From the NCBI GenBank assembly GCA_023382385.1, contig JAHDVH010000002.1, forward strand, positions 136,219-200,218: a DNA stretch of 64,000 bases. The letters are read 5' to 3'. The DNA comes from a bacterium (GTDB lineage: Bacteria > Electryoneota > RPQS01). The notes under the pieces were generated by a model. The model ran no database searches and had not been told where the DNA came from. It saw only the letters and a program-made list of their open reading frames with translations. How positions within the stretch are numbered: the stretch's first letter is position 1; every line of letters begins with the position of its first letter. The position numbers and the translations under genes are program-made. Below are positions 1-64,000 of the stretch, piece after piece.

Positions 1-3000
1 GAAACGGAGTAAGCGGACCATGGACGCAGATTGGTGAGACGGCAGAGAGCACATTCGACTGGGTGGTGACTGAGCCGGTTACGTCGAATGCGCGATACCG
101 AGTGACGCTTGTCAACAAGCCGTGGGTGCAAGGCGCAGTGACATTCAACAGCAGCATAGTGGTTCCGCGACTGCACATCGTGTCGCCTGCGCAAGGCGAT
201 ACATTGGTTACGAATCGAGACATCACTTTGTCGTGGACTCGCGAGCATGTCAATGTGCCGGTAGATGTTTGGTTTGATCGCGGTTTGCCTGTAAGCGATA
301 TTGAGATCTTACGCGAAGGAGTTACGGGGGACTCGATTCACTGGACGGTAACACCTCCGCTTTCGGCCCACGCACGCTTCGTCCTGCGCACTTCGTCCGG
401 AATCTTTGTTGAAGAGGATGGCGACCGGATGTTTATCATCGCGGACCCGCTGCTTTCTGTGCTCACGCCGAACGGATCCGAGCAGTGGACCGTCGGTCAG
501 TCAGCCACAATCACATGGACTCGCGCTGCAGTGAACGATCCGGTTCGTGTAGAACTCAATCGGGACTACCCGAGCGGGAATTGGGAGAATCTGGCCTCGG
601 CCGTCGCGGGAAGCGAATTGATTTGGACTGTCAACGGGTCGGCATCCACTAATGCGCGGGTTAGAGTTACCTCGACTGTAGACGAAAACCTCAAAGACGC
701 ATCTGACGGACCGTTTACGATTATCATGCCGGAGATCGCTTTTACATCCGCATTTCCGGAAAGGGTTCCGATTGGATTCGCGCAGAGTTTGAGTTGGCAT
801 ACGGGTGATCTGACTGGAACCTTCAGTCTCTATCTTTCACGGAACGACGGTGCAAGTTACACAGAGACGATAGCTTCAGGCTTAAGCACAACACAGTTTA
901 GCTGGACGCCCTCAGGTTCAACGGCGGCACAGGCGAGACTGAAGATCCAAAGCGATGCCTTCCCGCAAGCGTATGCGGAGTCGCCGAGCTTCGTCCTTGC
1001 ACAGCCTGCCCTGACCGTGACTTCACCGCAGAGTGGGGAGACGTTTGCCTTGCGTGTTCCACTGACGATGCACTGGACGCGCACGGATCATCCGGCGGCA
1101 GTGAGAGTTGACCTGAACAGGAACTATCCGAGCGGCGCTTGGGAGACAATCGCAAGTTCCGTGAATGCCGATTCGTTCGTCTGGTCGGCAACTGGAGCCG
1201 CGACGGCCAACGCGCGCTTCCGTGTGACTTCACTCGTGAATGGAGCATGGAGTGACGTAGGCGACGGGAGCTTCGCACTTGCCGAAGCGAGCGTTTCGCT
1301 CGTATCACCAGAGTCGAGCACAGAGTTGGTGCTTGGTTCGCCGGTTCATATTGAATGGCAGCGCACGGCTTGGAGCGGAGCCGTGTCAGTGACTTTGAAC
1401 AGGACAGGTGGCGCGCAGACCGTCATCAGTGCGTCTGCTGTTCTTGACACTCTAACATGGACAGTTGGCGGAGCAGCCGCCGAGAATTCCTGGCTCGTGG
1501 TTCGTGCCCTTGCACAACCGGACTGGGCAGATAGTGTCATGCTATTGGGTCCCTATTCACCGAGCCTCGGCATTTCAGATCCGAGACAGAATGAGCGCTG
1601 CATTATCGGGGAAGCACACACAATACGCTGGACACGAAGCCACCTGCCGGAAGGAGTCGAGGTCTACTTGAATAGCGGCAATGGCTTCACTTTGCTGGGA
1701 GTTACAATTGCGGACAGCTTGAGTTTCACACCGCAAACTGAGGAAACTGAGGACGCACGTGTGTTGATTCGATCTGTAGCGCGTCCGGATGTCACGGATA
1801 CAAGCGGAGTATTCCGGCTTGTGGCTCCAAGGTTAACGCTGCTTGAAGGGACACCGCACGATTATCGCATCGGCATCGCCCGCGAGCTGTCGTGGCAGGC
1901 ACATGAGATAGTCGGTGAAGTCTCAGTTCAGTTATCGCGGGACGGAGACTCGGGACCTTGGGATGAGCTATACCGAGGCACAGGATCATCACTTGAGTGG
2001 ATTCCCGAGTTGCCCGAAACGGAAAGCGGGAGTATTCGAGTCATCAGTATCGAGGAGCCTCAATTCGCAGACACGCTCGATCAGATGATAACGCTCTATT
2101 GGCCGACGCTGGAGATTTCGAGGTCGCTCACAGCGGACACGCTATACACGGGTCAGACAGTTGATGTCCACGTAAGCGGCGCGCATATCTCAGAGCACAT
2201 CAGCGAAACCGTGAGCATTGCGCTGGAGCGCAATGGCATTCCGGAAGTGTTGGGCGAAGTTGTGGTGCCGGGAACACTATCAGTATTGCTGACGGCACCT
2301 CTGAGCGATCACGTGCTCTTCCGGGCCTTTGTGGACGGAGACGCCGACTTGAATGCGGCGACACCAGAGTTCGTGCTGCGAATGCCGACACTTCAGTGGG
2401 AGTCCGCGCCTGAGGGCGAGGTGTTTGCTGGAGACGAGGTATTGATCACATGGAACATCGAAGGATTACCATATGCCGTCGAACTCCTGCGGTATGATGT
2501 CAATGGAGAAACGGTTATTGTGCAGAACCTGACGAATGATAACTTCACGTGGACGGTGGAGGGACCAAGAGGTGAGACACAATTGATTGTCCGAGTCCCC
2601 GACGACCCGCAATGGGCGGACACGACTTCGCCTTTTACGGTGCGAGTTCCGGAACTTCTGTGGGCAACTCCAGTCGAAAGCGGCACGGATACGTCTGGTC
2701 AGAGTCTGCTTCTAAGCTGGAGTGCTTTGGACGGAGCGTCACCTGTGCAACTTGAAGCGGCATTTGACGGTGTTTGGGAAACGCTTGAAGCAACGCAGCA
2801 GGATACGAGTTATCTGTACGAACTTCCCTATCGCTCAGCTGAAACTCTACAGTTCCGAGTAACTTCACTTGTGCATTCAGGAGTCGCCGCGCTGTCACCA
2901 ATAAGGACACTCGTCGCACGTTCACTGGTTATTAATGCAGGCGGCGATGAAGTGTGGTACGTCGGAGAACAAAGGTGGATTCGCTGGTCACGCGAGCATG

Positions 3001-3782
3001 CGGAGGGTGAGGTTGAACTTGATGTAAGTTACGGAGATCGAGCAGAAGGCAGTTGGGTGGAACTTGCGACGAGTCAGTCGGACTCATTCCTCTGGACAGT
3101 TGAAGGTCCGGCAACTGAGTTTGCCGCGCTGAGAGTAAGGCTGGCAGGCGAGATTTCCGTTTTCGACACGACGGATGCTCCAATATCGATCAGATTGCCG
3201 AGCATCACAGTGATCGAACCAAACAATGGCGGCAGCTACGACATCGATCAGCAACTTCGTATTCGCTGGTCGAGCGAAGGCATTCCCGCGGGCGTGCACA
3301 TCGGCTTGTGGCGTGGCGCGCCTGTGAATGCGCTCGATACGCTTTTCCTCGCAGTGGAAAACGACGGAGAGCAGAACTGGCAGATAACAGGCCCTGAGGC
3401 GGACAGCTGCTATATTATCATCGTCTCCGAAACGGATACAAGCATTCACGACATCAGCGACGCACCGTTCCGCATCACGGGTGGCGTTAGCGCAAATCCA
3501 CGCAACGGCGAGCTGCCTACGGTGATCGCACTGGGTCAACCATACCCGAATCCGTTCAACGCGACGTTAACAGTACCTTTCGACTTGCCGCAACCAGCGC
3601 ATGTCACGATTACCGTGTTCGATGTGTTGGGACGTGAAGTCACACAACTCGTGAATGAGCTTAGGCCTGCTGGCAACTTGCGCGCGCAGTGGCAGGCGAT
3701 GCATGCGAGCAGCGGGATGTATTTTGTCCGCATGCAGGCTGCTGAATTCACAGATGTGAAGCGAGTCCAGCTAATAAAGTAA
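1..3782 (+). CDS. 5'-partial large secreted repeat protein (~10 tandem ~100-aa beta-sandwich-like modules) with a T9SS C-terminal sorting domain
   Basis: The reading frame is open from the window start to a stop at 3782. The recurring module is '..W(T/Q)R..V..PV.V.LNR.YPSG.WE.(L/I)AS.V.....W.V.G.A..NAR.RVTS'. The C-terminus 'PYPNPFNATLTVPFDL..VTITVFDVLGREV..GMYFVRMQA..KRVQLIK' is a typical Por-secretion CTD. Confidence 0.8.
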   Translation, partial: NGVSGPWTQIGETAESTFDWVVTEPVTSNARYRVTLVNKPWVQGAVTFNSSIVVPRLHIVSPAQGDTLVTNRDITLSWTREHVNVPVDVWFDRGLPVSDIEILREGVTGDSIHWTVTPPLSAHARFVLRTSSGIFVEEDGDRMFIIADPLLSVLTPNGSEQWTVGQSATITWTRAAVNDPVRVELNRDYPSGNWENLASAVAGSELIWTVNGSASTNARVRVTSTVDENLKDASDGPFTIIMPEIAFTSAFPERVPIGFAQSLSWHTGDLTGTFSLYLSRNDGASYTETIASGLSTTQFSWTPSGSTAAQARLKIQSDAFPQAYAESPSFVLAQPALTVTSPQSGETFALRVPLTMHWTRTDHPAAVRVDLNRNYPSGAWETIASSVNADSFVWSATGAATANARFRVTSLVNGAWSDVGDGSFALAEASVSLVSPESSTELVLGSPVHIEWQRTAWSGAVSVTLNRTGGAQTVISASAVLDTLTWTVGGAAAENSWLVVRALAQPDWADSVMLLGPYSPSLGISDPRQNERCIIGEAHTIRWTRSHLPEGVEVYLNSGNGFTLLGVTIADSLSFTPQTEETEDARVLIRSVARPDVTDTSGVFRLVAPRLTLLEGTPHDYRIGIARELSWQAHEIVGEVSVQLSRDGDSGPWDELYRGTGSSLEWIPELPETESGSIRVISIEEPQFADTLDQMITLYWPTLEISRSLTADTLYTGQTVDVHVSGAHISEHISETVSIALERNGIPEVLGEVVVPGTLSVLLTAPLSDHVLFRAFVDGDADLNAATPEFVLRMPTLQWESAPEGEVFAGDEVLITWNIEGLPYAVELLRYDVNGETVIVQNLTNDNFTWTVEGPRGETQLIVRVPDDPQWADTTSPFTVRVPELLWATPVESGTDTSGQSLLLSWSALDGASPVQLEAAFDGVWETLEATQQDTSYLYELPYRSAETLQFRVTSLVHSGVAALSPIRTLVARSLVINAGGDEVWYVGEQRWIRWSREHAEGEVELDVSYGDRAEGSWVELATSQSDSFLWTVEGPATEFAALRVRLAGEISVFDTTDAPISIRLPSITVIEPNNGGSYDIDQQLRIRWSSEGIPAGVHIGLWRGAPVNALDTLFLAVENDGEQNWQITGPEADSCYIIIVSETDTSIHDISDAPFRITGGVSANPRNGELPTVIALGQPYPNPFNATLTVPFDLPQPAHVTITVFDVLGREVTQLVNELRPAGNLRAQWQAMHASSGMYFVRMQAAEFTDVKRVQLIK

Positions 3783-3931
3783 AGTGCCCGGGCCGCTCCT
3801 TTGCCCAGGAGTGGCCCACTTGCCCAGGTGCGTCGGATGCCCTCCCGACGCACCGCCCTTATCAAGAGAGCGGTTCACTCATGTGAACCGCTCTCTCCGT
3901 GCTAATGAGCAGATAACATATTATTGCGGCT

Positions 3932-3963
3932 AAAAAAAGGCGACTCAGAAGAGTCGCCTTTTC
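3932..3963. terminator. bidirectional rho-independent terminator between convergent genes
   Basis: A-tract, 9-bp stem aggcgactc/gagtcgcct with loop agaa, then a T-tract. Confidence 0.7.
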
Positions 3964-3981
3964 TCGAAGAACTTCAAAAGA

Positions 3982-4440
3982 TTAGTTCACGGGCGGAGTG
4001 ACATTAACGTAGGTCACTTGCGTCGCAGGCCCGCTTCCAAAGTCATGGAAGAGATGCAAGGAATCATCTGACGCGTAGAGTTGCGACTCCCATGTGAAGG
4101 TGGTGTCGGCGGCAACTCCGTCGATGTGGTCTACCATGAAGGTAATATCGCCGGCTGAGTTTGCGGAGTAGTCACCTTCCCAAAGCACGTTGGCATCAAG
4201 CAGCGTGAACCACTCTTGGTAGGTAAATGTTCCGGACGAGGTGAAGCGCACTTTGACGCTGTCTGAACCAAGCTGCGGGCCGGCGTCCGTCGCCTGCCAG
4301 AAGCCCACGAGTCGCTCGCTGTAGGTCGGGGTAGGCGGGTTATTGTTGTCTTCATCGTCGTCATTCGAACATCCGACGGCAACGGCGATAACAACGGACA
4401 GACCCAGCGTAAGCAGGATGCGGCTAAGTTTCTTATTCAT
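3982..4440 (-). CDS. hypothetical lipoprotein
   Basis: Signal peptide plus lipobox 'AVAVGCSNDDDED'; no recognisable catalytic motifs. Confidence 0.6.
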   Translation of the reverse strand: MNKKLSRILLTLGLSVVIAVAVGCSNDDDEDNNNPPTPTYSERLVGFWQATDAGPQLGSDSVKVRFTSSGTFTYQEWFTLLDANVLWEGDYSANSAGDITFMVDHIDGVAADTTFTWESQLYASDDSLHLFHDFGSGPATQVTYVNVTPPVN

Positions 4441-4483
4441 ATATGTTGTCTCCTTATTGACGTGTTAAAACAAGGCAATCAGC

Positions 4484-5107
4484 CTACATCTTGGCGAGTT
4501 CTTCAGCGGCCTTCTTCGCGGCGGCCGTATTCTTGTACTCTGCCTTGGCCACAAACTCTTGCAAGGCTTTCTTCTTGAGGGCAGGATTCTTGAGATTCAT
4601 GATGCGCTTGAATTCGCTTTCGGCGGCAGTCTCGGCCATCCCAGCGGTCTCGCCCTTCGCCTTTTCGACCTGCTTCTTGGTGTCACTGATCTTCTTACCC
4701 ATTGAATCAGCGGCCATGGCAAGCGAATCATTGAGCATTTCCTGCTGCTTCAATTTTGCCTGCAGAGCCGCAGGAGACTCAGGATAGCGTGCAATCACTT
4801 CGTCATACTTGCCTTCGGCAAGAAGTGCTTCGGCCAACTTGTTCTTGGCTTCGCGTGCCAAGCGGTGGTCGGGGTACATTTCGATGATCGAATTGTACTT
4901 GCCTTCATTAAACATCTTCTCCAGCAGCTTGTCGGTCGCCTGTTGAACAATGGCCGCAAGTTCGGGCTTGTCTTTAAACTTGGCGATCAATTGTTCGTAC
5001 TGACCGGCATCCATCATTGACTGAGCTTCCTTCATCGGCGACGAGCATCCAACCAAGAATGCCATCACGGCGCCGGCCAGAAGCAGGGTAATCCATCCAC
5101 GCTTCAT
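4484..5107 (-). CDS. TPR-like repeat lipoprotein
   Basis: Probable start at the internal 'MKRGWITLLLAGAVMAFLVGCSSP' (lipobox). The rest is alpha-helical and Ala/Lys/Glu-rich with TPR-like 'GKY(D/N)..I..YP' repeats. Confidence 0.6.
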   Translation of the reverse strand: MKRGWITLLLAGAVMAFLVGCSSPMKEAQSMMDAGQYEQLIAKFKDKPELAAIVQQATDKLLEKMFNEGKYNSIIEMYPDHRLAREAKNKLAEALLAEGKYDEVIARYPESPAALQAKLKQQEMLNDSLAMAADSMGKKISDTKKQVEKAKGETAGMAETAAESEFKRIMNLKNPALKKKALQEFVAKAEYKNTAAAKKAAEELAKM

Positions 5108-5220
5108 ATTCACCTCCGGGTGTTTGTATATAATAAACAAATGTTTAGGGTTAGCTATTGGCGTGGGCTATTCCCACCTGCTAACAATTTATAGCATTTT
5201 CTCACTAAAGTCAAGCCTTA

Positions 5221-5904
5221 TCAAAGGGTTGAGTCCTCATGAATCGTGCCATCCTGCACTCTTAACACTCTCTGCATTGAGCGTGCGAGTTCCAAATTGT
5301 GTGTGGCAACGATCAACGTTGTACTGAGATCACGCGTTAAGGACAACAGAAGCTCTTGAACAGCATGTGCCGCTTCGCCATCGAGATTGCCAGTCGGCTC
5401 ATCCGCAATGACTAACGCAGGTGAGTTGATGAGCGCGCGTGCGACAGCCACACGCTGGCATTCGCCGCCTGACAGCTCGCCGGGCCGATGATGCAGGCGA
5501 TGGCCAAGTCCGACGAGAGTCAGAAGCTCTGTGGCGCGTGCCGAAGCACTATCGGCCGACTGACCGGCGAGTTGTGCAGGCATCAGCACATTTTCGAGCG
5601 CAGTGAACTCGGGCAACAGATGATGAGCCTGAAAAACGAAACCGACCTTGCGGCTTCGCAGTCCGGCGAGGCCATCGCTTGAAAGTTCAGAGAATGCCTG
5701 ACCGTCCAGAGAAATTTCACCGGAAGTCGCACGATCGAGCGCACCGAGCAGATGGAGCAGCGTGCTCTTCCCCACTCCGCTGGGTCCGACCACGGCAATT
5801 TGTTCGCCGCGCTCGATTGACAGAGTCACGTCGTGCAATACCGGAACGATGACGGCACCGAGAGAATACGATTTAGAGAGACGTTGTGTGGACAGCAAAC
5901 TCAT
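5221..5904 (-). CDS. ABC transporter ATP-binding protein, LolD/MacB/FtsE family
   Basis: Walker A 'GPSGVGKST', ABC signature 'LSGGECQRVAVARAL', Walker B 'LVIADEPTGNLD'. Confidence 0.85.
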   Translation of the reverse strand: MSLLSTQRLSKSYSLGAVIVPVLHDVTLSIERGEQIAVVGPSGVGKSTLLHLLGALDRATSGEISLDGQAFSELSSDGLAGLRSRKVGFVFQAHHLLPEFTALENVLMPAQLAGQSADSASARATELLTLVGLGHRLHHRPGELSGGECQRVAVARALINSPALVIADEPTGNLDGEAAHAVQELLLSLTRDLSTTLIVATHNLELARSMQRVLRVQDGTIHEDSTL

Positions 5905-6521
5905 GCGGACTTTCTCGCCACTCCGGCGTAGATGTACCCTTCGCTGCGCGGTATTCCTTGGGCAAAGAAGTTTTCGAGATGAACGATTTCGAGTCCTGAA
6001 CTCTTGATGTATCCAGCGATCTGCCGATCAATCGTGCAGCCGTCGAAGAGATATCTTGTAACACGACTGATCCGGCGTTGCCACTTCTGTAATTCCGGAT
6101 CGGGCGAGAGTCCGTGTTCGAAGAACACAAACTCTCCACCGGGTTTCAAGACTCGCACGACTTCCGAAAGAGCGCGGTCAATCTGTCGAATACTGCACAA
6201 CGTCCAAGTCGAAACAACGCAGTCGAACTCTTGGTCATCGAACGACAGCGATTCGGCCCTCATGTCAAGAAGTGTGACCGGAAGTACCGACTCGTGAATG
6301 GCCTTGACGGCTATTCTGCGCAACCCGGGATTGGGTTCAATTCCAACGACGGATTTCACGTCGCTCGAGTAGTGCGGCAGATTCAACCCCGAACCGAAGC
6401 CGATTTCAAGAACACTTCCATGCGCACGTTCCACCGACTTTGCTCGATAGCGCTCGTGCCGATTGGCACGCATGGCCCGATGGCAGAGGCGGGGCCATAG
6501 GGAGTCGCGCCAAAACCCCAT
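5901..6521 (-). CDS. class I SAM-dependent methyltransferase
   Basis: Motif I 'VLEIGFGSGLN' and 'VLKPGGEFVFFEH'. The start is taken at the internal Met so the gene abuts the upstream gene and overlaps the LolD-like stop by 4 bp. Confidence 0.7.
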   Translation of the reverse strand: MGFWRDSLWPRLCHRAMRANRHERYRAKSVERAHGSVLEIGFGSGLNLPHYSSDVKSVVGIEPNPGLRRIAVKAIHESVLPVTLLDMRAESLSFDDQEFDCVVSTWTLCSIRQIDRALSEVVRVLKPGGEFVFFEHGLSPDPELQKWQRRISRVTRYLFDGCTIDRQIAGYIKSSGLEIVHLENFFAQGIPRSEGYIYAGVARKSA

Positions 6522-6523
6522 AA

Positions 6524-6940
6524 CTACTCGAATTTGATTTCGATTGCTTTCGGTTCCGTCCCGATCTCGAACATCATGTCTTCCCACTTCGGCGGACCGA
6601 AGGTCTGTGCCTTTGCGCCGTTGGAGGCTGCACCCTTTTCTCGCGGCGGACCGTACCAATGGCGATCCATCTTCATGTTGGAGTTCTTATCGTGGTAAAC
6701 CGTCACGGCATACTGCCCCGGCGCCAGGTTTTCCGCAGTCCACGTTGCGCCGCCATTCACGATCGGAACACTGTAACGGCCGAGAGGTTTCTTATCTTTC
6801 CAAGCGTCGGCACCGGGCCACACGGAAACCACGAATTGCCCTTTATCCGACTCCAGTCCGGAAATGTTGACGGTGAGTGTCGCTCCGTCTTGTGCGTACA
6901 GGCTCGTCACCAGAATCAAGCACAGCATTCCTATTCGCAT
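6524..6940 (-). CDS. DUF2141-family secreted protein
   Basis: Signal peptide; 'GQYAVTVYHDKNSNMKMD...GPPKWEDM' matches the DUF2141 pattern. Confidence 0.65.
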   Translation of the reverse strand: MRIGMLCLILVTSLYAQDGATLTVNISGLESDKGQFVVSVWPGADAWKDKKPLGRYSVPIVNGGATWTAENLAPGQYAVTVYHDKNSNMKMDRHWYGPPREKGAASNGAKAQTFGPPKWEDMMFEIGTEPKAIEIKFE

Positions 6941-6943
6941 GCT

Positions 6944-7471
6944 TTATCCTTTCAAGAGATGGTTTACTTTGTTTTGAAAGCGGGTTCGAATGTCCTCGAC
7001 GCGTTTTCGGTTGACTCCAAGATCACCTCTCCCCAAACGGGAGGCAGAGCGAATCTCTATGCGCCCCGAAGTGTCATCGAGCCAGAATTCCGTGTCATCG
7101 CGAAATCCCCAGACCAACGAACGAAACTCCACATGCACATAGTCAACACGACTGACGAGCACATTAGCACGGGGAAGCTCGTTGATACACTCGAGGAGAA
7201 TCTGATAGGCGACTCTGCGGTCCATACCGATGAAGGCAATCGGTTCAATCTTGTGCAAGTCATCAGTTGCCTGGGATGACACACAGTTCGGAGTATCCGG
7301 GCATGGCTGCAGTCGGCCGTAAAAGACACCGAGTTTGGGCGGCATCGGACTCATGGCCTTGATCGACAGCCGCACGCCGATGAACAGGACAATCACAAGG
7401 ACGGTAAAAAGGAGCGAGATGGTCAGTCCTTGCTTGGTAAGCTTCATAAGTTGACTTGGTTCAAATTGCAA
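6944..7471 (-). CDS. DUF1499-family membrane protein
   Basis: N-terminal TM helix; 'CPDTPNCVSSQ' is the hallmark DUF1499 motif. Confidence 0.65.
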   Translation of the reverse strand: MQFEPSQLMKLTKQGLTISLLFTVLVIVLFIGVRLSIKAMSPMPPKLGVFYGRLQPCPDTPNCVSSQATDDLHKIEPIAFIGMDRRVAYQILLECINELPRANVLVSRVDYVHVEFRSLVWGFRDDTEFWLDDTSGRIEIRSASRLGRGDLGVNRKRVEDIRTRFQNKVNHLLKG

Positions 7472-7561
7472 TCCAAGGCAAATCTATGATTTTCGGAAGC
7501 ATCCCCTGCGAACGTTGTTTGGAGAGATAAGAGCAATTTGACAACCTCTCTTACTGTCCCA

Positions 7562-7879
7562 CTACGCGCTTGGCTCCCGAATCATGGTCAGAAGCATTTT
7601 CAGCGGTGTTAGGGCTTTGACCGCATGCGGGATGTTTGCAGGCATTACTACGAATTCACCCGCAGAGGCCCGAACAGGCATGCCGCCGATCAACAGTTCG
7701 ACCTCTCCGTCCAAAACATGGACCATTGCATCAAAAGGTGCAGAGTGCTCAGAAAGTTCTTGACCCTTGTCAAAAGCGAATAGGGTGATTGTGCCTGTGG
7801 TTTTTTTGACCAAAGTCCGGCTGACAACAGCCTCTGTGTTGACCTGAATGGAATTTGCAAGACTCACTTTCTCTGTCAT
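7562..7879 (-). CDS. cupin-domain protein
   Basis: 'HSAPFDAMVHVLDGEVELLIGG...FVVMPANIPHAV' is a cupin_2 two-motif signature. Start chosen at the internal MTEKVSL. Confidence 0.65.
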   Translation of the reverse strand: MTEKVSLANSIQVNTEAVVSRTLVKKTTGTITLFAFDKGQELSEHSAPFDAMVHVLDGEVELLIGGMPVRASAGEFVVMPANIPHAVKALTPLKMLLTMIREPSA

Positions 7880-8022
7880 AGTAGCGCCTTCTGATGCCGA
7901 AAACGGTGTGTTTTGCCTAAAGATAACAACTTGCTGACTGTGGAGCAAGCGGCTCTGACCCCGAAGGGGCAAATGGTACCAAAGTTGCGAAAAATCTACG
8001 GAAACAACCCCGAGGTGCTGAA

Positions 8023-8370
8023 ATGAACCGCTCAGGATGGCAATTACTGCTTTTCACACTCATTGCTGTGGCAGGGACGATGTTGACAACCACCTTTCAC
8101 CAGACGGCACAACAGGCTCAAACGAAGAGCAAGAGTCGAGCTCACAGCGAGGCCGAGAGCGGCATGGGAATCTACGATGCTCAAACAGCATCGTTGACGC
8201 CAGCAGTCCAGCGGGCGTTGAACGTAAGCCTTGAAACCCAGCGACGGTCAATTCATTCGCGTTACCTGATCGACGGCCTGACCAAGCAAGATGACGCGGA
8301 TTTGGCCTGCGAGGTGGCTGAAGGGCGTGCGCAGGTTGCAGTCAGCGATCGTGTGCAGGACCACAGATAG
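8023..8370 (+). CDS. hypothetical small secreted/membrane protein
   Basis: Intergenic ORF with an N-terminal hydrophobic segment; no recognisable motifs. Confidence 0.35.
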   Translation: MNRSGWQLLLFTLIAVAGTMLTTTFHQTAQQAQTKSKSRAHSEAESGMGIYDAQTASLTPAVQRALNVSLETQRRSIHSRYLIDGLTKQDDADLACEVAEGRAQVAVSDRVQDHR

Positions 8371-8475
8371 CTGATTAGCATAATCACACTTGAGACGGGT
8401 AGCCTAATCGGCTGCCTGTTGCTTCGTTCAGACTTTCACTATCAACGGAAGGGAACTGTTTCCAAAGACGGGAAC

Positions 8476-9522
8476 TTACGTACCCAATAGTTTTGCCAAT
8501 TCAGCAATGGCTCTTCCTTCCCAAACCGCAGCCTGTTCCACTTGCCTCGCAGCCTGTTCTCGACGGCCCATGTCTCTCCAATGATGAACATGCGCGTCAG
8601 GTCCCCTCAGTGCTTTTCCAGACTCTTCTCTTTCGTAGACGCGGCCAAGGTGCTTTTGGAAGTCGCGCCAAGCAATAGCTGACTGACCGTAGTTGGAACT
8701 TGCCTTCGCCAGGACTTGCCGTGGTTTTCCGCCAAATCGAGGCGCGACGCGGTCCAGAAACTGTTGCATATGAAATCGCCCGGTAGACTGATAGTGCAGC
8801 AACGGACCCATCCAGGACGGCGCACCGGATTTGGTGAAGTCCACCTCGCGATTGCGAAGGTCTTCGGCGAAGGCGTGGTATGCCGTAAGACCTACCTCGA
8901 CGTCATGAATAGACTCATGCCTCCAATTCGCGATTGCGCGGCGAACGATTTGCGGCAGTAGCTCCAACCAGTCCGGAGTCGTGGATTCCACGTAGTTCAC
9001 ACGCAACAGACTGTTGCTTTCATCGAGGTCGAGCTTCCATTCATGGCGGTCGCAGTCTTCACGAGTCAGCTCTTGATCGGGCAGCCGGTGTTGGAGCCGC
9101 AGAATGCTGTATGTCGGTTCAAACTTGGTTCTGACGGTACCGAATAGCAAAAGTGGATGACGAAAGCGCGCGAGACATATCGCTCCTGTCTCCAGCCAGT
9201 CACCTGCAATCTCGAATGCCTTAATCGCGGAAGATGGGGTCACTTCCGTCCATGTGATTCCAAGCGCACGTGACAAGGCCTGCAAAGGCTGGATGACGGA
9301 AGTTTCAGCAGCCCGAGCTGCCTCTCGATGATAAACAAACTGCAATGCCTGACCGCTCAGAACCTCCGTATCCCCCCAAGACAGCCTCACTCCATGCTGC
9401 TCAAGCAACACCCAGAGTCCAAACACGTACCCCGGCTCGTCTTCACCACAGAGTTGCCTAAGAACCTGTATCTGACCCGGGTAATTCTTGACGTAACTTA
9501 TAGATTTTGTGCGGCTTGGCAT
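8476..9522 (-). CDS. hypothetical protein, possibly BtrH_N/DUF4872-like
   Basis: The long ORF 8476..9858 is trimmed to the internal Met so it does not overlap the divergent subtilase start. Size (~349 aa) and pattern are loosely reminiscent of the BtrH_N + DUF4872 family; this assignment is weak. Confidence 0.4.
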   Translation of the reverse strand: MPSRTKSISYVKNYPGQIQVLRQLCGEDEPGYVFGLWVLLEQHGVRLSWGDTEVLSGQALQFVYHREAARAAETSVIQPLQALSRALGITWTEVTPSSAIKAFEIAGDWLETGAICLARFRHPLLLFGTVRTKFEPTYSILRLQHRLPDQELTREDCDRHEWKLDLDESNSLLRVNYVESTTPDWLELLPQIVRRAIANWRHESIHDVEVGLTAYHAFAEDLRNREVDFTKSGAPSWMGPLLHYQSTGRFHMQQFLDRVAPRFGGKPRQVLAKASSNYGQSAIAWRDFQKHLGRVYEREESGKALRGPDAHVHHWRDMGRREQAARQVEQAAVWEGRAIAELAKLLGT

Positions 9523-9718
9523 AACTACACGATACGAAACCTGTGATTGAGACTCAAGTAGGCTAAGATTTGCACGGGGAGGCACAAGCTCGAGAAGCCC
9601 GTGAGGATATCGCAAATGAATGAGAATAATATGGCTGGCCTGCTTGCCCTCCGGCGAGATCGTTTGTAAATTGTAGGTTACGGTGTCGAAAAAAACCTCT
9701 TGACTGGAGTACTTGGAA

Positions 9719-12253
9719 ATGCAACGTTGGTTATACTGGGGTCTCTTAAGTTTGCTGATTGCCATGACTGCGCAGGCCGCGCCGAACGTCGTGCCGGGGC
9801 AGGCGTTGGTCCGTTTTACTGAACCGACTTCCCTTGAAAATGCGAAACAACAGTTCAATCCGAATGAGTTTGAGATTGATCGCGTGCTTGTACAGAAGTT
9901 GGATATATACTTGGTGAAGTTTGACGAAAAGCTCGAGGTCGAGCTTGCTGTCGAAATGCTTCGCGGCTATCCTCAGGTCTTGTGGGCGCAAGCTGATCAC
10001 GTTTTGGAGCAACGTGCCGTCCCAAATGATCCGCAGTTCGGGAGCCAGTGGGATATGAGTCAAGCTTCAGATGCGGACATCGATGCGCCGGAAGCGTGGG
10101 ATATCACAACCGGCGGAACGGACATCCTGGGCAACCAGATTGTCGTGGCTGTCGTAGATGGCGGCTGCCTGACAACACATGCAGACCTGGCCACGAACAT
10201 CTGGCAGAATCTGGCAGAAGTGAATGGTGTGAACGGCGTGGATGACGACGGCAACGGCTACGTCGATGACAAGTATGGCTGGGATGCCTTTGCCAACGAT
10301 GGAACTATTCCCACAGACAATCACGGCACACACGTATCCGGGACGGTCGGAGCCAAAGGGAATAACGGTTCCATGGTTACCGGCGTCAACTGGAATGTCA
10401 AAATCATGCAGGTCGCAGCCGCCAGCAGTACGACGTCAATCATTTCGATAGGCTACGGCTACGTGCTGAATCAGAAGACGTTGTGGCTGAACTCAGGCGG
10501 CACACAGGGGGCAAACGTTGTTTCGACAAATTCGAGCTTTGGAGTTGACTTGGCGAACTGTCAGTCCGGCAGCTATCCTGTGTGGAACGATCTGTACAAT
10601 GCCATGGGGGAGGTCGGGATTCTCTCGGCTGCGGCGACGGCGAATGCCAACTACAATGTGGATGTGCAGGGTGACGTCCCGACGAGCTGCTCGAGTCCGT
10701 ACATTATCTCGGTAACAAATACGACAAGCACGGATGCAAAGAATTCCGGTGCTGCATACGGGGCAACGACGATTGATCTTGGAGCACCCGGCACGAACAT
10801 TCTCAGCACAACTTCTAACGGCAGCACTGGCAATCTGACCGGCACGTCGATGGCAACGCCTCACGTCGCGGGCGCGGTCGCGCTCATGCATGCGGCGGCC
10901 AGCGCGGGTTTTGCGAACTACTACATGCTTTATCCGGACTCTGCCGCACTGGCACTAAAACAAATGCTGTTAGACGGCACAGATCCGATTGCTGCCTTGC
11001 AAGGAATCACGGTGACAGGCGGCCGATTGAATCTGTTCAACGCCTGTCAGGCCATCAGTCAGTTTGTCGGATTAAACCCTCAAGAGCCGTTCATAACGTT
11101 GACCGGTGCCACGCAAAGTGACGCGATGACTGGAGACAACGACGGTAATTGGGAGCGTGGAGAAAGTGTGGCGATAGTGGTCACGCTTCTGAATATCGGT
11201 GAAGATGCACTGAATGTTACAGCGACTCTTTCGTCAGCCAGTCCGCATGTCACCATTCTTGACGGGCAAGCGTCATTAGGCAACATTCTGAACGGTGGAA
11301 CAGGCGACAACGGGGCGGATTTCTTCATCGTACAACTTGCCGTGAACGCTCCGCTCGAAGTGCAGATCGAGTTTACGGTAACCGTGGCAGCCGACAGTGG
11401 ATACACAAGAGAGTTGGCATTCTCGTTGGATGCCGCTCCGAAGGAGCAGTACTACCTTGAGACTTTCGAATCCGGCGCGGCCGGTTGGACACATCAAGCA
11501 GTCTCAGGAACGATTGACCAGTGGCATTTGTCGACTGAACAGGCAAACTCTCCTACCACCGCTTGGAAATGCGGAGACACAGGAACCGGTAATTATGCGA
11601 ACGCGCAGGACGCCGGTTTGGTTTCGCCGCCGCTGCTAATCAGCGCAGAGAGTGAGTTACGTTTTTGGCATTCCATGATCAGCGAACTCTCCGGCTTCTA
11701 TCCGGACTCTGCATATGACGGAGGAATTGTCGAAATTTCGGTCAATGGTGGGGCATTCACACAGATTGTTCCATCCGGCAACTATCCCAAGACCTATCGC
11801 ACGACTTCCGGTGGCGGGAGTCCATTTACCGGTCCGCTACCCGGAGTTGCATGCTTTGCCGGAACCATTAACGGAACTGAGTCCGTATTTGATCTCGCGG
11901 CCTATGCAGATGAGACCGTGCAGTTCAGATTCAGGTTTTCGAGCGACGCCAGCGGGAATCGCGAGGGATGGTATGTCGATGACATCCGGTTGTTCGGCGC
12001 GCCATTGGTTCTTGGCACTCCGGAACCGCCGGATGCTCTTGTGATTCTGAGCGAAGGGAGCGATGTCACTTTGCATTGGGCACCTTCATCCACAATCGGG
12101 GTGGTCTATACTATCTATATGAGCACAGATCCTGAAGTGGATCCGATCAACAATACGATTATCGCGCAAACAAGCGATACAACCTTCACGCACGTCGGCA
12201 TATTGGACTCTGAAGATTTCGTGACCTATCAGGTCGTCGCGACACATCCGTAA
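9719..12253 (+). CDS. secreted subtilisin-like serine peptidase (S8) with I9 propeptide and a C-terminal MAM/'choice-of-anchor J'-like domain
   Basis: Signal peptide 'MQRWLYWGLLSLLIAMTAQA'. Catalytic triad context 'VAVVDGG', 'DNHGTHVSGTV', 'GTSMATPHVAGAVAL'. No T9SS CTD. Confidence 0.9.
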   Translation: MQRWLYWGLLSLLIAMTAQAAPNVVPGQALVRFTEPTSLENAKQQFNPNEFEIDRVLVQKLDIYLVKFDEKLEVELAVEMLRGYPQVLWAQADHVLEQRAVPNDPQFGSQWDMSQASDADIDAPEAWDITTGGTDILGNQIVVAVVDGGCLTTHADLATNIWQNLAEVNGVNGVDDDGNGYVDDKYGWDAFANDGTIPTDNHGTHVSGTVGAKGNNGSMVTGVNWNVKIMQVAAASSTTSIISIGYGYVLNQKTLWLNSGGTQGANVVSTNSSFGVDLANCQSGSYPVWNDLYNAMGEVGILSAAATANANYNVDVQGDVPTSCSSPYIISVTNTTSTDAKNSGAAYGATTIDLGAPGTNILSTTSNGSTGNLTGTSMATPHVAGAVALMHAAASAGFANYYMLYPDSAALALKQMLLDGTDPIAALQGITVTGGRLNLFNACQAISQFVGLNPQEPFITLTGATQSDAMTGDNDGNWERGESVAIVVTLLNIGEDALNVTATLSSASPHVTILDGQASLGNILNGGTGDNGADFFIVQLAVNAPLEVQIEFTVTVAADSGYTRELAFSLDAAPKEQYYLETFESGAAGWTHQAVSGTIDQWHLSTEQANSPTTAWKCGDTGTGNYANAQDAGLVSPPLLISAESELRFWHSMISELSGFYPDSAYDGGIVEISVNGGAFTQIVPSGNYPKTYRTTSGGGSPFTGPLPGVACFAGTINGTESVFDLAAYADETVQFRFRFSSDASGNREGWYVDDIRLFGAPLVLGTPEPPDALVILSEGSDVTLHWAPSSTIGVVYTIYMSTDPEVDPINNTIIAQTSDTTFTHVGILDSEDFVTYQVVATHP

Positions 12254-12278
12254 ACTGGTTGTTTCTCGCAATAATTGT

Positions 12279-12316
12279 CAAGCCCCGATGTGTGTGCATC
12301 GGGGCTTGCCTTTTCA
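12279..12316. terminator. bidirectional intrinsic terminator
   Basis: 12-bp stem caagccccgatg/catcggggcttg with loop tgtgtg, then ccttttc; lies between convergent genes. Confidence 0.7.
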
Positions 12317-12341
12317 CGAGGAGTGTAGTGAAAGAGGTGCT

Positions 12342-13784
12342 TTAGTATCTTGGGAGTGAAGGGTCAATTTGTTCTGCCCACGCGCGGATACCACCTTCAA
12401 GGTTGTAGACCCGTTCAAATCCCGCCGCGCGCAACTGATGCCACGCGCGGGCGCTGCGCACACCGGTGTGACAGGATATAACAATTTCACGCTCTTTAAA
12501 CGGATAAAGTTCCGCTAATCTGAAGTCCAGTTCCGCCAGTGGAATATGCAAGTCTTCATCCAGTCGAGAAATCGCAAGCTCTTCATTATTGCGCACATCG
12601 AGCACCAGCGGTCGCGAGCCGTTTCCCGTCTGACGGCGCGCCTGCAGCTCATGCACCGTCATTTCGCGCACTTGCGTCAGCGCCTGTTCCTCATTGCGCA
12701 GTCCGCAGAACTGCACATAGTCAACAGGTTTCGTAATCGTCTGGTGCTTGCCGCACAACGGGCAATCCGGATCGCGCTTGAGTTCGAACTTTCGAAACGA
12801 CAGGTCAAGAGCATCGAAACGCAGCAGTGATCCTACGAGCGTAGTGCCGATTCCGAGCAGCAGTTTCAGCGCCTCATTTGCTTGAATGGAACCCACTATT
12901 CCCGGGAGCACGCCCAAAACTCCGCCTTCCGCGCAGGAAGGGACGAGCCCTACGGGCGGCGGTTCGGGGTAGAGGCACCGGTAGCAGGGACCATCGGCAT
13001 CGCAGAAGACGGAGATCTGCCCTTCGAACCGGTAGATACTCGCATAGACATTTCGTTTCTTGAGCAAGTAGCTCACGTCATTGACCAGATAACGCGTCGG
13101 AAAGTTGTCCGTGCCGTCGAGAAGCAAGTCGTAGGAAGCGGCTATGTCCATTGCGTTTTCCGACGTGAAGAATACGTCGTGCGTTTCGACATTCACATAC
13201 GGATTCAAATTGCTGATGAACGCCCGCGCGCTTTCAAGTTTGGACACGCCGACGGTACGACGTCCGTGGATGATTTGCCGCTGCAGGTTTGTTTCGTCCA
13301 CGACGTCCGCATCGACAATTCCAATTCTCCCGACACCTGCAGCGGCAAGATAGGCCAGTAAGGGCGAACCCAAGCCGCCGGCACCCACAACCAGCACGGA
13401 GGAACGTTTCAGCTTCAACTGACCGTCCACTCCCACTTCGGGCAAGAGCAGATGGCGGGAATATCGGCGGTACTCTTGAGTCGTCAGTCCATGCCCGTTC
13501 GACTGGGAGCCGCCCGCGATGGACGGAACTATTGTCAATTCTGCTCCTTTGACAAGTGCTGTCTCGTGCTTGTCCGGCAAGTGGCGAACATCCTGCTGCC
13601 CTAAATAGATGTTGACGAAACTCCGCAGCTTGCCGTCGCCGTCATACAGGTGTTTCTGTAACGCGGGGAATGCCGCGGTCAGGTTTAGCAAGGCTTCATT
13701 GACTGTGGCGGCATCCAGCTCTACGGAGGATTGGTCGCCGGTGAAACGGCGCAAGACGGTCGGTATTTGTATTGTGACGTTCAT
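12342..13784 (-). CDS. moeZ: fusion protein: N-terminal CysO/MoaD/ThiS-like sulfur-carrier (beta-grasp, internal Gly-Gly) + MoeZ/MoeB/ThiF E1-like adenylyltransferase + C-terminal rhodanese
   Basis: Residues 1-92 end in '...ELTIVPSIAGG', the MoaD/CysO C-terminal GG. The E1 domain has a nucleotide-binding 'VLVVGAGGLGSPLLAYLAAAGVG' and Zn cysteines 'CYRC...CPLCG'. The rhodanese domain has 'CHTGVRS' as its active Cys. Confidence 0.85.
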   Translation of the reverse strand: MNVTIQIPTVLRRFTGDQSSVELDAATVNEALLNLTAAFPALQKHLYDGDGKLRSFVNIYLGQQDVRHLPDKHETALVKGAELTIVPSIAGGSQSNGHGLTTQEYRRYSRHLLLPEVGVDGQLKLKRSSVLVVGAGGLGSPLLAYLAAAGVGRIGIVDADVVDETNLQRQIIHGRRTVGVSKLESARAFISNLNPYVNVETHDVFFTSENAMDIAASYDLLLDGTDNFPTRYLVNDVSYLLKKRNVYASIYRFEGQISVFCDADGPCYRCLYPEPPPVGLVPSCAEGGVLGVLPGIVGSIQANEALKLLLGIGTTLVGSLLRFDALDLSFRKFELKRDPDCPLCGKHQTITKPVDYVQFCGLRNEEQALTQVREMTVHELQARRQTGNGSRPLVLDVRNNEELAISRLDEDLHIPLAELDFRLAELYPFKEREIVISCHTGVRSARAWHQLRAAGFERVYNLEGGIRAWAEQIDPSLPRY

Positions 13785-14233
13785 CAGACGGCTACTCGCT
13801 TGTGAATGATTACCTTTTCTTCGTGATAGCTCGCGCGGTCGTCGGACAACTGGTAACTGCGCAGTTCCGCAGGCAAGGTATTGCGCACCGAAATAATGAC
13901 ATAGCTGTAATAGGGGAGCGCATGCTCTCGGTCATAGTCGGATGGTATCGCCGGATGATCGGGATGACTGTGATAGAAACCGAGCAGGTTCAGATCGACT
14001 TGCAGTGCATGACTCTCGGCATTCTGAAAGTCCTCCGGCGTAATCAAGAACCTGCGTTCCTTGTTGTCTGCGCGGCGGTTGTCGATTGGGTGCACTTCGT
14101 GAATCGTGCGCTCACTTCCGACTTCATGTCCGAACAGAAAGCCGCAGCACTCCTCGGGATAGGTGCGGGCCGCATGCTCTTCGATAGCCCTCCATTGCCG
14201 GTCGTGAAGATGGAGAATCCTGCGGCTGCTCAT
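13784..14233 (-). CDS. mec: Mec+/JAMM (MPN) family metalloprotease
   Basis: JAMM motif 'E..CGFLFG' ... 'YHSHPDHPAIPSDYD' (HxHx7Sx2D). Start ATG 14233 overlaps the cysM stop (ATGA); its own stop overlaps the moeZ-fusion start (ATGA). Confidence 0.8.
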   Translation of the reverse strand: MSSRRILHLHDRQWRAIEEHAARTYPEECCGFLFGHEVGSERTIHEVHPIDNRRADNKERRFLITPEDFQNAESHALQVDLNLLGFYHSHPDHPAIPSDYDREHALPYYSYVIISVRNTLPAELRSYQLSDDRASYHEEKVIIHKRVAV

Positions 14234-15195
14234 GCCTTGCCCTCCCAAAGAGGTGTGGACAGGTATTTCTCAGCACCGTCCGGGAAGATTGTTACGACAA
14301 TGCCTGAGTCCAGTGTAGCTGCAAGTTGCAAGGCTGCGGCACATGCCGCTCCGCTCGAAGTGCCGACCAGCAGCCCTTCTTCGGCGGCCAATCGCCTGCA
14401 GCACGTATACGCATCTTCGGTCGTGACTTCGAGTTCGATATCGGCAAGCGAGCCATCGTAGATTTCGGGGATATGCACGGAGGGGAGGTGCTTCAGTCCC
14501 TCCAGTCCATGTAATGGAGAGTCAGGTTGGAAGCTTGCGATCGTTACACGAGGGTTGCGTGCCTTCAGGTAGCGGCTGACTCCGGTGAACGTACCGGTGG
14601 TCCCCAGTCCAGACACAAAGTGCGTGATACTCCCATCGGTCTGCCGCCAGATTTCGGGGCCGGTCGAAGTGAGGTGTGCATTGACATTGGCCGGGTTCGC
14701 GTATTGATTCAGGTAACAATACTGTTCGGGGTAGCGTTGCGAGAGTTCACGCGCGACGACCTGCGCGCCGTCCGTTGATAGCAGCGGATCCGTGAAGATC
14801 AACTCGGCTCCATACGCGAGCAGCATTTGCTTTCGCTCGCGACTTGCGTTATCCGGCAGGCATAACGTCACCCCGATGCCCAGCGCTGCTCCGAGCATTG
14901 CCAGCGCGATTCCCGTGTTGCCACTGGTCGCTTCCAGAATGCGGGTTCGTTCGCTGATTCGACCGTCGCGCATTGCCGCAGACAGCATCGCCCAAGCGGC
15001 GCGGTCTTTGACTGATCCTCCCGGGTTCTTCCACTCCGCCTTCGCAAAAACTCGCACAGCTGGAGAAAGCCTCTCGGTCAGCGTTGTCAATTCTATCAGT
15101 GGAGTGTTTCCAATCAAGTGCACAAGCGGCGGGACACCGTGCTTTTGTCGCGCCGCGTGCGGCGCGAAAGTCATACTTGTCGCGGGGATGCTCAT
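14230..15195 (-). CDS. cysM: PLP-dependent cysteine synthase (CysM/CysK family); context suggests the thiocarboxylate-dependent CysM type
   Basis: PLP-lysine motif 'GGSVKDRAA', 'TSGNTGIALA', 'GTSSGAA'. First gene of the cysM-mec-cysO::moeZ operon. Confidence 0.9.
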   Translation of the reverse strand: MSIPATSMTFAPHAARQKHGVPPLVHLIGNTPLIELTTLTERLSPAVRVFAKAEWKNPGGSVKDRAAWAMLSAAMRDGRISERTRILEATSGNTGIALAMLGAALGIGVTLCLPDNASRERKQMLLAYGAELIFTDPLLSTDGAQVVARELSQRYPEQYCYLNQYANPANVNAHLTSTGPEIWRQTDGSITHFVSGLGTTGTFTGVSRYLKARNPRVTIASFQPDSPLHGLEGLKHLPSVHIPEIYDGSLADIELEVTTEDAYTCCRRLAAEEGLLVGTSSGAACAAALQLAATLDSGIVVTIFPDGAEKYLSTPLWEGKA

Positions 15196-15270
15196 CGTTT
15201 TGTCGTTTAGGCAGATTGCTTGTTTAGTGTTTGTTGACTTGAGGCCGATACAGGATTCCTGTCACAACAA

Positions 15271-15300
15271 AAAACCCCTGCGCATCTGCGAAGGGGTTTT
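15271..15300 (-). promoter_or_regulatory. terminator-like hairpin + U-tract inside the ~220-nt 5' leader of cysM (candidate attenuator or riboswitch expression platform)
   Basis: On the minus strand: AAAACCCCTTCGCAGATGCGCAGGGGTTTTTTG, ~75 nt upstream of the cysM ATG, with no upstream gene to terminate. Confidence 0.45.
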
Positions 15301-15513
15301 GCGATTCAGATTCGAATTTCCGCGGGTCAGTCACGGGCATAAGAAACTACACCACCTTCGCACATAGAGGGGCTGTGACAACAACACAGACAGGTGGCCA
15401 GTTTTTGGGTACGCATAAATACAAGATAACACCGCAGAGGGGGCGAAGTCAAGGCTGCACCGCGAGATTCTCAAATTTGCATTCCAGCCTCACACAATTC
15501 TAACAGAAGTTTA

Positions 15514-15549
15514 ACTCATTATATGAGTAATGCATGAGATACTTCTCAT
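15514..15549. promoter_or_regulatory. pair of palindromic sites sharing an ATGAG half-site in the porin-pst / cysM divergent promoter region
   Basis: ACTCAT-TAT-ATGAGT (perfect 15-bp palindrome) followed by ATGAG-ATACTT-CTCAT, within an AT-rich stretch ~120 bp upstream of the porin start. Confidence 0.4.
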
Positions 15550-15665
15550 CCAGAGACAGAAACTTCCTGAAAACAAGCAATTCCAGAGTTTGAGAAAGTG
15601 AGTAAATTGTGATAATTTGTGGTCATCAACTCTCTCTGACCCCTGCCACAACGCCTCCTCATAGA

Positions 15666-16727
15666 ATGTTGCGACTTACCCTCTTAACTCTTGTTTTTCT
15701 TGTGCCTCTGCTGGCCACAGCCGAGGATGAATTGCCCGCATGGCTTACAAAAACAAAGCTTTCCGGAGATTTTCGCTATCGCCACGAGGGAATCGACTTC
15801 GAAGGGGGTTCGGCAAGGTTCCGAAACCGTATTCGTTACCGCCTCGGTATCGAAACCATAGTAAATGAAAAAGTTAGAGTAGGTGCACGGTTCGCGAGCG
15901 GCACAGGCGACCCTCGTTCAACAAATCAGGACCTCGAGGACGGTTTCTCAGCAAAATCAATGAATTTGGATCGGGCATACTTTGAGTTGACACCCTCTGA
16001 CTCGTGGTGGGTCACTGCAGGCAAGTTCGGAAGCCCATTTGTTTACACCGATTTGCACTGGGATCCGGACGTAAATTTTGAGGGTGGAGCCGCCAAGTGG
16101 ATAAGTGGCGAAAACGTGAAACTCAGCGTAACCGGCGGTGCTCTATGGTTGGAACCGTACAAAGCGGAACACGGCAGTGGTATCTGGGTAGGACAGGTCT
16201 CAGCAGAAGGCAAACACGGATCGCAAGGGACATGGCTTGCAGCGGCGGGCCTTTACTCGTATGTCAATCGTGATATCTTGGCGGACTTGGGGGGATATGG
16301 GAACACTATCCTCCCAAACAATTCATTTCGTACAGATTTCGAGATTCTGGACGTTGTGCTTGGAGTAACGATGCCCGTAGGAAAGTCTAAGCTGACTGTA
16401 ACCGCCAATCCGGTGCTGAACACGGCAACATCCACGGATAATCTGGGCTGGATGGCCATGCTTAAGCTGAAAGGCAAGGTCTGGAAGCGCTCTTCATCCC
16501 TAACATATGACTATCGCCTGCTCGAGCCGGATGCGGTTTTTGGTGCGTTCACCGACAGCGATGCGGCTGGCGGAAGAACCGATCAACGCGGACACCGCAT
16601 TATGGCCGATTGGGAAATTCTGAAAGGTTTCACAGCCGGAGCAACTGCCTGCTTTAACACGCTGTCCGCTTCAGGCGATGGGGCTTGGTATCAGAGGTGG
16701 ATGGTCGACGGAGTAGTGAAGTTCTGA
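15666..16727 (+). CDS. outer-membrane beta-barrel porin, probably phosphate-selective (first gene of the pst locus)
   Basis: Signal peptide 'MLRLTLLTLVFLVPLLATA', alternating beta-strand pattern, C-terminal Phe ('VVKF'). Immediately upstream of pstS. Confidence 0.6.
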   Translation: MLRLTLLTLVFLVPLLATAEDELPAWLTKTKLSGDFRYRHEGIDFEGGSARFRNRIRYRLGIETIVNEKVRVGARFASGTGDPRSTNQDLEDGFSAKSMNLDRAYFELTPSDSWWVTAGKFGSPFVYTDLHWDPDVNFEGGAAKWISGENVKLSVTGGALWLEPYKAEHGSGIWVGQVSAEGKHGSQGTWLAAAGLYSYVNRDILADLGGYGNTILPNNSFRTDFEILDVVLGVTMPVGKSKLTVTANPVLNTATSTDNLGWMAMLKLKGKVWKRSSSLTYDYRLLEPDAVFGAFTDSDAAGGRTDQRGHRIMADWEILKGFTAGATACFNTLSASGDGAWYQRWMVDGVVKF

Positions 16728-16781
16728 GTTATGCTCACAGAACTCTAACAATCAATCGCTACTCTAACAATTCACCAAACA

Positions 16782-17660
16782 ATGGAGCAGAACATGTTTA
16801 CCTTTAGACGCAGTTTCATAGTAACGACAGGCTTAATCCTGCTTTTCGCCGTAGTCGGATGTGGCAAGAAGTCACAGGATGCCGCCTCAAAGACCTCGAT
16901 AGATATCAAGGGTTCTGACACGATGGTTAACCTGATGTCCGCGATGGCAGAGGGTTACATGAAAACACATCCGGGCAAGCAGGTTGCGGTAACGGGCGGA
17001 GGATCAGGAACCGGAATCGCGGCGCTGTTGAACGGCACGACAGATATCTGTGCATCTTCGCGCGAAATGTTGAGCAAAGAAATTGACCTTGCTAAACAGA
17101 AGGGTCTTGAACCACGCGAGTTTGTCATCGGGATGGACGGTTTAGCGGTGTTTGTTCACCCAAGTAATCCTGCTGATAGCCTGTCAATAGAGCAAATCAA
17201 GCAGATCTTCCAAGGTCAGATTACCGACTGGGCTCAAGTTGGCGGAAAGCCGGGGAGCATTGTTGTTCATTCACGCGAAAGCAATTCAGGCACGTACGTC
17301 TATTTCAAAGAGCACGTGCTAGGCAAGGGGGACTTTGCCAACTCGGCCCGTCTGATGACTTCGACGGCTGCGCTGGTGCAGGAGATTTCGACGAATACCG
17401 GTGCAATAGGTTACGGCGGAGAAGCGTATGGCCATGACAGCAAGGTAAAGATGCTGCATGTGCGTAAAGACGCCGAGTCTCCGGCAATCTTTCCGACTGA
17501 AGAGACCGTCCGTAATAAGGCGTATCCGATTGCCCGACCGCTGTTTCTATATACCAATGGCGAACCAAGCGGAGTGTTGCAGGAGTTCATCGAATTCTGT
17601 AACGGTCCGAGTGGACAGGCGATTGTGCGTGAAGTCGGCTACGTTCCACTGAAAGGATAG
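16782..17660 (+). CDS. pstS: phosphate ABC transporter substrate-binding protein PstS
   Basis: Lipobox 'VVGCG'; 'IKGSDTMVNL...VTGGGSGTGIAAL..GTTDI' matches the PstS family. Confidence 0.85.
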   Translation: MEQNMFTFRRSFIVTTGLILLFAVVGCGKKSQDAASKTSIDIKGSDTMVNLMSAMAEGYMKTHPGKQVAVTGGGSGTGIAALLNGTTDICASSREMLSKEIDLAKQKGLEPREFVIGMDGLAVFVHPSNPADSLSIEQIKQIFQGQITDWAQVGGKPGSIVVHSRESNSGTYVYFKEHVLGKGDFANSARLMTSTAALVQEISTNTGAIGYGGEAYGHDSKVKMLHVRKDAESPAIFPTEETVRNKAYPIARPLFLYTNGEPSGVLQEFIEFCNGPSGQAIVREVGYVPLKG

Positions 17661-17665
17661 CAACC

Positions 17666-18550
17666 TTGCCCGGACTGCCACGGCAGTATTGGAAAGCGCG
17701 GGCCATCCGCTACTTCTTCCAGATTTGTGCGGCGACATCTATTCTGATTGTCGTGCTCGTGTTCCTATTTCTCGGACGCGAGAGTCTGCCGTTCATCAGC
17801 AAATTCGGGATTGACGAACTCTTCAATCCGGTCTGGCAGCCCGTGTCCTTTGAAGATGAACAATTCGGGATTCTTCCACTCATCACAGGATCGCTGCTCG
17901 TCACATTCCTGGCGACGTTGTTTGCAGTTCCGTTTGGAGTTATTGCCGCAATCTATATCGCCGAGATGGCTTCCTCCGTGGAACGTGAAATCTGGAAACC
18001 TGTGATTGAGATGCTCGCGGGTATTCCGTCCGTCGTTCTCGGATTCTTCGGGCTGGTCGTCGTGGCACCGCTGGTCAAAGATGTCTTAGGTTTGGACTCC
18101 GGCCTGAATGCATTAACCGGCGCACTGCTCTTGGCCCTGATGGCGATTCCCACGATAATTACCATCTCAGAAGATGCGATACGCAACGTCCCGCAGTCTT
18201 ACAAGGAAGCCTCCTATTCACTCGGCGCATCCAAACTTCAGACTATCTGGAAGGTGACCGTGCCCGCCGCGCTTTCGGGAATCGTCGCGGCAGTCATGCT
18301 GGGAATCGGACGGGTCGTTGGCGAGACGATGGCGGTTATGATGGTTACCGGCAATGCTGCGATTCTCACACTCAGCCCGACACAGTCCGTGCGCACCATG
18401 ACGGCGACGGTGGCGGCAGAAATGGGCGAGGTGCCGTTCGGGAGCGACCACTATCACGCGCTGTTCGTAATCGGTGTCGTGCTGTTGCTGATGACGTTTT
18501 CGCTGAATATGATCGCTCAGCGCGTGCTTAAGAAATACCGGATCGGCTGA
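17666..18550 (+). CDS. pstC: phosphate ABC transporter permease PstC
   Basis: Multi-TM protein with ABC permease EAA-like loop 'EDAIRNVPQSYKEASYSLGASKLQT'. Confidence 0.9.
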   Translation: MPGLPRQYWKARAIRYFFQICAATSILIVVLVFLFLGRESLPFISKFGIDELFNPVWQPVSFEDEQFGILPLITGSLLVTFLATLFAVPFGVIAAIYIAEMASSVEREIWKPVIEMLAGIPSVVLGFFGLVVVAPLVKDVLGLDSGLNALTGALLLALMAIPTIITISEDAIRNVPQSYKEASYSLGASKLQTIWKVTVPAALSGIVAAVMLGIGRVVGETMAVMMVTGNAAILTLSPTQSVRTMTATVAAEMGEVPFGSDHYHALFVIGVVLLLMTFSLNMIAQRVLKKYRIG

Positions 18551-18555
18551 TCACC

Positions 18556-19416
18556 ATGAGCATGAAACCGCGCAATCTGACCGAACGCATCGTCTTTCAT
18601 TCGATGCTGGGTATTACGTATGCGATCCTGCTGGTCGTCGTGTATATCATTGCGGATGTGGTCGTCGGTGGTATCGGGACTATCTCGTGGGAGTTCCTGA
18701 CCGAAGCACCACGCAAGAGCGGCGAAGAGGGCGGCATCTGGCCGGTGATTGTCGGAACATTGTATCTGGTGATCGGGACGATAGCCTTTGCGCTGCCGCT
18801 TGGCATGGCTGGAGCGATATACCTCAGTGAGTATGCCAAGCAAGGACGATTGTCGCGCATGATCCGACTGTCTATCGTGACGTTAGCGGGTATTCCTTCG
18901 GTTGTTATTGGATTGTTTGGATTAGGCTTGTTTGTGATCTTTCTCGGGTTTGGCGCATCGATTCTTGCGGGCAGCATGACATTGGCCTGCATGATCCTCC
19001 CGACGATTATTGTCGCGAGTGAAGAAGCGCTGCGCTCCGTGCCGCAGTCGTTTCGTGAAGCGAGTCTCGCGCTGGGTGCGACTAAGTGGGAGACCATCCG
19101 CCGCAACGTTTTACCCTATGCGGTGCCGGGCATGATGACGGGGTCGATACTCGGTGTCGGCCGCGCCGCGGGGGAAACCGCACCGATTCTTTTGACTGTC
19201 GCGGCCTTCTTCCTCCCCACTCTTCCGCAGTCTGTGTTTGATCAGTGCATGGCCCTGCCCTATCACCTCTATATTCTGGCTACACAGCTTCCTGATATTG
19301 AGAAAGCCCGGCCCATGCAGTACGGCACGGCGCTTGTGCTGATTGCGGTCGTGCTCGGCTTCAATATGGCTGCAATCGTCATCCGATCCTACTTTCGTCG
19401 CAAGTATCGCTGGTAA
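18556..19416 (+). CDS. pstA: phosphate ABC transporter permease PstA
   Basis: '[25 protein letters not shown]' permease motif; sits in the canonical pstC-pstA-pstB order. Confidence 0.9.
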
Positions 19417-19418
19417 AA

Positions 19419-20183
19419 ATGTCCTCACAAGAATTCCATATTGTTGCTAAAGAGCTGAATTTTTATTACGGTTCTACGCAGGCGCTGTTTGATATCTCGA
19501 TTGAGCTCAAACGGAGCAAAGTCACCGCACTAATCGGCCCCTCCGGCTGCGGCAAGTCAACGTTCCTGCGCACGCTGAACCGGATGAATGATATCATTGA
19601 CGGGACGCGGCTGGAAGGCAAGATTCTGGTGGACGGGCTGGATATCTATACGGCATCCTCCAACGTGATTGACCTGCGGCGGAGAGTCGGGATGGTCTTT
19701 CAGAAGTCGAATCCCTTCCCCAAGTCCATTTACGAAAACGTCGCCTACGGCCCGCGCATTCACGGCGAGAAGAATCGCAGGACTCTTGATGACCTTGTGG
19801 AAGCGAGCCTGCGGCGGTCGGGGCTTTGGGAAGAGGTCAAGGACCGCCTTGCGGATAATGCGATGGGACTCTCGGGCGGCCAGCAACAGCGCCTTTGTAT
19901 TGCACGAGCACTTGCGGTGAATCCGGAAGTCCTGCTCATGGACGAGCCGGCTTCGGCACTGGACCCGCGCTCGACGGCGCGAATCGAAGACTTGATTGGA
20001 GAGCTGCGCGGCGATTACACAATTGTCATAGTGACTCATAACATGCAACAGGCCGCGCGCGTCTCGGATGACACCGCCTTTTTCTACGAAGGCCGCTTGA
20101 TCGAAGTCGGCCCGACAAAACAAATCTTCACGAACCCGAGTGAAAAGCAGACAGAAGACTACATTACCGGACGTTTCGGATAA
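19419..20183 (+). CDS. pstB: phosphate ABC transporter ATP-binding protein PstB
   Basis: Walker A 'GPSGCGKST', signature '[15 protein letters not shown]', Walker B '[11 protein letters not shown]'. Confidence 0.95.
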
Positions 20184-20261
20184 ACCGGACCTACTTGGCG
20201 CACGACGTATACGGGGCGCGGGAACGCCCTCTTTCTCTCACCTGACGGAAGGACCTCAATC

Positions 20262-20924
20262 ATGCCTGTACACCTGAGACGCGACCTTGACCGGCTGAAG
20301 CGCAAGATTCTGTCTTTTGGCGCCGCCGTGGAAGAGAACGCGCAGCTCGCGGTGACAGCCCTGCGGAATTTTGATCCGCAGCTTGCCCAGCGCGTCATCG
20401 AACGCGACGACCAGATTAATCAGGACGAAGTGGACATCGAGGACGAGTGTCTGAAAATCCTCGCGCTGCATCAGCCGGTTGCGATTGACCTACGCTACGT
20501 CATTACGGTCCTGAAAGTCAACAACGATTTGGAGCGCATCTCCGACTTCTCGGTCAACATCGCCAAGCGTGCGCGAACTTTGGCCAGACAGGAACCTGTG
20601 GCCCTGCCCAATGACCTGCTGGTTATCGCGCAGAAGTCTACGACCATGGTGAAGGCAGCGTTGGATGCGTTGGTCGAGCAGGATCCTGCTCGTGCGCGGC
20701 ACGTCTGTGCGTCGGATGACGAGGTGGACGACCTGCAGCGCAAACTGTACGACATCATCGTCCAGGAAATCCGCAATCATCCCGACCACGCCCCGCAATG
20801 GATGCAGGTCTTTTCGACCGTGCGCTATTTCGAGCGCATGGGTGACTTGGCCACGAACATCGCCGAAGACGTCATCTACTTGGTCGAGGGCGAAGTCATT
20901 CGGCATCGCGAGGCCGGAGCATAG
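20262..20924 (+). CDS. phoU: phosphate signalling/transport regulator PhoU
   Basis: Two PhoU repeats ('DQINQDEVDIEDECLKILALHQP', 'DLERISDFSVNIA', 'ERMGDLATNIAEDVIY'). Confidence 0.9.
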   Translation: MPVHLRRDLDRLKRKILSFGAAVEENAQLAVTALRNFDPQLAQRVIERDDQINQDEVDIEDECLKILALHQPVAIDLRYVITVLKVNNDLERISDFSVNIAKRARTLARQEPVALPNDLLVIAQKSTTMVKAALDALVEQDPARARHVCASDDEVDDLQRKLYDIIVQEIRNHPDHAPQWMQVFSTVRYFERMGDLATNIAEDVIYLVEGEVIRHREAGA

Positions 20925-20946
20925 TCCTCGAATTCTTTGAAATGCA

Positions 20947-20976
20947 AAAGCGGCGGCCCCATAGGGCCGCCGCTTT
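20947..20976. terminator. bidirectional intrinsic terminator (phoU / convergent giant gene)
   Basis: 13-bp stem aaagcggcggccc/gggccgccgcttt with loop cata, T-rich 3' flank. Confidence 0.7.
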
Positions 20977-21003
20977 GTTCAGTGAATGTATCGGTCTTGG
21001 CTA

Positions 21004-24000
21004 TTAATTGCCACTGCAATCTGCAGTCACGACGTAGTAGCGATAGCCGTCGAAGCCTGCAGCGCCATCGTAGACAACCGAAGCACCGTTCAGAGCAGGC
21101 ACCGTGTCGTCGAGGATGAACTGCGGATCAAGACCGTCGTCCGGATTTCCATCGTTATTCGGGTTGGTCGAGTACCAGATCTTGTAGTTTGCATCCTGCG
21201 GGGCCGTGAAATGCAGTTGAATGAAGTTCGGGGCATTTCCGGCCGACACCACATACGCGCGGAGGTCGGTCACCGGCAGGCACGGGACCACAGTCACAGG
21301 ACAGGCCACTGTCGGCTGGCACGGAGTACCGTCATCAGACACCGTGAACGCGAACGTTCCCGTACCGCTGCCAAATGCCGTAATCAACAGCTTGTACTCA
21401 GCATTCGCGACCGAACAGAACGACAACTGCGAAGCCAGAGCCGGCGTGGTGCAGAAGTCGTCATCGTTCGCGACACACAGCAAGCTTTCGCAGGTCTCGC
21501 CGCAGAACACGCCGATTTCAGAGTCATAGATGGTCAGCGCGTCACACAGTGCTACCGTCATCGTATTGCCCGTGCCGATGATGTTGTACCAGACACCGCC
21601 GACCGTCGCACCGTACCACGTCGCACACGCGGGCAATCCGGTTTCGGCCGTATAGCCGACATTCGTACCGACATACGTCTGACCAAGCGCCGGGACTAAG
21701 ACAGCGCCGGCACAGGCATCGCTTCCTTGCAAAATCTGCGGGCAGGGATTGGCCTCACAGGTCAAGCCTGCGTCCCACAGTCCACCAAGTGCCGTGCACT
21801 CAATCTGCATCAGGTTCGCGCACGCATCACCGTTGTCATAGCAGCAGCGGCCCACCGGGCAGGGAGCGGCCTCGCAAGTTGTCGTGGATGTCCATTGACC
21901 GGAAAGAGCATTACACTCTAACTGGGTATTGGTCGCACACGCCCCGATACCGTTGTCGAGATAGCAGCAACGACCCACCGGGCAGGGGCTGGTTGCGCAG
22001 GAGGCAGCATCATTCCACTGACCACCGAGTGCGGAACATTCGGCAGCCATGTTGTCCGTACAAGCAGCTACTCCGTTAAGCAGATAGCAGCAGCGGCCCT
22101 CCGGTGCGCAATCAACATAGTTTACGCAAGGGACACTATCGCGGATGGCAAGTTCGTACGGGCCGCCCGTACCGGAGCCGTAGCCGTCCACCATGACGTA
22201 GTATTCTCGGCCAAGTTCTGAGCAGAACCACTCTACCGACCTTGTTGAACTGACAGTGCATCCTGCGGTAAACGCATCGTCATTACCGCCCACACAGGTG
22301 AAGTTCTGACAATCGCTACTACATGTAACAAGGAGTTGCGAATCGAACGTCGTGTAGGAATTACAAAGCGACACAACAATAATGTTCCCGGTTCCGACTA
22401 CCTTGTACCATTTGTCGGGAGCGGTGTTCGATCCCAGATAATCATCGCCGTTAAAATTGGACTCACAGTCAAAGTTCGGATCGTTGTCCGTGCCTCCCAC
22501 CAACGTGCCGCGGACAGTTGCCGGCACCGGCAGCAGTGGTGCTTCCGCGCAGGTATTGCCGCCGTCAATGAACAGCGGGCAGGGGCTGGCTTCGCAGGTC
22601 GTCGTGCCGTCCCAAACGCCGCCGAGGACAGAGCAGTCGTAGGCACCGTTGTTCGCACAGCTATTCCCGCCGTCATAACAGCAACGGCCGATGGCGGTGC
22701 ACGGCGAAGTGGTCAGCGTATAGGCATCGCAACCCGTCGAACGGTCCACCATGATGTAATAGGTTCCGGCTGCCAACGGCACACACGACAACGTCACGGT
22801 GTCCTGAGAGATGTTTGCAAACCGAATACAGTTAAAGCTGTCCGGCGGACAGGACGTCGAAACCACGAGACCGCGAGTCGTTGTGGTCGAGGCAATCAAC
22901 TGAATATTCCACGCACCGTTCGTCGACGTCGTCCAGCGATAGATATAATCCTCGCTGGCATCGGCGGTGCCCAAGCAGGTGTTGGCCCAGTCGTTGATTG
23001 CGCCGCACGTCGTGCCGGCATCCACAAAGGCATCGGCCTGCGCTTCATCGTAACAGTCGCGCACCTGCACGGTCACGCGAAGAGTGTCGTTGGTCCGGTC
23101 CTGATCCGTTGCCAAATCCGTGTACATCAAAAGTTCATAGTCGCCGACAGATGCCGGAGCAGTTTCGGTTCCGGCAAAGTCGTGATCTTCACTCTGATTC
23201 AAGGCGAGCACGGCCGTATTCTCCGAAACCACCGGACCGCCGTTAAAACGATACTTGACCGGAGCGGATTGCGCATTGTTTCCAATGTTGCGGAACTGAC
23301 CCACGATGTTCATCACTTGGCTCGGACTGACCCGCAGCGGACTCGGTGACACCACGCTCACGGTCCGGAAATCGTTGTTGTTGAACAACTGATAGAACCA
23401 CACCGCGCGGCCGTCCAGGTTGTTCGTGTAAGCGGAATCGGCTGCCGTGCTGCAATAGTAGTTCAGTTGGTCAAGTCCGGCGGCAGAAGTATTCTGAATA
23501 CCGATTGTCGGCGAAATTCCGTTCGCGCTCGTGCCGGAGATCTTCTGGATTTGACGATACTGCAGCTTGATCCTGCCGTCGTTCCAGAGTTGAAGCTGAT
23601 AGTCGAGCAAATCGGTGCCGTTAGTGCAGCACGTGCCGACCGAGTCCCACGTAATCGTTACGTGGTCGGCGTATTGCTGATAGACTACGCGGCCGCCATC
23701 TGAGCTGGCGCCGGTGCTGGTATTTCCGTCGTCGAAGTACGGCATAATCGCAGCGACCGTGATTCCCGATGCGGGGCAGCCGTTGGACCACGAAGTGTTG
23801 GAGGCAGAAAGGCCAAACACACCGTTGGTGGAGGCCCAACCGGATGTGTAATTGGTTCCGAAGAAGTTGAAGGTAAATCCAAACGGCACACTTGCGGACG
23901 CATCGTCCGAGCTGGAAATTGCCGTCAACTCGATCGGAGCGTTCGGCTCTTCCCATGCGTAGGTCGCGGTGTCACCGCCGAGATTGTCCACCCAGCGGTA

Positions 24001-24606
24001 GCCGTAGACGTTCGGTCCGCCCTGGGCGTCCAGCGGCGTACGACCGTCGCGCGATCCTTCGATCTCAGCCAGAAACTCGCTGGCCACCAGTTCTTCCTTT
24101 TCCGAAGGAGTAAGTTGCTCTCCGGTCTGCATCCTTGCATAGAGCGACGCATGGCGCGCTTCCGGACCGCTGCTCTGGCTGACCAATGCGATGTAAGCAG
24201 GATCGTCTTTGCCTTTCAACAACCCGCTTTGCAGCAATTCGAGCCGCTCACGGTCAGACAGGAGACTGCCGTCGTTGTGCCGCTCGAGCAGCCGCTCATA
24301 ATACGCGGGGTCGGTCGAAGCACGCTCCTGCTCTTCAGCCAAGGCCCGGAACTTGCCTTCGTCTGCGCCATTGCTGAAAGCCGGCGCGGCTTCGCCAAGC
24401 TCGGCCAGCTCGGCAACCACTGCGGCGCGCTTGGCGAGCAGTTCATCGTTGCTCACGTCTTGGATGAGCATCGCATCAATCTCAGCAAGCGCAGTGCGCG
24501 CAGCCTCAATGCGGGACATTTTTCTTGCCGACTCGGTAGCGGTCGCGAAATACGCCGCACCCAGCAGCACGCTGGACATCACAATCAAGGATAGCCACTT
24601 CTTCAT
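21004..24606 (-). CDS. giant secreted protein (paralog A): conserved ~215-aa N-proximal domain, PPC (pre-peptidase C-terminal)-like beta-sandwich domains and four ~38-aa six-Cys 'GRCCY' modules
   Basis: Signal peptide 'MKKWLSLIVMSSVLLGAAYF'. PPC-like 'YYIMVDRSTGCDAYTLTTS' and 'YYVMVDGYGSGTGGPYELAIRD'. Repeats such as 'GRCCYLDNGIGACATNTQLECNALSGQWTSTTTCEAAPCP'. Confidence 0.8.
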   Translation of the reverse strand: MKKWLSLIVMSSVLLGAAYFATATESARKMSRIEAARTALAEIDAMLIQDVSNDELLAKRAAVVAELAELGEAAPAFSNGADEGKFRALAEEQERASTDPAYYERLLERHNDGSLLSDRERLELLQSGLLKGKDDPAYIALVSQSSGPEARHASLYARMQTGEQLTPSEKEELVASEFLAEIEGSRDGRTPLDAQGGPNVYGYRWVDNLGGDTATYAWEEPNAPIELTAISSSDDASASVPFGFTFNFFGTNYTSGWASTNGVFGLSASNTSWSNGCPASGITVAAIMPYFDDGNTSTGASSDGGRVVYQQYADHVTITWDSVGTCCTNGTDLLDYQLQLWNDGRIKLQYRQIQKISGTSANGISPTIGIQNTSAAGLDQLNYYCSTAADSAYTNNLDGRAVWFYQLFNNNDFRTVSVVSPSPLRVSPSQVMNIVGQFRNIGNNAQSAPVKYRFNGGPVVSENTAVLALNQSEDHDFAGTETAPASVGDYELLMYTDLATDQDRTNDTLRVTVQVRDCYDEAQADAFVDAGTTCGAINDWANTCLGTADASEDYIYRWTTSTNGAWNIQLIASTTTTRGLVVSTSCPPDSFNCIRFANISQDTVTLSCVPLAAGTYYIMVDRSTGCDAYTLTTSPCTAIGRCCYDGGNSCANNGAYDCSVLGGVWDGTTTCEASPCPLFIDGGNTCAEAPLLPVPATVRGTLVGGTDNDPNFDCESNFNGDDYLGSNTAPDKWYKVVGTGNIIVVSLCNSYTTFDSQLLVTCSSDCQNFTCVGGNDDAFTAGCTVSSTRSVEWFCSELGREYYVMVDGYGSGTGGPYELAIRDSVPCVNYVDCAPEGRCCYLLNGVAACTDNMAAECSALGGQWNDAASCATSPCPVGRCCYLDNGIGACATNTQLECNALSGQWTSTTTCEAAPCPVGRCCYDNGDACANLMQIECTALGGLWDAGLTCEANPCPQILQGSDACAGAVLVPALGQTYVGTNVGYTAETGLPACATWYGATVGGVWYNIIGTGNTMTVALCDALTIYDSEIGVFCGETCESLLCVANDDDFCTTPALASQLSFCSVANAEYKLLITAFGSGTGTFAFTVSDDGTPCQPTVACPVTVVPCLPVTDLRAYVVSAGNAPNFIQLHFTAPQDANYKIWYSTNPNNDGNPDDGLDPQFILDDTVPALNGASVVYDGAAGFDGYRYYVVTADCSGN
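23385..24055. repeat. paralogous DNA block, copy 1 (411 bp 100% identical, ~470 bp >=99%) shared with 27566..28235
   Basis: Direct base-by-base comparison: 23624..24034 is identical to 27804..28214. The flanks fall to ~85-90% identity and then diverge. Confidence 0.9.
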
Positions 24607-24881
24607 ACAATCACCTCAGGCGGTTTGGGTTTTTGACCCGGGACGGAACAACAAAAAGGGTCTGATGGACAGACTGGAAATTTCAGGTAGCAGATCTTAG
24701 GCGGGACATTCTAATCTACAAATCTAATGCAAAACTTGCCGGATTACAAGAGCTTTGGCGGGGCCGCAAAATTTCTCTTCCCGTTTCAGGCCCGCACAAT
24801 GTTCAAGCGGCCCGCGCATAACTGCACGGGCCGCTTGAGTTTACATTTCAACGGCCATTTCTGACCGAGGTGTCGGAGAGG

Positions 24882-27800
24882 TTACTGTGTCACAGTCAGG
24901 ACAAAGTCACCCGTCTGGCCGCCGAAGCCGCTGACGCGGATGTAATACTGCGTGCCATTGGTGGGCGTCGCCACGGTTCCGATCGTGTACAAGCCGTTGA
25001 TTGGGCAAGCCGAATCGTCGATACAGAACACTTCGGTTCCGCCGCATGATCCGTCGTAGCAACCCATCTTCGTGTCGTAGTTTGTGCCGTTATCGCACAG
25101 CGACATCGTAATCGGATTCGTGGACGTTGACGTATAGACGTACCACACATCAGGCACCGTGAAGATGCAGGAGGTCGGCTCTGCGCTGAACGTCGCACCA
25201 ACGGTCGTTCCGGAAACCGGCGTGTTGTTAAACACTTGGATTGCGTTGGCACATTCGTCATTCGGTCCCGCCACAGGGCACGGATTGGCAGCGCACGTTT
25301 GGAACTCGTTCCAAACGCCACCGAGCGCGGTGCATTCCGTCTGGAAGTTATCCACACAGTTCAAACCGCCGTTGTAGCAGCAGCGGCCAGTCGGCAGCGG
25401 CGGCGGACACGGATTCACTGCGCAGCTCTGGAACGGTCCGCCCCAGGTGCCGCCGAGTTCGGCGCAATCAGCCTGAGTCAGGTCGTCGCAGTTGTTGTTG
25501 TTGTTGTAGCAGCAACGGCCAACCGGTTCAGTGAACGGCGTGCAACCGGCCGTCACGACGAAGTAACGGTAGTTGTCGAAGCCCGGCGAAGCCTGATAAA
25601 CCACCGGACCAGCCGTGACGCCCAACAGGACGGTTTCAATCACGAAGTTGGGATCAGATCCGTCGTCCGGATTTCCGTCGTTGTTCGGGTTGTTCGAGTA
25701 CCAGATGGTGTAGTCTTCATCCTGCGGAGCCGTGAAATACAGCTTGTAGTTGTTCGGCAGGTTGCCGGCGGATTCCACCAGAATCGTCAGGTCGGTCACC
25801 GGATCGCACGGAGCTTCCTGACACGGACCGAAGTCGTAGATTGTCACGTTGTAGACACCACTGTTGCCGCTGGAGTAGTGACCGGCACGGATGTAATATG
25901 TGCCCGGGTTGAACAGACCGGCAACCATCGAACCGAATCCGGCAACCGGACGGAACAACGGATCGAGCCACGGAATCAGGTCGAGATCGGGGTTGCATCC
26001 CCAGTCATCGTTGCAATAGAGCGCCGTGCCGCAACAGGCATTGCTGACCGACAGATGCGGGTCGCAGAACGTGCTGTTGTCACCGAGGATCGCAATCCTG
26101 CGGCACTCGGTCAGCGTGAAGTAGTAGAACTGATCCGGGCCGGTGGAGTTCGGGAAGCCCGGACAATCATCCGCGCAAGCCAGTCCAACACAGGTCGGCG
26201 TCGCTGACGGGTTGCCGGCGGCGGCAGAGGCGCTGCCCATCGGCGGCACGACCATCAAGGTCGCCGTCGCGCAGTCGTCGTTGGTCGGCGGCGGCGGCGG
26301 GCACGGGCTGCCTGCGCAGGTCAGACCCTGCGTCCAGTTGCCACCCAGGGCGGTACATTCGGTCAACGTGTTGTCAATACAGCTTGAGTTGTTGTCATAG
26401 CAGCAGCGTCCCTGCGGCTCGCCGGCCGGCGTGCAGGTCAGCGTCAGCTTATAAAGCGACGGCGTCGGCAGACCAGTAAAGTTCCCATACGAACCGAACG
26501 CGACATAGCTTCCCGGTGCGAGCTGCAGCGCCGAAACGGACTGCGGTCCGGCTGCGCAGCTGGTAATGAAGGCGTTCGTGATGAAGAATGCCGAAGCGCA
26601 AGGATCGTGATCCACAATACCGAAGAGCAGGTTATCGAAGGACGACTGAGCCGTCAAGGTCACATCGCTGAACTCGGTAATCGTGAACAGGAACCAGTCC
26701 GTGTCACGGTAGCCGGTCGCATCACAGGTAAACGTCTGGGCACAGACCGTCTGACCGCACGCGATAGCGCCATAGAGCGGAGTCGCGAGGTTGCAACCGC
26801 CGTTGATGTCGCTCGTACCATTGGTGGCGCAGTAGTTCGGGAAGTCATCGGGTTCAATGACGTCATTTCCACCGCACGTCAGCGCGCAGAGATTCACGCA
26901 CGGCTCCGCCGCGCAGGACGTGCCGGCAGTCCAGACTCCGTTCAAGGCTGAGCAAGCCGCCGGAGAGTTGTCTGCGCATGCGGCACCATTGTTGTAGCAG
27001 CAGCGGCCGATTTCCGGAGTCGAGATGGACAGCGTGTACAGACCACTGCTTCCGCCGTAACCGTCTACCACGAAGTAGTACGTGTTGCCGGCAACAAGGT
27101 TAAGTCCCAGCAGCTGCGAAACAAATGGACTGGCATAGTTAGGTGCCGTGCAAGCGTCGTCGTTGCAGGCAAACGGAGTTCCCGGAGTTACCGCGTTCTC
27201 GTAAACATACATCTTGGTGTCATAGGCCGTCTGGCCTCCGCACAGCGTCGCATCGACCACCTGATTCGCACCCGGAGTATAGGCATACACCACATCCGGC
27301 GAGGTCGAACCGGTGAAGGGACAAACTTCGTCGTAGTTGTTCGTGAAGCCGACCGTCGTGCCGTTAGCCGAGTAAGGCAGCGAGGGGATGACAAAAGCAT
27401 TGCAGACGAGATCGCCAGCCACTGCTGTCGGGCACGGCGTTGCACAGGTGATATCAGCGGTAAATGTCCCGCCGAGTGCGGCACAATCAGTGATAAAGAC
27501 ACCGTCTACACAATTCGGTGCGCACGGGTTGGGGCCGTAGCAGCAGCGACCAGGAGTTGCTCCTCCCAAATAGAACCACACGGCGCGGCCGTCGAGGTTG
27601 TTCGTATAGGCCGTATCACCAGCCGTGTTACAATAGTAGTTCAGCTGGTCAAGTCCGGCGACAGAAGTATTCTGAATCCCGATCGTCGGCGAACTGCCGT
27701 TGGAACTCGTGCCGGTGATTCTCTGGATTTGACGATACTGCAGCTTGATCTTGCCGTTGTTCCAGATTTGAAGCTGATAGTCGAGCAAGTCGGTGCCGTT

Positions 27801-28661
27801 GGTGCAGCACGTGCCGACCGAGTCCCACGTAATCGTTACGTGGTCGGCGTATTGCTGATAGACTACGCGGCCGCCATCTGAGCTGGCGCCGGTGCTGGTA
27901 TTTCCGTCGTCGAAGTACGGCATAATCGCAGCGACCGTGATTCCCGATGCGGGGCAGCCGTTGGACCACGAAGTGTTGGAGGCAGAAAGGCCAAACACAC
28001 CGTTGGTGGAGGCCCAACCGGATGTGTAATTGGTTCCGAAGAAGTTGAAGGTAAATCCAAACGGCACACTTGCGGACGCATCGTCCGAGCTGGAAATTGC
28101 CGTCAACTCGATCGGAGCGTTCGGCTCTTCCCATGCGTAGGTCGCGGTGTCACCGCCGAGATTGTCCACCCAGCGGTAGCCGTAGACGTTCGGGCCGCCC
28201 TGGGCGTCCAGCGGGTTGCTTTCACGGCCGTTGGGGAACAGCATCGCTTCGAGGCGCTCGAACTCCGCCTTCTCAGTCGGCGTCAGTTGATAACCATCAT
28301 TCAGACGGTCGAGCAACGCGTGATACTGCACCTTTTCGGGCGCCACACCCAGCTCTTCCGCAGTTGCGGGAGCGACGTAGCCGGCCGGAGCTTCAGCAGA
28401 AACCGAAGGTCCGTCCATGCGCTGAACCTGCGCCGGAGCCTTGACCTCATTCATGCTGCTCAAAGATTGAATCTTTGCGTCAATTTCGTCAAAGCGCCCT
28501 TGCTGGGCGAGTTCTCGCTTGGCCTGAGCCAGTGATCTCTGTGCCTGCGGACTCAAACGCTTCGCGCTGTCGCTTTGGGTCGCGTAAGAATAGAACGCGA
28601 GCGAGCCACAACACAATAGCACGGCACACACATACCATAGCCATTTCTTGTTCATCTTCAC
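24882..28661 (-). CDS. giant secreted protein (paralog B) with the same architecture: at least six GRCCY six-Cys modules plus PPC-like domains
   Basis: Signal peptide 'MKMNKKWLWYVCAVLLCCGSLAF'. The N-proximal domain is ~95% identical to paralog A. 'GRCCYDNNSSCIDNTLTECTALGGNWTQGLTCAGSPCP' and related modules; C-terminal PPC-like 'YYIRVSGFGGQTGDFVLTVTQ'. Confidence 0.8.
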   Translation of the reverse strand: MKMNKKWLWYVCAVLLCCGSLAFYSYATQSDSAKRLSPQAQRSLAQAKRELAQQGRFDEIDAKIQSLSSMNEVKAPAQVQRMDGPSVSAEAPAGYVAPATAEELGVAPEKVQYHALLDRLNDGYQLTPTEKAEFERLEAMLFPNGRESNPLDAQGGPNVYGYRWVDNLGGDTATYAWEEPNAPIELTAISSSDDASASVPFGFTFNFFGTNYTSGWASTNGVFGLSASNTSWSNGCPASGITVAAIMPYFDDGNTSTGASSDGGRVVYQQYADHVTITWDSVGTCCTNGTDLLDYQLQIWNNGKIKLQYRQIQRITGTSSNGSSPTIGIQNTSVAGLDQLNYYCNTAGDTAYTNNLDGRAVWFYLGGATPGRCCYGPNPCAPNCVDGVFITDCAALGGTFTADITCATPCPTAVAGDLVCNAFVIPSLPYSANGTTVGFTNNYDEVCPFTGSTSPDVVYAYTPGANQVVDATLCGGQTAYDTKMYVYENAVTPGTPFACNDDACTAPNYASPFVSQLLGLNLVAGNTYYFVVDGYGGSSGLYTLSISTPEIGRCCYNNGAACADNSPAACSALNGVWTAGTSCAAEPCVNLCALTCGGNDVIEPDDFPNYCATNGTSDINGGCNLATPLYGAIACGQTVCAQTFTCDATGYRDTDWFLFTITEFSDVTLTAQSSFDNLLFGIVDHDPCASAFFITNAFITSCAAGPQSVSALQLAPGSYVAFGSYGNFTGLPTPSLYKLTLTCTPAGEPQGRCCYDNNSSCIDNTLTECTALGGNWTQGLTCAGSPCPPPPPTNDDCATATLMVVPPMGSASAAAGNPSATPTCVGLACADDCPGFPNSTGPDQFYYFTLTECRRIAILGDNSTFCDPHLSVSNACCGTALYCNDDWGCNPDLDLIPWLDPLFRPVAGFGSMVAGLFNPGTYYIRAGHYSSGNSGVYNVTIYDFGPCQEAPCDPVTDLTILVESAGNLPNNYKLYFTAPQDEDYTIWYSNNPNNDGNPDDGSDPNFVIETVLLGVTAGPVVYQASPGFDNYRYFVVTAGCTPFTEPVGRCCYNNNNNCDDLTQADCAELGGTWGGPFQSCAVNPCPPPLPTGRCCYNGGLNCVDNFQTECTALGGVWNEFQTCAANPCPVAGPNDECANAIQVFNNTPVSGTTVGATFSAEPTSCIFTVPDVWYVYTSTSTNPITMSLCDNGTNYDTKMGCYDGSCGGTEVFCIDDSACPINGLYTIGTVATPTNGTQYYIRVSGFGGQTGDFVLTVTQ
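27566..28235. repeat. paralogous DNA block, copy 2 (partner of 23385..24055)
   Basis: See copy 1. Identical spurious antisense ORFs (23621..23956 and 27649..28134) confirm the identity. Confidence 0.9.
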
Positions 28662-28739
28662 TCCTTCATGTTTTGGGGGGTCAGATGTCTTAACCCCGTC
28701 TACGGATGGACAAAACCTGCACGCCTGACGGCGAACCGT

Positions 28740-28960
28740 CAGTACCCTTTACAATATCAAATATAATTGCCAGCAAAATAGGATGTCAACAGGAGATTGG
28801 TTGAAATGACACAATTCTCTCTTTTGCATCTACTATTACAAACTCTTAAAATTCAATCAGATAAATTGAAAGTCATGTTGATTTAATTCTCGGTAAAAAT
28901 CTTAACTTTCGCTATTCTATCTATTTATTATACTTGACCCATTCATTCAACAATCTGCGT
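28740..28960. promoter_or_regulatory. ~220-bp AT-rich (~30% GC) non-coding island upstream of paralog B
   Basis: Strong compositional contrast with the ~60% GC surroundings. It lies between the start of the 24882..28661 gene and the terminus of the signalling cassette. Confidence 0.5.
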
Positions 28961-29062
28961 CAAACTAACGCCTCCTCTACACTGTGAATCATTTTGCGCA
29001 GAATGCAACCGCCTCGATGGTCGTCGAGGCGGATCATCGCGTTTCCCGAAGGTCTTGAAGAG

Positions 29063-29488
29063 TCAGACGTGCGCCGCACTCCGCAAGGCCTGAAAATACG
29101 ATTTCGTGAACAGGCTCAGATCGTTGCCGGCAGGCGAGAAATCCTTGTACAGAATCGCGCTTGCGCCAAGCGATTTGAGTTCGTCCGACACGGACGGTTG
29201 ATCAAAGATCGGCAATCCTGTCACCACCACCACGCCCGCACGCACATTGTCTTCCAGCAGTTTCATCAGCACGCTGCGCCCGCTCATGCGCGGCATTTCG
29301 AGATCGAGGGACACGACGTCCGGCTTCACGGTCTTGACAGCTTCGAGACACTCGTCTCCGTCCGCCACCGACCCTGCAAACTCGAACCCTTCCTCGCGCT
29401 CCACCAGCGCCTGCAACACCCTGCGCACAACCGGATTGTCATCGGCAATCAAAACTCTCACGTTGCGTCCCCCTTTTGGAACGGACAT
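29063..29488 (-). CDS. single-domain CheY-like response regulator receiver protein
   Basis: 'VRVLIADDNPVVRRVL' ... 'PDVVSLDLEMPRMSG' ... 'VVVVTG' (Asp pocket, phospho-acceptor D, T/K motifs). Confidence 0.8.
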   Translation of the reverse strand: MSVPKGGRNVRVLIADDNPVVRRVLQALVEREEGFEFAGSVADGDECLEAVKTVKPDVVSLDLEMPRMSGRSVLMKLLEDNVRAGVVVVTGLPIFDQPSVSDELKSLGASAILYKDFSPAGNDLSLFTKSYFQALRSAAHV

Positions 29489-29494
29489 TTACAA

Positions 29495-30442
29495 TTACTC
29501 CGCAGTTGCCATCTTGATAAACTCACGGGCACGGTCAATATTTTCTTCGATGTCGGTGACAAACGCCGGGATGTCGAGCGACAGGATTGCGGGATTCTCC
29601 TGCGCCACAACTTCCCACGCGGGGTCCTGCGCCAGATGGGCGTTCACACGTTCGCGCAGACTCTTGCTCAGAATAGCACGCGCCAAACTGGACGCCAGAT
29701 GCACGATTGCCGTCAGGACGCTGTGTTCCGGTGCCAGATGCGGCTGATGATGGTAGCGGATGCTTTCCACAATGGAATTCGGCAGCGACCACTTTTCAGC
29801 CAGCCACGCGCCGACTTCCGCATGGTCCGTGCCGAGCACCTTCTGCTCCGCGACGATTGAGGGAAGTCCCTCCTGCTCCGCGATTTTGAAAGCCTGCCCC
29901 AACTCATTGGGGAAGTATTGATGCAGGACAATTTTACCGATGTTATGCAGCAGTCCGGACGTGAACTCGATACCGTGCAGTCGCATTTGCAGCTTCGAGG
30001 CCAGCACGCGCGCGATTTCACCCGTGCCCGCGCTATGTTCCCAGAATGTCTCGCGCGAAAAAGCCGTGCCGCCGTCCAGCACGGGGAAAGCCTTGAACAC
30101 CGAAATCGATGTCACCAGATTTGAGACTTCGCGCATCCCCAGCACGACAAGCGCCATGTTCAGCGATTCGACTCGCCGCGGCATGCCGTAGAACGCGCTG
30201 TTCGAAACGCGCAGGATTTTGCTCGTCATGGACGGATCGTTGCGAATGATCCGCACGATTTCCGACATCCCCGCCAGCGGATCGTTCGCGAGCCGCGAGA
30301 CTTCCATCGCCAGCAGCGGCAGCGTCGGCAAGTCATGCGCATCCCGCAGCCGCTGCATCACAAATTTGCTCCGCGCGGAGTCTCCTGTGATCAGGTCATC
30401 TGCCGTCGGGACGGAAACGAAACTATGCGAAGAGTGATTCAT
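29495..30442 (-). CDS. HDOD-domain signalling protein
   Basis: 'LPTLPLLAMEVSRLANDP...EIVRIIRNDPSMTSKILRVSNSAFYG...LGTDHAEVGAWLAEKWSLP' matches the HDOD (HD-related output domain) pattern. Start set at the internal ATG 30442 (MNHSSH). Confidence 0.8.
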   Translation of the reverse strand: MNHSSHSFVSVPTADDLITGDSARSKFVMQRLRDAHDLPTLPLLAMEVSRLANDPLAGMSEIVRIIRNDPSMTSKILRVSNSAFYGMPRRVESLNMALVVLGMREVSNLVTSISVFKAFPVLDGGTAFSRETFWEHSAGTGEIARVLASKLQMRLHGIEFTSGLLHNIGKIVLHQYFPNELGQAFKIAEQEGLPSIVAEQKVLGTDHAEVGAWLAEKWSLPNSIVESIRYHHQPHLAPEHSVLTAIVHLASSLARAILSKSLRERVNAHLAQDPAWEVVAQENPAILSLDIPAFVTDIEENIDRAREFIKMATAE

Positions 30443-30459
30443 GAAATCTCCAATAATGA

Positions 30460-30924
30460 TCATACATCGAGAGATGTATTTAACTTGTCCAGGTTCAGCC
30501 AGAATACGTCGCCGTAGCGCGTGACGGTGCGCGCGCGGACGGGCAGCGGGGCGACAGACAGCTCCTGATGCAGCCACGCGCGCGGATGAACCGGGATCAC
30601 TTCATCGGCGTGATCAAACGCCAACCCAAGCGGACCGTCCACCGTGTCCACCAGTGCGATAGTCGCAGAGCCGTTACGGTGTGAATTTTCTGTTCCGATG
30701 ACATGACGCATGTCAAGCACCGGCACTCGACCGAACGCCAGTTGAACTTCTCCGGAATAGTCCGGATTCGACGTGGGAATCAGGGGTAATCCTACGAACA
30801 GACCGCGCACTTCGTCCACGGTCAGGCCAACCCGCCAGCCACCTAAGCGGAAGCACACGAGTTTTGTGGGGGGTGCGGCGGGCGCGGCTGCGGGCCGCCG
30901 GCGAATGGGAGGTGCTGAGACCAT
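30460..30924 (-). CDS. CheW-like adaptor domain protein
   Basis: 'LVCFRLGGWRVGLTVDEVRGL' is a CheW-like core; the N-terminus is Pro/Ala-rich. Confidence 0.7.
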   Translation of the reverse strand: MVSAPPIRRRPAAAPAAPPTKLVCFRLGGWRVGLTVDEVRGLFVGLPLIPTSNPDYSGEVQLAFGRVPVLDMRHVIGTENSHRNGSATIALVDTVDGPLGLAFDHADEVIPVHPRAWLHQELSVAPLPVRARTVTRYGDVFWLNLDKLNTSLDV

Positions 30925-30925
30925 C

Positions 30926-31120
30926 TTATTGCTGCTTTAGTTTTTTCTCGAGTCCCAGCAGCAGACGTGCGGCAATTCTGTTGGGGCTGGACTTGCCGTT
31001 CTCCCAACGGTTGACCGTTGAAAAGGTCACGCCGATGAGATGTGCGAAGTCTTCCTGTGTCAGCTGCATGCGCTGCCGGATCTGGCGGATACGCTCAGCG
31101 TCCATTCTCATTTGTTCCAA
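30926..31120 (-). CDS. XRE-family helix-turn-helix transcriptional regulator (64 aa)
   Basis: 'IRQRMQLTQEDFAHLIGVTFSTVNRWENGKSSP' is a Cro/C1-type HTH. Confidence 0.7.
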   Translation of the reverse strand: MEQMRMDAERIRQIRQRMQLTQEDFAHLIGVTFSTVNRWENGKSSPNRIAARLLLGLEKKLKQQ

Positions 31121-31342
31121 TGGTTTCTCCGGTCTGAAGGTACTTTGTGTTCATAACCATGACTCAATGTGCAATCAGTGGGCCATTGCGAACCCTATAG
31201 CTCGCACGTGTTCGGGATTACACATAAAAGTATATAAAATCAGTAAGTTAGAAAATGATGGGTGCGCCATACTGTGACTTATCTTAGAAAGTCTACCCTT
31301 CCTTCTGCGTCTCTCGCGAGCGCGTTGCCCTGCAACTCGGGC

Positions 31343-31370
31343 AAAAAAAAGACCCGGCAGCGGACGGGTC
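31343..31370 (-). terminator. intrinsic terminator for the 31417..32046 gene
   Basis: gacccg/cgggtc stem preceded on the + strand by an A8 tract (a T-tract on the minus strand). Confidence 0.6.
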
Positions 31371-31416
31371 ATGAACGGTTAGTTACAGGATAGCATGCGG
31401 GTCCGGCCCGCCGGAA

Positions 31417-32046
31417 TCAGTCCGCATACAAACCTCCGGTTTGCTCCAGCCAATTCGCGATCTCGTCTGACAGAGTGGGAATATCATCAGACGTCACATC
31501 CAGTCTGAGCACCGGCAGCATGCTTCGTTGGGCAAGTTCGATCAAATACTCCTGTTCACGAAGGAAAATGGATAGATTGTCATACTGCGCAGGATTGCCG
31601 GACACTTTCAGACGTTCTTCGCGCGCCGCCTCGAATGTTCCGGGACGCCGCACACAAAGGATAATCCGGAAACCGAGCGGCAGCAGACGCTCCTCCAGCC
31701 AGCGGAAATCATAGTCGCGCTGGCAATACAGGTGCTGGTGCATGATAGTTGAGAGATGAAAGCGGTCGACAATCCACGAGTAGTAGCGCAGCAATTCAAA
31801 CAGTCTCGCCCACGTGGCATACGTTTCCAGTGCCATTGACTCTTCCTGCGGCTCGAAGTTTATCAATCCTCGACCCCACGGAAAATTCGAGAACGCGCAC
31901 CACTCGCCGGACACGAGCGGTGACGGATAGCGATACTTGCGCGGCCCGACGATACGGGGATGCTCGTTCAGGGCAAACGCCAAGTCAGTTTTGTGCGTCA
32001 GGCGGGTGCCTTCGAGCAGGATCTTGGGAACGAGCTTTCGGCTCAT
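31417..32046 (-). CDS. hypothetical protein (no recognisable family)
   Basis: A 209-aa ORF whose start overlaps the tatC stop by 4 bp; no motifs I can assign. Confidence 0.5.
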   Translation of the reverse strand: MSRKLVPKILLEGTRLTHKTDLAFALNEHPRIVGPRKYRYPSPLVSGEWCAFSNFPWGRGLINFEPQEESMALETYATWARLFELLRYYSWIVDRFHLSTIMHQHLYCQRDYDFRWLEERLLPLGFRIILCVRRPGTFEAAREERLKVSGNPAQYDNLSIFLREQEYLIELAQRSMLPVLRLDVTSDDIPTLSDEIANWLEQTGGLYAD

Positions 32047-32777
32047 GAGGGCTTGCTGGTCTTCTTGCGGCGCGCTTCCAGCAGCACACCGATCCAGATG
32101 GCGGTTTCATAGAGAACAATCATGGGCGCCACCATCAGCATCATGGTCAGCGCGTCGGTGGTGGGAGTCGCCAGCGCGGCCAGAATGAAAATCACGACAA
32201 TCGCGATGCGGCGATGCCTGCGGAAGAATGCCGAACTCACCAGACCTGTGGCTATCAATAGCCCCATCACCAGCGGCAGTTGGAAGATGACGCCAAACGC
32301 CAGCAGCAGGAACAACACCAGACTGATATAGCTGTTGAGCGACCAGAAGTTCTGCAGGCCCACTTCGGCGAACGAACCCAGAAACTGCAGAGCGGTAGGC
32401 AGAATCATCCACGAGAACGCCACGCCGCCCCAGAACAGTATCGTGGAGATGGCCACAATCGGCCACAGCCAGAGTTTTTCTTTCTTGCGCAGTCCCGGTC
32501 CCACAAAACCATACAACTGCCAGGCGACAAACGGTGAGGAGACCAGCAGCCCCAGCAGAATCGCAATCTTGATCTCGATGACGAACCCTTCAGACGGCCC
32601 GAGCAGCGAGAGCGTGCCGGGCACGGCCTCGCGAAACGGCTGCATCAGGAAGTCGCGCGCGCGGTCTGACAGGGCAAAACCGACTCCGGCACCGACGGCC
32701 ACGAACAGCGTGCTGCGCAGTATTCGCTTACGCAGTTCGTCGAGATGGTCCCAGAAAGTTACAGCTTGGTCAGTCAC
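32043..32777 (-). CDS. tatC: twin-arginine translocase subunit TatC
   Basis: 'FWDHLDELRKRIL' N-terminus and six TM helices. Confidence 0.9.
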   Translation of the reverse strand: MTDQAVTFWDHLDELRKRILRSTLFVAVGAGVGFALSDRARDFLMQPFREAVPGTLSLLGPSEGFVIEIKIAILLGLLVSSPFVAWQLYGFVGPGLRKKEKLWLWPIVAISTILFWGGVAFSWMILPTALQFLGSFAEVGLQNFWSLNSYISLVLFLLLAFGVIFQLPLVMGLLIATGLVSSAFFRRHRRIAIVVIFILAALATPTTDALTMMLMVAPMIVLYETAIWIGVLLEARRKKTSKPS

Positions 32778-32848
32778 GTGACGGGGTGGATAGGGCGAAG
32801 GTGGTGGATCTGGTTTTGGGGCAGACTTGCTTTGTTGAGTGTCAGGAG

Positions 32849-33607
32849 TTACTTTGCAGGAGCGGTGCCGCCTAATCCGAACGGATTGAAACGGGTGCCC
32901 TTATCGTAGATGTCCACCTGCTCGCGCCGCTTCAGGAAGCCGACGATTGCATAAGTCATGGGCGTCAGCACGATTTCGACACCGCACTTGAACATGTAGT
33001 TAAAGGCAATCATCAGCCACAGCTCACGCGCGGGAACGATGCCCGCGAAAGCGATCACCACGAACAGTCCGGTATCCACCGCCTGTCCGGCGAGCGTCGA
33101 GCTGATGGTGCGCAGCCACAACACGCGGCCTTGCGTTGCGACTTTCAGTTTAGCCAGAATTACGGAGTTGGTGAACTCGCCGAACAGATAGGCGATTAAC
33201 GAAGCGAGCACGATACGCGGCACAAATCCCAGTATCGCCTCGAAGGCTTCCTGATTCGGCCAGATTGAGGCGGGCGGCATTGCCGCGACGACTGCGAAGG
33301 TCAGAGCGGCGAGCACATTGGCCGCAAATCCCATCCAGATAATCCGCCGCGCCCGTCCGAAGCCGTAGACTTCGGTCAGCACATCGCCGAAAATGTAGCT
33401 CAACGGGAACAGGAACGTCCCGCCGTCAAAGGGAAAGATTCCGAATCCGACGAGCTTGGTTGCCGCGACATTCGAAATCAACAGAATTGCGACGAACAGT
33501 CCACCGATGAGGTCATAGTAGCGCAGACCTTGCGGGAGATCACCGGGCAGAACGATTCTCTGGGAGTCGGGCATGCGGGCTTGGTTAGGGAAGGGACTTG
33601 AATTCAA
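32849..33607 (-). CDS. yhhQ: queuosine precursor transporter, YhhQ/DUF165 family
   Basis: 'SYIFGDVLTEVYGFGRARRIIWMGF' is the YhhQ signature; multi-TM. Alternative start at 33574. Confidence 0.8.
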   Translation of the reverse strand: MNSSPFPNQARMPDSQRIVLPGDLPQGLRYYDLIGGLFVAILLISNVAATKLVGFGIFPFDGGTFLFPLSYIFGDVLTEVYGFGRARRIIWMGFAANVLAALTFAVVAAMPPASIWPNQEAFEAILGFVPRIVLASLIAYLFGEFTNSVILAKLKVATQGRVLWLRTISSTLAGQAVDTGLFVVIAFAGIVPARELWLMIAFNYMFKCGVEIVLTPMTYAIVGFLKRREQVDIYDKGTRFNPFGLGGTAPAK

Positions 33608-33629
33608 TGCGTAGGGAATCTATCAACTC

Positions 33630-34706
33630 TTGGCGGGAAAAGCAACTTTGCGCGACTTCAGCTTTGAGCAGCAGATAGCGGTGCGGGCGAGCGAGCTGGG
33701 GTTCGACCTGTGCGGTGTATCGCGAGCCGAAGCCCCGCAGCGCGGTGCGCATTTCCGCTCGTGGCTTGCCGAAGGCATGGCCGGCACGATGACCTATTTG
33801 AACCGCACGGCGGAACGCAGACTCGACCCGCAGAAGGTGCTGCCGGGAGTTCGCAGTTTCATTTCGGTCGGACAGTCTTATTTCACGGGATTGTTGCCCG
33901 ACGAGGTGCGGCAGGACCCGTCACGCGGGATAATTGCCAGCTACGCATGGGGTCAGGACTATCACGACTTGATGGGGCATGCGCTTGCAGAGCTTGCCGA
34001 CTTTGTGCAGTCACTTGCGCGGGATGTTCAGACGAAGAGCTACGTGGATACAGGGCCGGTGTTGGAGCGCGAAGTCGCAGAGCGCGCGGGGCTGGGATTC
34101 ATCGGGAAGAACACGCTGTTGATTCATCCGCGCATGGGCTCGCAGCTGTTTCTCGGAGAGATCTTGACGACACTCGAGCTTGTGCCGACAAGTGCGCCGC
34201 GGATGCCGTCCTGCGGGAGTTGCACGAGATGTTTGGAGAGTTGTCCGACGTATGCTTTTCCGACTGCGTATGTGCTGGATTCGCGAAAGTGCATTTCTTA
34301 CCTGACAATTGAGTATCGCGGCTCTATTCCAATTGAGCTTCGCTCAAGAATAGGCAATCATGTCTTCGGCTGCGACGATTGTCAGACTTGCTGTCCGTGG
34401 GTGAATCGTTTCTCAACCCGCACACGCCAGCAAGCATACGAGAATGTGCTGGAAAGGAAAGCTCCGAGACTGACAAGACTTGCCAAGCTGACCGAAACTG
34501 AGTTCCTGGAAATGTTCAGAAGGAGTCCGGTGCTCAGACCGAAGTATGAAGGGTTCATGCGGAATGTGGCTGTTGCCCTCGGCAACTGGAAGTCGCGTGA
34601 TGCGCTGGATGCGCTTGCGCCGTTGGCAAATCATGAGAGTTTGCTGGTGCGCGAGCACGCGGAGTGGGCGGTCCGAGCTATTCTTGAAGCGATTGAGGAC
34701 AAGTAA
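33630..34706 (+). CDS. queG: tRNA epoxyqueuosine reductase QueG
   Basis: Two 4Fe-4S motifs 'CGSCTRCLESCP' and 'CDDCQTCCP', plus a C-terminal HEAT-like region. Confidence 0.9.
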   Translation: MAGKATLRDFSFEQQIAVRASELGFDLCGVSRAEAPQRGAHFRSWLAEGMAGTMTYLNRTAERRLDPQKVLPGVRSFISVGQSYFTGLLPDEVRQDPSRGIIASYAWGQDYHDLMGHALAELADFVQSLARDVQTKSYVDTGPVLEREVAERAGLGFIGKNTLLIHPRMGSQLFLGEILTTLELVPTSAPRMPSCGSCTRCLESCPTYAFPTAYVLDSRKCISYLTIEYRGSIPIELRSRIGNHVFGCDDCQTCCPWVNRFSTRTRQQAYENVLERKAPRLTRLAKLTETEFLEMFRRSPVLRPKYEGFMRNVAVALGNWKSRDALDALAPLANHESLLVREHAEWAVRAILEAIEDK

Positions 34707-34923
34707 CGGAAGAAATTCTGCGGACAGCGGAGACCTTGGCGGCAGCGAGGGCCTGGAGCTGAGGTAGAGAAGGCAGACGAATTGGACATAATATACGACA
34801 GAATATAGAAGTTGTCAAGAAAATTTTGGCAAATTAACAAACAAATGTAAACATTTGTTCAGTATGTTATTGCACCGGATTGGCACTGGACTTACACACA
34901 AAACTACCGAAGCCGAGAGGCGT

Positions 34924-34952
34924 TCGAGGATAGAAAAGGGCAGCCGTCGGGC
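34924..34952. terminator. bidirectional intrinsic terminator (queG / NtrC-like gene)
   Basis: aaaa-gggcagcc-gtcg-ggctgccc-ttttt. Confidence 0.7.
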
Positions 34953-34981
34953 TGCCCTTTTTCCGTGGTTTTAGTCGGGAT

Positions 34982-36454
34982 TTACTCGTCTTCGGGATGA
35001 AGGTCAATCCCTAAGTCTTTGGCCTTCTTCCAGAGAGTGGTGCGGTCGATTTGCAGCACGCGCGCGGCTTTCAGCACATGGCCGTTGGCGGCGAGCATCG
35101 CATTCTCGATGAATTGCTTTTCGAAGGCACGGACTGCCTGCTTCAGCGGGCCGAGGGTCATCGCGGCCTCCGGCAACGTGCCGTTTCCGTTGTTCGAGGC
35201 CGGTGCGGAATGCGGCGCCGCCTGGGGCAACGGATAATTGGTCGGCGGAGTCAGACTGTAGTTTTCCGTCGAAGCAATCGGCTGTTTGAGGAACTGCATG
35301 GTCGCCGCAGTGATGGTCGTTCCCGATGACGCGAGAATGGCGCGTTCGATGACGTTTTCCAGTTCGCGGACGTTGCCGGGCCACGGATGCGAAAGCAGCA
35401 TGGCCATCGCGTCGTCAGTGAAGGTGAAGTGTCCCTTCTGCAGGCGGCCGCCGATTTTGTCGAGGAAGTGCGCGCAGAGCATCGGGATGTCTTCCTTGCG
35501 CTCGCGGAGCGGCGGAATCGTGATGGGTACGACATTCAGCCGATAATAGAGATCCATGCGGAAGCGCCCTTCCTGAATCATTCGTTCGAGGTCGCGGTTG
35601 GTCGCCGTGACGACGCGAATGTTGACAGGAATTTTGCGGCTGCCGCCGAGCCGTTCGATTTCGCGATCCTGCAGGACGTTGAGCAGTTTGACCTGCGTGG
35701 AGAGTGAGAGCTCGCCGATTTCATCCAGAAAGATCGTGCCGCCGTTGGCCTGTTCAAACTTTCCGATGCGGGTTTGCTTGGCATCGGTGAAGGCGCCTTT
35801 TTCGTGACCGAAGAGCTCGGATTCGAGCAAGGTTTCTGGCAACGCGGCGCAGTTGACCTTGACGAACGGCTTTTCAGAGCGCGGGCCTTCGAAGTGCAGG
35901 GCACGGGCAACGAGTTCCTTGCCGGCGCCGGTTTCCGCGCGAATCAGGACCGTCGTATCGACGAACGCGACTTCGCGGATAGCATCAAAGACTTTGTGCA
36001 TGGCGGGCGAGCGTCCCACAAGTCCGCCGAGTTTGTGATCCCCGCCGAGCCGGCGCTTGAGCTTTTCCACTTCCCCCACGAGGCGAAGATTGGAAAGCGC
36101 AGCCTCGACCGTCCGCGCGAGCAGACGTGGTTCGAGGGGCTGGGATACAAAGTTAGTGGCGCCGTTCTCCATGGCTTCGACAATCCGCTCGGAGCGATCA
36201 TTCTCCGAGTAGATGACGACGGGCAGGCGCAGGTGACGTGAGCGGATGTCCCCGATCAGGGAGACACCCGAAGTCCCCTTCAAGTCCAAATCACAGAGGA
36301 CGACGTCAACGGTTTCGGTCTCCAGGCGGTTGAGCACATTGCCCGGATCAGTTTCCGTGAGGACGCGATATCCTCCCTCGGCGCGCAGCGAACTCGAGAC
36401 GTGTTCGAGCGCGGAAGTTTCCTCGTCTACAATCAGCAGTGTCGGTTCCGACAT
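34982..36454 (-). CDS. sigma-54-dependent response regulator (NtrC family: receiver + AAA+ + Fis-type HTH)
   Basis: Receiver 'LLIVDEE...DVVLCDLDL'. AAA+ 'RAETGAGKELVARALH', GAFTGA loop 'GHEKGAFTDA', 'ESELFGHEKGAFT'. C-terminal HTH. Start at the internal ATG 36454 (MSEPTLLIVDEE), which has an upstream GGAGA. Confidence 0.9.
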   Translation of the reverse strand: MSEPTLLIVDEETSALEHVSSSLRAEGGYRVLTETDPGNVLNRLETETVDVVLCDLDLKGTSGVSLIGDIRSRHLRLPVVIYSENDRSERIVEAMENGATNFVSQPLEPRLLARTVEAALSNLRLVGEVEKLKRRLGGDHKLGGLVGRSPAMHKVFDAIREVAFVDTTVLIRAETGAGKELVARALHFEGPRSEKPFVKVNCAALPETLLESELFGHEKGAFTDAKQTRIGKFEQANGGTIFLDEIGELSLSTQVKLLNVLQDREIERLGGSRKIPVNIRVVTATNRDLERMIQEGRFRMDLYYRLNVVPITIPPLRERKEDIPMLCAHFLDKIGGRLQKGHFTFTDDAMAMLLSHPWPGNVRELENVIERAILASSGTTITAATMQFLKQPIASTENYSLTPPTNYPLPQAAPHSAPASNNGNGTLPEAAMTLGPLKQAVRAFEKQFIENAMLAANGHVLKAARVLQIDRTTLWKKAKDLGIDLHPEDE

Positions 36455-36826
36455 TTTCCGGGTCTCCCGTTTCCAATGTCCATTCGTTACTATCCATAAT
36501 ACATCCTTTCCCTCGGCAAAAGCTGGGCCGAGCTGATACATCGCAACCTCCTTGTTCATCCGTTACAACATCGGGAAAGCCCCGAGAACTGAATCTGCTA
36601 TCCTCCTTGAAATACAGGGGAAGGGTTAGTTTGTCAACATAACAGTTTGCAGAGCAAAAGCCAAAGAGTCAAGGGAAAAGGGCTAAAAATGTCGAGAACT
36701 TTCTACGGGGAATAAAGACTCCAAATTTGACAATTCAGGCTCAGGAAGGTATATTTCTAATTCGGGAATTTTGGGTATGTTGCAAAGGGCAAACGTACCG
36801 GACGGGCTTACAAACTCCATAACAAC

Positions 36827-37714
36827 ATGAATTTCTATACTGGTTTATGGGTCGCGGTGGTGACCCCGTTCAGAAAAGGGCAGATTGACGAGGCGGCCCT
36901 GCAAAATCTGGTCACTGAGCTTGCGAATCGCGGAACAGACGGGTTTGTGCCGCTGGGGACAACCGGGGAAGCATCCGTCCTCTCACGGGAGGAGCGGAGA
37001 CGGGTCATCCAGTTGGTTTTGGAGGCTGCAAAAGGGCGGCCTGTCGTCCCGGGCTGTGGCACAAATTCCACAGAGCAAACGATAGAATTGGTGCGGGAGG
37101 CCAAGCAACTGGGCGTCCAAGGTGCTATGGTTATCACACCGTATTACAACAAACCGACTCAAGAGGGCCTGTATGCCCACTTCAAAGCGGTGCACGACGC
37201 ATCGGATTTGCCGCTGATGCTCTATAATGTGCCGGGTCGGACCAGCGTCAACATGCTTCCGGAGACCGCAGTGCGGCTGGCCGAGCTGCCGAGAGTAGCC
37301 TCTTTGAAAGAGGCTTCAGGCAATCTTGACCAGATTTCCGAGATTTGCCACCGAGTAGAGAGCAAGATAACTGTCCTCTCGGGCGATGATTCGCTGACCC
37401 TGCCGATTCTGGCGGTGGGAGGCGTGGGGGTTGTGTCGGTTGCCGCGCACGTCTGCACGGACGTAATGAAAGGGATGTTGAGCGCGTTTTCGCGGGCGGA
37501 TCTGGAAACCGCAAGGTTGCTGCATCATACGCTGCAGCCGCTGGCGAAGGCGATGTTCCTCGAAACGAGTCCCGCTCCGGTGAAATTCGCACTTTCGGAA
37601 TTAGGGAAGATCGCGAACGAACTGCGCCTGCCGCTGGTGCCGGTCAAGGCCGAAACGGAGGCCAAGATTCGCGCAGCTATCGCAGCGTATCTGGAGCCGG
37701 TCTATGTCGCATAG
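36827..37714 (+). CDS. dapA: 4-hydroxy-tetrahydrodipicolinate synthase
   Basis: 'VTPF...VPLGTTGE' and 'YYNKPTQEGLYAHF' match DapA. Confidence 0.9.
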   Translation: MNFYTGLWVAVVTPFRKGQIDEAALQNLVTELANRGTDGFVPLGTTGEASVLSREERRRVIQLVLEAAKGRPVVPGCGTNSTEQTIELVREAKQLGVQGAMVITPYYNKPTQEGLYAHFKAVHDASDLPLMLYNVPGRTSVNMLPETAVRLAELPRVASLKEASGNLDQISEICHRVESKITVLSGDDSLTLPILAVGGVGVVSVAAHVCTDVMKGMLSAFSRADLETARLLHHTLQPLAKAMFLETSPAPVKFALSELGKIANELRLPLVPVKAETEAKIRAAIAAYLEPVYVA

Positions 37715-38426
37715 CAAGCAGCCGATTCATGCCGCACTGTTCGGTGCAGCGGGGAGAATGGGGAAAGTAATCTTGCACGAGACCCGGCTGAGCGGCCGGA
37801 TTAAAGTGACCAATGCCTACGATCCTGCTGGTGCGGGGATGTATTTTGACGACTTGCTGATCCAGCCGAACTGCTACGGCATGCACGACCACGTGGAAGT
37901 GGCGATTGATTTTTCTCTGGCCAAGGCGGTGGAGGAGAATGTCAGATACTGCCGCAAAGCCGGAGTGAACTATGTGTGCGGCGTGACGGGACTCTCGGAG
38001 ACGACCCATCACGCGCTGCGTGAGGCGGCCAAGGAGATTGCCGTGCTGTGGGCACCGAACATGTCTCCGGCGATGAATGTGCTGTTTGCACTGGCTGCGG
38101 AAGCCACGGCCGCACTGCCTGAATACAAGGTCTATCTATCCGAGTCGCATCACACCCAGAAGCTGGATGCGCCGTCGGGCACGGCGGTGCGCATAAGCGA
38201 GATTGTGCAGGACACGATTGGCCGGAAGCCGGAAGTGTTCTCTCTGCGCATGGGAGACGTGGTCGGCGAGCACACGCTGGTCCTGGGCGGACACGGCGAA
38301 CGGTTGGAAATCACGCATCGTGCCGATTCGCGCGCGGTGTTTGCGCACGGTGCCTTGCGCGCGGCGGAGTGGCTGGTCGGACAACCGGCAGGGTTTTACA
38401 GCATGGCGGACGTGCTGGGGTTATGA
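37704..38426 (+). CDS. dapB: 4-hydroxy-tetrahydrodipicolinate reductase
   Basis: 'ALFGAAGRMGK' NAD(P)-binding N-terminus and 'ESHHTQKLDAPSGTA' match DapB. Overlaps dapA by 11 bp. Confidence 0.9.
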   Translation: MSHSKQPIHAALFGAAGRMGKVILHETRLSGRIKVTNAYDPAGAGMYFDDLLIQPNCYGMHDHVEVAIDFSLAKAVEENVRYCRKAGVNYVCGVTGLSETTHHALREAAKEIAVLWAPNMSPAMNVLFALAAEATAALPEYKVYLSESHHTQKLDAPSGTAVRISEIVQDTIGRKPEVFSLRMGDVVGEHTLVLGGHGERLEITHRADSRAVFAHGALRAAEWLVGQPAGFYSMADVLGL

Positions 38427-40171
38427 TCAAGGCGCGTAACATGCGTTACGTCTTACTCTCTTTGCTGCTTTCTTCCATTTCTTTCTCCCAGTCCATCCCA
38501 CCGGATTCGGTGTGGACGTTTGCGTACGATGACGGCGGGGATGAATTCTTTTACGACGCATTGGAATTGGAGGACGGATATCTGCTGTGCGGCAGGGCTG
38601 GCGCAGATGCGTTGTTGCTCAAGATTGGCCGTGACGGGCGTGTTGTTTGGCAGCAGAGGTTTGCCTTCGACCAGCCGCGCAGGTTCACGAAGCTACCATC
38701 AGTCGGCCGCGTCTGGGGAGAAATCACGAATTCAACCGGCACCGGGCAAAACATCTTCAAAGTTCATTTTGATTCTTTGGGCCGGTTTGTTGAAGAGGAA
38801 GTCATTGGCGATGAAGCCGCACCTCTGCGTGTGCTGGCTGAAGCAACGACGACATACTCTGACGATGAAGAGGGTTACTTATTGGTTTACACAAGCCGCG
38901 TGGCGGGTGAAACCGAAAACTCGATCTTCCGGTATGAGTGCTGCGGCACAGTTTCCAACACGCAGCTGACCAGCGGACGCGGTGACCTTGCGCTTGCGGA
39001 AGACAGGCATTTCGATTTTGCCATCTGCGGGAGGACTCGAGAGCAGGATAGCTACAGTCTTGACGGACTTCTTGTTTGGAGACGCTATCCAGAAGATCCG
39101 GCCGACTTGTTTCGACGTGCGGAATACGGCGGTTCGGAAGATGATTGGTTTAACGATCTCACGGGACAAGACGGTTTGACACCCTATGTTTTGTGCGGCG
39201 GCAGTCGCAGTGAATCAAACGGATCATCGGACTTGTGGGTAATGGGCGTATCGGACACGGGAGCCGTGCGCTGGTCGCGCCACTTCGGCGGTCTTTCCTA
39301 TGAAGACGGCGTGGAAATTGTCAGCTCTGACGATGACGGTTTTATCATCGCGGGGAATTTTTCATCTGAAGATATCGACTTCGAGCAATCGGATTTCTGG
39401 CTGCTGAAGGTTGATGAGAACGGCGACAGCGTGTGGTCGGTGCTGGCGGGCGGAGAAGAAGCGGATCGTTGCGAGGGGATGATCCAGACGGAGCACGGAT
39501 TTCTGCTGTTCGGCGCGTCGCAATCATTTGCCGTGCCGGGGTGGGACGCCTGCGCGATGCTGTTGGCCTATGTGCCGGACCTTGCTGCGGCGCCATCGAG
39601 TTTGAATTTCGGACCGGTGCAAGTCGGAGACAGCGCGACGCGGGTGCTGCATCTTATCAACACGGGTTCGAACACGCTGACAGTGACGGATATACAAGGG
39701 ACGGATGCCTATCACGCGAATTTCAACGGTCCCGCGACCATTGCACTGGGCGAAACACTGAGCGTCACGACGGTATTTACACCGCCGAGCACGGGGAATC
39801 ACGTGGACACACTACGCATATTCAGCGACGCGATTTCCGGAGTGAAGATTGTGCGTTGTCTGGGCGCGGGACTTGTAGCGCATGCCGACGACGCCGGCTT
39901 GCTGCCGCGAGCGTTTGCCTTGCATCCTCCCTACCCGAATCCGTTCAACCCCGGCACGAGTATCTCGTTTGACTTGCCGCGCGATTCGGAGATGACAATG
40001 GAAATTTACGATGTGTCAGGCCGGTTGGTCCGAACGTTGTTCGCAGGGTCGCTCCCGGCCGGCAGCCATCGCATGGTGTTTGAGGCGGACGCGTTGGCGA
40101 CAGGACTGTATTTCGCAGCACTGCGTGCGGGCGAGTATCACGGTGTGCAAAAGCTGATGCTGGTGAAGTGA
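38423..40171 (+). CDS. secreted beta-propeller-like protein with T9SS C-terminal sorting domain
   Basis: Signal peptide 'MIKARNMRYVLLSLLLSSISFSQS'. C-terminal 'PYPNPFNPGTSISFDL...MEIYDVSGRLV..GLYFAAL...KLMLVK'. Start overlaps the dapB stop (ATGA). Confidence 0.75.
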   Translation: MIKARNMRYVLLSLLLSSISFSQSIPPDSVWTFAYDDGGDEFFYDALELEDGYLLCGRAGADALLLKIGRDGRVVWQQRFAFDQPRRFTKLPSVGRVWGEITNSTGTGQNIFKVHFDSLGRFVEEEVIGDEAAPLRVLAEATTTYSDDEEGYLLVYTSRVAGETENSIFRYECCGTVSNTQLTSGRGDLALAEDRHFDFAICGRTREQDSYSLDGLLVWRRYPEDPADLFRRAEYGGSEDDWFNDLTGQDGLTPYVLCGGSRSESNGSSDLWVMGVSDTGAVRWSRHFGGLSYEDGVEIVSSDDDGFIIAGNFSSEDIDFEQSDFWLLKVDENGDSVWSVLAGGEEADRCEGMIQTEHGFLLFGASQSFAVPGWDACAMLLAYVPDLAAAPSSLNFGPVQVGDSATRVLHLINTGSNTLTVTDIQGTDAYHANFNGPATIALGETLSVTTVFTPPSTGNHVDTLRIFSDAISGVKIVRCLGAGLVAHADDAGLLPRAFALHPPYPNPFNPGTSISFDLPRDSEMTMEIYDVSGRLVRTLFAGSLPAGSHRMVFEADALATGLYFAALRAGEYHGVQKLMLVK

Positions 40172-40737
40172 GAATCCTGCTTGGGGTGCTTCTTGGCGCA
40201 CTGCTGCTGGCGGCGTGCGAGAGCGATGATAAACCATCGCAGGGTCAGTCTTACGAAATCGTTGCGGGGGACACGCTGATTACGATTCCCGCAACAGCAG
40301 CGGCCTTTGCGACCGAGCGCTTTGAGCTGCAAGCCTATCTGTTGCGCGAGTATCAGGTCGCGCGCGATCCGAATCTTCCGCGCGACGGAGGCTCGCCGTT
40401 CGCCGGCACGCTGCTCGAGTGGAAGTCTCTACCGTGGAGCGTCCGGCAGACCTTTCTTATCGCGCCCTACACCCACGACGTGTTGACGGACTCACTCGCG
40501 CTCTATTTCTACATGATCGGCACATACGGCACGCAATTCGGCTACGGCTGGAGGGATACGTACGATTCTGAGGCGGACTTGTGGAATAGTGCTCTGAGGC
40601 CGTGGCTCCGCCCTGCGGATTCGACCTTGACACCGGACAACCCCGGAACACTTGAGTTTGACGGAGGATTGGGCGACATGATTGAGTATCGGGGAATGTG
40701 GGGATTTGAATTGCTAATGGAAATTTCTCGAAATTGA
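40168..40737 (+). CDS. hypothetical lipoprotein
   Basis: 'MRILLGVLLGALLLAACESDD' lipobox. Confidence 0.55.
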   Translation: MRILLGVLLGALLLAACESDDKPSQGQSYEIVAGDTLITIPATAAAFATERFELQAYLLREYQVARDPNLPRDGGSPFAGTLLEWKSLPWSVRQTFLIAPYTHDVLTDSLALYFYMIGTYGTQFGYGWRDTYDSEADLWNSALRPWLRPADSTLTPDNPGTLEFDGGLGDMIEYRGMWGFELLMEISRN

Positions 40738-40741
40738 ATAG

Positions 40742-41917
40742 ATGCCGAACCTGATCATCCAGAAATACGGTGGGAAGACACTCGCGACGCCCGAAGATAT
40801 CTTGCAGGTGGCGCGGCTGGTGCATGAGCGCGTTAAGAACGGAACTCAAGTCGTCGTCGTGGTTTCGGCACTGGCGGACACAACGGATCAATATGTGGCG
40901 ATGGCGCGGTCGGTCAATCCGCAGCCGCGCGGCCGTGAATTGGACGTGCTGCTCTCGACTGGTGAACGCGTGGCGATTGCGATGCTCGCGCTCGCATTGA
41001 ATTCAATTGAGAACGACATCGCCGTCTCCCTGACGGGTGCGCAGGCGGGCATCATCACGGATACGCTGCACACAGCGGCACGGATTGTGGACGTGCGGCC
41101 GTTACGGGTGCGTGAAGTACTCGAGCAGGGCAGGATACCGGTGATTGCGGGCTATCAGGGAATTACTACCGACAAGAATATTTCGACGCTCGGACGTGGT
41201 GGCACGGACGCAACGGCTGTTGCATTGGCCGTGGCGCTGGGCGCGGAGCGGGTGGAATTTATGAAAGATGTCGCCGGAGTGGCCAGCGCAGATCCGAAGC
41301 TGGTTACTACGGCACGGATTCTGCCCAGTCTTGACTATCAGGATGCGCTGGCAATGATGGGTTGCGGGGCAAAGATTTTGCAGGTTCCGGCAGTCGAGAT
41401 GGCCGCCGAATTCAAGATGGAGCTTGCGATCGGCAACTCCAAGACCGGCGTGGCGGGCACGATTATCACGGATAAACCACTGGCGCGCCGGACACTTGCG
41501 GCGATTGTGCATACGCCGGCCGCACTTCTGACAATGGACCGCATGGAGTTCAACTTTGTGGAGCGCGGCTTGCGGGAACAGGGGATCCTGCCGCTCTACC
41601 TGCGCGGCGGCGAGCAGCCGCTGGCCGTCTTCAAGGGCAGCGATGAGCCTCACCTGCTGTTTCCACGGTTTGCGGCAAGATTGGAGCGGTCTTACGACGC
41701 GATTTCGCTGTTCGGACCGGGTGCCGGGGGTGTTGGGATGCTGGCGGATCGCGTGGCGGGTTGCCTTGAACCCTATCGAGCAAGTTTGCGGGAAGAATTG
41801 TATCTTGAGGATCGTCTGATTTTGCTGGCCCCTCATTCGATTGCCGGTGAACTTGTGCGCCAATTGCACGAACTATGTCTAAGCATTGACCACACCGACG
41901 TTCATGCACAAAAATAA
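40742..41917 (+). CDS. lysC: aspartate kinase
   Basis: 'IIQKYGGKTLATPEDI..', 'VVVVSA', ACT-domain region; completes the lysine branch together with dapA and dapB. Confidence 0.9.
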   Translation: MPNLIIQKYGGKTLATPEDILQVARLVHERVKNGTQVVVVVSALADTTDQYVAMARSVNPQPRGRELDVLLSTGERVAIAMLALALNSIENDIAVSLTGAQAGIITDTLHTAARIVDVRPLRVREVLEQGRIPVIAGYQGITTDKNISTLGRGGTDATAVALAVALGAERVEFMKDVAGVASADPKLVTTARILPSLDYQDALAMMGCGAKILQVPAVEMAAEFKMELAIGNSKTGVAGTIITDKPLARRTLAAIVHTPAALLTMDRMEFNFVERGLREQGILPLYLRGGEQPLAVFKGSDEPHLLFPRFAARLERSYDAISLFGPGAGGVGMLADRVAGCLEPYRASLREELYLEDRLILLAPHSIAGELVRQLHELCLSIDHTDVHAQK

Positions 41918-41990
41918 CTCTTGCGTCACCGGCTGTGTTGGGGAGAGCTTCGCCGATTGACCTATTGCTACTCATTCTAAGAATCACACC

Positions 41991-43568
41991 GTGACAACGC
42001 AACTTTACCCAGACACCCCGCCCGTGACTGTGCGTGTCGGATTGCTCGAAGGTTATGAGCGCGCGACATTCAAGTACTCGGGGCGCTATAGGATCGAGAC
42101 GCGCTCCGGTCAGCTTTTGCGCGAATCGGACGAGTCGGACTTGAAGTGGCGAGTCCTTCGGGAGAAAAGCACACCCACGAAGTTCCTGTTCAGTGTGCTG
42201 GCAGCGTCGTTCAAGTCGAATGCTGAAGCCATGGAGCTCGCCGAGTCGTTCGAAGCGAAAGGCCTATCAGCGGCCATCCGGCAGGTCGGTGGACCGATTG
42301 AAATCGACGGTGAGATTATCGGGGACAACACACTGTATCGCGTGCAAGTCGGCAATTTCACAGCAGAAGAGCCTGCGCGTGAACTGCTGTCCAAGCTTGA
42401 ACTGGAGTTTGCGCCGCGATTGGTCCGCGAGGTTTTGGTGCATGCGTCCGGCAAACTTGAGATGTTCGACCAAAGCCTCGAACAGCATTTTGAGAGCGAG
42501 GATGGTTTCCGCTTGGTGCCGGACAACCGCGACTGCCGCGTGACGATATACGGCGTGCGGATGAATTCGGGATTTTCCTACGAGCCGACGGAAGACCGAG
42601 TCTACAGCGGCGCGATCGAGTTTTACATCGATCACGAGGGGTATATTGCCGCGCTGACGGAAATACCGATCGACCGGTATTTGCGGGGAGTTGTCGGAGC
42701 GGAAATGCCGCCCGAGTTTCCGGACGAGGCACTGCGTGCGCAGGCGATTGCCTCGCGGAGTCTGGTGATTGCACAAAAGAGCTACAAGCACCTCAACGAT
42801 CAGTTTGAACTGTGCGCACACGTGCACTGCCAGATTTACAGCGGCGTGACACACGAAAACGACCGGATCGTCGAAGCGGTGACCGCGACGCGCGGATTGG
42901 TGCTGACGCATGAGGGGTCGCTCGTGGACGCGCACTTCACTGCAGTTTGCGGTGGTCACACGGAGGATGTGCAGACCACCTGGATGACACCTCCGCTCTT
43001 TGACGGGAAAGGCGTGCCGTGCGATTGCACCGGCACGCTTGAAGTTCCGGATTTGCGCACGGAGACAGGCGTCCGCAAGTGGATTCAATCGCGACCGAAT
43101 TCGTGCTGTAATCTCGAGAGTTCGGATTTGCCTGTAACGCGCAATTACGGCCGGAGACACTTTCGCTGGGAAACAACCCTGCTCCGTTCCGAATTGGAAG
43201 AGATTCTGATGACGAAGACGGGAGTTGACGTTGGCATGATCTACGACATCGTGCCGATCAAACGGGGCTGCAGCGGCCGACTGATGGAGGTCGAGGTGCT
43301 CGGCTCGCTGACCAACATGCGCATCAAGCGTCAGCTTACGATTCGCCGGTTGTTAGCACACACGGCTCTCGAAAGTTCGGCATTTCTGGTCGAGGTGTTG
43401 TACGACGACAAGGGGAATCCGATGGAACTCGTCCTGACTGGGGCGGGTTGGGGGCACGGTGTGGGGCTGTGTCAGGCAGGCGCGGCGCGTATGGCGCTGG
43501 ACGGCAAGAGCGCCGAACAGATTCTCGCGCACTATTATCCGGGCTGCAAAATTGAAAAGAAGTATTAG
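41991..43568 (+). CDS. SpoIID/LytB-domain protein (amidase enhancer family)
   Basis: 'YLRGVVGAEMPPEFPDEALRAQAIASRSLV...HCQIYSG' is the SpoIID core. Confidence 0.8.
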   Translation: MTTQLYPDTPPVTVRVGLLEGYERATFKYSGRYRIETRSGQLLRESDESDLKWRVLREKSTPTKFLFSVLAASFKSNAEAMELAESFEAKGLSAAIRQVGGPIEIDGEIIGDNTLYRVQVGNFTAEEPARELLSKLELEFAPRLVREVLVHASGKLEMFDQSLEQHFESEDGFRLVPDNRDCRVTIYGVRMNSGFSYEPTEDRVYSGAIEFYIDHEGYIAALTEIPIDRYLRGVVGAEMPPEFPDEALRAQAIASRSLVIAQKSYKHLNDQFELCAHVHCQIYSGVTHENDRIVEAVTATRGLVLTHEGSLVDAHFTAVCGGHTEDVQTTWMTPPLFDGKGVPCDCTGTLEVPDLRTETGVRKWIQSRPNSCCNLESSDLPVTRNYGRRHFRWETTLLRSELEEILMTKTGVDVGMIYDIVPIKRGCSGRLMEVEVLGSLTNMRIKRQLTIRRLLAHTALESSAFLVEVLYDDKGNPMELVLTGAGWGHGVGLCQAGAARMALDGKSAEQILAHYYPGCKIEKKY

Positions 43569-43574
43569 GACATC

Positions 43575-44727
43575 ATGAAGTCAGAAGAATTGTCACAGTT
43601 GATTGGTGAGCATCGCTCGAAGTTAGAGACGCTGCGGAGGTCGCTTTGACTACGGTCGAAGGCTTTCCGAAATAGAAAAACTCGAAACGCTGTCCGGCGG
43701 CGCGGGATTCTGGGACGACCAGGAACGCGCGCAGAAAGTGCTCAGGCAGATTTCCGAACACAAATCGTGGGTGGAAGCGTTCAAGAAGGTCGAAGCCGCG
43801 CTCGGTGACCTCGACGCGTTGCGCGAGTTAGCGGAGGAGTCACCCGACGCATTTGGTGCAAACGATTTGGACAGCGAAGCGCAGAAGTTCGTCGTTCTGT
43901 TCGATGAACTCGAAACCCGCGCGATGCTGAAGGATCCAAACGACTCCAAGAACGCGATTATCCATATTCATCCCGGTGCGGGCGGCACAGAGTCGGCGGA
44001 TTGGGCCTTAATGCTCTACAGAATGTATCTGCGTTGGCTGGAAGCACGCGGCTGGAAGGTGGATGTTCTGGATTTTGAGCCTGCGGAAGAAGCGGGGATC
44101 AAATCCGCAGTCTTGGAAGTGCAGGGTGAGTTTGCCTACGGTTATTGCAAAGCGGAGACGGGTGTGCACCGGCTCGTGCGAATTTCTCCGTTCGATTCCA
44201 ACGCGCGGCGTCACACGTCATTTGCCAGTGTGTTTGTTTATCCTGAAGTGGAGGAGGTTCCGGAGATAGAAATTCGCCCGGAGGACTTACGGATAGACAC
44301 GTTTCGCGCATCGGGAGCGGGCGGACAGCACGTAAACCGGACAGAGTCGGCGATTCGCATCACGCACGTTCCCACGAACATCGTCGTGACGTGCCAGACG
44401 GACCGCTCGCAACACCGCAACCGCGACTCGGCGATGAAAGTGTTGCTGGCGCGGCTGTATCAACGCTATCTGGACGAAGAGAAAGCCAAGAACGCAAACA
44501 TTGAGAATCAGAAAACCGACATTGCGTGGGGGCATCAGATTCGCTCCTACGTGTTTCAACCCTATCAGATGGTAAAAGATCACCGGACCGGCGTGGAAAC
44601 TTCGAATATTCAAAAGGTGATGGACGGAGACCTGGACGAGTTTGTGCGCGCCTTCCTGCTGCTTGGAGCACAGGGCAAGTTCGCGCGCTCGCGCGCACAG
44701 GCGAGTAGTGAAGACGAAGAATTGTAG
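43575..44727 (+). CDS. prfB: peptide chain release factor 2, requiring a +1 programmed ribosomal frameshift at 43644..43650
   Basis: Frame 0: MKSEELSQLIGEHRSKLETLRRSL-UGA. The site CTT TGA C (43644-43650) is preceded by the SD-like GGAGG (43636-43640). The +1 frame continues 'DYGRRLSEIEKLETLSGGAGFWDD...' into the 43738 ORF, which contains SPF ('RISPFD') and GGQ ('SGAGGQHVNR'). Confidence 0.9.
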
Positions 44728-44759
44728 AGTCCTTTTCTAAACAATATTCGAGGAAACAC

Positions 44760-46817
44760 ATGAAGCGAATTGCGGTATTGTTGTTGATGCTGACCTTGTT
44801 TGTTGCGGTCGCCTTGGCCAAACAGAAGTCCAATACGGGCGTTGAAGAGCCGTACTACGAGTACGTGCAGAATCAAGCTCTGGTGGGGTTCAGGCAGGAG
44901 GCAACGCAAGCGAAGATTCAGGAAATCGTGTCTCGCGCCGGCGGAACGATTGAACAGTACTCAGACTTGCTTGATTTCTACCTGATCGAAGTTGCCGACG
45001 TGAAGTCTGCGGTTCAGTTCTTCCGTTCGCAAAGTGAGGTGTTGTGGGCAAACTACAATTACATCGCCCGCGCACATTGGGTGCCGAACGATCAGTTTTA
45101 CTCGTTTCAGTGGCACTATCCGTTGATCGGGATGGAGCAGGCCTGGGACATTTCGCGCGGCAATCCGAACGTAGTGGTCGCCGTGCTGGACCAGGGATAC
45201 CAGTTTGATCATGAGGACTGGACGGGAATTCAGACAACCGGCCCGTACGATTTCATCGGCAACGACAACAACCCGTCAGAACCGAATCTGGAAGACTCAC
45301 ACGGGATGCATGTCGGCGGGACTATCTTTGCGCGCACGAACAACACGACGGGAGTTGCAGGCATCGCGCCGCTTTGCACGCTGATGCCGATCCGCGTGTT
45401 GGATAATGAAGGATCCGGTTCGCTGGCGGCGATTGCCAACGGATTTGCATGGGCTGCACAGCAGGGCGCAGATGTGCTGAACGCGTCGCTGGGATTCAGC
45501 ATTCAGAACAACCAGCCGCCGCAGGACCCGGGACAGCCGCTGACCGGTGCTATTCAGCAGTGCGCCAACGCGAATGTGATCATGGCTGTTTCCTCGGGCA
45601 ACGATAACGCTGATTACGTTTCGTATCCTGCGGCTTACCCCGCCTGCATCGCGGTCGGCGCCACAGCCTATAACAACGCGATCGCGCCCTATTCCAACAG
45701 GGGCACGGCGTTGGACGTCACAGCGCCCGGCGGAAACACCGGCGAGGATTTGAATCAGGATGGTTACATTGACGGCGTGCTCTCTACCGTGCGTGCGGCC
45801 TCGCAAGGCGGCGATTACTACACGTTCTGGCAAGGCACATCGATGGCGTCACCGCATGTTGCAGGATTGGCGGCGTTGATTTTGGCAAACGGCTGTCCGC
45901 CGGATCAAGTGCGCAATGCGATCGAATCCACGTGTGTTGACCTCGGCGCACCCGGCTGGGACGTTGTATTCGGTTACGGACGCATCAACGCGCATGCTGC
46001 GTTGCAATACAACTGTCAGGGCGGCGGCGGTGAAACGACGCTCTTCAGTGGACCGATGGACAGCGCCCAAGAAGGCTGGACGGTGGAAGAGGACGGCGCC
46101 GATGGCGTCGGCTGGCGATTCCTGAATTCGGGCAATCCCGACTGCGGTAATCAGCCGCATAGCGGACAGAATGGGCTGTGGCACGACGACGAGCAAGGAG
46201 TCGGCATGCAGGACGATTGGCTGTTCACTCCGCAAATCGCAATTCCCGCAAACGCAACGCAGGTCACTCTCAGTTTCTGGCAGCGCAATTGCTACGTGCC
46301 GGGCTACTATGTTCTGCACGCGCTGTATTATTCGACGAACGGTCAGCAATTCACGCAGGTGGCCGAGTTCAACGCAAACGTTCCGGCGTGGGAGCAGATC
46401 AATGTGAACGCGACATCGCTGGCCGGAAACAACGTGTATTTCGCATGGCGTTATCGCGGCGATTACGCAACCGAGTGGTTTCTGGACGACGTAGTGGTCA
46501 CGGCGCAAATCGGCACGGGCGTGTCGCGCGATGCGGATATCACGATTCCCGAACAGTTTACGCTGGGTAATCCGTATCCGAATCCGTTCAACAACATGGT
46601 GCAAATTCCGTTTGAGCTTGCGACTCCGCAGGAGATCACGCTTGCCGTCTATAACGTGCTCGGTCAGCGCGTCGCCACGCTCGTGAATCACGAGAAGCTT
46701 GAGGCCGGGTCGCATCGCATGACTTGGAATGGTGAAAGCGCGGCGAGCGGTCTATTCCTCGTGCAGCTGCAAAGTGGAAGCAAAGTCGCAACGCAGAAGA
46801 TTCTGCTGGTGAAGTAG
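44760..46817 (+). CDS. subtilisin-like serine peptidase (S8) with MAM-like domain and T9SS C-terminal sorting domain
   Basis: Signal peptide. Triad context 'VVAVLDQGY', 'DSHGMHVGGT', 'GTSMASPHVAGLAAL'. C-terminal 'NPYPNPFNNMVQIPFEL..LAVYNVLGQRV..GLFLVQL..KILLVK'. Confidence 0.9.
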   Translation: MKRIAVLLLMLTLFVAVALAKQKSNTGVEEPYYEYVQNQALVGFRQEATQAKIQEIVSRAGGTIEQYSDLLDFYLIEVADVKSAVQFFRSQSEVLWANYNYIARAHWVPNDQFYSFQWHYPLIGMEQAWDISRGNPNVVVAVLDQGYQFDHEDWTGIQTTGPYDFIGNDNNPSEPNLEDSHGMHVGGTIFARTNNTTGVAGIAPLCTLMPIRVLDNEGSGSLAAIANGFAWAAQQGADVLNASLGFSIQNNQPPQDPGQPLTGAIQQCANANVIMAVSSGNDNADYVSYPAAYPACIAVGATAYNNAIAPYSNRGTALDVTAPGGNTGEDLNQDGYIDGVLSTVRAASQGGDYYTFWQGTSMASPHVAGLAALILANGCPPDQVRNAIESTCVDLGAPGWDVVFGYGRINAHAALQYNCQGGGGETTLFSGPMDSAQEGWTVEEDGADGVGWRFLNSGNPDCGNQPHSGQNGLWHDDEQGVGMQDDWLFTPQIAIPANATQVTLSFWQRNCYVPGYYVLHALYYSTNGQQFTQVAEFNANVPAWEQINVNATSLAGNNVYFAWRYRGDYATEWFLDDVVVTAQIGTGVSRDADITIPEQFTLGNPYPNPFNNMVQIPFELATPQEITLAVYNVLGQRVATLVNHEKLEAGSHRMTWNGESAASGLFLVQLQSGSKVATQKILLVK

Positions 46818-46857
46818 CCTAAGCTTGACTCCCCACACGGTAACGCTACCGGCAGTA

Positions 46858-47985
46858 ATGACTGCCGACGAGGCGAAAGCGCACCGGCCGACGTTCGCCC
46901 GCATATTTCGTGATGCGATCGCCGAGAACTTTGAGCGGTTTCGCCAACTGGCACCGGAGTCAATGCTGATGGCGGTCGTGAAAGCCGATGCCTACGGGCA
47001 CGGCCTGCTGCATTGCGCGCGACTCTTCGGCGAGTTGGGCGCAGATTACCTCGGAGTTGGCTTTGTCGAAGAGGGAATCAAGCTACGACAGACGGGAATT
47101 CAAGAGCGGATTCTCGTGCTGGGTGGCATCGTCGGATCGCAGATCGACTTGTTTCTTGAGTACGATCTCGATCTGACGGCCAGCTCGGTTTTCAAGCTCG
47201 AAGCGATTGAGCGCGAGGCCGGCGCATCGGGCAAGATTGCGCACGTTCATTTGAAGATTGACACCGGCATGAACCGTATCGGGCAGAACTTCCGAACGGC
47301 CGAGCAGTTGTTCAGAGCAGCACGTGCGTCGCGTCATGTGCATGTGGCGGGCATCTATTCGCATCTGGCGACGGCAGAAGATGCGGATACAGCGTTTGCT
47401 CGAATGCAGATTGAACGATTTCGGCAGGTGTGCGAACTTGCCGAGAGTCTGGGGTTGCGCGACACTGCGTATCATCTGGCGAATTCCGCCGGAGCGATCC
47501 GGTTTGCGGATGCGCGGCTGAGCATGATTCGACCGGGCATCGGGCTGTATGGCCAGCACGCCGCACCATACCTTCAAGCGGAATTTCCATTGCGTGCCGC
47601 ACACCAATTGGTTAGCGAGATCGTGTTCGTCAAAGGTGTGCGAAAAGGCGAGGGAGTCAGCTACAATTTGAAGTGGACGGCCCCGGAAAATGTCTGGGTG
47701 GCCACCGTGCCTGTGGGATACGGAGACGGTTATCCGCGCGTGCTGTCGAACAAGACGCACGTGCTGATTGGCGGAAAGCGTTATCCGATCGTCGGAACCG
47801 TGTGCATGGATCAGTTCATGGTCAACCTCGGGCACGACAAGCACGACATCGGCGAAGAAGTTGTGCTCTGGGGCAGACAGGGAAGTGAAGAGATCACGCT
47901 CTGGGAGCTTTGCGAAGCGGGTGGATTCATTCCTTATGAATTGCCGATTTACCTGACGGGCCGTGTTCCGCGGCTGTTCGTGTGA
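46858..47985 (+). CDS. alr: alanine racemase
   Basis: PLP motif 'AVVKADAYGHG' and a C-terminal beta-domain. Start chosen at ATG 46858, which precedes the conserved 'RPTFARI'. Confidence 0.9.
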   Translation: MTADEAKAHRPTFARIFRDAIAENFERFRQLAPESMLMAVVKADAYGHGLLHCARLFGELGADYLGVGFVEEGIKLRQTGIQERILVLGGIVGSQIDLFLEYDLDLTASSVFKLEAIEREAGASGKIAHVHLKIDTGMNRIGQNFRTAEQLFRAARASRHVHVAGIYSHLATAEDADTAFARMQIERFRQVCELAESLGLRDTAYHLANSAGAIRFADARLSMIRPGIGLYGQHAAPYLQAEFPLRAAHQLVSEIVFVKGVRKGEGVSYNLKWTAPENVWVATVPVGYGDGYPRVLSNKTHVLIGGKRYPIVGTVCMDQFMVNLGHDKHDIGEEVVLWGRQGSEEITLWELCEAGGFIPYELPIYLTGRVPRLFV

Positions 47986-48536
47986 TTCGTCTTGCCAACC
48001 CCGCTGATGCGGAAGCCTGTCTGCGGATTTATGCACCGATCATCGAGCGGACGGCTATCAGCTTTGAGTTGGTTGTGCCCTCCATCGAGACATTCGCCAA
48101 GCGCATCGAGACGACTTCGCGCGTCTACCCGTATCTGGTTTGGGAAAAAGATGGCGACGTGCGCGGCTTTGTCTATGCGACGCGTTATCGCGAGCGCGCG
48201 GCTTACGATTGGATTTGCGAGTCGGCAATCTATCTCGAAGAGAATATGCAGGGCAGAGGGCTCGGAAGGAAGCTCTACAGGAAGCTCTTCGAATGCCTGA
48301 GGGCAATGGGCATGGTTTCAGTCGTGGGCGGGATTCGTTCAGGCTCTCCAAGCGCGGAGTTCCATCGTCGAATCGGGTTCAAGCCGGTCGGCCGTATTCC
48401 CTACGCGGGTTTTAAGTTTGGCGAGTGGCACGACGTGGAGTTCTGGCAGTTCGAGTTGCAGCAACCTGTGCCCCTCTCCCCTGCTCCGCTTAAACCGTTT
48501 CCACAGGTTGCGCACCTGATTACTTTCGATGAATAA
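47982..48536 (+). CDS. GNAT-family N-acetyltransferase (phosphinothricin-acetyltransferase-like)
   Basis: Acetyl-CoA-binding motif 'MQGRGLGRKLYRKLFECL'. Confidence 0.8.
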   Translation: MIRLANPADAEACLRIYAPIIERTAISFELVVPSIETFAKRIETTSRVYPYLVWEKDGDVRGFVYATRYRERAAYDWICESAIYLEENMQGRGLGRKLYRKLFECLRAMGMVSVVGGIRSGSPSAEFHRRIGFKPVGRIPYAGFKFGEWHDVEFWQFELQQPVPLSPAPLKPFPQVAHLITFDE

Positions 48537-49305
48537 AGTCGCGTTGATTACCGGCGCGTCGGGCGGCATCGGACTGGAGTTAGCCAGAGTGTTTGCCCGC
48601 GACGGAGTGAATCTCGTGCTGGCGGCACGCAACCGCGAGAAATTGGATTCGCTTGCCGCAGAGCTAAGCAAAGCTCACGCAGTAGAGGTTCGCACCATTG
48701 CCGTGGATTTGAGCGAAGCCGGTTCAGCACAGCGGCTCTTTGAAGAAACCACGCGGGACAATCTTGAGATAGACTACCTGGTGAACAATGCGGGATTCGG
48801 GAAGTTCGGCAGATTCGTCGAGCTGCCGACGGAGGAAGTGCTGGCCATGCTCGAACTCAATTGCCGGTCACTGACTGTCTTGTCTCAGCTATTCGGTCGC
48901 ACGATGAACGCTCGGCGCTCCGGGAGAATTCTGAATGTCGCTTCGACGGCGGCATTTCTCCCCGGTCCCTTGATGGCTGTGTATTATGCAAGCAAGAGCT
49001 ATGTGCTCATGCTGTCCGAAGCCTTGAACAACGAGTTTCGCGGCAGCGGCGTGACAGTTACCTGCCTTTGCCCAGGGCCGACGCCGACAGGTTTTCAGGC
49101 GCGTGCCGGCAATCGTACATCCGGCGTGCGTGCCTTTGCTGCGACTTCGGCCGAACAGGTGGCGATGGCGGGTTACCGCGGGATGCTGAGAGGCAAGTCC
49201 GTCGTGGTTCCGGGAGTAGTGAACAAAGTAATTACTCTTGGTGTGCGCTGTTTGCCGCGTGATGTCGTCACTGCACTTTCCCGTTTTGTGTCCGAGTCGC
49301 GTTAA
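48529..49305 (+). CDS. SDR-family short-chain dehydrogenase/reductase
   Basis: 'ALITGASGGIGLELAR' Rossmann motif, 'NNAG', and the catalytic 'YYASKSYV' (Y-x3-K). Confidence 0.85.
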   Translation: MNKVALITGASGGIGLELARVFARDGVNLVLAARNREKLDSLAAELSKAHAVEVRTIAVDLSEAGSAQRLFEETTRDNLEIDYLVNNAGFGKFGRFVELPTEEVLAMLELNCRSLTVLSQLFGRTMNARRSGRILNVASTAAFLPGPLMAVYYASKSYVLMLSEALNNEFRGSGVTVTCLCPGPTPTGFQARAGNRTSGVRAFAATSAEQVAMAGYRGMLRGKSVVVPGVVNKVITLGVRCLPRDVVTALSRFVSESR

Positions 49306-49415
49306 GATTCTTTCAGAATAACTGCCACAAAGTCCTGCTTCACGTACTCTCTTTGTCAGGAACGGTTGGGTGTCGCCGTCCAAAGTCTAATTTCTCGAAA
49401 GATTCAGGAGGCGGC

Positions 49416-51611
49416 ATGCCGTTGTTGGGACTACTCTTACTCATGGTGTTTGCGGGAATTGCGGCAGCGGATCGGGACGGCTACGAAATCACCGCGCAAC
49501 TTCGGCGCGAACCGCTGGTGCTGGACGGCCGCCTCGAACCTGCGTGGTTCTCGGGCGGAAAAGCGGAGAATTTCGTGCAGCGCGAACCGGGCTATCCGGC
49601 ACCGTCTACGCTGGCATCCGAAGTATATGTTCTGTACGATGCGGATGCTCTCTACGTCGGCTACATGCTCTTTGACACCGCGCCGGACAGCATTCAAGGA
49701 CAGATTCAGCGACGCGACAACGATGCGAACTCGGATTTTGTGGACTTCTATTTAGATACTTTCCACGATCTGCGCAGCGGCTACTGGTTTACCGTCACGG
49801 CAGCGGGAGTGCAAGCCGAAGGCACGTTCTTCAGCGAAAACAATCTGAGCAATTCGTGGGATGCCGTGTGGGAATCCGCCGTGGCCCGAACGGATAGCGG
49901 CTGGAGCTGTGAGTTGCGCATTCCGTTTCAGATTCTGCGGCACGGCGGACCGCGCAGCGACGGGTGGGGAGTCGGATTTGCTCGCAAAATCTTTCGCAAG
50001 AATGAAGCGGGGTTTTGGCCGCCGGTAGATCCGGAAATCGGTTGGAAGGCTTCTAATATCGGCGTGCTGCACGGACTCGACAAAATCGCGCCCTCCGCGC
50101 ACGTCGAGATCCTGCCGCATGCGGTGGGCCGCTGGGATGCTCCAACAGGCGAACCTTGGCGAACGGAAAACGAATGGGAGAATCTCGGACTTACGGTCAA
50201 GTATGTCCCCTCGGCTGCGCTGAGTATTGACGCGGCCTATCAGCCCGACTTTGCGCAGGTGGACGTAGACGAGGCTGTGATAAATCTGTCCGACTATCCG
50301 GTGTTTCTGGAAGAAAAGCGGCCGTTCTTTCTGGAGTCGAAAGAATACTTTGAGGAGACTCCTTACCGCTTCGTCTACACGCGGCGCGTGACGGACCCCG
50401 ACTACGGCGGGCGAGTGAATGTCCAGCACGGGCGATTTAAACTCAGCGCACTGGCGGCAAAGAACCGTCTTTCCTATGGGGATATGTTCGGCGAACGGCA
50501 CGAGATTCTGCAGGACGCGGTGACCGGAAGGTCCTCTGTCGATTTTGCAAGGCGTCACCGGCTTGGAGTGACGTGGACGTATTTGAATCAAACCGGTTAC
50601 AGTTCCGCTGCGGCAGGCGTGGATGCGCGGTTCAGATTCAGAGAGCGGGATAGGCTGTGGTTTTGGTTGGCAGGAGTCGAGCGCTCTGGGGATCCCGATC
50701 AGCATTGGTGGCGCACGCACGAGGTGAAGGACGAACAGCCGGTGGAAGCACGAACGTCCTATCTACGAGATTGGGGACCGGTGCGCACAGATCTCGCGTT
50801 AGCCTATCGCGGCACAGACTTCGATATCAATGACTTGGGCTGGGGCGATGCGTCAAACACCATACGGCAGTCCTTCTGGTTGGGGGACAACTATTTTGTC
50901 AATAGCAGATATCTGCGTAACATCGGCTTCGATGTCAACGCGTTTCACGCAACGCTGACTGACCGCACGGCATCAGAAGGTTGGGCAAATTTCAACATTT
51001 TCGCCACGACCAGCTCCAATTGGAGCTTCGGCGGAGGTGGAGAGTGGGGCGATGTGTTCCGGCGACGCTACGTGGGACCTGCAGGCGGCGAGTTTCGCGA
51101 TAATTTCGGCAGCTTCGATCTCGAGTATTACAAGCACTTTTACCACTGGGCGTGGCTGTGGAGTGACGAAACCAAGCCATACCGCTACGGCACCGATGCG
51201 CGATACCGGAGCTTTCGCGACGGAGAGTTGGTCAATTTGGAGCCGGAAGCGTCTTGGCGACCACGTTCCAACATTGAACTCGCAGGCGGCATGTCATGGA
51301 ACCGCGTTTGGCATGCGCGGGATTTTGACGACCAGACAACGGACTTCCGCAATTGGATACTCAGAGGTGTATGGTCACCAAGTCTGCACATGTCGTTTCG
51401 CGGAACTCTGCAATGGATCGAAGAAAGTTACTTTCCCTCTGAAGTCGGGCTGTTTTTCGCCAATCTCCTGATGGCTTACAACTGGCATCCCGGCAGTTGG
51501 TTTTATTTGGTCTATGACGAATCCGCGCGCAGCATCGACCCGCTCGATAAGAGCATGCCCGGCGACCGCACGCTGCGTGCGAAGTTGACATATTTCTTCA
51601 CGGTGCCTTAA
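49416..51611 (+). CDS. DUF5916/CBM9-like domain secreted hydrolase-family protein
   Basis: Signal peptide 'MPLLGLLLLMVFAGIAAA'. The N-terminal 'LDGRLEPAW...YVLYDADALYVGY...DFVDFYLDTFHD' resembles the carbohydrate-binding-family-9-like / DUF5916 family. SD AGGAGG lies upstream. Confidence 0.7.
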   Translation: MPLLGLLLLMVFAGIAAADRDGYEITAQLRREPLVLDGRLEPAWFSGGKAENFVQREPGYPAPSTLASEVYVLYDADALYVGYMLFDTAPDSIQGQIQRRDNDANSDFVDFYLDTFHDLRSGYWFTVTAAGVQAEGTFFSENNLSNSWDAVWESAVARTDSGWSCELRIPFQILRHGGPRSDGWGVGFARKIFRKNEAGFWPPVDPEIGWKASNIGVLHGLDKIAPSAHVEILPHAVGRWDAPTGEPWRTENEWENLGLTVKYVPSAALSIDAAYQPDFAQVDVDEAVINLSDYPVFLEEKRPFFLESKEYFEETPYRFVYTRRVTDPDYGGRVNVQHGRFKLSALAAKNRLSYGDMFGERHEILQDAVTGRSSVDFARRHRLGVTWTYLNQTGYSSAAAGVDARFRFRERDRLWFWLAGVERSGDPDQHWWRTHEVKDEQPVEARTSYLRDWGPVRTDLALAYRGTDFDINDLGWGDASNTIRQSFWLGDNYFVNSRYLRNIGFDVNAFHATLTDRTASEGWANFNIFATTSSNWSFGGGGEWGDVFRRRYVGPAGGEFRDNFGSFDLEYYKHFYHWAWLWSDETKPYRYGTDARYRSFRDGELVNLEPEASWRPRSNIELAGGMSWNRVWHARDFDDQTTDFRNWILRGVWSPSLHMSFRGTLQWIEESYFPSEVGLFFANLLMAYNWHPGSWFYLVYDESARSIDPLDKSMPGDRTLRAKLTYFFTVP

Positions 51612-51661
51612 CGCTTTTCGGACGATTGGCCCGCGCTCCGGCACGACTTTATCCCGCACAA

Positions 51662-53170
51662 ATGTCTGAACATAACGAAACACAAGAACTCTCTGATCTC
51701 CTGAGACTGCGCCGCGAAAAGCTGGATACGCTCCGCAGTCACGGAGTCAACCCCTACCCGTATTCGTTCGCCAAGACTGTTCACATTCCGGAACTCATCG
51801 AGAAGTTCGAGAGTATTCAGGAAAATGAAGAGCACGCAGGACCCGAATTCGCCATCGCCGGCCGGATCGTGTCCGTGCGCATCATGGGCAAGGCTGCTTT
51901 CTGTCATGTGCGCGACGAATTCGGGATGATACAGGTCTACGTGCAGCGCGACCGCATCGGCGACGAAGCCTTCGCCCTGTTCAAGCTCTTTGACATTTCC
52001 GATTGGATCGGCGTGCGCGGCACGGCTTTCGTCACCAAGACGGGCGAAAAGTCGTTGCGCGCAATCGAAGTGGTGATGCTTTCAAAGAGTGTGCGTCCGC
52101 TGCCGGTCGTCAAGCAGCAGGGCGACGATGTGTTCGACGCGTTCACCGACAAGGAATCGCGCTATCGCCAGCGCTACATAGACCTTGCGGTGAATCCCGA
52201 GAATCGCGAAATTTTCCGCACTCGCGCAAGAATCATCAGTGCCGTGCGCGAATTCCTCGATGCGCGCGGCTATCTGGAAGTCGAGACTCCCGCGCTGCAG
52301 CCACTCTATGGCGGCGCGTTGGCGCGGCCCTTCATCACCCACTACAACGCCCTCGACCGTACGTTCTATCTGCGCATCGCCGATGAGCTATACCTGAAGC
52401 GGCTACTCGTCGGCGGTTTCGAGAAAGTCTATGAAATCTGCAAGGACTTCCGCAATGAGGGCATGGATCGATTCCACAATCCGGAATTCACGATGCTCGA
52501 GTTTTACGAGGCGTTCGCGGATTTCGAGATGATCATGAATCTCTCCGAGGAGCTCTTTCGCCACGTCGCGCGGCGCGCGCTCGGCACCACCGAAGTCACC
52601 TATCAGGGCAAGACTGTGGACTTCGGCAAGCCGTTTCGGCGGGTGAGATTTTTCGACTTGCTGAAGGAAGCGACGGGCAAGGATCTGCTCGGGATTCCGC
52701 TTGCGGAATTGGGCGAGATTGCCAAAGCACACGACGTCGAAATCACGCGCGAAATGGGCGAGGGCAAAATTCTGGACGAGATGATGAAGACGCTCGTGCG
52801 GCCCAAGCTGCTCGAACCGACATTCATCTATGACTATCCGCTCTCGCTGTCGCCGCTGGCCAAGAAGCATCGCAGCGACCCTCGTCTGGTCGAGCGTTTT
52901 CAACCTTTCGCACTGGGTTTTGAGTTGGGCAACGCCTTCTCTGAGTTGAACGACCCGATAGATCAGCGCGAGCGCTTCGAAGCTCAGCGCAAGCTCAAGG
53001 AAGCCGGCGACGAAGAGACTCAGCCGATTGACGAGGACTTTCTCGCGGCGCTCGAATACGGCATGCCCCCCACCGGCGGCATGGGTATCGGCATTGATCG
53101 TCTGACGATGCTCTTGACCGATCAGGATTCGATCCGCGAAGTGATTTTGTTTCCGCACTTGAGAAGCTAA
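51662..53170 (+). CDS. lysS: lysine--tRNA ligase (class II)
   Basis: Class-II motifs 'FRNEGMDRFHNPEFTMLEFY' and 'GGMGIGIDRLTML'; N-terminal OB-fold anticodon-binding domain. Confidence 0.95.
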   Translation: MSEHNETQELSDLLRLRREKLDTLRSHGVNPYPYSFAKTVHIPELIEKFESIQENEEHAGPEFAIAGRIVSVRIMGKAAFCHVRDEFGMIQVYVQRDRIGDEAFALFKLFDISDWIGVRGTAFVTKTGEKSLRAIEVVMLSKSVRPLPVVKQQGDDVFDAFTDKESRYRQRYIDLAVNPENREIFRTRARIISAVREFLDARGYLEVETPALQPLYGGALARPFITHYNALDRTFYLRIADELYLKRLLVGGFEKVYEICKDFRNEGMDRFHNPEFTMLEFYEAFADFEMIMNLSEELFRHVARRALGTTEVTYQGKTVDFGKPFRRVRFFDLLKEATGKDLLGIPLAELGEIAKAHDVEITREMGEGKILDEMMKTLVRPKLLEPTFIYDYPLSLSPLAKKHRSDPRLVERFQPFALGFELGNAFSELNDPIDQRERFEAQRKLKEAGDEETQPIDEDFLAALEYGMPPTGGMGIGIDRLTMLLTDQDSIREVILFPHLRS

Positions 53171-53238
53171 AGCTGTCCACTCCTCTTTTCATCGCCACAC
53201 GCTACCTGAGAGCTCGCACGCACGGCGGGTTTATCTCC

Positions 53239-54390
53239 TTGATAACCTACCTGTCGGTGGGTGGAGTGACCATCGGCACCGCCGCGTTGATCATTGTGCT
53301 TTCGGTGATGAACGGTTTTGAAACGGAAGTGCGGGCGCGGATTCTCGGCGCGGATGCGCATTTGCGGCTGGAGACGTTCAATCCAGAAGGATTGCCCGCG
53401 TGGGACGTGGCGCGCGACATCGTGCGCGAATCGCCTGACGTCACAGGAGTTGCGCCATACGTATTTGAAAAGGGGATGGTGCGCGCGGGGAAACGCTCTG
53501 AGGCGGCGGCGTTTCGCGGTGTGGATGAAGCTTCGTTGAGCGAAGTGTCCGATTTGCCGAAGCACATGCGCCGCGGTGAATTGATTCTTAAGCGTGACGG
53601 ATTGCCCGGCATCGTGTTGGGTCGTTTCCTTGCCGAACGTCTGGGCGTAGCGCCGGGCGATACGGTGGCCGTTTTCTCGCCCGCCGGGGTCACCGGCCCG
53701 CTCTCAACCCCGCAGGTCAAGCAGTTCGTGCTCTCCGGCATCTTTCAGACGGGGCTGTTCGAATTCGACGACGTGCTGGCCTATGTGGATCTCGAGACGG
53801 CGCAGAAGGTCTTTCTTCGCGGAGACAGAGTCGACGGTCTCGAAATCAAGATCAAGGACATCTTCGCGGCGGATCGTGTGCGCGAAGAGATTGAAGACAA
53901 GTTCAACGCGGAGTATTTCGTCCGCACGTGGCAGGAGTTGCGCTCCACCCTCTATTCATGGATGAAGATCGAGAAGTGGATGTGGACGATTATCCTGTCC
54001 ATTATCATCATCGTGGCGGCGTTCAATATTCTGTCCACGCTGATCATGGTTTCCATGGAAAAGCGCAGGGACATCGGCATACTGAAAGCGATGGGCGCGC
54101 GCGACCGCGACATCGCCGCCGTGTTTTCGTTGCAGGGACTGATCGTCGGAGTCAGCGGCGCGGTGCTCGGGACTCTGCTCGGATTCCTCGTGTGTTTCGG
54201 ACAGCTGCGATATAAATGGGTGTCCCTGCCTTCCGACATCTATTTTCTCGACGCGCTTCCCGTGCAGATGCAGCCGCTCGACTTTGTGATTGTCATCGTG
54301 ATTGCCATCACTCTCGCCTATCTGGGTTCGCTCTATCCGGCGCGCAAGGCTTCGCAGCTCTCGCCCGTGGAGGCAATTCGTGAAGGCTGA
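53239..54390 (+). CDS. lipoprotein-releasing system permease LolC/E family (FtsX-like); the true N-terminus probably lies upstream of the first canonical start (~53173)
   Basis: 'LSVMNGFE', a large periplasmic loop and a C-terminal FtsX 4-TM region. The conserved N-terminal helix 'LSTPLFIATRYLRARTHGGFISL' is encoded in-frame at 53173-53238 with no ATG, GTG or TTG. Confidence 0.85.
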   Translation: MITYLSVGGVTIGTAALIIVLSVMNGFETEVRARILGADAHLRLETFNPEGLPAWDVARDIVRESPDVTGVAPYVFEKGMVRAGKRSEAAAFRGVDEASLSEVSDLPKHMRRGELILKRDGLPGIVLGRFLAERLGVAPGDTVAVFSPAGVTGPLSTPQVKQFVLSGIFQTGLFEFDDVLAYVDLETAQKVFLRGDRVDGLEIKIKDIFAADRVREEIEDKFNAEYFVRTWQELRSTLYSWMKIEKWMWTIILSIIIIVAAFNILSTLIMVSMEKRRDIGILKAMGARDRDIAAVFSLQGLIVGVSGAVLGTLLGFLVCFGQLRYKWVSLPSDIYFLDALPVQMQPLDFVIVIVIAITLAYLGSLYPARKASQLSPVEAIREG

Positions 54391-55852
54391 GCTTGAACGG
54401 CAGGCCGTTCCCGGGTATGTGATCTTCGTGGTCGCCGCGGCGGCATTGTGTGTAAGAGTTCCCTATCTCGACTATAGTTTCTACGGCGACGAGGGTTTCT
54501 CGATCCTGCGCGACAGCAGCAGGTTGATTACGGATACCGAGGACCGCTTTCGACCGCTGTTCTTTGCATTGCTGTATGTGTGGCGGCAAATCGGATTTGA
54601 GGGAGAACTTGGCCTGCGGCTGCTTCCTCTGTTCTTTGGGATTCTGCAGGTGCCGTTGGCGTTCCTCGTGGGACGTAAGCTGCGCGACGACCGATTGGGT
54701 GTGATTCTGGCTGTGCTGGTTGCCGCGTCGCCGATGCTGATTGAGTTCTCGCAGGAATTGCGAATGTATTCGATGGTCGCGGCGATCGCGCTGACCCAAG
54801 CCTACGTGCTGCTGCTCCTGCTCGAGCGCTTTACTTGGCTGCGCTGGGCGGCGTTTGTCCTGATCGCATTAGCCGGAGTCTACACTCACCTGCTTTACTG
54901 GCTCTTTCTGGCGGGCACGGCAATCACGTTTCTGCGCGCGTACGGGCGAGTGCCGCTCTGGAAAGGCTGGGGCGCTTTGGCGGTAACGGTGCTCCTTTAC
55001 TTGCCTAATCTGCCGAATCTGCTGCGGTTTCAGGAGCGCAGAGGCGGTGAGTATATCATGGATTTCGCAAGTTCGCTGCCGAAACTTATCGCGGCGTTCA
55101 CTGTCGGCTTCAATTATTTCTTTCTGGGTGAACAGGGAGCGGGACGGGCGGTCGGCATCAGGGAATTGGTGATGAACCTGCCTTTAGCGATGATTGCCAT
55201 CGTCGCAGGGGGCATCGTGTTGTGGAAGTTTGTGTGGCTGCACACGCGCAGCGAAGGTAAAGACGGGCTATGGCTGGGACACGAGCTGTTTACCTTCCCC
55301 GTTCTGCTGGCCACGCTGGCCAGTGCAATCACAGGACAGTATTTCCTGCAGCCGAAGTATTTGATCTTCTCGACACCGTTCGCGCTGTTGTTCATCGCGT
55401 TGGCCTACGACGACCTGCGCAACCTTCGTGCGCGGCAGGTGTTGACTGCGCTGGGCGGATTGATCGTGGTGATCGCGCTGGTGCATTACTGGCAGCCCGC
55501 AAACTACGGACGCAAGGAGAATTGGCGCACGGCGGCGGAGATTCTCTCAACATCGGTCGGCGATTCAACCGCGCTGGTGCTTCTGCCTGGTCACTACAGA
55601 TTGTTGAACTACTACGCGCCGGGTATCCAGCAGCACTGGACCCAGCTTGACATACGGAACGATGAAGCTGAAACCGCCCGGAAGCTCTCGGAGCTTGCTG
55701 CGACGAAGCAATATATCTATTATTTGCGGCACGATGTTGTGCAGAATCTTCAGGACCCACAGGACAAAATTATACAGTATCTTGACCGTTCCGGCAAACA
55801 GCGGACGGCCACGCAACTGAATCCACGATTCAAACTTTATCGCTGGGGTTAG
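54380..55852 (+). CDS. GT-C fold membrane glycosyltransferase (ArnT/PMT-like, family 39/83-type)
   Basis: Multi-TM protein with a 'DYSFYGDEGFS' DE-type motif in the first periplasmic loop. Start tentatively at GTG 54380, overlapping the lolE-like stop; the raw ORF begins at 54302. Confidence 0.65.
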   Translation: MKAELERQAVPGYVIFVVAAAALCVRVPYLDYSFYGDEGFSILRDSSRLITDTEDRFRPLFFALLYVWRQIGFEGELGLRLLPLFFGILQVPLAFLVGRKLRDDRLGVILAVLVAASPMLIEFSQELRMYSMVAAIALTQAYVLLLLLERFTWLRWAAFVLIALAGVYTHLLYWLFLAGTAITFLRAYGRVPLWKGWGALAVTVLLYLPNLPNLLRFQERRGGEYIMDFASSLPKLIAAFTVGFNYFFLGEQGAGRAVGIRELVMNLPLAMIAIVAGGIVLWKFVWLHTRSEGKDGLWLGHELFTFPVLLATLASAITGQYFLQPKYLIFSTPFALLFIALAYDDLRNLRARQVLTALGGLIVVIALVHYWQPANYGRKENWRTAAEILSTSVGDSTALVLLPGHYRLLNYYAPGIQQHWTQLDIRNDEAETARKLSELAATKQYIYYLRHDVVQNLQDPQDKIIQYLDRSGKQRTATQLNPRFKLYRWG

Positions 55853-56332
55853 ATGTTACTTTCACGTCCCACTACCTACGCCATTCGTGCGGTGCTCTGC
55901 CTTGCCAGACACAATTCCGATCAGCCGTTGCTCGCGCCATCGATCGCCCAGGCGGAGCAACTGCCCTCATCCTTTCTCTCGAAGCTGCTGCGTTCGCTCT
56001 CCGAGGCGGGCATCCTTCAGTCGTCGCGCGGACCGGGCGGCGGCTTCAAGCTGGCGAAGCCGCTCGATCAAATCAGATTGCGGGATATTTCCGTGCTGTT
56101 TGACGGCGTGTCGCTGGCGAACGAGTGTCTGCTCGGTTATGGCAAGTGTGAAGATACGACACCTTGCCCCGTGCACAAACTCTGGGGACCGCGCAAACAG
56201 CAGGTCGAGGACTTTCTGAATACCACGACGATCGCGGACCTATTGGCGCTCGATACGCGCAGACTGGCTCCGATTCTGGAAGAACCCAAACGCGGCAGGC
56301 GACGCATCAAACCGCGACCCGGCGAAGCGTAG
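55853..56332 (+). CDS. Rrf2-family (IscR-like) transcriptional regulator
   Basis: wHTH 'SIAQAEQLPSSFLSKLLRSL' and the three-Cys cluster 'CLLGYGKCEDTTPCPVH'. Confidence 0.85.
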   Translation: MLLSRPTTYAIRAVLCLARHNSDQPLLAPSIAQAEQLPSSFLSKLLRSLSEAGILQSSRGPGGGFKLAKPLDQIRLRDISVLFDGVSLANECLLGYGKCEDTTPCPVHKLWGPRKQQVEDFLNTTTIADLLALDTRRLAPILEEPKRGRRRIKPRPGEA

Positions 56333-56369
56333 AGCTTCACAGAAGTTCGTTGGGGTTGAGATGGATACT

Positions 56370-56404
56370 AAGCAGGCCGCGCATACGCACGGCCCGCTTC
56401 TTTT
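56370..56404 (+). terminator. intrinsic terminator after the rrf2-family gene
   Basis: aagcaggcc/ggcccgctt stem (1 mismatch) followed by CTTCTTTT. Confidence 0.55.
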
Positions 56405-56421
56405 AGCTGTGTGGCAGTCGC

Positions 56422-56958
56422 CTATCTGCCGTCGGCAATGAAGAAGAGGTAGTATACATTGGCAACGATAGCGAGCTGTCCGGCCACCGAGGCGATATCG
56501 GCGACAAGCTGCCAGCCGGAGCCGTGAACGACGATCGTGTCTTCGGGTTTGAGGTCAGGTATCAACCGCTTTTCACCGGTCTTGGTATACTTGCGCACGT
56601 TAACTGTGATAACTTCTTGGGATCCGGTATCCTCGCTGCGCACAACCTTGACGTCCGAGAGTCGCGAGCGCGGGCTTGGTCCGCCGGCCAGCGACATCAG
56701 CGAAATCAAATCGGTCTTAGCGGGCACGTAATACTGCCCGGGCCGTCCGACCCGTCCCCAGATATTGACACGGATCAGCAATTCGTTCGACTCGTTCAGA
56801 TAGTACTTGCTGCCTTCACCCACGCGCCGCACCTGCGGGATCTTGTAGGGAACGGCCCCAACCTCAACACTCGACTGCGCGAGCAGAGGGGCAGTCACAC
56901 AGACGAGCAGCAGCGCGGAAATAACAGCGCGCACGTAGAAATTGTTAACCAGCCTCAT
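56422..56958 (-). CDS. polysaccharide export (Wza-like Poly_export/SLBB domain) periplasmic protein
   Basis: Signal peptide 'MRLVNNFYVRAVISALLLVCVTAPLLAQS'. 'YKIPQ...LIRVNIWGRVGRPGQYYVP..TDLISLMSLAGGP' is an SLBB fold pattern. Confidence 0.7.
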   Translation of the reverse strand: MRLVNNFYVRAVISALLLVCVTAPLLAQSSVEVGAVPYKIPQVRRVGEGSKYYLNESNELLIRVNIWGRVGRPGQYYVPAKTDLISLMSLAGGPSPRSRLSDVKVVRSEDTGSQEVITVNVRKYTKTGEKRLIPDLKPEDTIVVHGSGWQLVADIASVAGQLAIVANVYYLFFIADGR

Positions 56959-56974
56959 TGGGCCTCCAGTTTCC

Positions 56975-57808
56975 TCACTCCTGATAGACAAAAGTCGTAT
57001 AGACAGATGAACCAGCCAGCGCGACATCGTGCGTGTCGGAAGCGGCGAGGCTCACGGCGTTCAGTTGCCAAACATACGTGCAGTCATTCACCATTGGACC
57101 CGTAGCACCGCCCGAGCCAAGCCCGACGGAGTTCTGCTGGCCGTAGAGAATCACCTGATGGTCCCAGACGAGCGAATCCCGACCATACCACTGCGAATAG
57201 ACACGCAGCTTGTAATAGGACAGGAACGTGCTCACACCTCCGATGGGATAACTCCAGCTTAGCCGGTAGTCATCCGCCGCGAATCGTGAAACCGTCAGAT
57301 TGTACGGGTTCCACATTAACCGGTAATAAACGGAGTCGCTCCAGCCACTTCGATTGCCGGCTGTGTCGTAGGCCAGCACCTGCCACCAATATCCGCGCAT
57401 CGTTCCCTGATCATTTGGCGCAAGCGCGTTCGACGGATTGCCGAACTGATCAAACCCGCGATCAACCCACGACAGAATTTCCGTGTCCGGAATCTCCACG
57501 CCCACTGCAACGTCCGCAACGGTGATGGCATCGTTCGAACCTGTGTGTTCATGCCAGCGCCGGACCCGATAACCGACCACATCCGGCTCCGTATTGCGGT
57601 ACCATTCGAGCCTCACCCAGTAATTGCTTTCACTCGGAGTCGGCTCTGCGCGGATGCCTGACTGCGGATAGCTGGCGTCATCCGAACGCGGCACCAGCAC
57701 CGGGTTCTGCGGTGGAATGTTATCAGTGCTCTCTGTGTCATCGCCGCAGCCAACGAACACGGCAAAAACACATACGAGAATTGACAATGTCAGGACTTTC
57801 ATAGGCAA
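56975..57808 (-). CDS. hypothetical lipoprotein with FN3-like repeats
   Basis: 'MKVLTLSILVCVFAVFVGCGDD' lipobox; Trp/Tyr-rich beta-rich body. Confidence 0.5.
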   Translation of the reverse strand: MPMKVLTLSILVCVFAVFVGCGDDTESTDNIPPQNPVLVPRSDDASYPQSGIRAEPTPSESNYWVRLEWYRNTEPDVVGYRVRRWHEHTGSNDAITVADVAVGVEIPDTEILSWVDRGFDQFGNPSNALAPNDQGTMRGYWWQVLAYDTAGNRSGWSDSVYYRLMWNPYNLTVSRFAADDYRLSWSYPIGGVSTFLSYYKLRVYSQWYGRDSLVWDHQVILYGQQNSVGLGSGGATGPMVNDCTYVWQLNAVSLAASDTHDVALAGSSVYTTFVYQE

Positions 57809-57809
57809 C

Positions 57810-58868
57810 TCACTTCAGCTTGATGGATAAGCTGACTCGGTGCGTGGTGCCCAGGTCGCGCGCATAGTAGGCGTAATCGGCGGTCACGCGCCACAGAGCG
57901 ATTCCCGCACCGGCGGACCATTCGTCGTGCCACAGTCCACCGCGCAGAAACAGCACATTTTCGAACGCATACTCGATTCCCGTGTGACGGCGGCGCTCGT
58001 AGCGCTTTTCCGTTTCATAAGCCAGCGTCAGGCGGCTGTTGCGGCCCGGCATTTTCTGTTCGAGCGAAATTGAGCTGTAGATATTTCGCGGCACAGCATC
58101 CTTCACTCCTTCACCCCAATCCACTTCTGTCCGCGTCGCGTCCTTGACAACGATACCGTAACTAAGCCGTGCCTTCCACGCTTCGTAAACGATCTCATCC
58201 ATCGGGAAACGCACCTGCGCGCCAGCGTCCACGCCGATTCCCGTGCCGGAAGCCGTACCCAGTTTTTGATTGATGAGCTTGAGATTGACGCCGATCGGCA
58301 CTTCGACGGGCATGGTGAAGTACGACCAGCCCCAGTCAATATTAAACTGATTGTATTTGGCGAACGTAAAGAAAAGAGCGGATTCGCTGTCCGAAAACAG
58401 TCCGCGCGGCGCGGCACCCGTTGCCAGCAGATACTCCTGCACCGAGTTGACGTAAATCGTATCGCCGTTCACAATGACGTAACGCAAGGACGGCGGGCGC
58501 GAGAGAATGTCGGCCACAACTTGATCGTAATTGGGATGCTGTTCAATATCCGGCACGCCCAACCGCACATAATTCACGGCAAAGACCGAACCCGTCACGG
58601 GCAGCGTGATGCCTGTGGACGAGAAGTTCGCCAATCCATCCCACAAATCCGCGTACATTCCGGTAGCCTGAATGCCGGAAACAAAGCCCATTCCCGCGGG
58701 GTTCCAATAAAAGCTCGACCCGTCGTAGGTATGCGAGGCCATCGCTCCGCCCATGGCAATTCCGCGCGCGCCTACACCCAGTTCGAGAAACTCTCCGGCG
58801 TATTTCGCGGCAATTGCAGGAAGCGATAGAAGCAGCAATAGTGTGATGCTGACAAAGAATCGTTTCAT
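57810..58868 (-). CDS. porV: PorV/PorQ-like FadL-type outer-membrane beta-barrel (T9SS shuttle protein)
   Basis: Signal peptide. The N-terminal 'AGEFLELGVGARGIAMGGAMAS...YWNPAGM' resembles the PorV family N-terminus. Sits immediately downstream of the porU-like gene with an ATGA overlap. Confidence 0.65.
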   Translation of the reverse strand: MKRFFVSITLLLLLSLPAIAAKYAGEFLELGVGARGIAMGGAMASHTYDGSSFYWNPAGMGFVSGIQATGMYADLWDGLANFSSTGITLPVTGSVFAVNYVRLGVPDIEQHPNYDQVVADILSRPPSLRYVIVNGDTIYVNSVQEYLLATGAAPRGLFSDSESALFFTFAKYNQFNIDWGWSYFTMPVEVPIGVNLKLINQKLGTASGTGIGVDAGAQVRFPMDEIVYEAWKARLSYGIVVKDATRTEVDWGEGVKDAVPRNIYSSISLEQKMPGRNSRLTLAYETEKRYERRRHTGIEYAFENVLFLRGGLWHDEWSAGAGIALWRVTADYAYYARDLGTTHRVSLSIKLK

Positions 58869-61800
58869 TTGCGCACCTTTGCCAGCTTGACGATGGTCTC
58901 GATCTCTTCCTTGCCTTGCTTGGCGATGATCTTCGCGAAGTAGACACCGTTTGCCACTTCCTCGCCCTTGTCGTCGCGGCCGTCCCATTGCAGCGTCCGG
59001 TAGTTGACCGTCGCGCGTTCAATTTCGCGCAATGTGCGGATATGTCGTCCGGACACGGTGTAGATCTTGGCTTCCGTGAATTGATCCGTGACTCCCGTCA
59101 ACACATAAGCAATGGTTGTGTTTTGCGCAAACGGGTTGGGATAGTTAATCGCCCATTCAAAACCGAAGTCCCGCCGCACGTCAAACTGCGCGTCGTAGGT
59201 CGACGTATTGCCGTGATTGTCTGTGGCGATCACCCGCAGCACATGCGTTCCGGGTTCAAGGTCGGGTTCGATCATCGCACTCAGCGTGTTCGCGGTCCAC
59301 GACTCGTCGTTCCATGTGATCAAACTTGGTGAAATTGTATCACCGTCGAGAATCAAATGAAATGCCGTGTCGTTTCGCATCACGCCAGCCGGATCACGGA
59401 AGGTCGTAAAGATCTGTGGACGGCTGGGAACAATGGCTCCCTGCGTGTAGCGCAGGCCGCCGATACTGACTTCGATGGTCGGTCCCTGTGCGTCAAAGAC
59501 GCGAAACAGAGCCAACTCTCCAAGCGTGGCAACTTCCCCTGACACGCGCAGGTGCCACGTCACCAATGTGTCAAGCGAAGGATTTCCCGGATTCAGTATG
59601 CGCGTCGAGTCGGTTGGAATTCGCGTGACCGTCGTATTGCGCGCGCGCACCCACTGTTTGAGCTTCGGGTCTCGCGCATATATCGCATAGTTTGCCGACG
59701 GAACCTGACTGCGCAGCGTGTCGCGGCCATCAAGCGATATGGTCACCATCGCGCGGAAACTGTCGGACAGCGAACCGAGCGAATCGTCGAACAACGCCGA
59801 AAAGACGCCGTGGGTGCTTTGCGTGAACGGCCTGCGCAGACCCTTACTCGAGAGTTCCGCCTGCTGAGCTTGTGTTAGCAGCACGGGCTGCGAATAACCT
59901 ATGGCTGCGCTGTCCCGCGGCAGAATTCCCGGGAAAACGCGCACTTCGAGCGTATCATTGCCGGTCACGGACCAGTATTTGTGCGGCCCGACGTTTAACG
60001 GTCTGGTCAGGAAGGTTCCCAGCTGCCGCGTGGCCGGATAGTAGCTCGGCATGTTGATTTCGAACGTGCGCGAGTTGTTGCCTTCGCGGGTTTCGCGAAT
60101 CAGATTGTCCGGATCGATGGTGATGTTGACGTTCCAGAGTCCGGGACGGAATTCCGTGGGAATCCACGCTTCGCGCTCATATTCACCGAACGACAGGTTG
60201 GGCAGCAGATGATTCACCGTAAACGAGTCGACGCGCACGGTGATGGTGTTCCCGCCGGACGTGTAGGTTGAATCACGCGTCGCGGTCAAACGAATCGTGA
60301 CATTGTCCAACTGCGCGGTGCTGCCCGTGCGCTGTACGGAAAACGGCTGATAATAGTAAGGCCGGCGGCCTCCGCGCTGTGCGGGCGACGCCGAAATCAC
60401 GAACGAGAGATTAAAATCGGGAGAGCGTTCCAGCGGCAGACTGAAATAATCTGATTCGAACTCCGTGCCGCCGACAGGCGTCACAAAGAACTTCACACGA
60501 TAGGTCGCGCCTTCAAAGTCATACGGGCCGATGTCTCTCACAGTTGTGTATACGCTCGGCGCGGTCTCCACCATACTCATCGTGTCCAGTCTGACTGGCC
60601 CCTGCGCCGGAGTGTAGAGTCCACGGAATCTCACGCTCTGAATTGCGTCCAGATGCAGGATAAGCGACTGGACACGGAACGGTTCACCGCTGAACGCGAC
60701 CGAATCCGGAACGGCTTCGATATCGAGAAACTGCACGGTGGAGAGACTATCGGCAAGATAAATTGGGAATCTGCCGATGGCGTTGCGCCTGAGCGCAGGA
60801 TTAGTCACATAGACCACCACATTGCCACGCGGAGTGACAAAACGATTCAGCGGTACGGCATCCGATGTACAGATTTGAGTCGTGTAGAACTGCGGGTCTA
60901 TCTGATTCTGATTGAAGGCCGGACTAAACGTGGTCACCAGCACTGGTGAGCCGAAGTTCGACGGCCGGCGCCGGTCGCCGTTGTAGGGCAGCACATAGGC
61001 GTAAGTCACGGTGGACGAATTCTGCTGCCACGGCAGGGTCATGATAACACGCAGGGAGTCCGGATTTCCCAGGCTGTCCCGCGATCTGACGATGTTGGAT
61101 TCAGCAAAAATGCGCGGCTCGAACTCTTCCTGAGGAATCTGCAGTTTTACACCCGGGTCACCGAGCAGATTCATCATCATCATCATCGAGTAATTCGAAC
61201 TCCAGCCGAGCGGAGTACTGCTCGCGCTCCACCAGCGCGCTTTGTTCAGCGCGGCGGCTTCGCCCATCGTGTAGCCCGGCTGCTGGAGGAAGAAGTCGTA
61301 AAGCCTGCGCTGCATGGATTGCCCGGCGATAGCCCATCCGACTCCTGAAGAACTGTAGAATCCAATCGCGCCGACAATGTCGTTGTTGTTATTGCGCGCA
61401 AACAGGAAGGCTTCGCCGAGTACCGAAGCCTGGCTGCGGTCATCGAACGCGCCGACATAGCAGGTGAAGTTCGTGATAAAGGGGAACGACTCGCGGTTGT
61501 TCAACAGGCGCACACCGCCGACGTTAATCAGCGAACTTCCCGACCACACACCACCGCCGCCGTGTCCGTTGTAATTTGCTGCCACACAACCGTCGCGCAA
61601 GGCGTCCCGCAGCGCAATCGGCCCCTGTCCGGCGGGAATGCTGTCGAGATACACGCGGGTCACATTCACCGTGGTGTTTTCCACCATGGCCTTCACCGCA
61701 GGTTCGGAAAACGCGGCGACGAAATCGAGCGGAGGAGGACCGGAGTCGTAGTAGTCCGCAACCATCAGCACGTTGCTCGGGGTGCGGTTCTCAAAGTCCG

Positions 61801-64000
61801 GGTCGGTCTCGTAGATGAACACCTTTCGGACGTAAGTGCCCAGTTCCTGCGGCGTCCGGCAGGAGATTCGCCCGACGGCGATGTCCGGTATGATGTCCCA
61901 GTGCGGTCCCGAGATGCAGCCCATGATATAGTCGGCGGAGGAGACTCCGAAGGCATAGGTCGGAATAGCAAAGGTGGGAATCTGATTTCCCGGAATGTTG
62001 TTCTCTCGCTGTTCCAGCACGGCGTCGCCGACCAGACAGAGATGCGTGGGCCGCACACTCCAGTGGTCGTAGGCGTACATCATAAAGTCGCGCAAAGCGT
62101 AGGGCGTTATCAGTCCGCCGGAGAACTGTTCATAGACTTCAGACAGCGGAATCGTTAACACAGAGTTGTTGAAGTTGATACGCCGCAGACTGTCCAGCAG
62201 CCGCACAGACGTATCGGCATAGAACGGGTCGTAGACGACCATCACATATTCCGCGCCGGGATGATTACGCAAGTCCACTTGCACGGAGTCCGGCACCACC
62301 AGAAATGGCTGCGCGATGTAATTTTCGCCGAACACCAGCACATCACGCGGCCCGTCGGACACAAGCGGGAATCTCACTGCCCAGCTTGCGGACTCATCCG
62401 CGGGAGTGACGCGGCGCGTTTCCAGATTGGTCAGGCGACTGTGTCCGAGCTTCCAGACTTGAATATTCTGTGACGGGAAGCCGCGAATATCGTACGCGGC
62501 CGTGTCTCCGACGTTGCGATTGAAGTCGAAGCGAAATTCGCCGTTGCGCGAGCGCATGTCACGCTCATACTCAACCTCGAACCAGTTGACCAGAATCTTG
62601 TCGGCGGTACCGGCAATTTGATTTCCCGGGACGTGAACGGTAATCACGTTGTTGCCGTTCACAAGGTTTGAGGTCAGGATGTTGTTTGTCCCCGCTGTCC
62701 GGTCGGTTTCAAAGATAATCGGAGCTTGGCCTCCCCATTGCGGTGCGGGGTCGCTCGCGTGCTGCCGTCCGGCGGTTAAGCCGTTGTCCGACAGGCCGTT
62801 CAAGGAGACACGGACGTAATGGTTATACCCCGGAGTCGAGCTGAATCCGGTCAGACAGGCGCGCACAACCACCGGTTCAAAACTGAAGGGAGCGTTGGGA
62901 TTGGGAAATGGCAGATAGGCTTCGAAATCGCGTGACGAGAGTGCGTCAATGCGCTCGCCCCAGAACCAGTGGTCCTGCAACAGATTATGCGGGCCTTTGC
63001 GATAGAGGTCCGCTCCGAGCACGCTCGAGAGCTGGCTCAGTCGGTCAAAATAGCGATCGCGTTCGAAGTGCAGCTTCACACGCACGCTGCGCACCGGCTG
63101 GAGATTCCAGACGGACTGCCACGTGCCGTTGACTTCGCCCATGCGCAGCCCGGGCCGCCCGTCGCCCCAAAAGAGCTGATAGCAATTTTCGCTGGAGAAC
63201 GGGTCCTGCCAGAGCGATGGAATACTTTCTACGTACGTACGCTCATTGCGTTCGCCGAAGAAGTCGATGTGGTCAAACTCATCGAAACGTCCGTCTTCCT
63301 GACCTTCGACAACGATAGGAATCTCGCGTCCCTTATTCCAGATATGCAGGTCCCACGGGGTAATCTGGTCAATCGGCACACCCATCGTCCGCAGATACTC
63401 CCCGGTCAGCCGGATGATACTGGTTTCGCGGACGTAGATGCGCCAACGATTGACGTTGAAAATCGGGAAGTCGTCATCCAAAGCGAAGCGTTCGCGCTCT
63501 TCGCGGACGTCCGGCCGACGAGTGGGCAGGGCAGTATCTGCGAACTTCCCCAGCATTTTCCGCAGAGTGTGGTTCTCATTGTAGCTGTCCGGCAATCGCA
63601 TTTCGTTATTTGACGAAATAGGCAATGAGACTTGCAGCCTTGCTCTCGTGAGAACCCTGCCAACTCCCGTTAATGTATTGATTTGCACGGGATTGACGTG
63701 TAGTGACATGAGCCGATGACCGCGGTAAATCCCGGCCTCTGTGACTTCTGCCACACGTTCAGGACGCGTGCCGGAGACTTTTTCGGTCCGGCGCATCCGT
63801 TCCCGCATAGACAAGCCCGCCAGCGGATCAACCTTCGCCCAGAAGGTGTCGGGACTCGACGAGCTGGGGCGTTCATCCACAATGAAGTCCTCAGGCATCG
63901 GCAAGCATTCACCGAGATTCAGCGGTTCATACTCCGCTTCCACCAGCGTGACCGTCACCTGACCTGGCAATGCCTCGAAAAGCTCGGCCGCCCTCGGCAG
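58865..64000 (-). CDS. porU: 5'-partial PorU-like gingipain-family (C25) T9SS C-terminal signal peptidase, >1700 aa, with its own CTD
   Basis: C25-like catalytic region 'ANYNGHGGGGVWSG...FITNFTCYVGAFDD'. C-terminal 'INYPNPFAQNTTIAYVL...GVYFAKIIA..KLAKVRK'. The frame is open to the window end, so the true start lies beyond 64000. Confidence 0.8.
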   Translation of the reverse strand: MPRAAELFEALPGQVTVTLVEAEYEPLNLGECLPMPEDFIVDERPSSSSPDTFWAKVDPLAGLSMRERMRRTEKVSGTRPERVAEVTEAGIYRGHRLMSLHVNPVQINTLTGVGRVLTRARLQVSLPISSNNEMRLPDSYNENHTLRKMLGKFADTALPTRRPDVREERERFALDDDFPIFNVNRWRIYVRETSIIRLTGEYLRTMGVPIDQITPWDLHIWNKGREIPIVVEGQEDGRFDEFDHIDFFGERNERTYVESIPSLWQDPFSSENCYQLFWGDGRPGLRMGEVNGTWQSVWNLQPVRSVRVKLHFERDRYFDRLSQLSSVLGADLYRKGPHNLLQDHWFWGERIDALSSRDFEAYLPFPNPNAPFSFEPVVVRACLTGFSSTPGYNHYVRVSLNGLSDNGLTAGRQHASDPAPQWGGQAPIIFETDRTAGTNNILTSNLVNGNNVITVHVPGNQIAGTADKILVNWFEVEYERDMRSRNGEFRFDFNRNVGDTAAYDIRGFPSQNIQVWKLGHSRLTNLETRRVTPADESASWAVRFPLVSDGPRDVLVFGENYIAQPFLVVPDSVQVDLRNHPGAEYVMVVYDPFYADTSVRLLDSLRRINFNNSVLTIPLSEVYEQFSGGLITPYALRDFMMYAYDHWSVRPTHLCLVGDAVLEQRENNIPGNQIPTFAIPTYAFGVSSADYIMGCISGPHWDIIPDIAVGRISCRTPQELGTYVRKVFIYETDPDFENRTPSNVLMVADYYDSGPPPLDFVAAFSEPAVKAMVENTTVNVTRVYLDSIPAGQGPIALRDALRDGCVAANYNGHGGGGVWSGSSLINVGGVRLLNNRESFPFITNFTCYVGAFDDRSQASVLGEAFLFARNNNNDIVGAIGFYSSSGVGWAIAGQSMQRRLYDFFLQQPGYTMGEAAALNKARWWSASSTPLGWSSNYSMMMMMNLLGDPGVKLQIPQEEFEPRIFAESNIVRSRDSLGNPDSLRVIMTLPWQQNSSTVTYAYVLPYNGDRRRPSNFGSPVLVTTFSPAFNQNQIDPQFYTTQICTSDAVPLNRFVTPRGNVVVYVTNPALRRNAIGRFPIYLADSLSTVQFLDIEAVPDSVAFSGEPFRVQSLILHLDAIQSVRFRGLYTPAQGPVRLDTMSMVETAPSVYTTVRDIGPYDFEGATYRVKFFVTPVGGTEFESDYFSLPLERSPDFNLSFVISASPAQRGGRRPYYYQPFSVQRTGSTAQLDNVTIRLTATRDSTYTSGGNTITVRVDSFTVNHLLPNLSFGEYEREAWIPTEFRPGLWNVNITIDPDNLIRETREGNNSRTFEINMPSYYPATRQLGTFLTRPLNVGPHKYWSVTGNDTLEVRVFPGILPRDSAAIGYSQPVLLTQAQQAELSSKGLRRPFTQSTHGVFSALFDDSLGSLSDSFRAMVTISLDGRDTLRSQVPSANYAIYARDPKLKQWVRARNTTVTRIPTDSTRILNPGNPSLDTLVTWHLRVSGEVATLGELALFRVFDAQGPTIEVSIGGLRYTQGAIVPSRPQIFTTFRDPAGVMRNDTAFHLILDGDTISPSLITWNDESWTANTLSAMIEPDLEPGTHVLRVIATDNHGNTSTYDAQFDVRRDFGFEWAINYPNPFAQNTTIAYVLTGVTDQFTEAKIYTVSGRHIRTLREIERATVNYRTLQWDGRDDKGEEVANGVYFAKIIAKQGKEEIETIVKLAKVRK

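Follow-up and report, generated by a model that had tools for sequence, protein, structure and literature searches.

The closest described systems and the layout of the operon

Where a protein retains its T9SS CTD, a cognate PorV-like barrel holds it (PMC5562754; PMC10202324); PorU on PorV and PorZ on PorQ are examples. In BamG-BamH, part of the Bacteroidota BAM complex, a 14-stranded FadL/PorV-like barrel grips a surface lipoprotein by its extracellular loops (PMC12578637), and class-3 OPX proteins act with β-barrel porins (PMC9603273; PMC12819527). A putative second sortase with a sorting barrel, PorU2/PorV2, is represented by the models NF052324 and NF052325; no publications on PorU2 or PorV2 were found.

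In the window, which is the whole 64-kb stretch of DNA that was analysed, four minus-strand genes were read at positions 56422-64000. In the order of transcription, they are:

58865..64000, minus strand: gene for a PorU-like C25 cysteine peptidase; ORF open at the window end, covering residues 113-1823 of the product as called
57810..58868, minus strand: PorV/PorQ-family outer-membrane barrel paralogue, 352 aa, with signal peptide MKRFFVSITLLLLLSLPAIAA; at 58865-58868 it overlaps the end of the C25 gene
56975..57802, minus strand: module-specific lipoprotein, 275 aa, with lipobox FVG-C19 at 57746-57748
56422..56958, minus strand: gene for a small SLBB protein of 178 aa (signal peptide, a single β-grasp SLBB domain, C-terminal helix)

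The intergenic distances along the operon are -4, 7 and 16 nt, and GGAGG is present inside the 16-nt gap ahead of the SLBB gene. An earlier note on this DNA had listed a C25 protein with a CTD, a barrel joined to it by ATGA, a lipoprotein and an SLBB protein, all of which were found in the sequence, and direct reading of the ATGA at 58868-58865 bore out the overlap, with the C25 gene ending ...CGC AAA TGA and the barrel gene starting ATG AAA CGA. The operon is flanked by a divergent pgi gene on one side and a convergent Rrf2 gene on the other. Its first-transcribed and most conserved element is the 5.4-kb C25 gene.

Compared with PorU-PorV (P. gingivalis PorU, 6za2; F. johnsoniae PorV, 6h3i chain F), the module is alike in the C25 fold, the catalytic dyad, the PorU-type N-terminal domains, the penultimate Ig-like domain with a type A CTD, the adjoining PorV/PorQ-family barrel gene and the Sec signal peptide. 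However, the C25 protein of the module is ~500 aa longer than canonical PorU of the same phylum, chiefly through a ~375-aa post-catalytic insertion, lipoprotein and SLBB genes always lie downstream, and a true porU-porV pair co-occurs in the closest genome. The logic of PorZ-PorQ is similar, in that a CTD-bearing surface protein is kept by a dedicated PorV-like barrel, but PorZ is a β-propeller A-LPS-binding protein whereas the partner in the module is a C25 peptidase, and similarity to the PorZ model is limited to the CTD. PorU2/PorV2 is like the module in concept, although the window proteins and every relative tested score far under the cut-offs.

The C25 peptidase and the other CTD-bearing proteins

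No stop was present in the C25 ORF among the last 30 nt of the window. The part in the window is 100% identical to P0001 (locus L001, 10001-15472), which is 1823 aa as called, and comparison with P0001 places 112 codons of the gene outside the window. The upstream sequence, proposed earlier as the source of the true start, points to M18 (MASVKSKK...) as the probable start, with the signal peptide next, giving a product of about 1806 aa as against the 1823 called. The protein MCL4305265.1 is encoded in the MAG of the window organism itself. The following features were located in the gene:

61142..62245, minus strand: Peptidase_C25 catalytic domain (PF01364, E 7e-59, profile positions 2-374 of 374)
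61562..61564, minus strand: catalytic His codon, motif NYNGHGGGG, in the GHG His column of PorU and RgpB; codon checked
61460..61462, minus strand: catalytic Cys codon, motif FTCYVG, aligned with the catalytic Cys of PorU and RgpB; codon checked
59501..60979, minus strand: post-catalytic region that only the long group has (residues 1120-1612 of the full-length protein), from local hhalign blocks
60065-60280, minus strand: CARDB-like domain inside the post-catalytic region (CARDB 23.4 bits, segment scanned alone)
58874..59143, minus strand: T9SS type A CTD, PorU subtype (WDGRDDKGEEVANGVYF), from TIGR04183

The catalytic domain corresponds to window residues 586-953 of the protein and was aligned with residues 423-791 of P. 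gingivalis PorU (6za2) and also with RgpB. The catalytic residues are His813 and Cys847 in window numbering (His925 and Cys959 in full-length numbering), and the His/Cys dyad, on whose presence the earlier note had made its reading depend, is intact here and invariant in homologues (n=52). In local hhalign comparison, residues 1120-1612 of P0001 pair, in patches, with just residues 985-1098 of P0039, a net insertion of ~375 aa relative to canonical PorU. The CARDB-like domain within this region passes the cut-off of 22.7 bits as an isolated segment and scores 21.5 bits in the whole protein. The protein had been described as ~500 aa longer than the Porphyromonas prototype with a long N-terminal extension, and both statements required correction. 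Against P. gingivalis PorU (1156-aa chain, 6za2) the difference is ~650 aa, and extra residues precede as well as follow the catalytic domain, the N-terminal extension being a minor share and the ~375-aa block after the domain the largest.

On NF033707 (PorU), the window C25 protein scored 258 bits against a cut-off of 420, with the match covering model positions 8-753 of 1095 and positions 754-1095 unmatched apart from the CTD. The PorU2 model (NF052324) gave 170 bits against a cut-off of 450, and 194-250 bits with relatives; the PorU model outscores it for the C25 protein and is the best NCBIfam match. When the long group was compared with canonical PorUs profile to profile (hhalign), a probability of 100 and E 1e-132 over 1229 columns were obtained, and the homology reaches past the catalytic domain into the N-terminal domains specific to PorU and, at the other end, the Ig domain and CTD. 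By these sequence comparisons, the C25 protein is homologous to PorU across its whole length.

The CTD of the C25 protein passes TIGR04183 with 26.9 bits for the window part and 28.6 bits at full length (cut-off 23), and scores 16.9 bits on Pfam Por_Secre_tail (PF18962), under the cut-off of 27 bits. Three further CTD-bearing proteins, which were also matched by the window CTD profile, are encoded in the window:

1..3782, plus strand: CTD-bearing putative T9SS cargo with Kre9_KNH Ig-like repeats (Por_Secre_tail 35.5 bits), cut at the window start
38369..40171, plus strand: CTD-bearing putative T9SS cargo with an ASH/HYDIN-type Ig domain (Por_Secre_tail 31.1 bits)
44760..46817, plus strand: CTD-bearing subtilase, putative T9SS cargo (Peptidase_S8 E 2e-51; Por_Secre_tail 37.3 bits)

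The earlier count of four CTD-bearing proteins in the window is thus made up of these three, positive for Por_Secre_tail, and the C25 protein, positive for TIGR04183. The CTD of the C25 protein matched those of distant orthologues at 56-59 bits, that of canonical PorU at 45 and those of the three window cargo proteins at 27-36. Judged by these scores, the sortase-type proteins have a common CTD that is distinct from the CTDs of the window cargo.

The C25 family also includes the gingipains, and RgpB (1cvr / 4ief) has a C25 core with matching His/Cys positions and a T9SS CTD. The C25 protein could be an ordinary T9SS-secreted degradative protease of this kind, carried on a dedicated PorV-like barrel and with no part in CTD processing. 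Further secreted CTD-bearing proteases are encoded in the window, and the long post-catalytic region, with its CARDB-like or Ig-like domain, recalls adhesin or display modules. However, gingipain alignments stop at ~200 residues (E 1e-8 to 1e-9), whereas the terminal architecture of the module protein is PorU-type, with homology to PorU spanning the N-terminal domains and the C-terminal Ig and CTD, and the CTD itself is of the PorU subtype. Housekeeping genes also surround the module in each of two genomic settings, as would be expected for a core function of the envelope, and a purely degradative role is considered unlikely.

The barrel and the relatives of the operon

The barrel scored 80.1 bits on NF033709 (PorV/PorQ subfamily), just under the cut-off of 90, and its orthologues scored 86.7 and 92.5 bits, the latter, from locus L008, being above the cut-off; by this curated threshold (80 vs 90 bits) the place of the window barrel in the PorV/PorQ family is borderline. 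It scored 18.5 bits on the PorV equivalog NF033710 against a cut-off of 250 and 33.4 bits on the PorQ model, far under the cut-off, and across the barrels the PorQ model gave slightly more (33-45 bits) than the PorV model did (18-31 bits). The best equivalog-type match was PorV2 (NF052325), with 93.5 bits against a cut-off of 325 (orthologues 74-88 bits). The C25 and barrel proteins are hence under the NCBI cut-offs of PorU, PorV, PorQ, PorU2 and PorV2.

The sole PDB match of the barrel family profile was PorV (6h3i_F, E 1.2e-6), with no FadL chain at E<=1, and Pfam gave nothing at E<=1 for the barrel, neither PorV (PF19572) nor FadL Toluene_X (PF03349). The earlier description was of a PorV-like FadL-type barrel; the PorV/PorQ family models matched it weakly, the PDB match was to PorV, and no FadL model matched. 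The barrel did not score as a generic FadL/OmpP1 protein, and assignment to the FadL/OmpP1/TodX transporters found no support, with no Pfam or PDB FadL match at E<=1. NCBI labels the barrel 'hypothetical protein'.

The closest sequenced genome is that of a member of the Calditrichota (GCA_020637395.1), in which the module proteins at locus L002 are 72-88% identical to those in the window and the flanking genes are alike. On the same contig, a separate porU gene adjoins porV (locus L004). The product of this porU scores 643 bits on NF033707 over model positions 6-1095, and the porV product scores 286 bits on NF033709 and 87.5 bits on Pfam PorV. Coexistence of the module and a canonical pair was seen in this one close relative; for the window organism itself, the evidence covers the 64 kb of the window.

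The gene order C25-barrel-lipoprotein-SLBB is kept in clade A (L009-L018), clade B (L005, L008, L021-L033), L034 and L036, and the lipoprotein and SLBB genes accompany the pair at every module locus with enough upstream DNA. Because this four-gene order stays intact across Calditrichota lineages with differing flanking genes, in which C25 identity falls to as low as 26%, the module appears to be a distinct, conserved and paralogous one. The two downstream genes had been set aside earlier as not being standard T9SS components, yet as constant partners of the pair they are the most diagnostic feature of the module. Lone PorU-like relatives stand directly after glycosyltransferase genes.

The earlier note had taken the operon for the conserved porU-porV pair that cleaves and shuttles CTD cargo. 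This is partly borne out, in that the proteins are true homologues of PorU and of the PorV/PorQ family, but the claim to be that conserved pair is not supported, given scores under the PorU and PorV cut-offs and a relative with a separate canonical pair. It might still be argued that the operon is the organism's canonical pair, diverged in this lineage, with the two downstream genes as lineage-specific additions. PorU is the best NCBIfam match of the C25 protein, which has both the dyad and a CTD and is encoded beside a PorV/PorQ-family barrel, and no second porU or porV was found within the 64-kb window. However, GCA_020637395.1 holds a separate full-model porU above the equivalog cut-off and a Pfam-positive porV, and the NCBI pipeline names that separate protein PorU but the C25 protein of the module 'T9SS type A sorting domain-containing protein'. 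As the porU-porV pair of the relative scores fully, lineage divergence does not explain the low scores of the module, and this possibility is given little weight. The operon is probably a divergent paralogue of the T9SS attachment machinery, not the primary porU-porV pair.

The lipoprotein, the SLBB protein and a proposed mechanism

The lipobox of the lipoprotein (FVGC, Cys19) is kept in all orthologues. The hallmark of the protein is YWWQVLAYDTAGNRS, and its fold is probably all-β and FN3/Ig-like. On fn3 (PF00041, cut-off 25 bits), matches were weak, at 14.8 bits for the window protein and 24.0 bits for the L005 orthologue, and the P0056 orthologue scored 31.4 bits on Ig_Rha78A_N (cut-off 27.4). 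The signals for the FN3-like repeats of the earlier reading are thus weak, though consistent. The AF2 model is poor (pLDDT 47.5). Comparison of clade A with clade B using hhalign gave a probability of 99 and E 9e-18, and on this alignment the lipoproteins of the two clades are orthologous. The family is small, the hallmark segment alone matching repeats of giant multi-repeat proteins. The barrel and FN3 lipoprotein of the module may be analogous to BamG-BamH, although they lack a BamA context, and the likeness would be one of arrangement.

The SLBB protein scored 28.7 bits on Pfam SLBB (PF10531) against a cut-off of 27, and the domain scan gave SLBB and SLBB_2 only, with Poly_export (PF02563) absent. 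In the AF2 model (pLDDT 83.5), residues 28-39 are disordered and are followed by a single β-grasp and a helix at 148-177, which was located as follows:

56428-56517, minus strand: C-terminal hydrophobic/amphipathic helix of 30 residues in the SLBB protein (AF2 model)

The top Foldseek matches of the model were the class-3 OPX protein WzaB (9n9a) and Wza (2j58/9r68), with E 4e-6 to 1e-5. The SLBB domain is above the Pfam cut-off and the predicted fold is Wza-like, in keeping with the small Wza-like protein described earlier. The SLBB β-grasp is common to Wza (class-1, 2j58), WzaB (class-3, 9n9a) and the SLBB protein over 121-123 aligned columns, a long C-terminal helix follows the β-grasp in Wza also, and the SLBB gene, like class-3 OPX genes, adjoins an outer-membrane barrel gene. 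However, the SLBB protein has a single SLBB domain, is not a lipoprotein and is encoded outside any polysaccharide-synthesis locus, and Pfam Wza_C did not match it. Its helix, which is predicted with high confidence and conserved in the aligned homologues (n=38), has a mean hydropathy of 1.64-1.88 over 19 residues and is presumably more hydrophobic than that of Wza. Besides an amphipathic helix spanning the outer membrane, as in class-1 OPX proteins, this hydropathy also suits an inner-membrane anchor, and a protein anchored there would be remote from a sortase on the cell surface. In KSB1, a barrel-like gene, x, accompanies the SLBB gene, and the C25, barrel and lipoprotein genes are missing, so the SLBB protein may not be dedicated to the sortase. 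Assignment as an OPX protein in the sense of PMC9603273 was rejected, as SLBB is present but the defining Poly_export domain is not.

A polysaccharide or glycolipid export device, in which the SLBB/Wza-like protein works with the barrel and the C25 protein is accessory, would fit the WzaB and Wza fold matches, weak matches to EpsE, EpsY and PEP-CTERM exporter models, the pairing of class-3 OPX proteins with β-barrel porins and the joint occurrence of the SLBB gene and x in KSB1, but is improbable given that Poly_export is missing, that Wzx, Wzy, Wzc and glycosyltransferase genes are absent from the operon and from its conserved neighbourhood, that the barrel is of the PorV/PorQ family and not PgaA-like or GfcD-like, and that the large C25 gene is transcribed first and is the most conserved.

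No literature on the function of the four-gene module was found. The homology and domain layout, the invariant His/Cys pair, the arrangement of the operon, the synteny kept between distant lineages and the canonical pair that the closest genome carries as well together moderately favour the reading of the operon as encoding a second, specialised surface attachment/processing complex. In such a complex, the C25 protein would be a PorU-type cysteine peptidase or transpeptidase that is made with a Sec signal peptide and exported by the T9SS. It would retain its CTD and be held at the surface by the cognate downstream barrel, to which its synthesis would be translationally coupled through the ATGA, with docking presumably via the CTD. 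The remaining members of the complex may be the FN3-like lipoprotein and the SLBB protein, the latter anchored in a membrane.

The complex would process a subset of CTD cargo in parallel to canonical PorU-PorV. Alternatively, it may join the same subset to another acceptor at the surface, probably a glycan, and a link to glycans is plausible because the SLBB fold is nearest to Wza/WzaB and the lone PorU-like relatives follow glycosyltransferase genes.

Organisation of the module and its chromosomal setting

Reading of the ORFs at the edge of the window located the following features.

56422–64000, minus strand: four-gene module encoding, in order of transcription, a C25 peptidase, a barrel protein, a lipoprotein and an SLBB protein
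55853–56332: gene for an Rrf2 regulator, convergent with the module and downstream of it

The C25 ORF (58865–64000) is open at the window edge, the final 30 nt being free of stop codons, and its translation was found to be 100% identical to P0001, a database protein of 1823 aa whose gene, together with its flanking sequence, makes up locus L001. As called, P0001 begins with MHGAEGWLANFSFIALAMASVKSKKIQIILLTCLAVLVWQGFTYAQ. As the start of the orthologue P0002 (72% identity) corresponds to M18 of P0001, the true product is probably ~1806 aa, including a Sec signal peptide.

Direct reading of the sequence confirmed the ATGA overlap reported in the earlier note, with the barrel ATG at 58868 overlapping the C25 TGA. 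The lipoprotein gene starts 7 nt after the barrel stop codon, and the SLBB gene, preceded by GGAGG, starts 16 nt after that of the lipoprotein. As the spacing is tight and the genes are bounded by a divergent pgi, upstream and beyond the window edge, and by the convergent Rrf2 gene, the module is a four-gene operon. A search at its 3' end for a sigma-70-type promoter or an intrinsic terminator pattern detected neither.

The gene content of the window is that of ordinary chromosome (LysRS, alanine racemase, prfB, a sigma-54 activator, ThiF), and a megablast search of the barrel gene against plasmids returned no match. Besides the C25 protein, three more proteins with type A CTDs are encoded in the window, and no second porU or porV was found in its 64 kb. 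The prfB gene for release factor 2 (43576–44727, plus strand) includes the classic signal for programmed +1 frameshifting, CTT TGA C, at 43644–43650 with a GGAGG-like element ahead of it; the short ORF0 starts with the ATG at 43576 and the main PCRF/RF-1 ORF occupies 43738–44727. An ORF at 12342–13784 (minus strand) encodes fused ThiS, ThiF and rhodanese domains, a sulfur-carrier activation fusion. There are also two subtilase genes, one at 9713–12253 (plus strand) for a protein that has an InhA-like MAM domain besides a Fervidolysin-type prodomain and in which no CTD was detected, and one at 44760–46817 with a CTD.

Relationship of the C25 protein and the barrel to PorU and PorV

The Pfam Peptidase_C25 domain covers residues 586–953 of the window translation (E 7e-59). 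The best solved relative was P. gingivalis PorU (6za2; residues 604–959 against 423–791), followed by gingipain RgpB. The catalytic His lies in NYNGHGGGG and the Cys in FTCYVG, and both align with the dyad of PorU and RgpB. The dyad, whose absence would have counted against the reading in the earlier note, is invariant in 52 of 52 aligned homologues. The positions of the codons, and of an insertion described below, are as follows.

61562–61564, minus strand: catalytic His codon (codon check)
61460–61462, minus strand: catalytic Cys codon (codon check)
59501–60979, minus strand: post-catalytic insertion region (profile block table)

The C25 protein scored 258 bits on the NCBI PorU equivalog model (cut-off 420), matching only positions 8–753 of 1095, and 170 bits on the PorU2 model (cut-off 450). 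All of the long relatives tested were likewise below both cut-offs (PorU, 247–335 bits; PorU2, 194–250 bits). The closest genome in the searched collections, Calditrichaeota MAG GCA_020637395.1, carries the module (locus L002), flanked by the same genes (72, 88, 80 and 81% identity for the C25, barrel, lipoprotein and SLBB proteins, respectively), and, elsewhere on that contig at a distance of 0.9 Mb, a canonical porU-porV locus (L004). There, PorU (1320 aa) scored 643 bits over the full model, and the product of the adjacent gene is a PorV that has a positive Pfam match and scored 286 bits on the family model. Mere phylum-level divergence was therefore rejected as the cause of the low PorU score. 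In the window, an HDOD/HD-domain gene (29495–30577) lies upstream of two large adjacent ORFs on the minus strand (21004–24606 and 24882–28661; 1200 and 1259 aa) that had no Pfam match at E≤1e-3. This region (21004–30577) was considered as a counterpart of the HDOD-porU context of L004 and rejected, as the ORFs have neither a C25 domain nor similarity to PorU.

When a profile of the long group was aligned with one of canonical PorUs of ~1300 aa, the two were homologous from end to end (probability 100, E 1e-132, 1229 columns), in the blocks listed below.

Correspondence of P0001 with canonical PorU
P0001 58–1120: canonical 25–984; PorU-type N-terminal and catalytic domains, with ~120 extra residues scattered
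P0001 1120–1612: patchy counterparts only, in canonical 985–1098
P0001 1612–1822: canonical 1099–1320; Ig-like domain and CTD

As P0001 1120–1612 is only patchily matched, the main extra is a net insertion of ~375 aa after the catalytic domain, and not the long N-terminal extension that had been proposed. A single CARDB-like domain was the only Pfam-recognised domain in the insertion, and a Pfam scan of the 683-aa stretch N-terminal to the catalytic domain detected none. Compared with P. gingivalis PorU (1156 aa), the C25 protein is ~275 aa longer before the catalytic domain and ~385 aa longer after it.

The protein does have its own CTD, as previously described (TIGR04183, T9SS type A sorting domain; 26.9–28.6 bits, cut-off 23). 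This CTD is encoded at 58874–59143 (minus strand) and those of the three putative cargo proteins at 3528–3779, 39917–40168 and 46560–46814 (plus strand). The three cargo CTDs are similar to one another (66–69 bits pairwise), and the C25 CTD groups not with them but with those of distant orthologues and canonical PorU (45–59 bits), with which it shares the motif WDGxDxxGxxVANGVYF that is not found in the window cargo CTDs.

The barrel protein (352 aa, with a signal peptide) scored 93.5 bits on the NCBI PorV2 model (cut-off 325), 80.1 on the PorV/PorQ family model (cut-off 90), 33 on PorQ and 18.5 on PorV, and one distant orthologue passed the family cut-off (92.5 bits). Pfam at E≤1 found no match in the barrel, neither to PorV nor to the FadL-family Toluene_X, and in the same run a canonical PorV from a related genome reached 87.5 bits on PorV. 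Among solved structures, a profile of 16 barrel orthologues retrieved F. johnsoniae PorV (6h3i_F, E 1.2e-6) alone; FadL structures were not among the matches. A generic FadL transporter was therefore rejected. Of the PorV-like, FadL-type barrel proposed earlier, the kinship with PorV/PorQ stands, but the model scores do not support a PorV orthologue, and from the sequence comparisons the barrel is probably a divergent member of the PorV/PorQ superfamily.

Accessory proteins and distribution of the module

The lipoprotein (275 aa) has a lipobox, FVG-C19, whose Cys is found in all extracted orthologues. Its Pfam fn3 and Ig matches are weak. The segment YWWQVLAYDTAGNRS is the usual bacterial FN3 hallmark, and in an exhaustive profile search this hallmark was the only part to match giant multi-repeat proteins; the proteins matched over the full length were all small and numbered no more than a few dozen (13 clusters at E≤1e-30 in a set of 1.84 billion representatives). 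AlphaFold2 (19 homologues, 58–80% identity) predicted an all-β fold, but with a pLDDT of 47.5 the model was unreliable and could not support a fold search, thus the FN3 assignment rests on the weak HMM matches and the hallmark.

The SLBB protein (178 aa) scored 28.7 bits on Pfam SLBB (cut-off 27). Its model (pLDDT 83.5) consists of a signal peptide, one β-grasp domain (52–146) and a helix (148–177). The best Foldseek match was the M. xanthus class-3 OPX protein WzaB (9n9a, E 3.7e-6), with Wza (2j58 and 9r68; 121–123 aligned columns) also among the best. The C-terminal helix is kept in 38 aligned homologues, and its mean hydropathy (1.64–1.88 over 19 residues) would be compatible with a Wza-like membrane helix as well as with a stop-transfer anchor in the inner membrane. 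OPX proteins are defined by the Poly_export domain (PMC9603273). As the SLBB protein lacks this domain it does not belong with them, and the earlier description as Wza-like holds for the fold.

A scan with the SLBB alignment against one genome per species identified 25 SLBB loci, in Calditrichota/Calditrichia, KSB1 and other MAGs. Wherever a Calditrichota-type locus included enough upstream DNA, the order C25-barrel-lipoprotein-SLBB was found, as it was in two more lineages (L034 and L036). Apart from these two lineages, the modules form two deep clades, with between-clade identities of 26–28% for the C25 protein, ~36% for the barrel and 35–40% for the SLBB protein; the lipoproteins are related at the profile level only (probability 99, E 9e-18). 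In one clade the module is flanked by pgi and Rrf2, in the other by cdaA, folP and proS. Among the carriers of the module are several MAGs titled 'uncultured Alphaproteobacteria bacterium' (L011, L012, L015, L017 and L018; binchicken and similar assemblies), in which the module proteins are 36–82% identical to those in the window (C25, 36–61%; SLBB, 53–82%). As their nearest named relatives are Calditrichota, these labels look wrong.

Calditrichia-type modules include a fifth gene, x, after the SLBB gene, which was not found in the window. Its product (~385 aa, with a signal peptide) resembles a barrel in its main part and has a highly charged coiled coil at the C-terminus (EEELRRLKREREQAEKELEELRQLLEEE), beyond which neither a Pfam nor a PDB match was found. 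In KSB1, SLBB and x genes occur as a pair without the C25, barrel and lipoprotein genes. Two lone PorU-like C25 proteins, P0025 and P0030, have no barrel, lipoprotein or SLBB gene as a neighbour and are encoded directly downstream of glycosyltransferase and sugar-modifying genes, settings that hint at a wider tie between PorU-like enzymes and glycan synthesis.

L005, 15873–17030: gene x
L008, 15756–16910: gene x
L020, 2247–3413: gene x
L035, 7001–12724: gene for P0025
L006, 8001–12734: gene for P0030 (Melioribacteraceae)

Possible role of the module

PorU is a surface sortase that cuts off the CTDs of cargo proteins and joins the cargo to A-LPS; PorV holds PorU, and PorQ holds PorZ, at the cell surface (PMC5562754; PMC8545088). 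PorU and PorZ retain their CTDs bound to these barrels, suggesting that cognate PorV-like barrels both protect and dock specific CTD proteins (PMC10202324). The module likewise pairs an enzyme of PorU architecture, with an intact dyad, with a private, translationally coupled barrel of the PorV/PorQ family. As the pair fits this published pattern, we infer that the module probably encodes a second complex tethered at the cell surface, for processing or for attachment, a reading that, in each step past homology, architecture and synteny, is inferential. The long post-catalytic insertion and the two accessory proteins would set the specificity of this complex. Given the SLBB fold and the glycosyltransferase neighbourhoods of the lone relatives, the most plausible acceptor would be a glycan.

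It is possible that the C25 enzyme is merely a displayed degradative protease; however, PorU-specific homology extends outside the catalytic core, and the genomic setting is of a housekeeping type. A role primarily in polysaccharide export is disfavoured, as the Poly_export domain is missing and synthesis genes are absent. Judging from the closest relative, whose genome has the canonical pair at L004, the module is unlikely to be the primary porU-porV of the window organism.

A more detailed version of the second-complex reading, which we regard as improbable, is an autonomous second T9SS cargo-anchoring pathway. By oligomerising through its C-terminal helix, the SLBB protein would form a minimal conduit of Wza type in the outer membrane, or it would dock under the PorV-like barrel, and exported glycan would be handed to the surface-tethered PorU-like transpeptidase for ligation to a dedicated subset of CTD proteins, with the FN3 lipoprotein as scaffold or substrate adaptor. 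If so, the SLBB protein and lipoprotein would do, differently, the job that PorZ-PorQ does with A-LPS in Porphyromonas.

In current records the barrel and lipoprotein are labelled 'hypothetical protein' and the SLBB protein 'SLBB domain-containing' or 'polysaccharide biosynthesis/export family'. The existence of curated 'PorU2/PorV2' models, whose cut-offs the module proteins also do not reach, shows that second PorU/PorV pairs have already been noticed by database curators. Literature searches found nothing on PorU2/PorV2, nothing relevant on T9SS in Calditrichota or Caldithrix, and no description of PorU paralogues or the four-gene module. Naming the first gene 'PorU', as the earlier reading of a conserved porU-porV pair implied, would mislabel genomes that also carry a true orthologue.

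Models of T9SS attachment, in which one PorV-held PorU serves all type A cargo, rest almost wholly on Porphyromonas and Flavobacterium, and A-LPS is not known outside Bacteroidota. A conserved second pair with two dedicated partners, present in addition to the canonical pair in the closest relative, would imply at least two routes of surface-protein processing or anchoring in some phyla of the FCB (Fibrobacterota-Chlorobiota-Bacteroidota) group, and the SLBB partner is a concrete lead to the cargo acceptor outside Bacteroidota.
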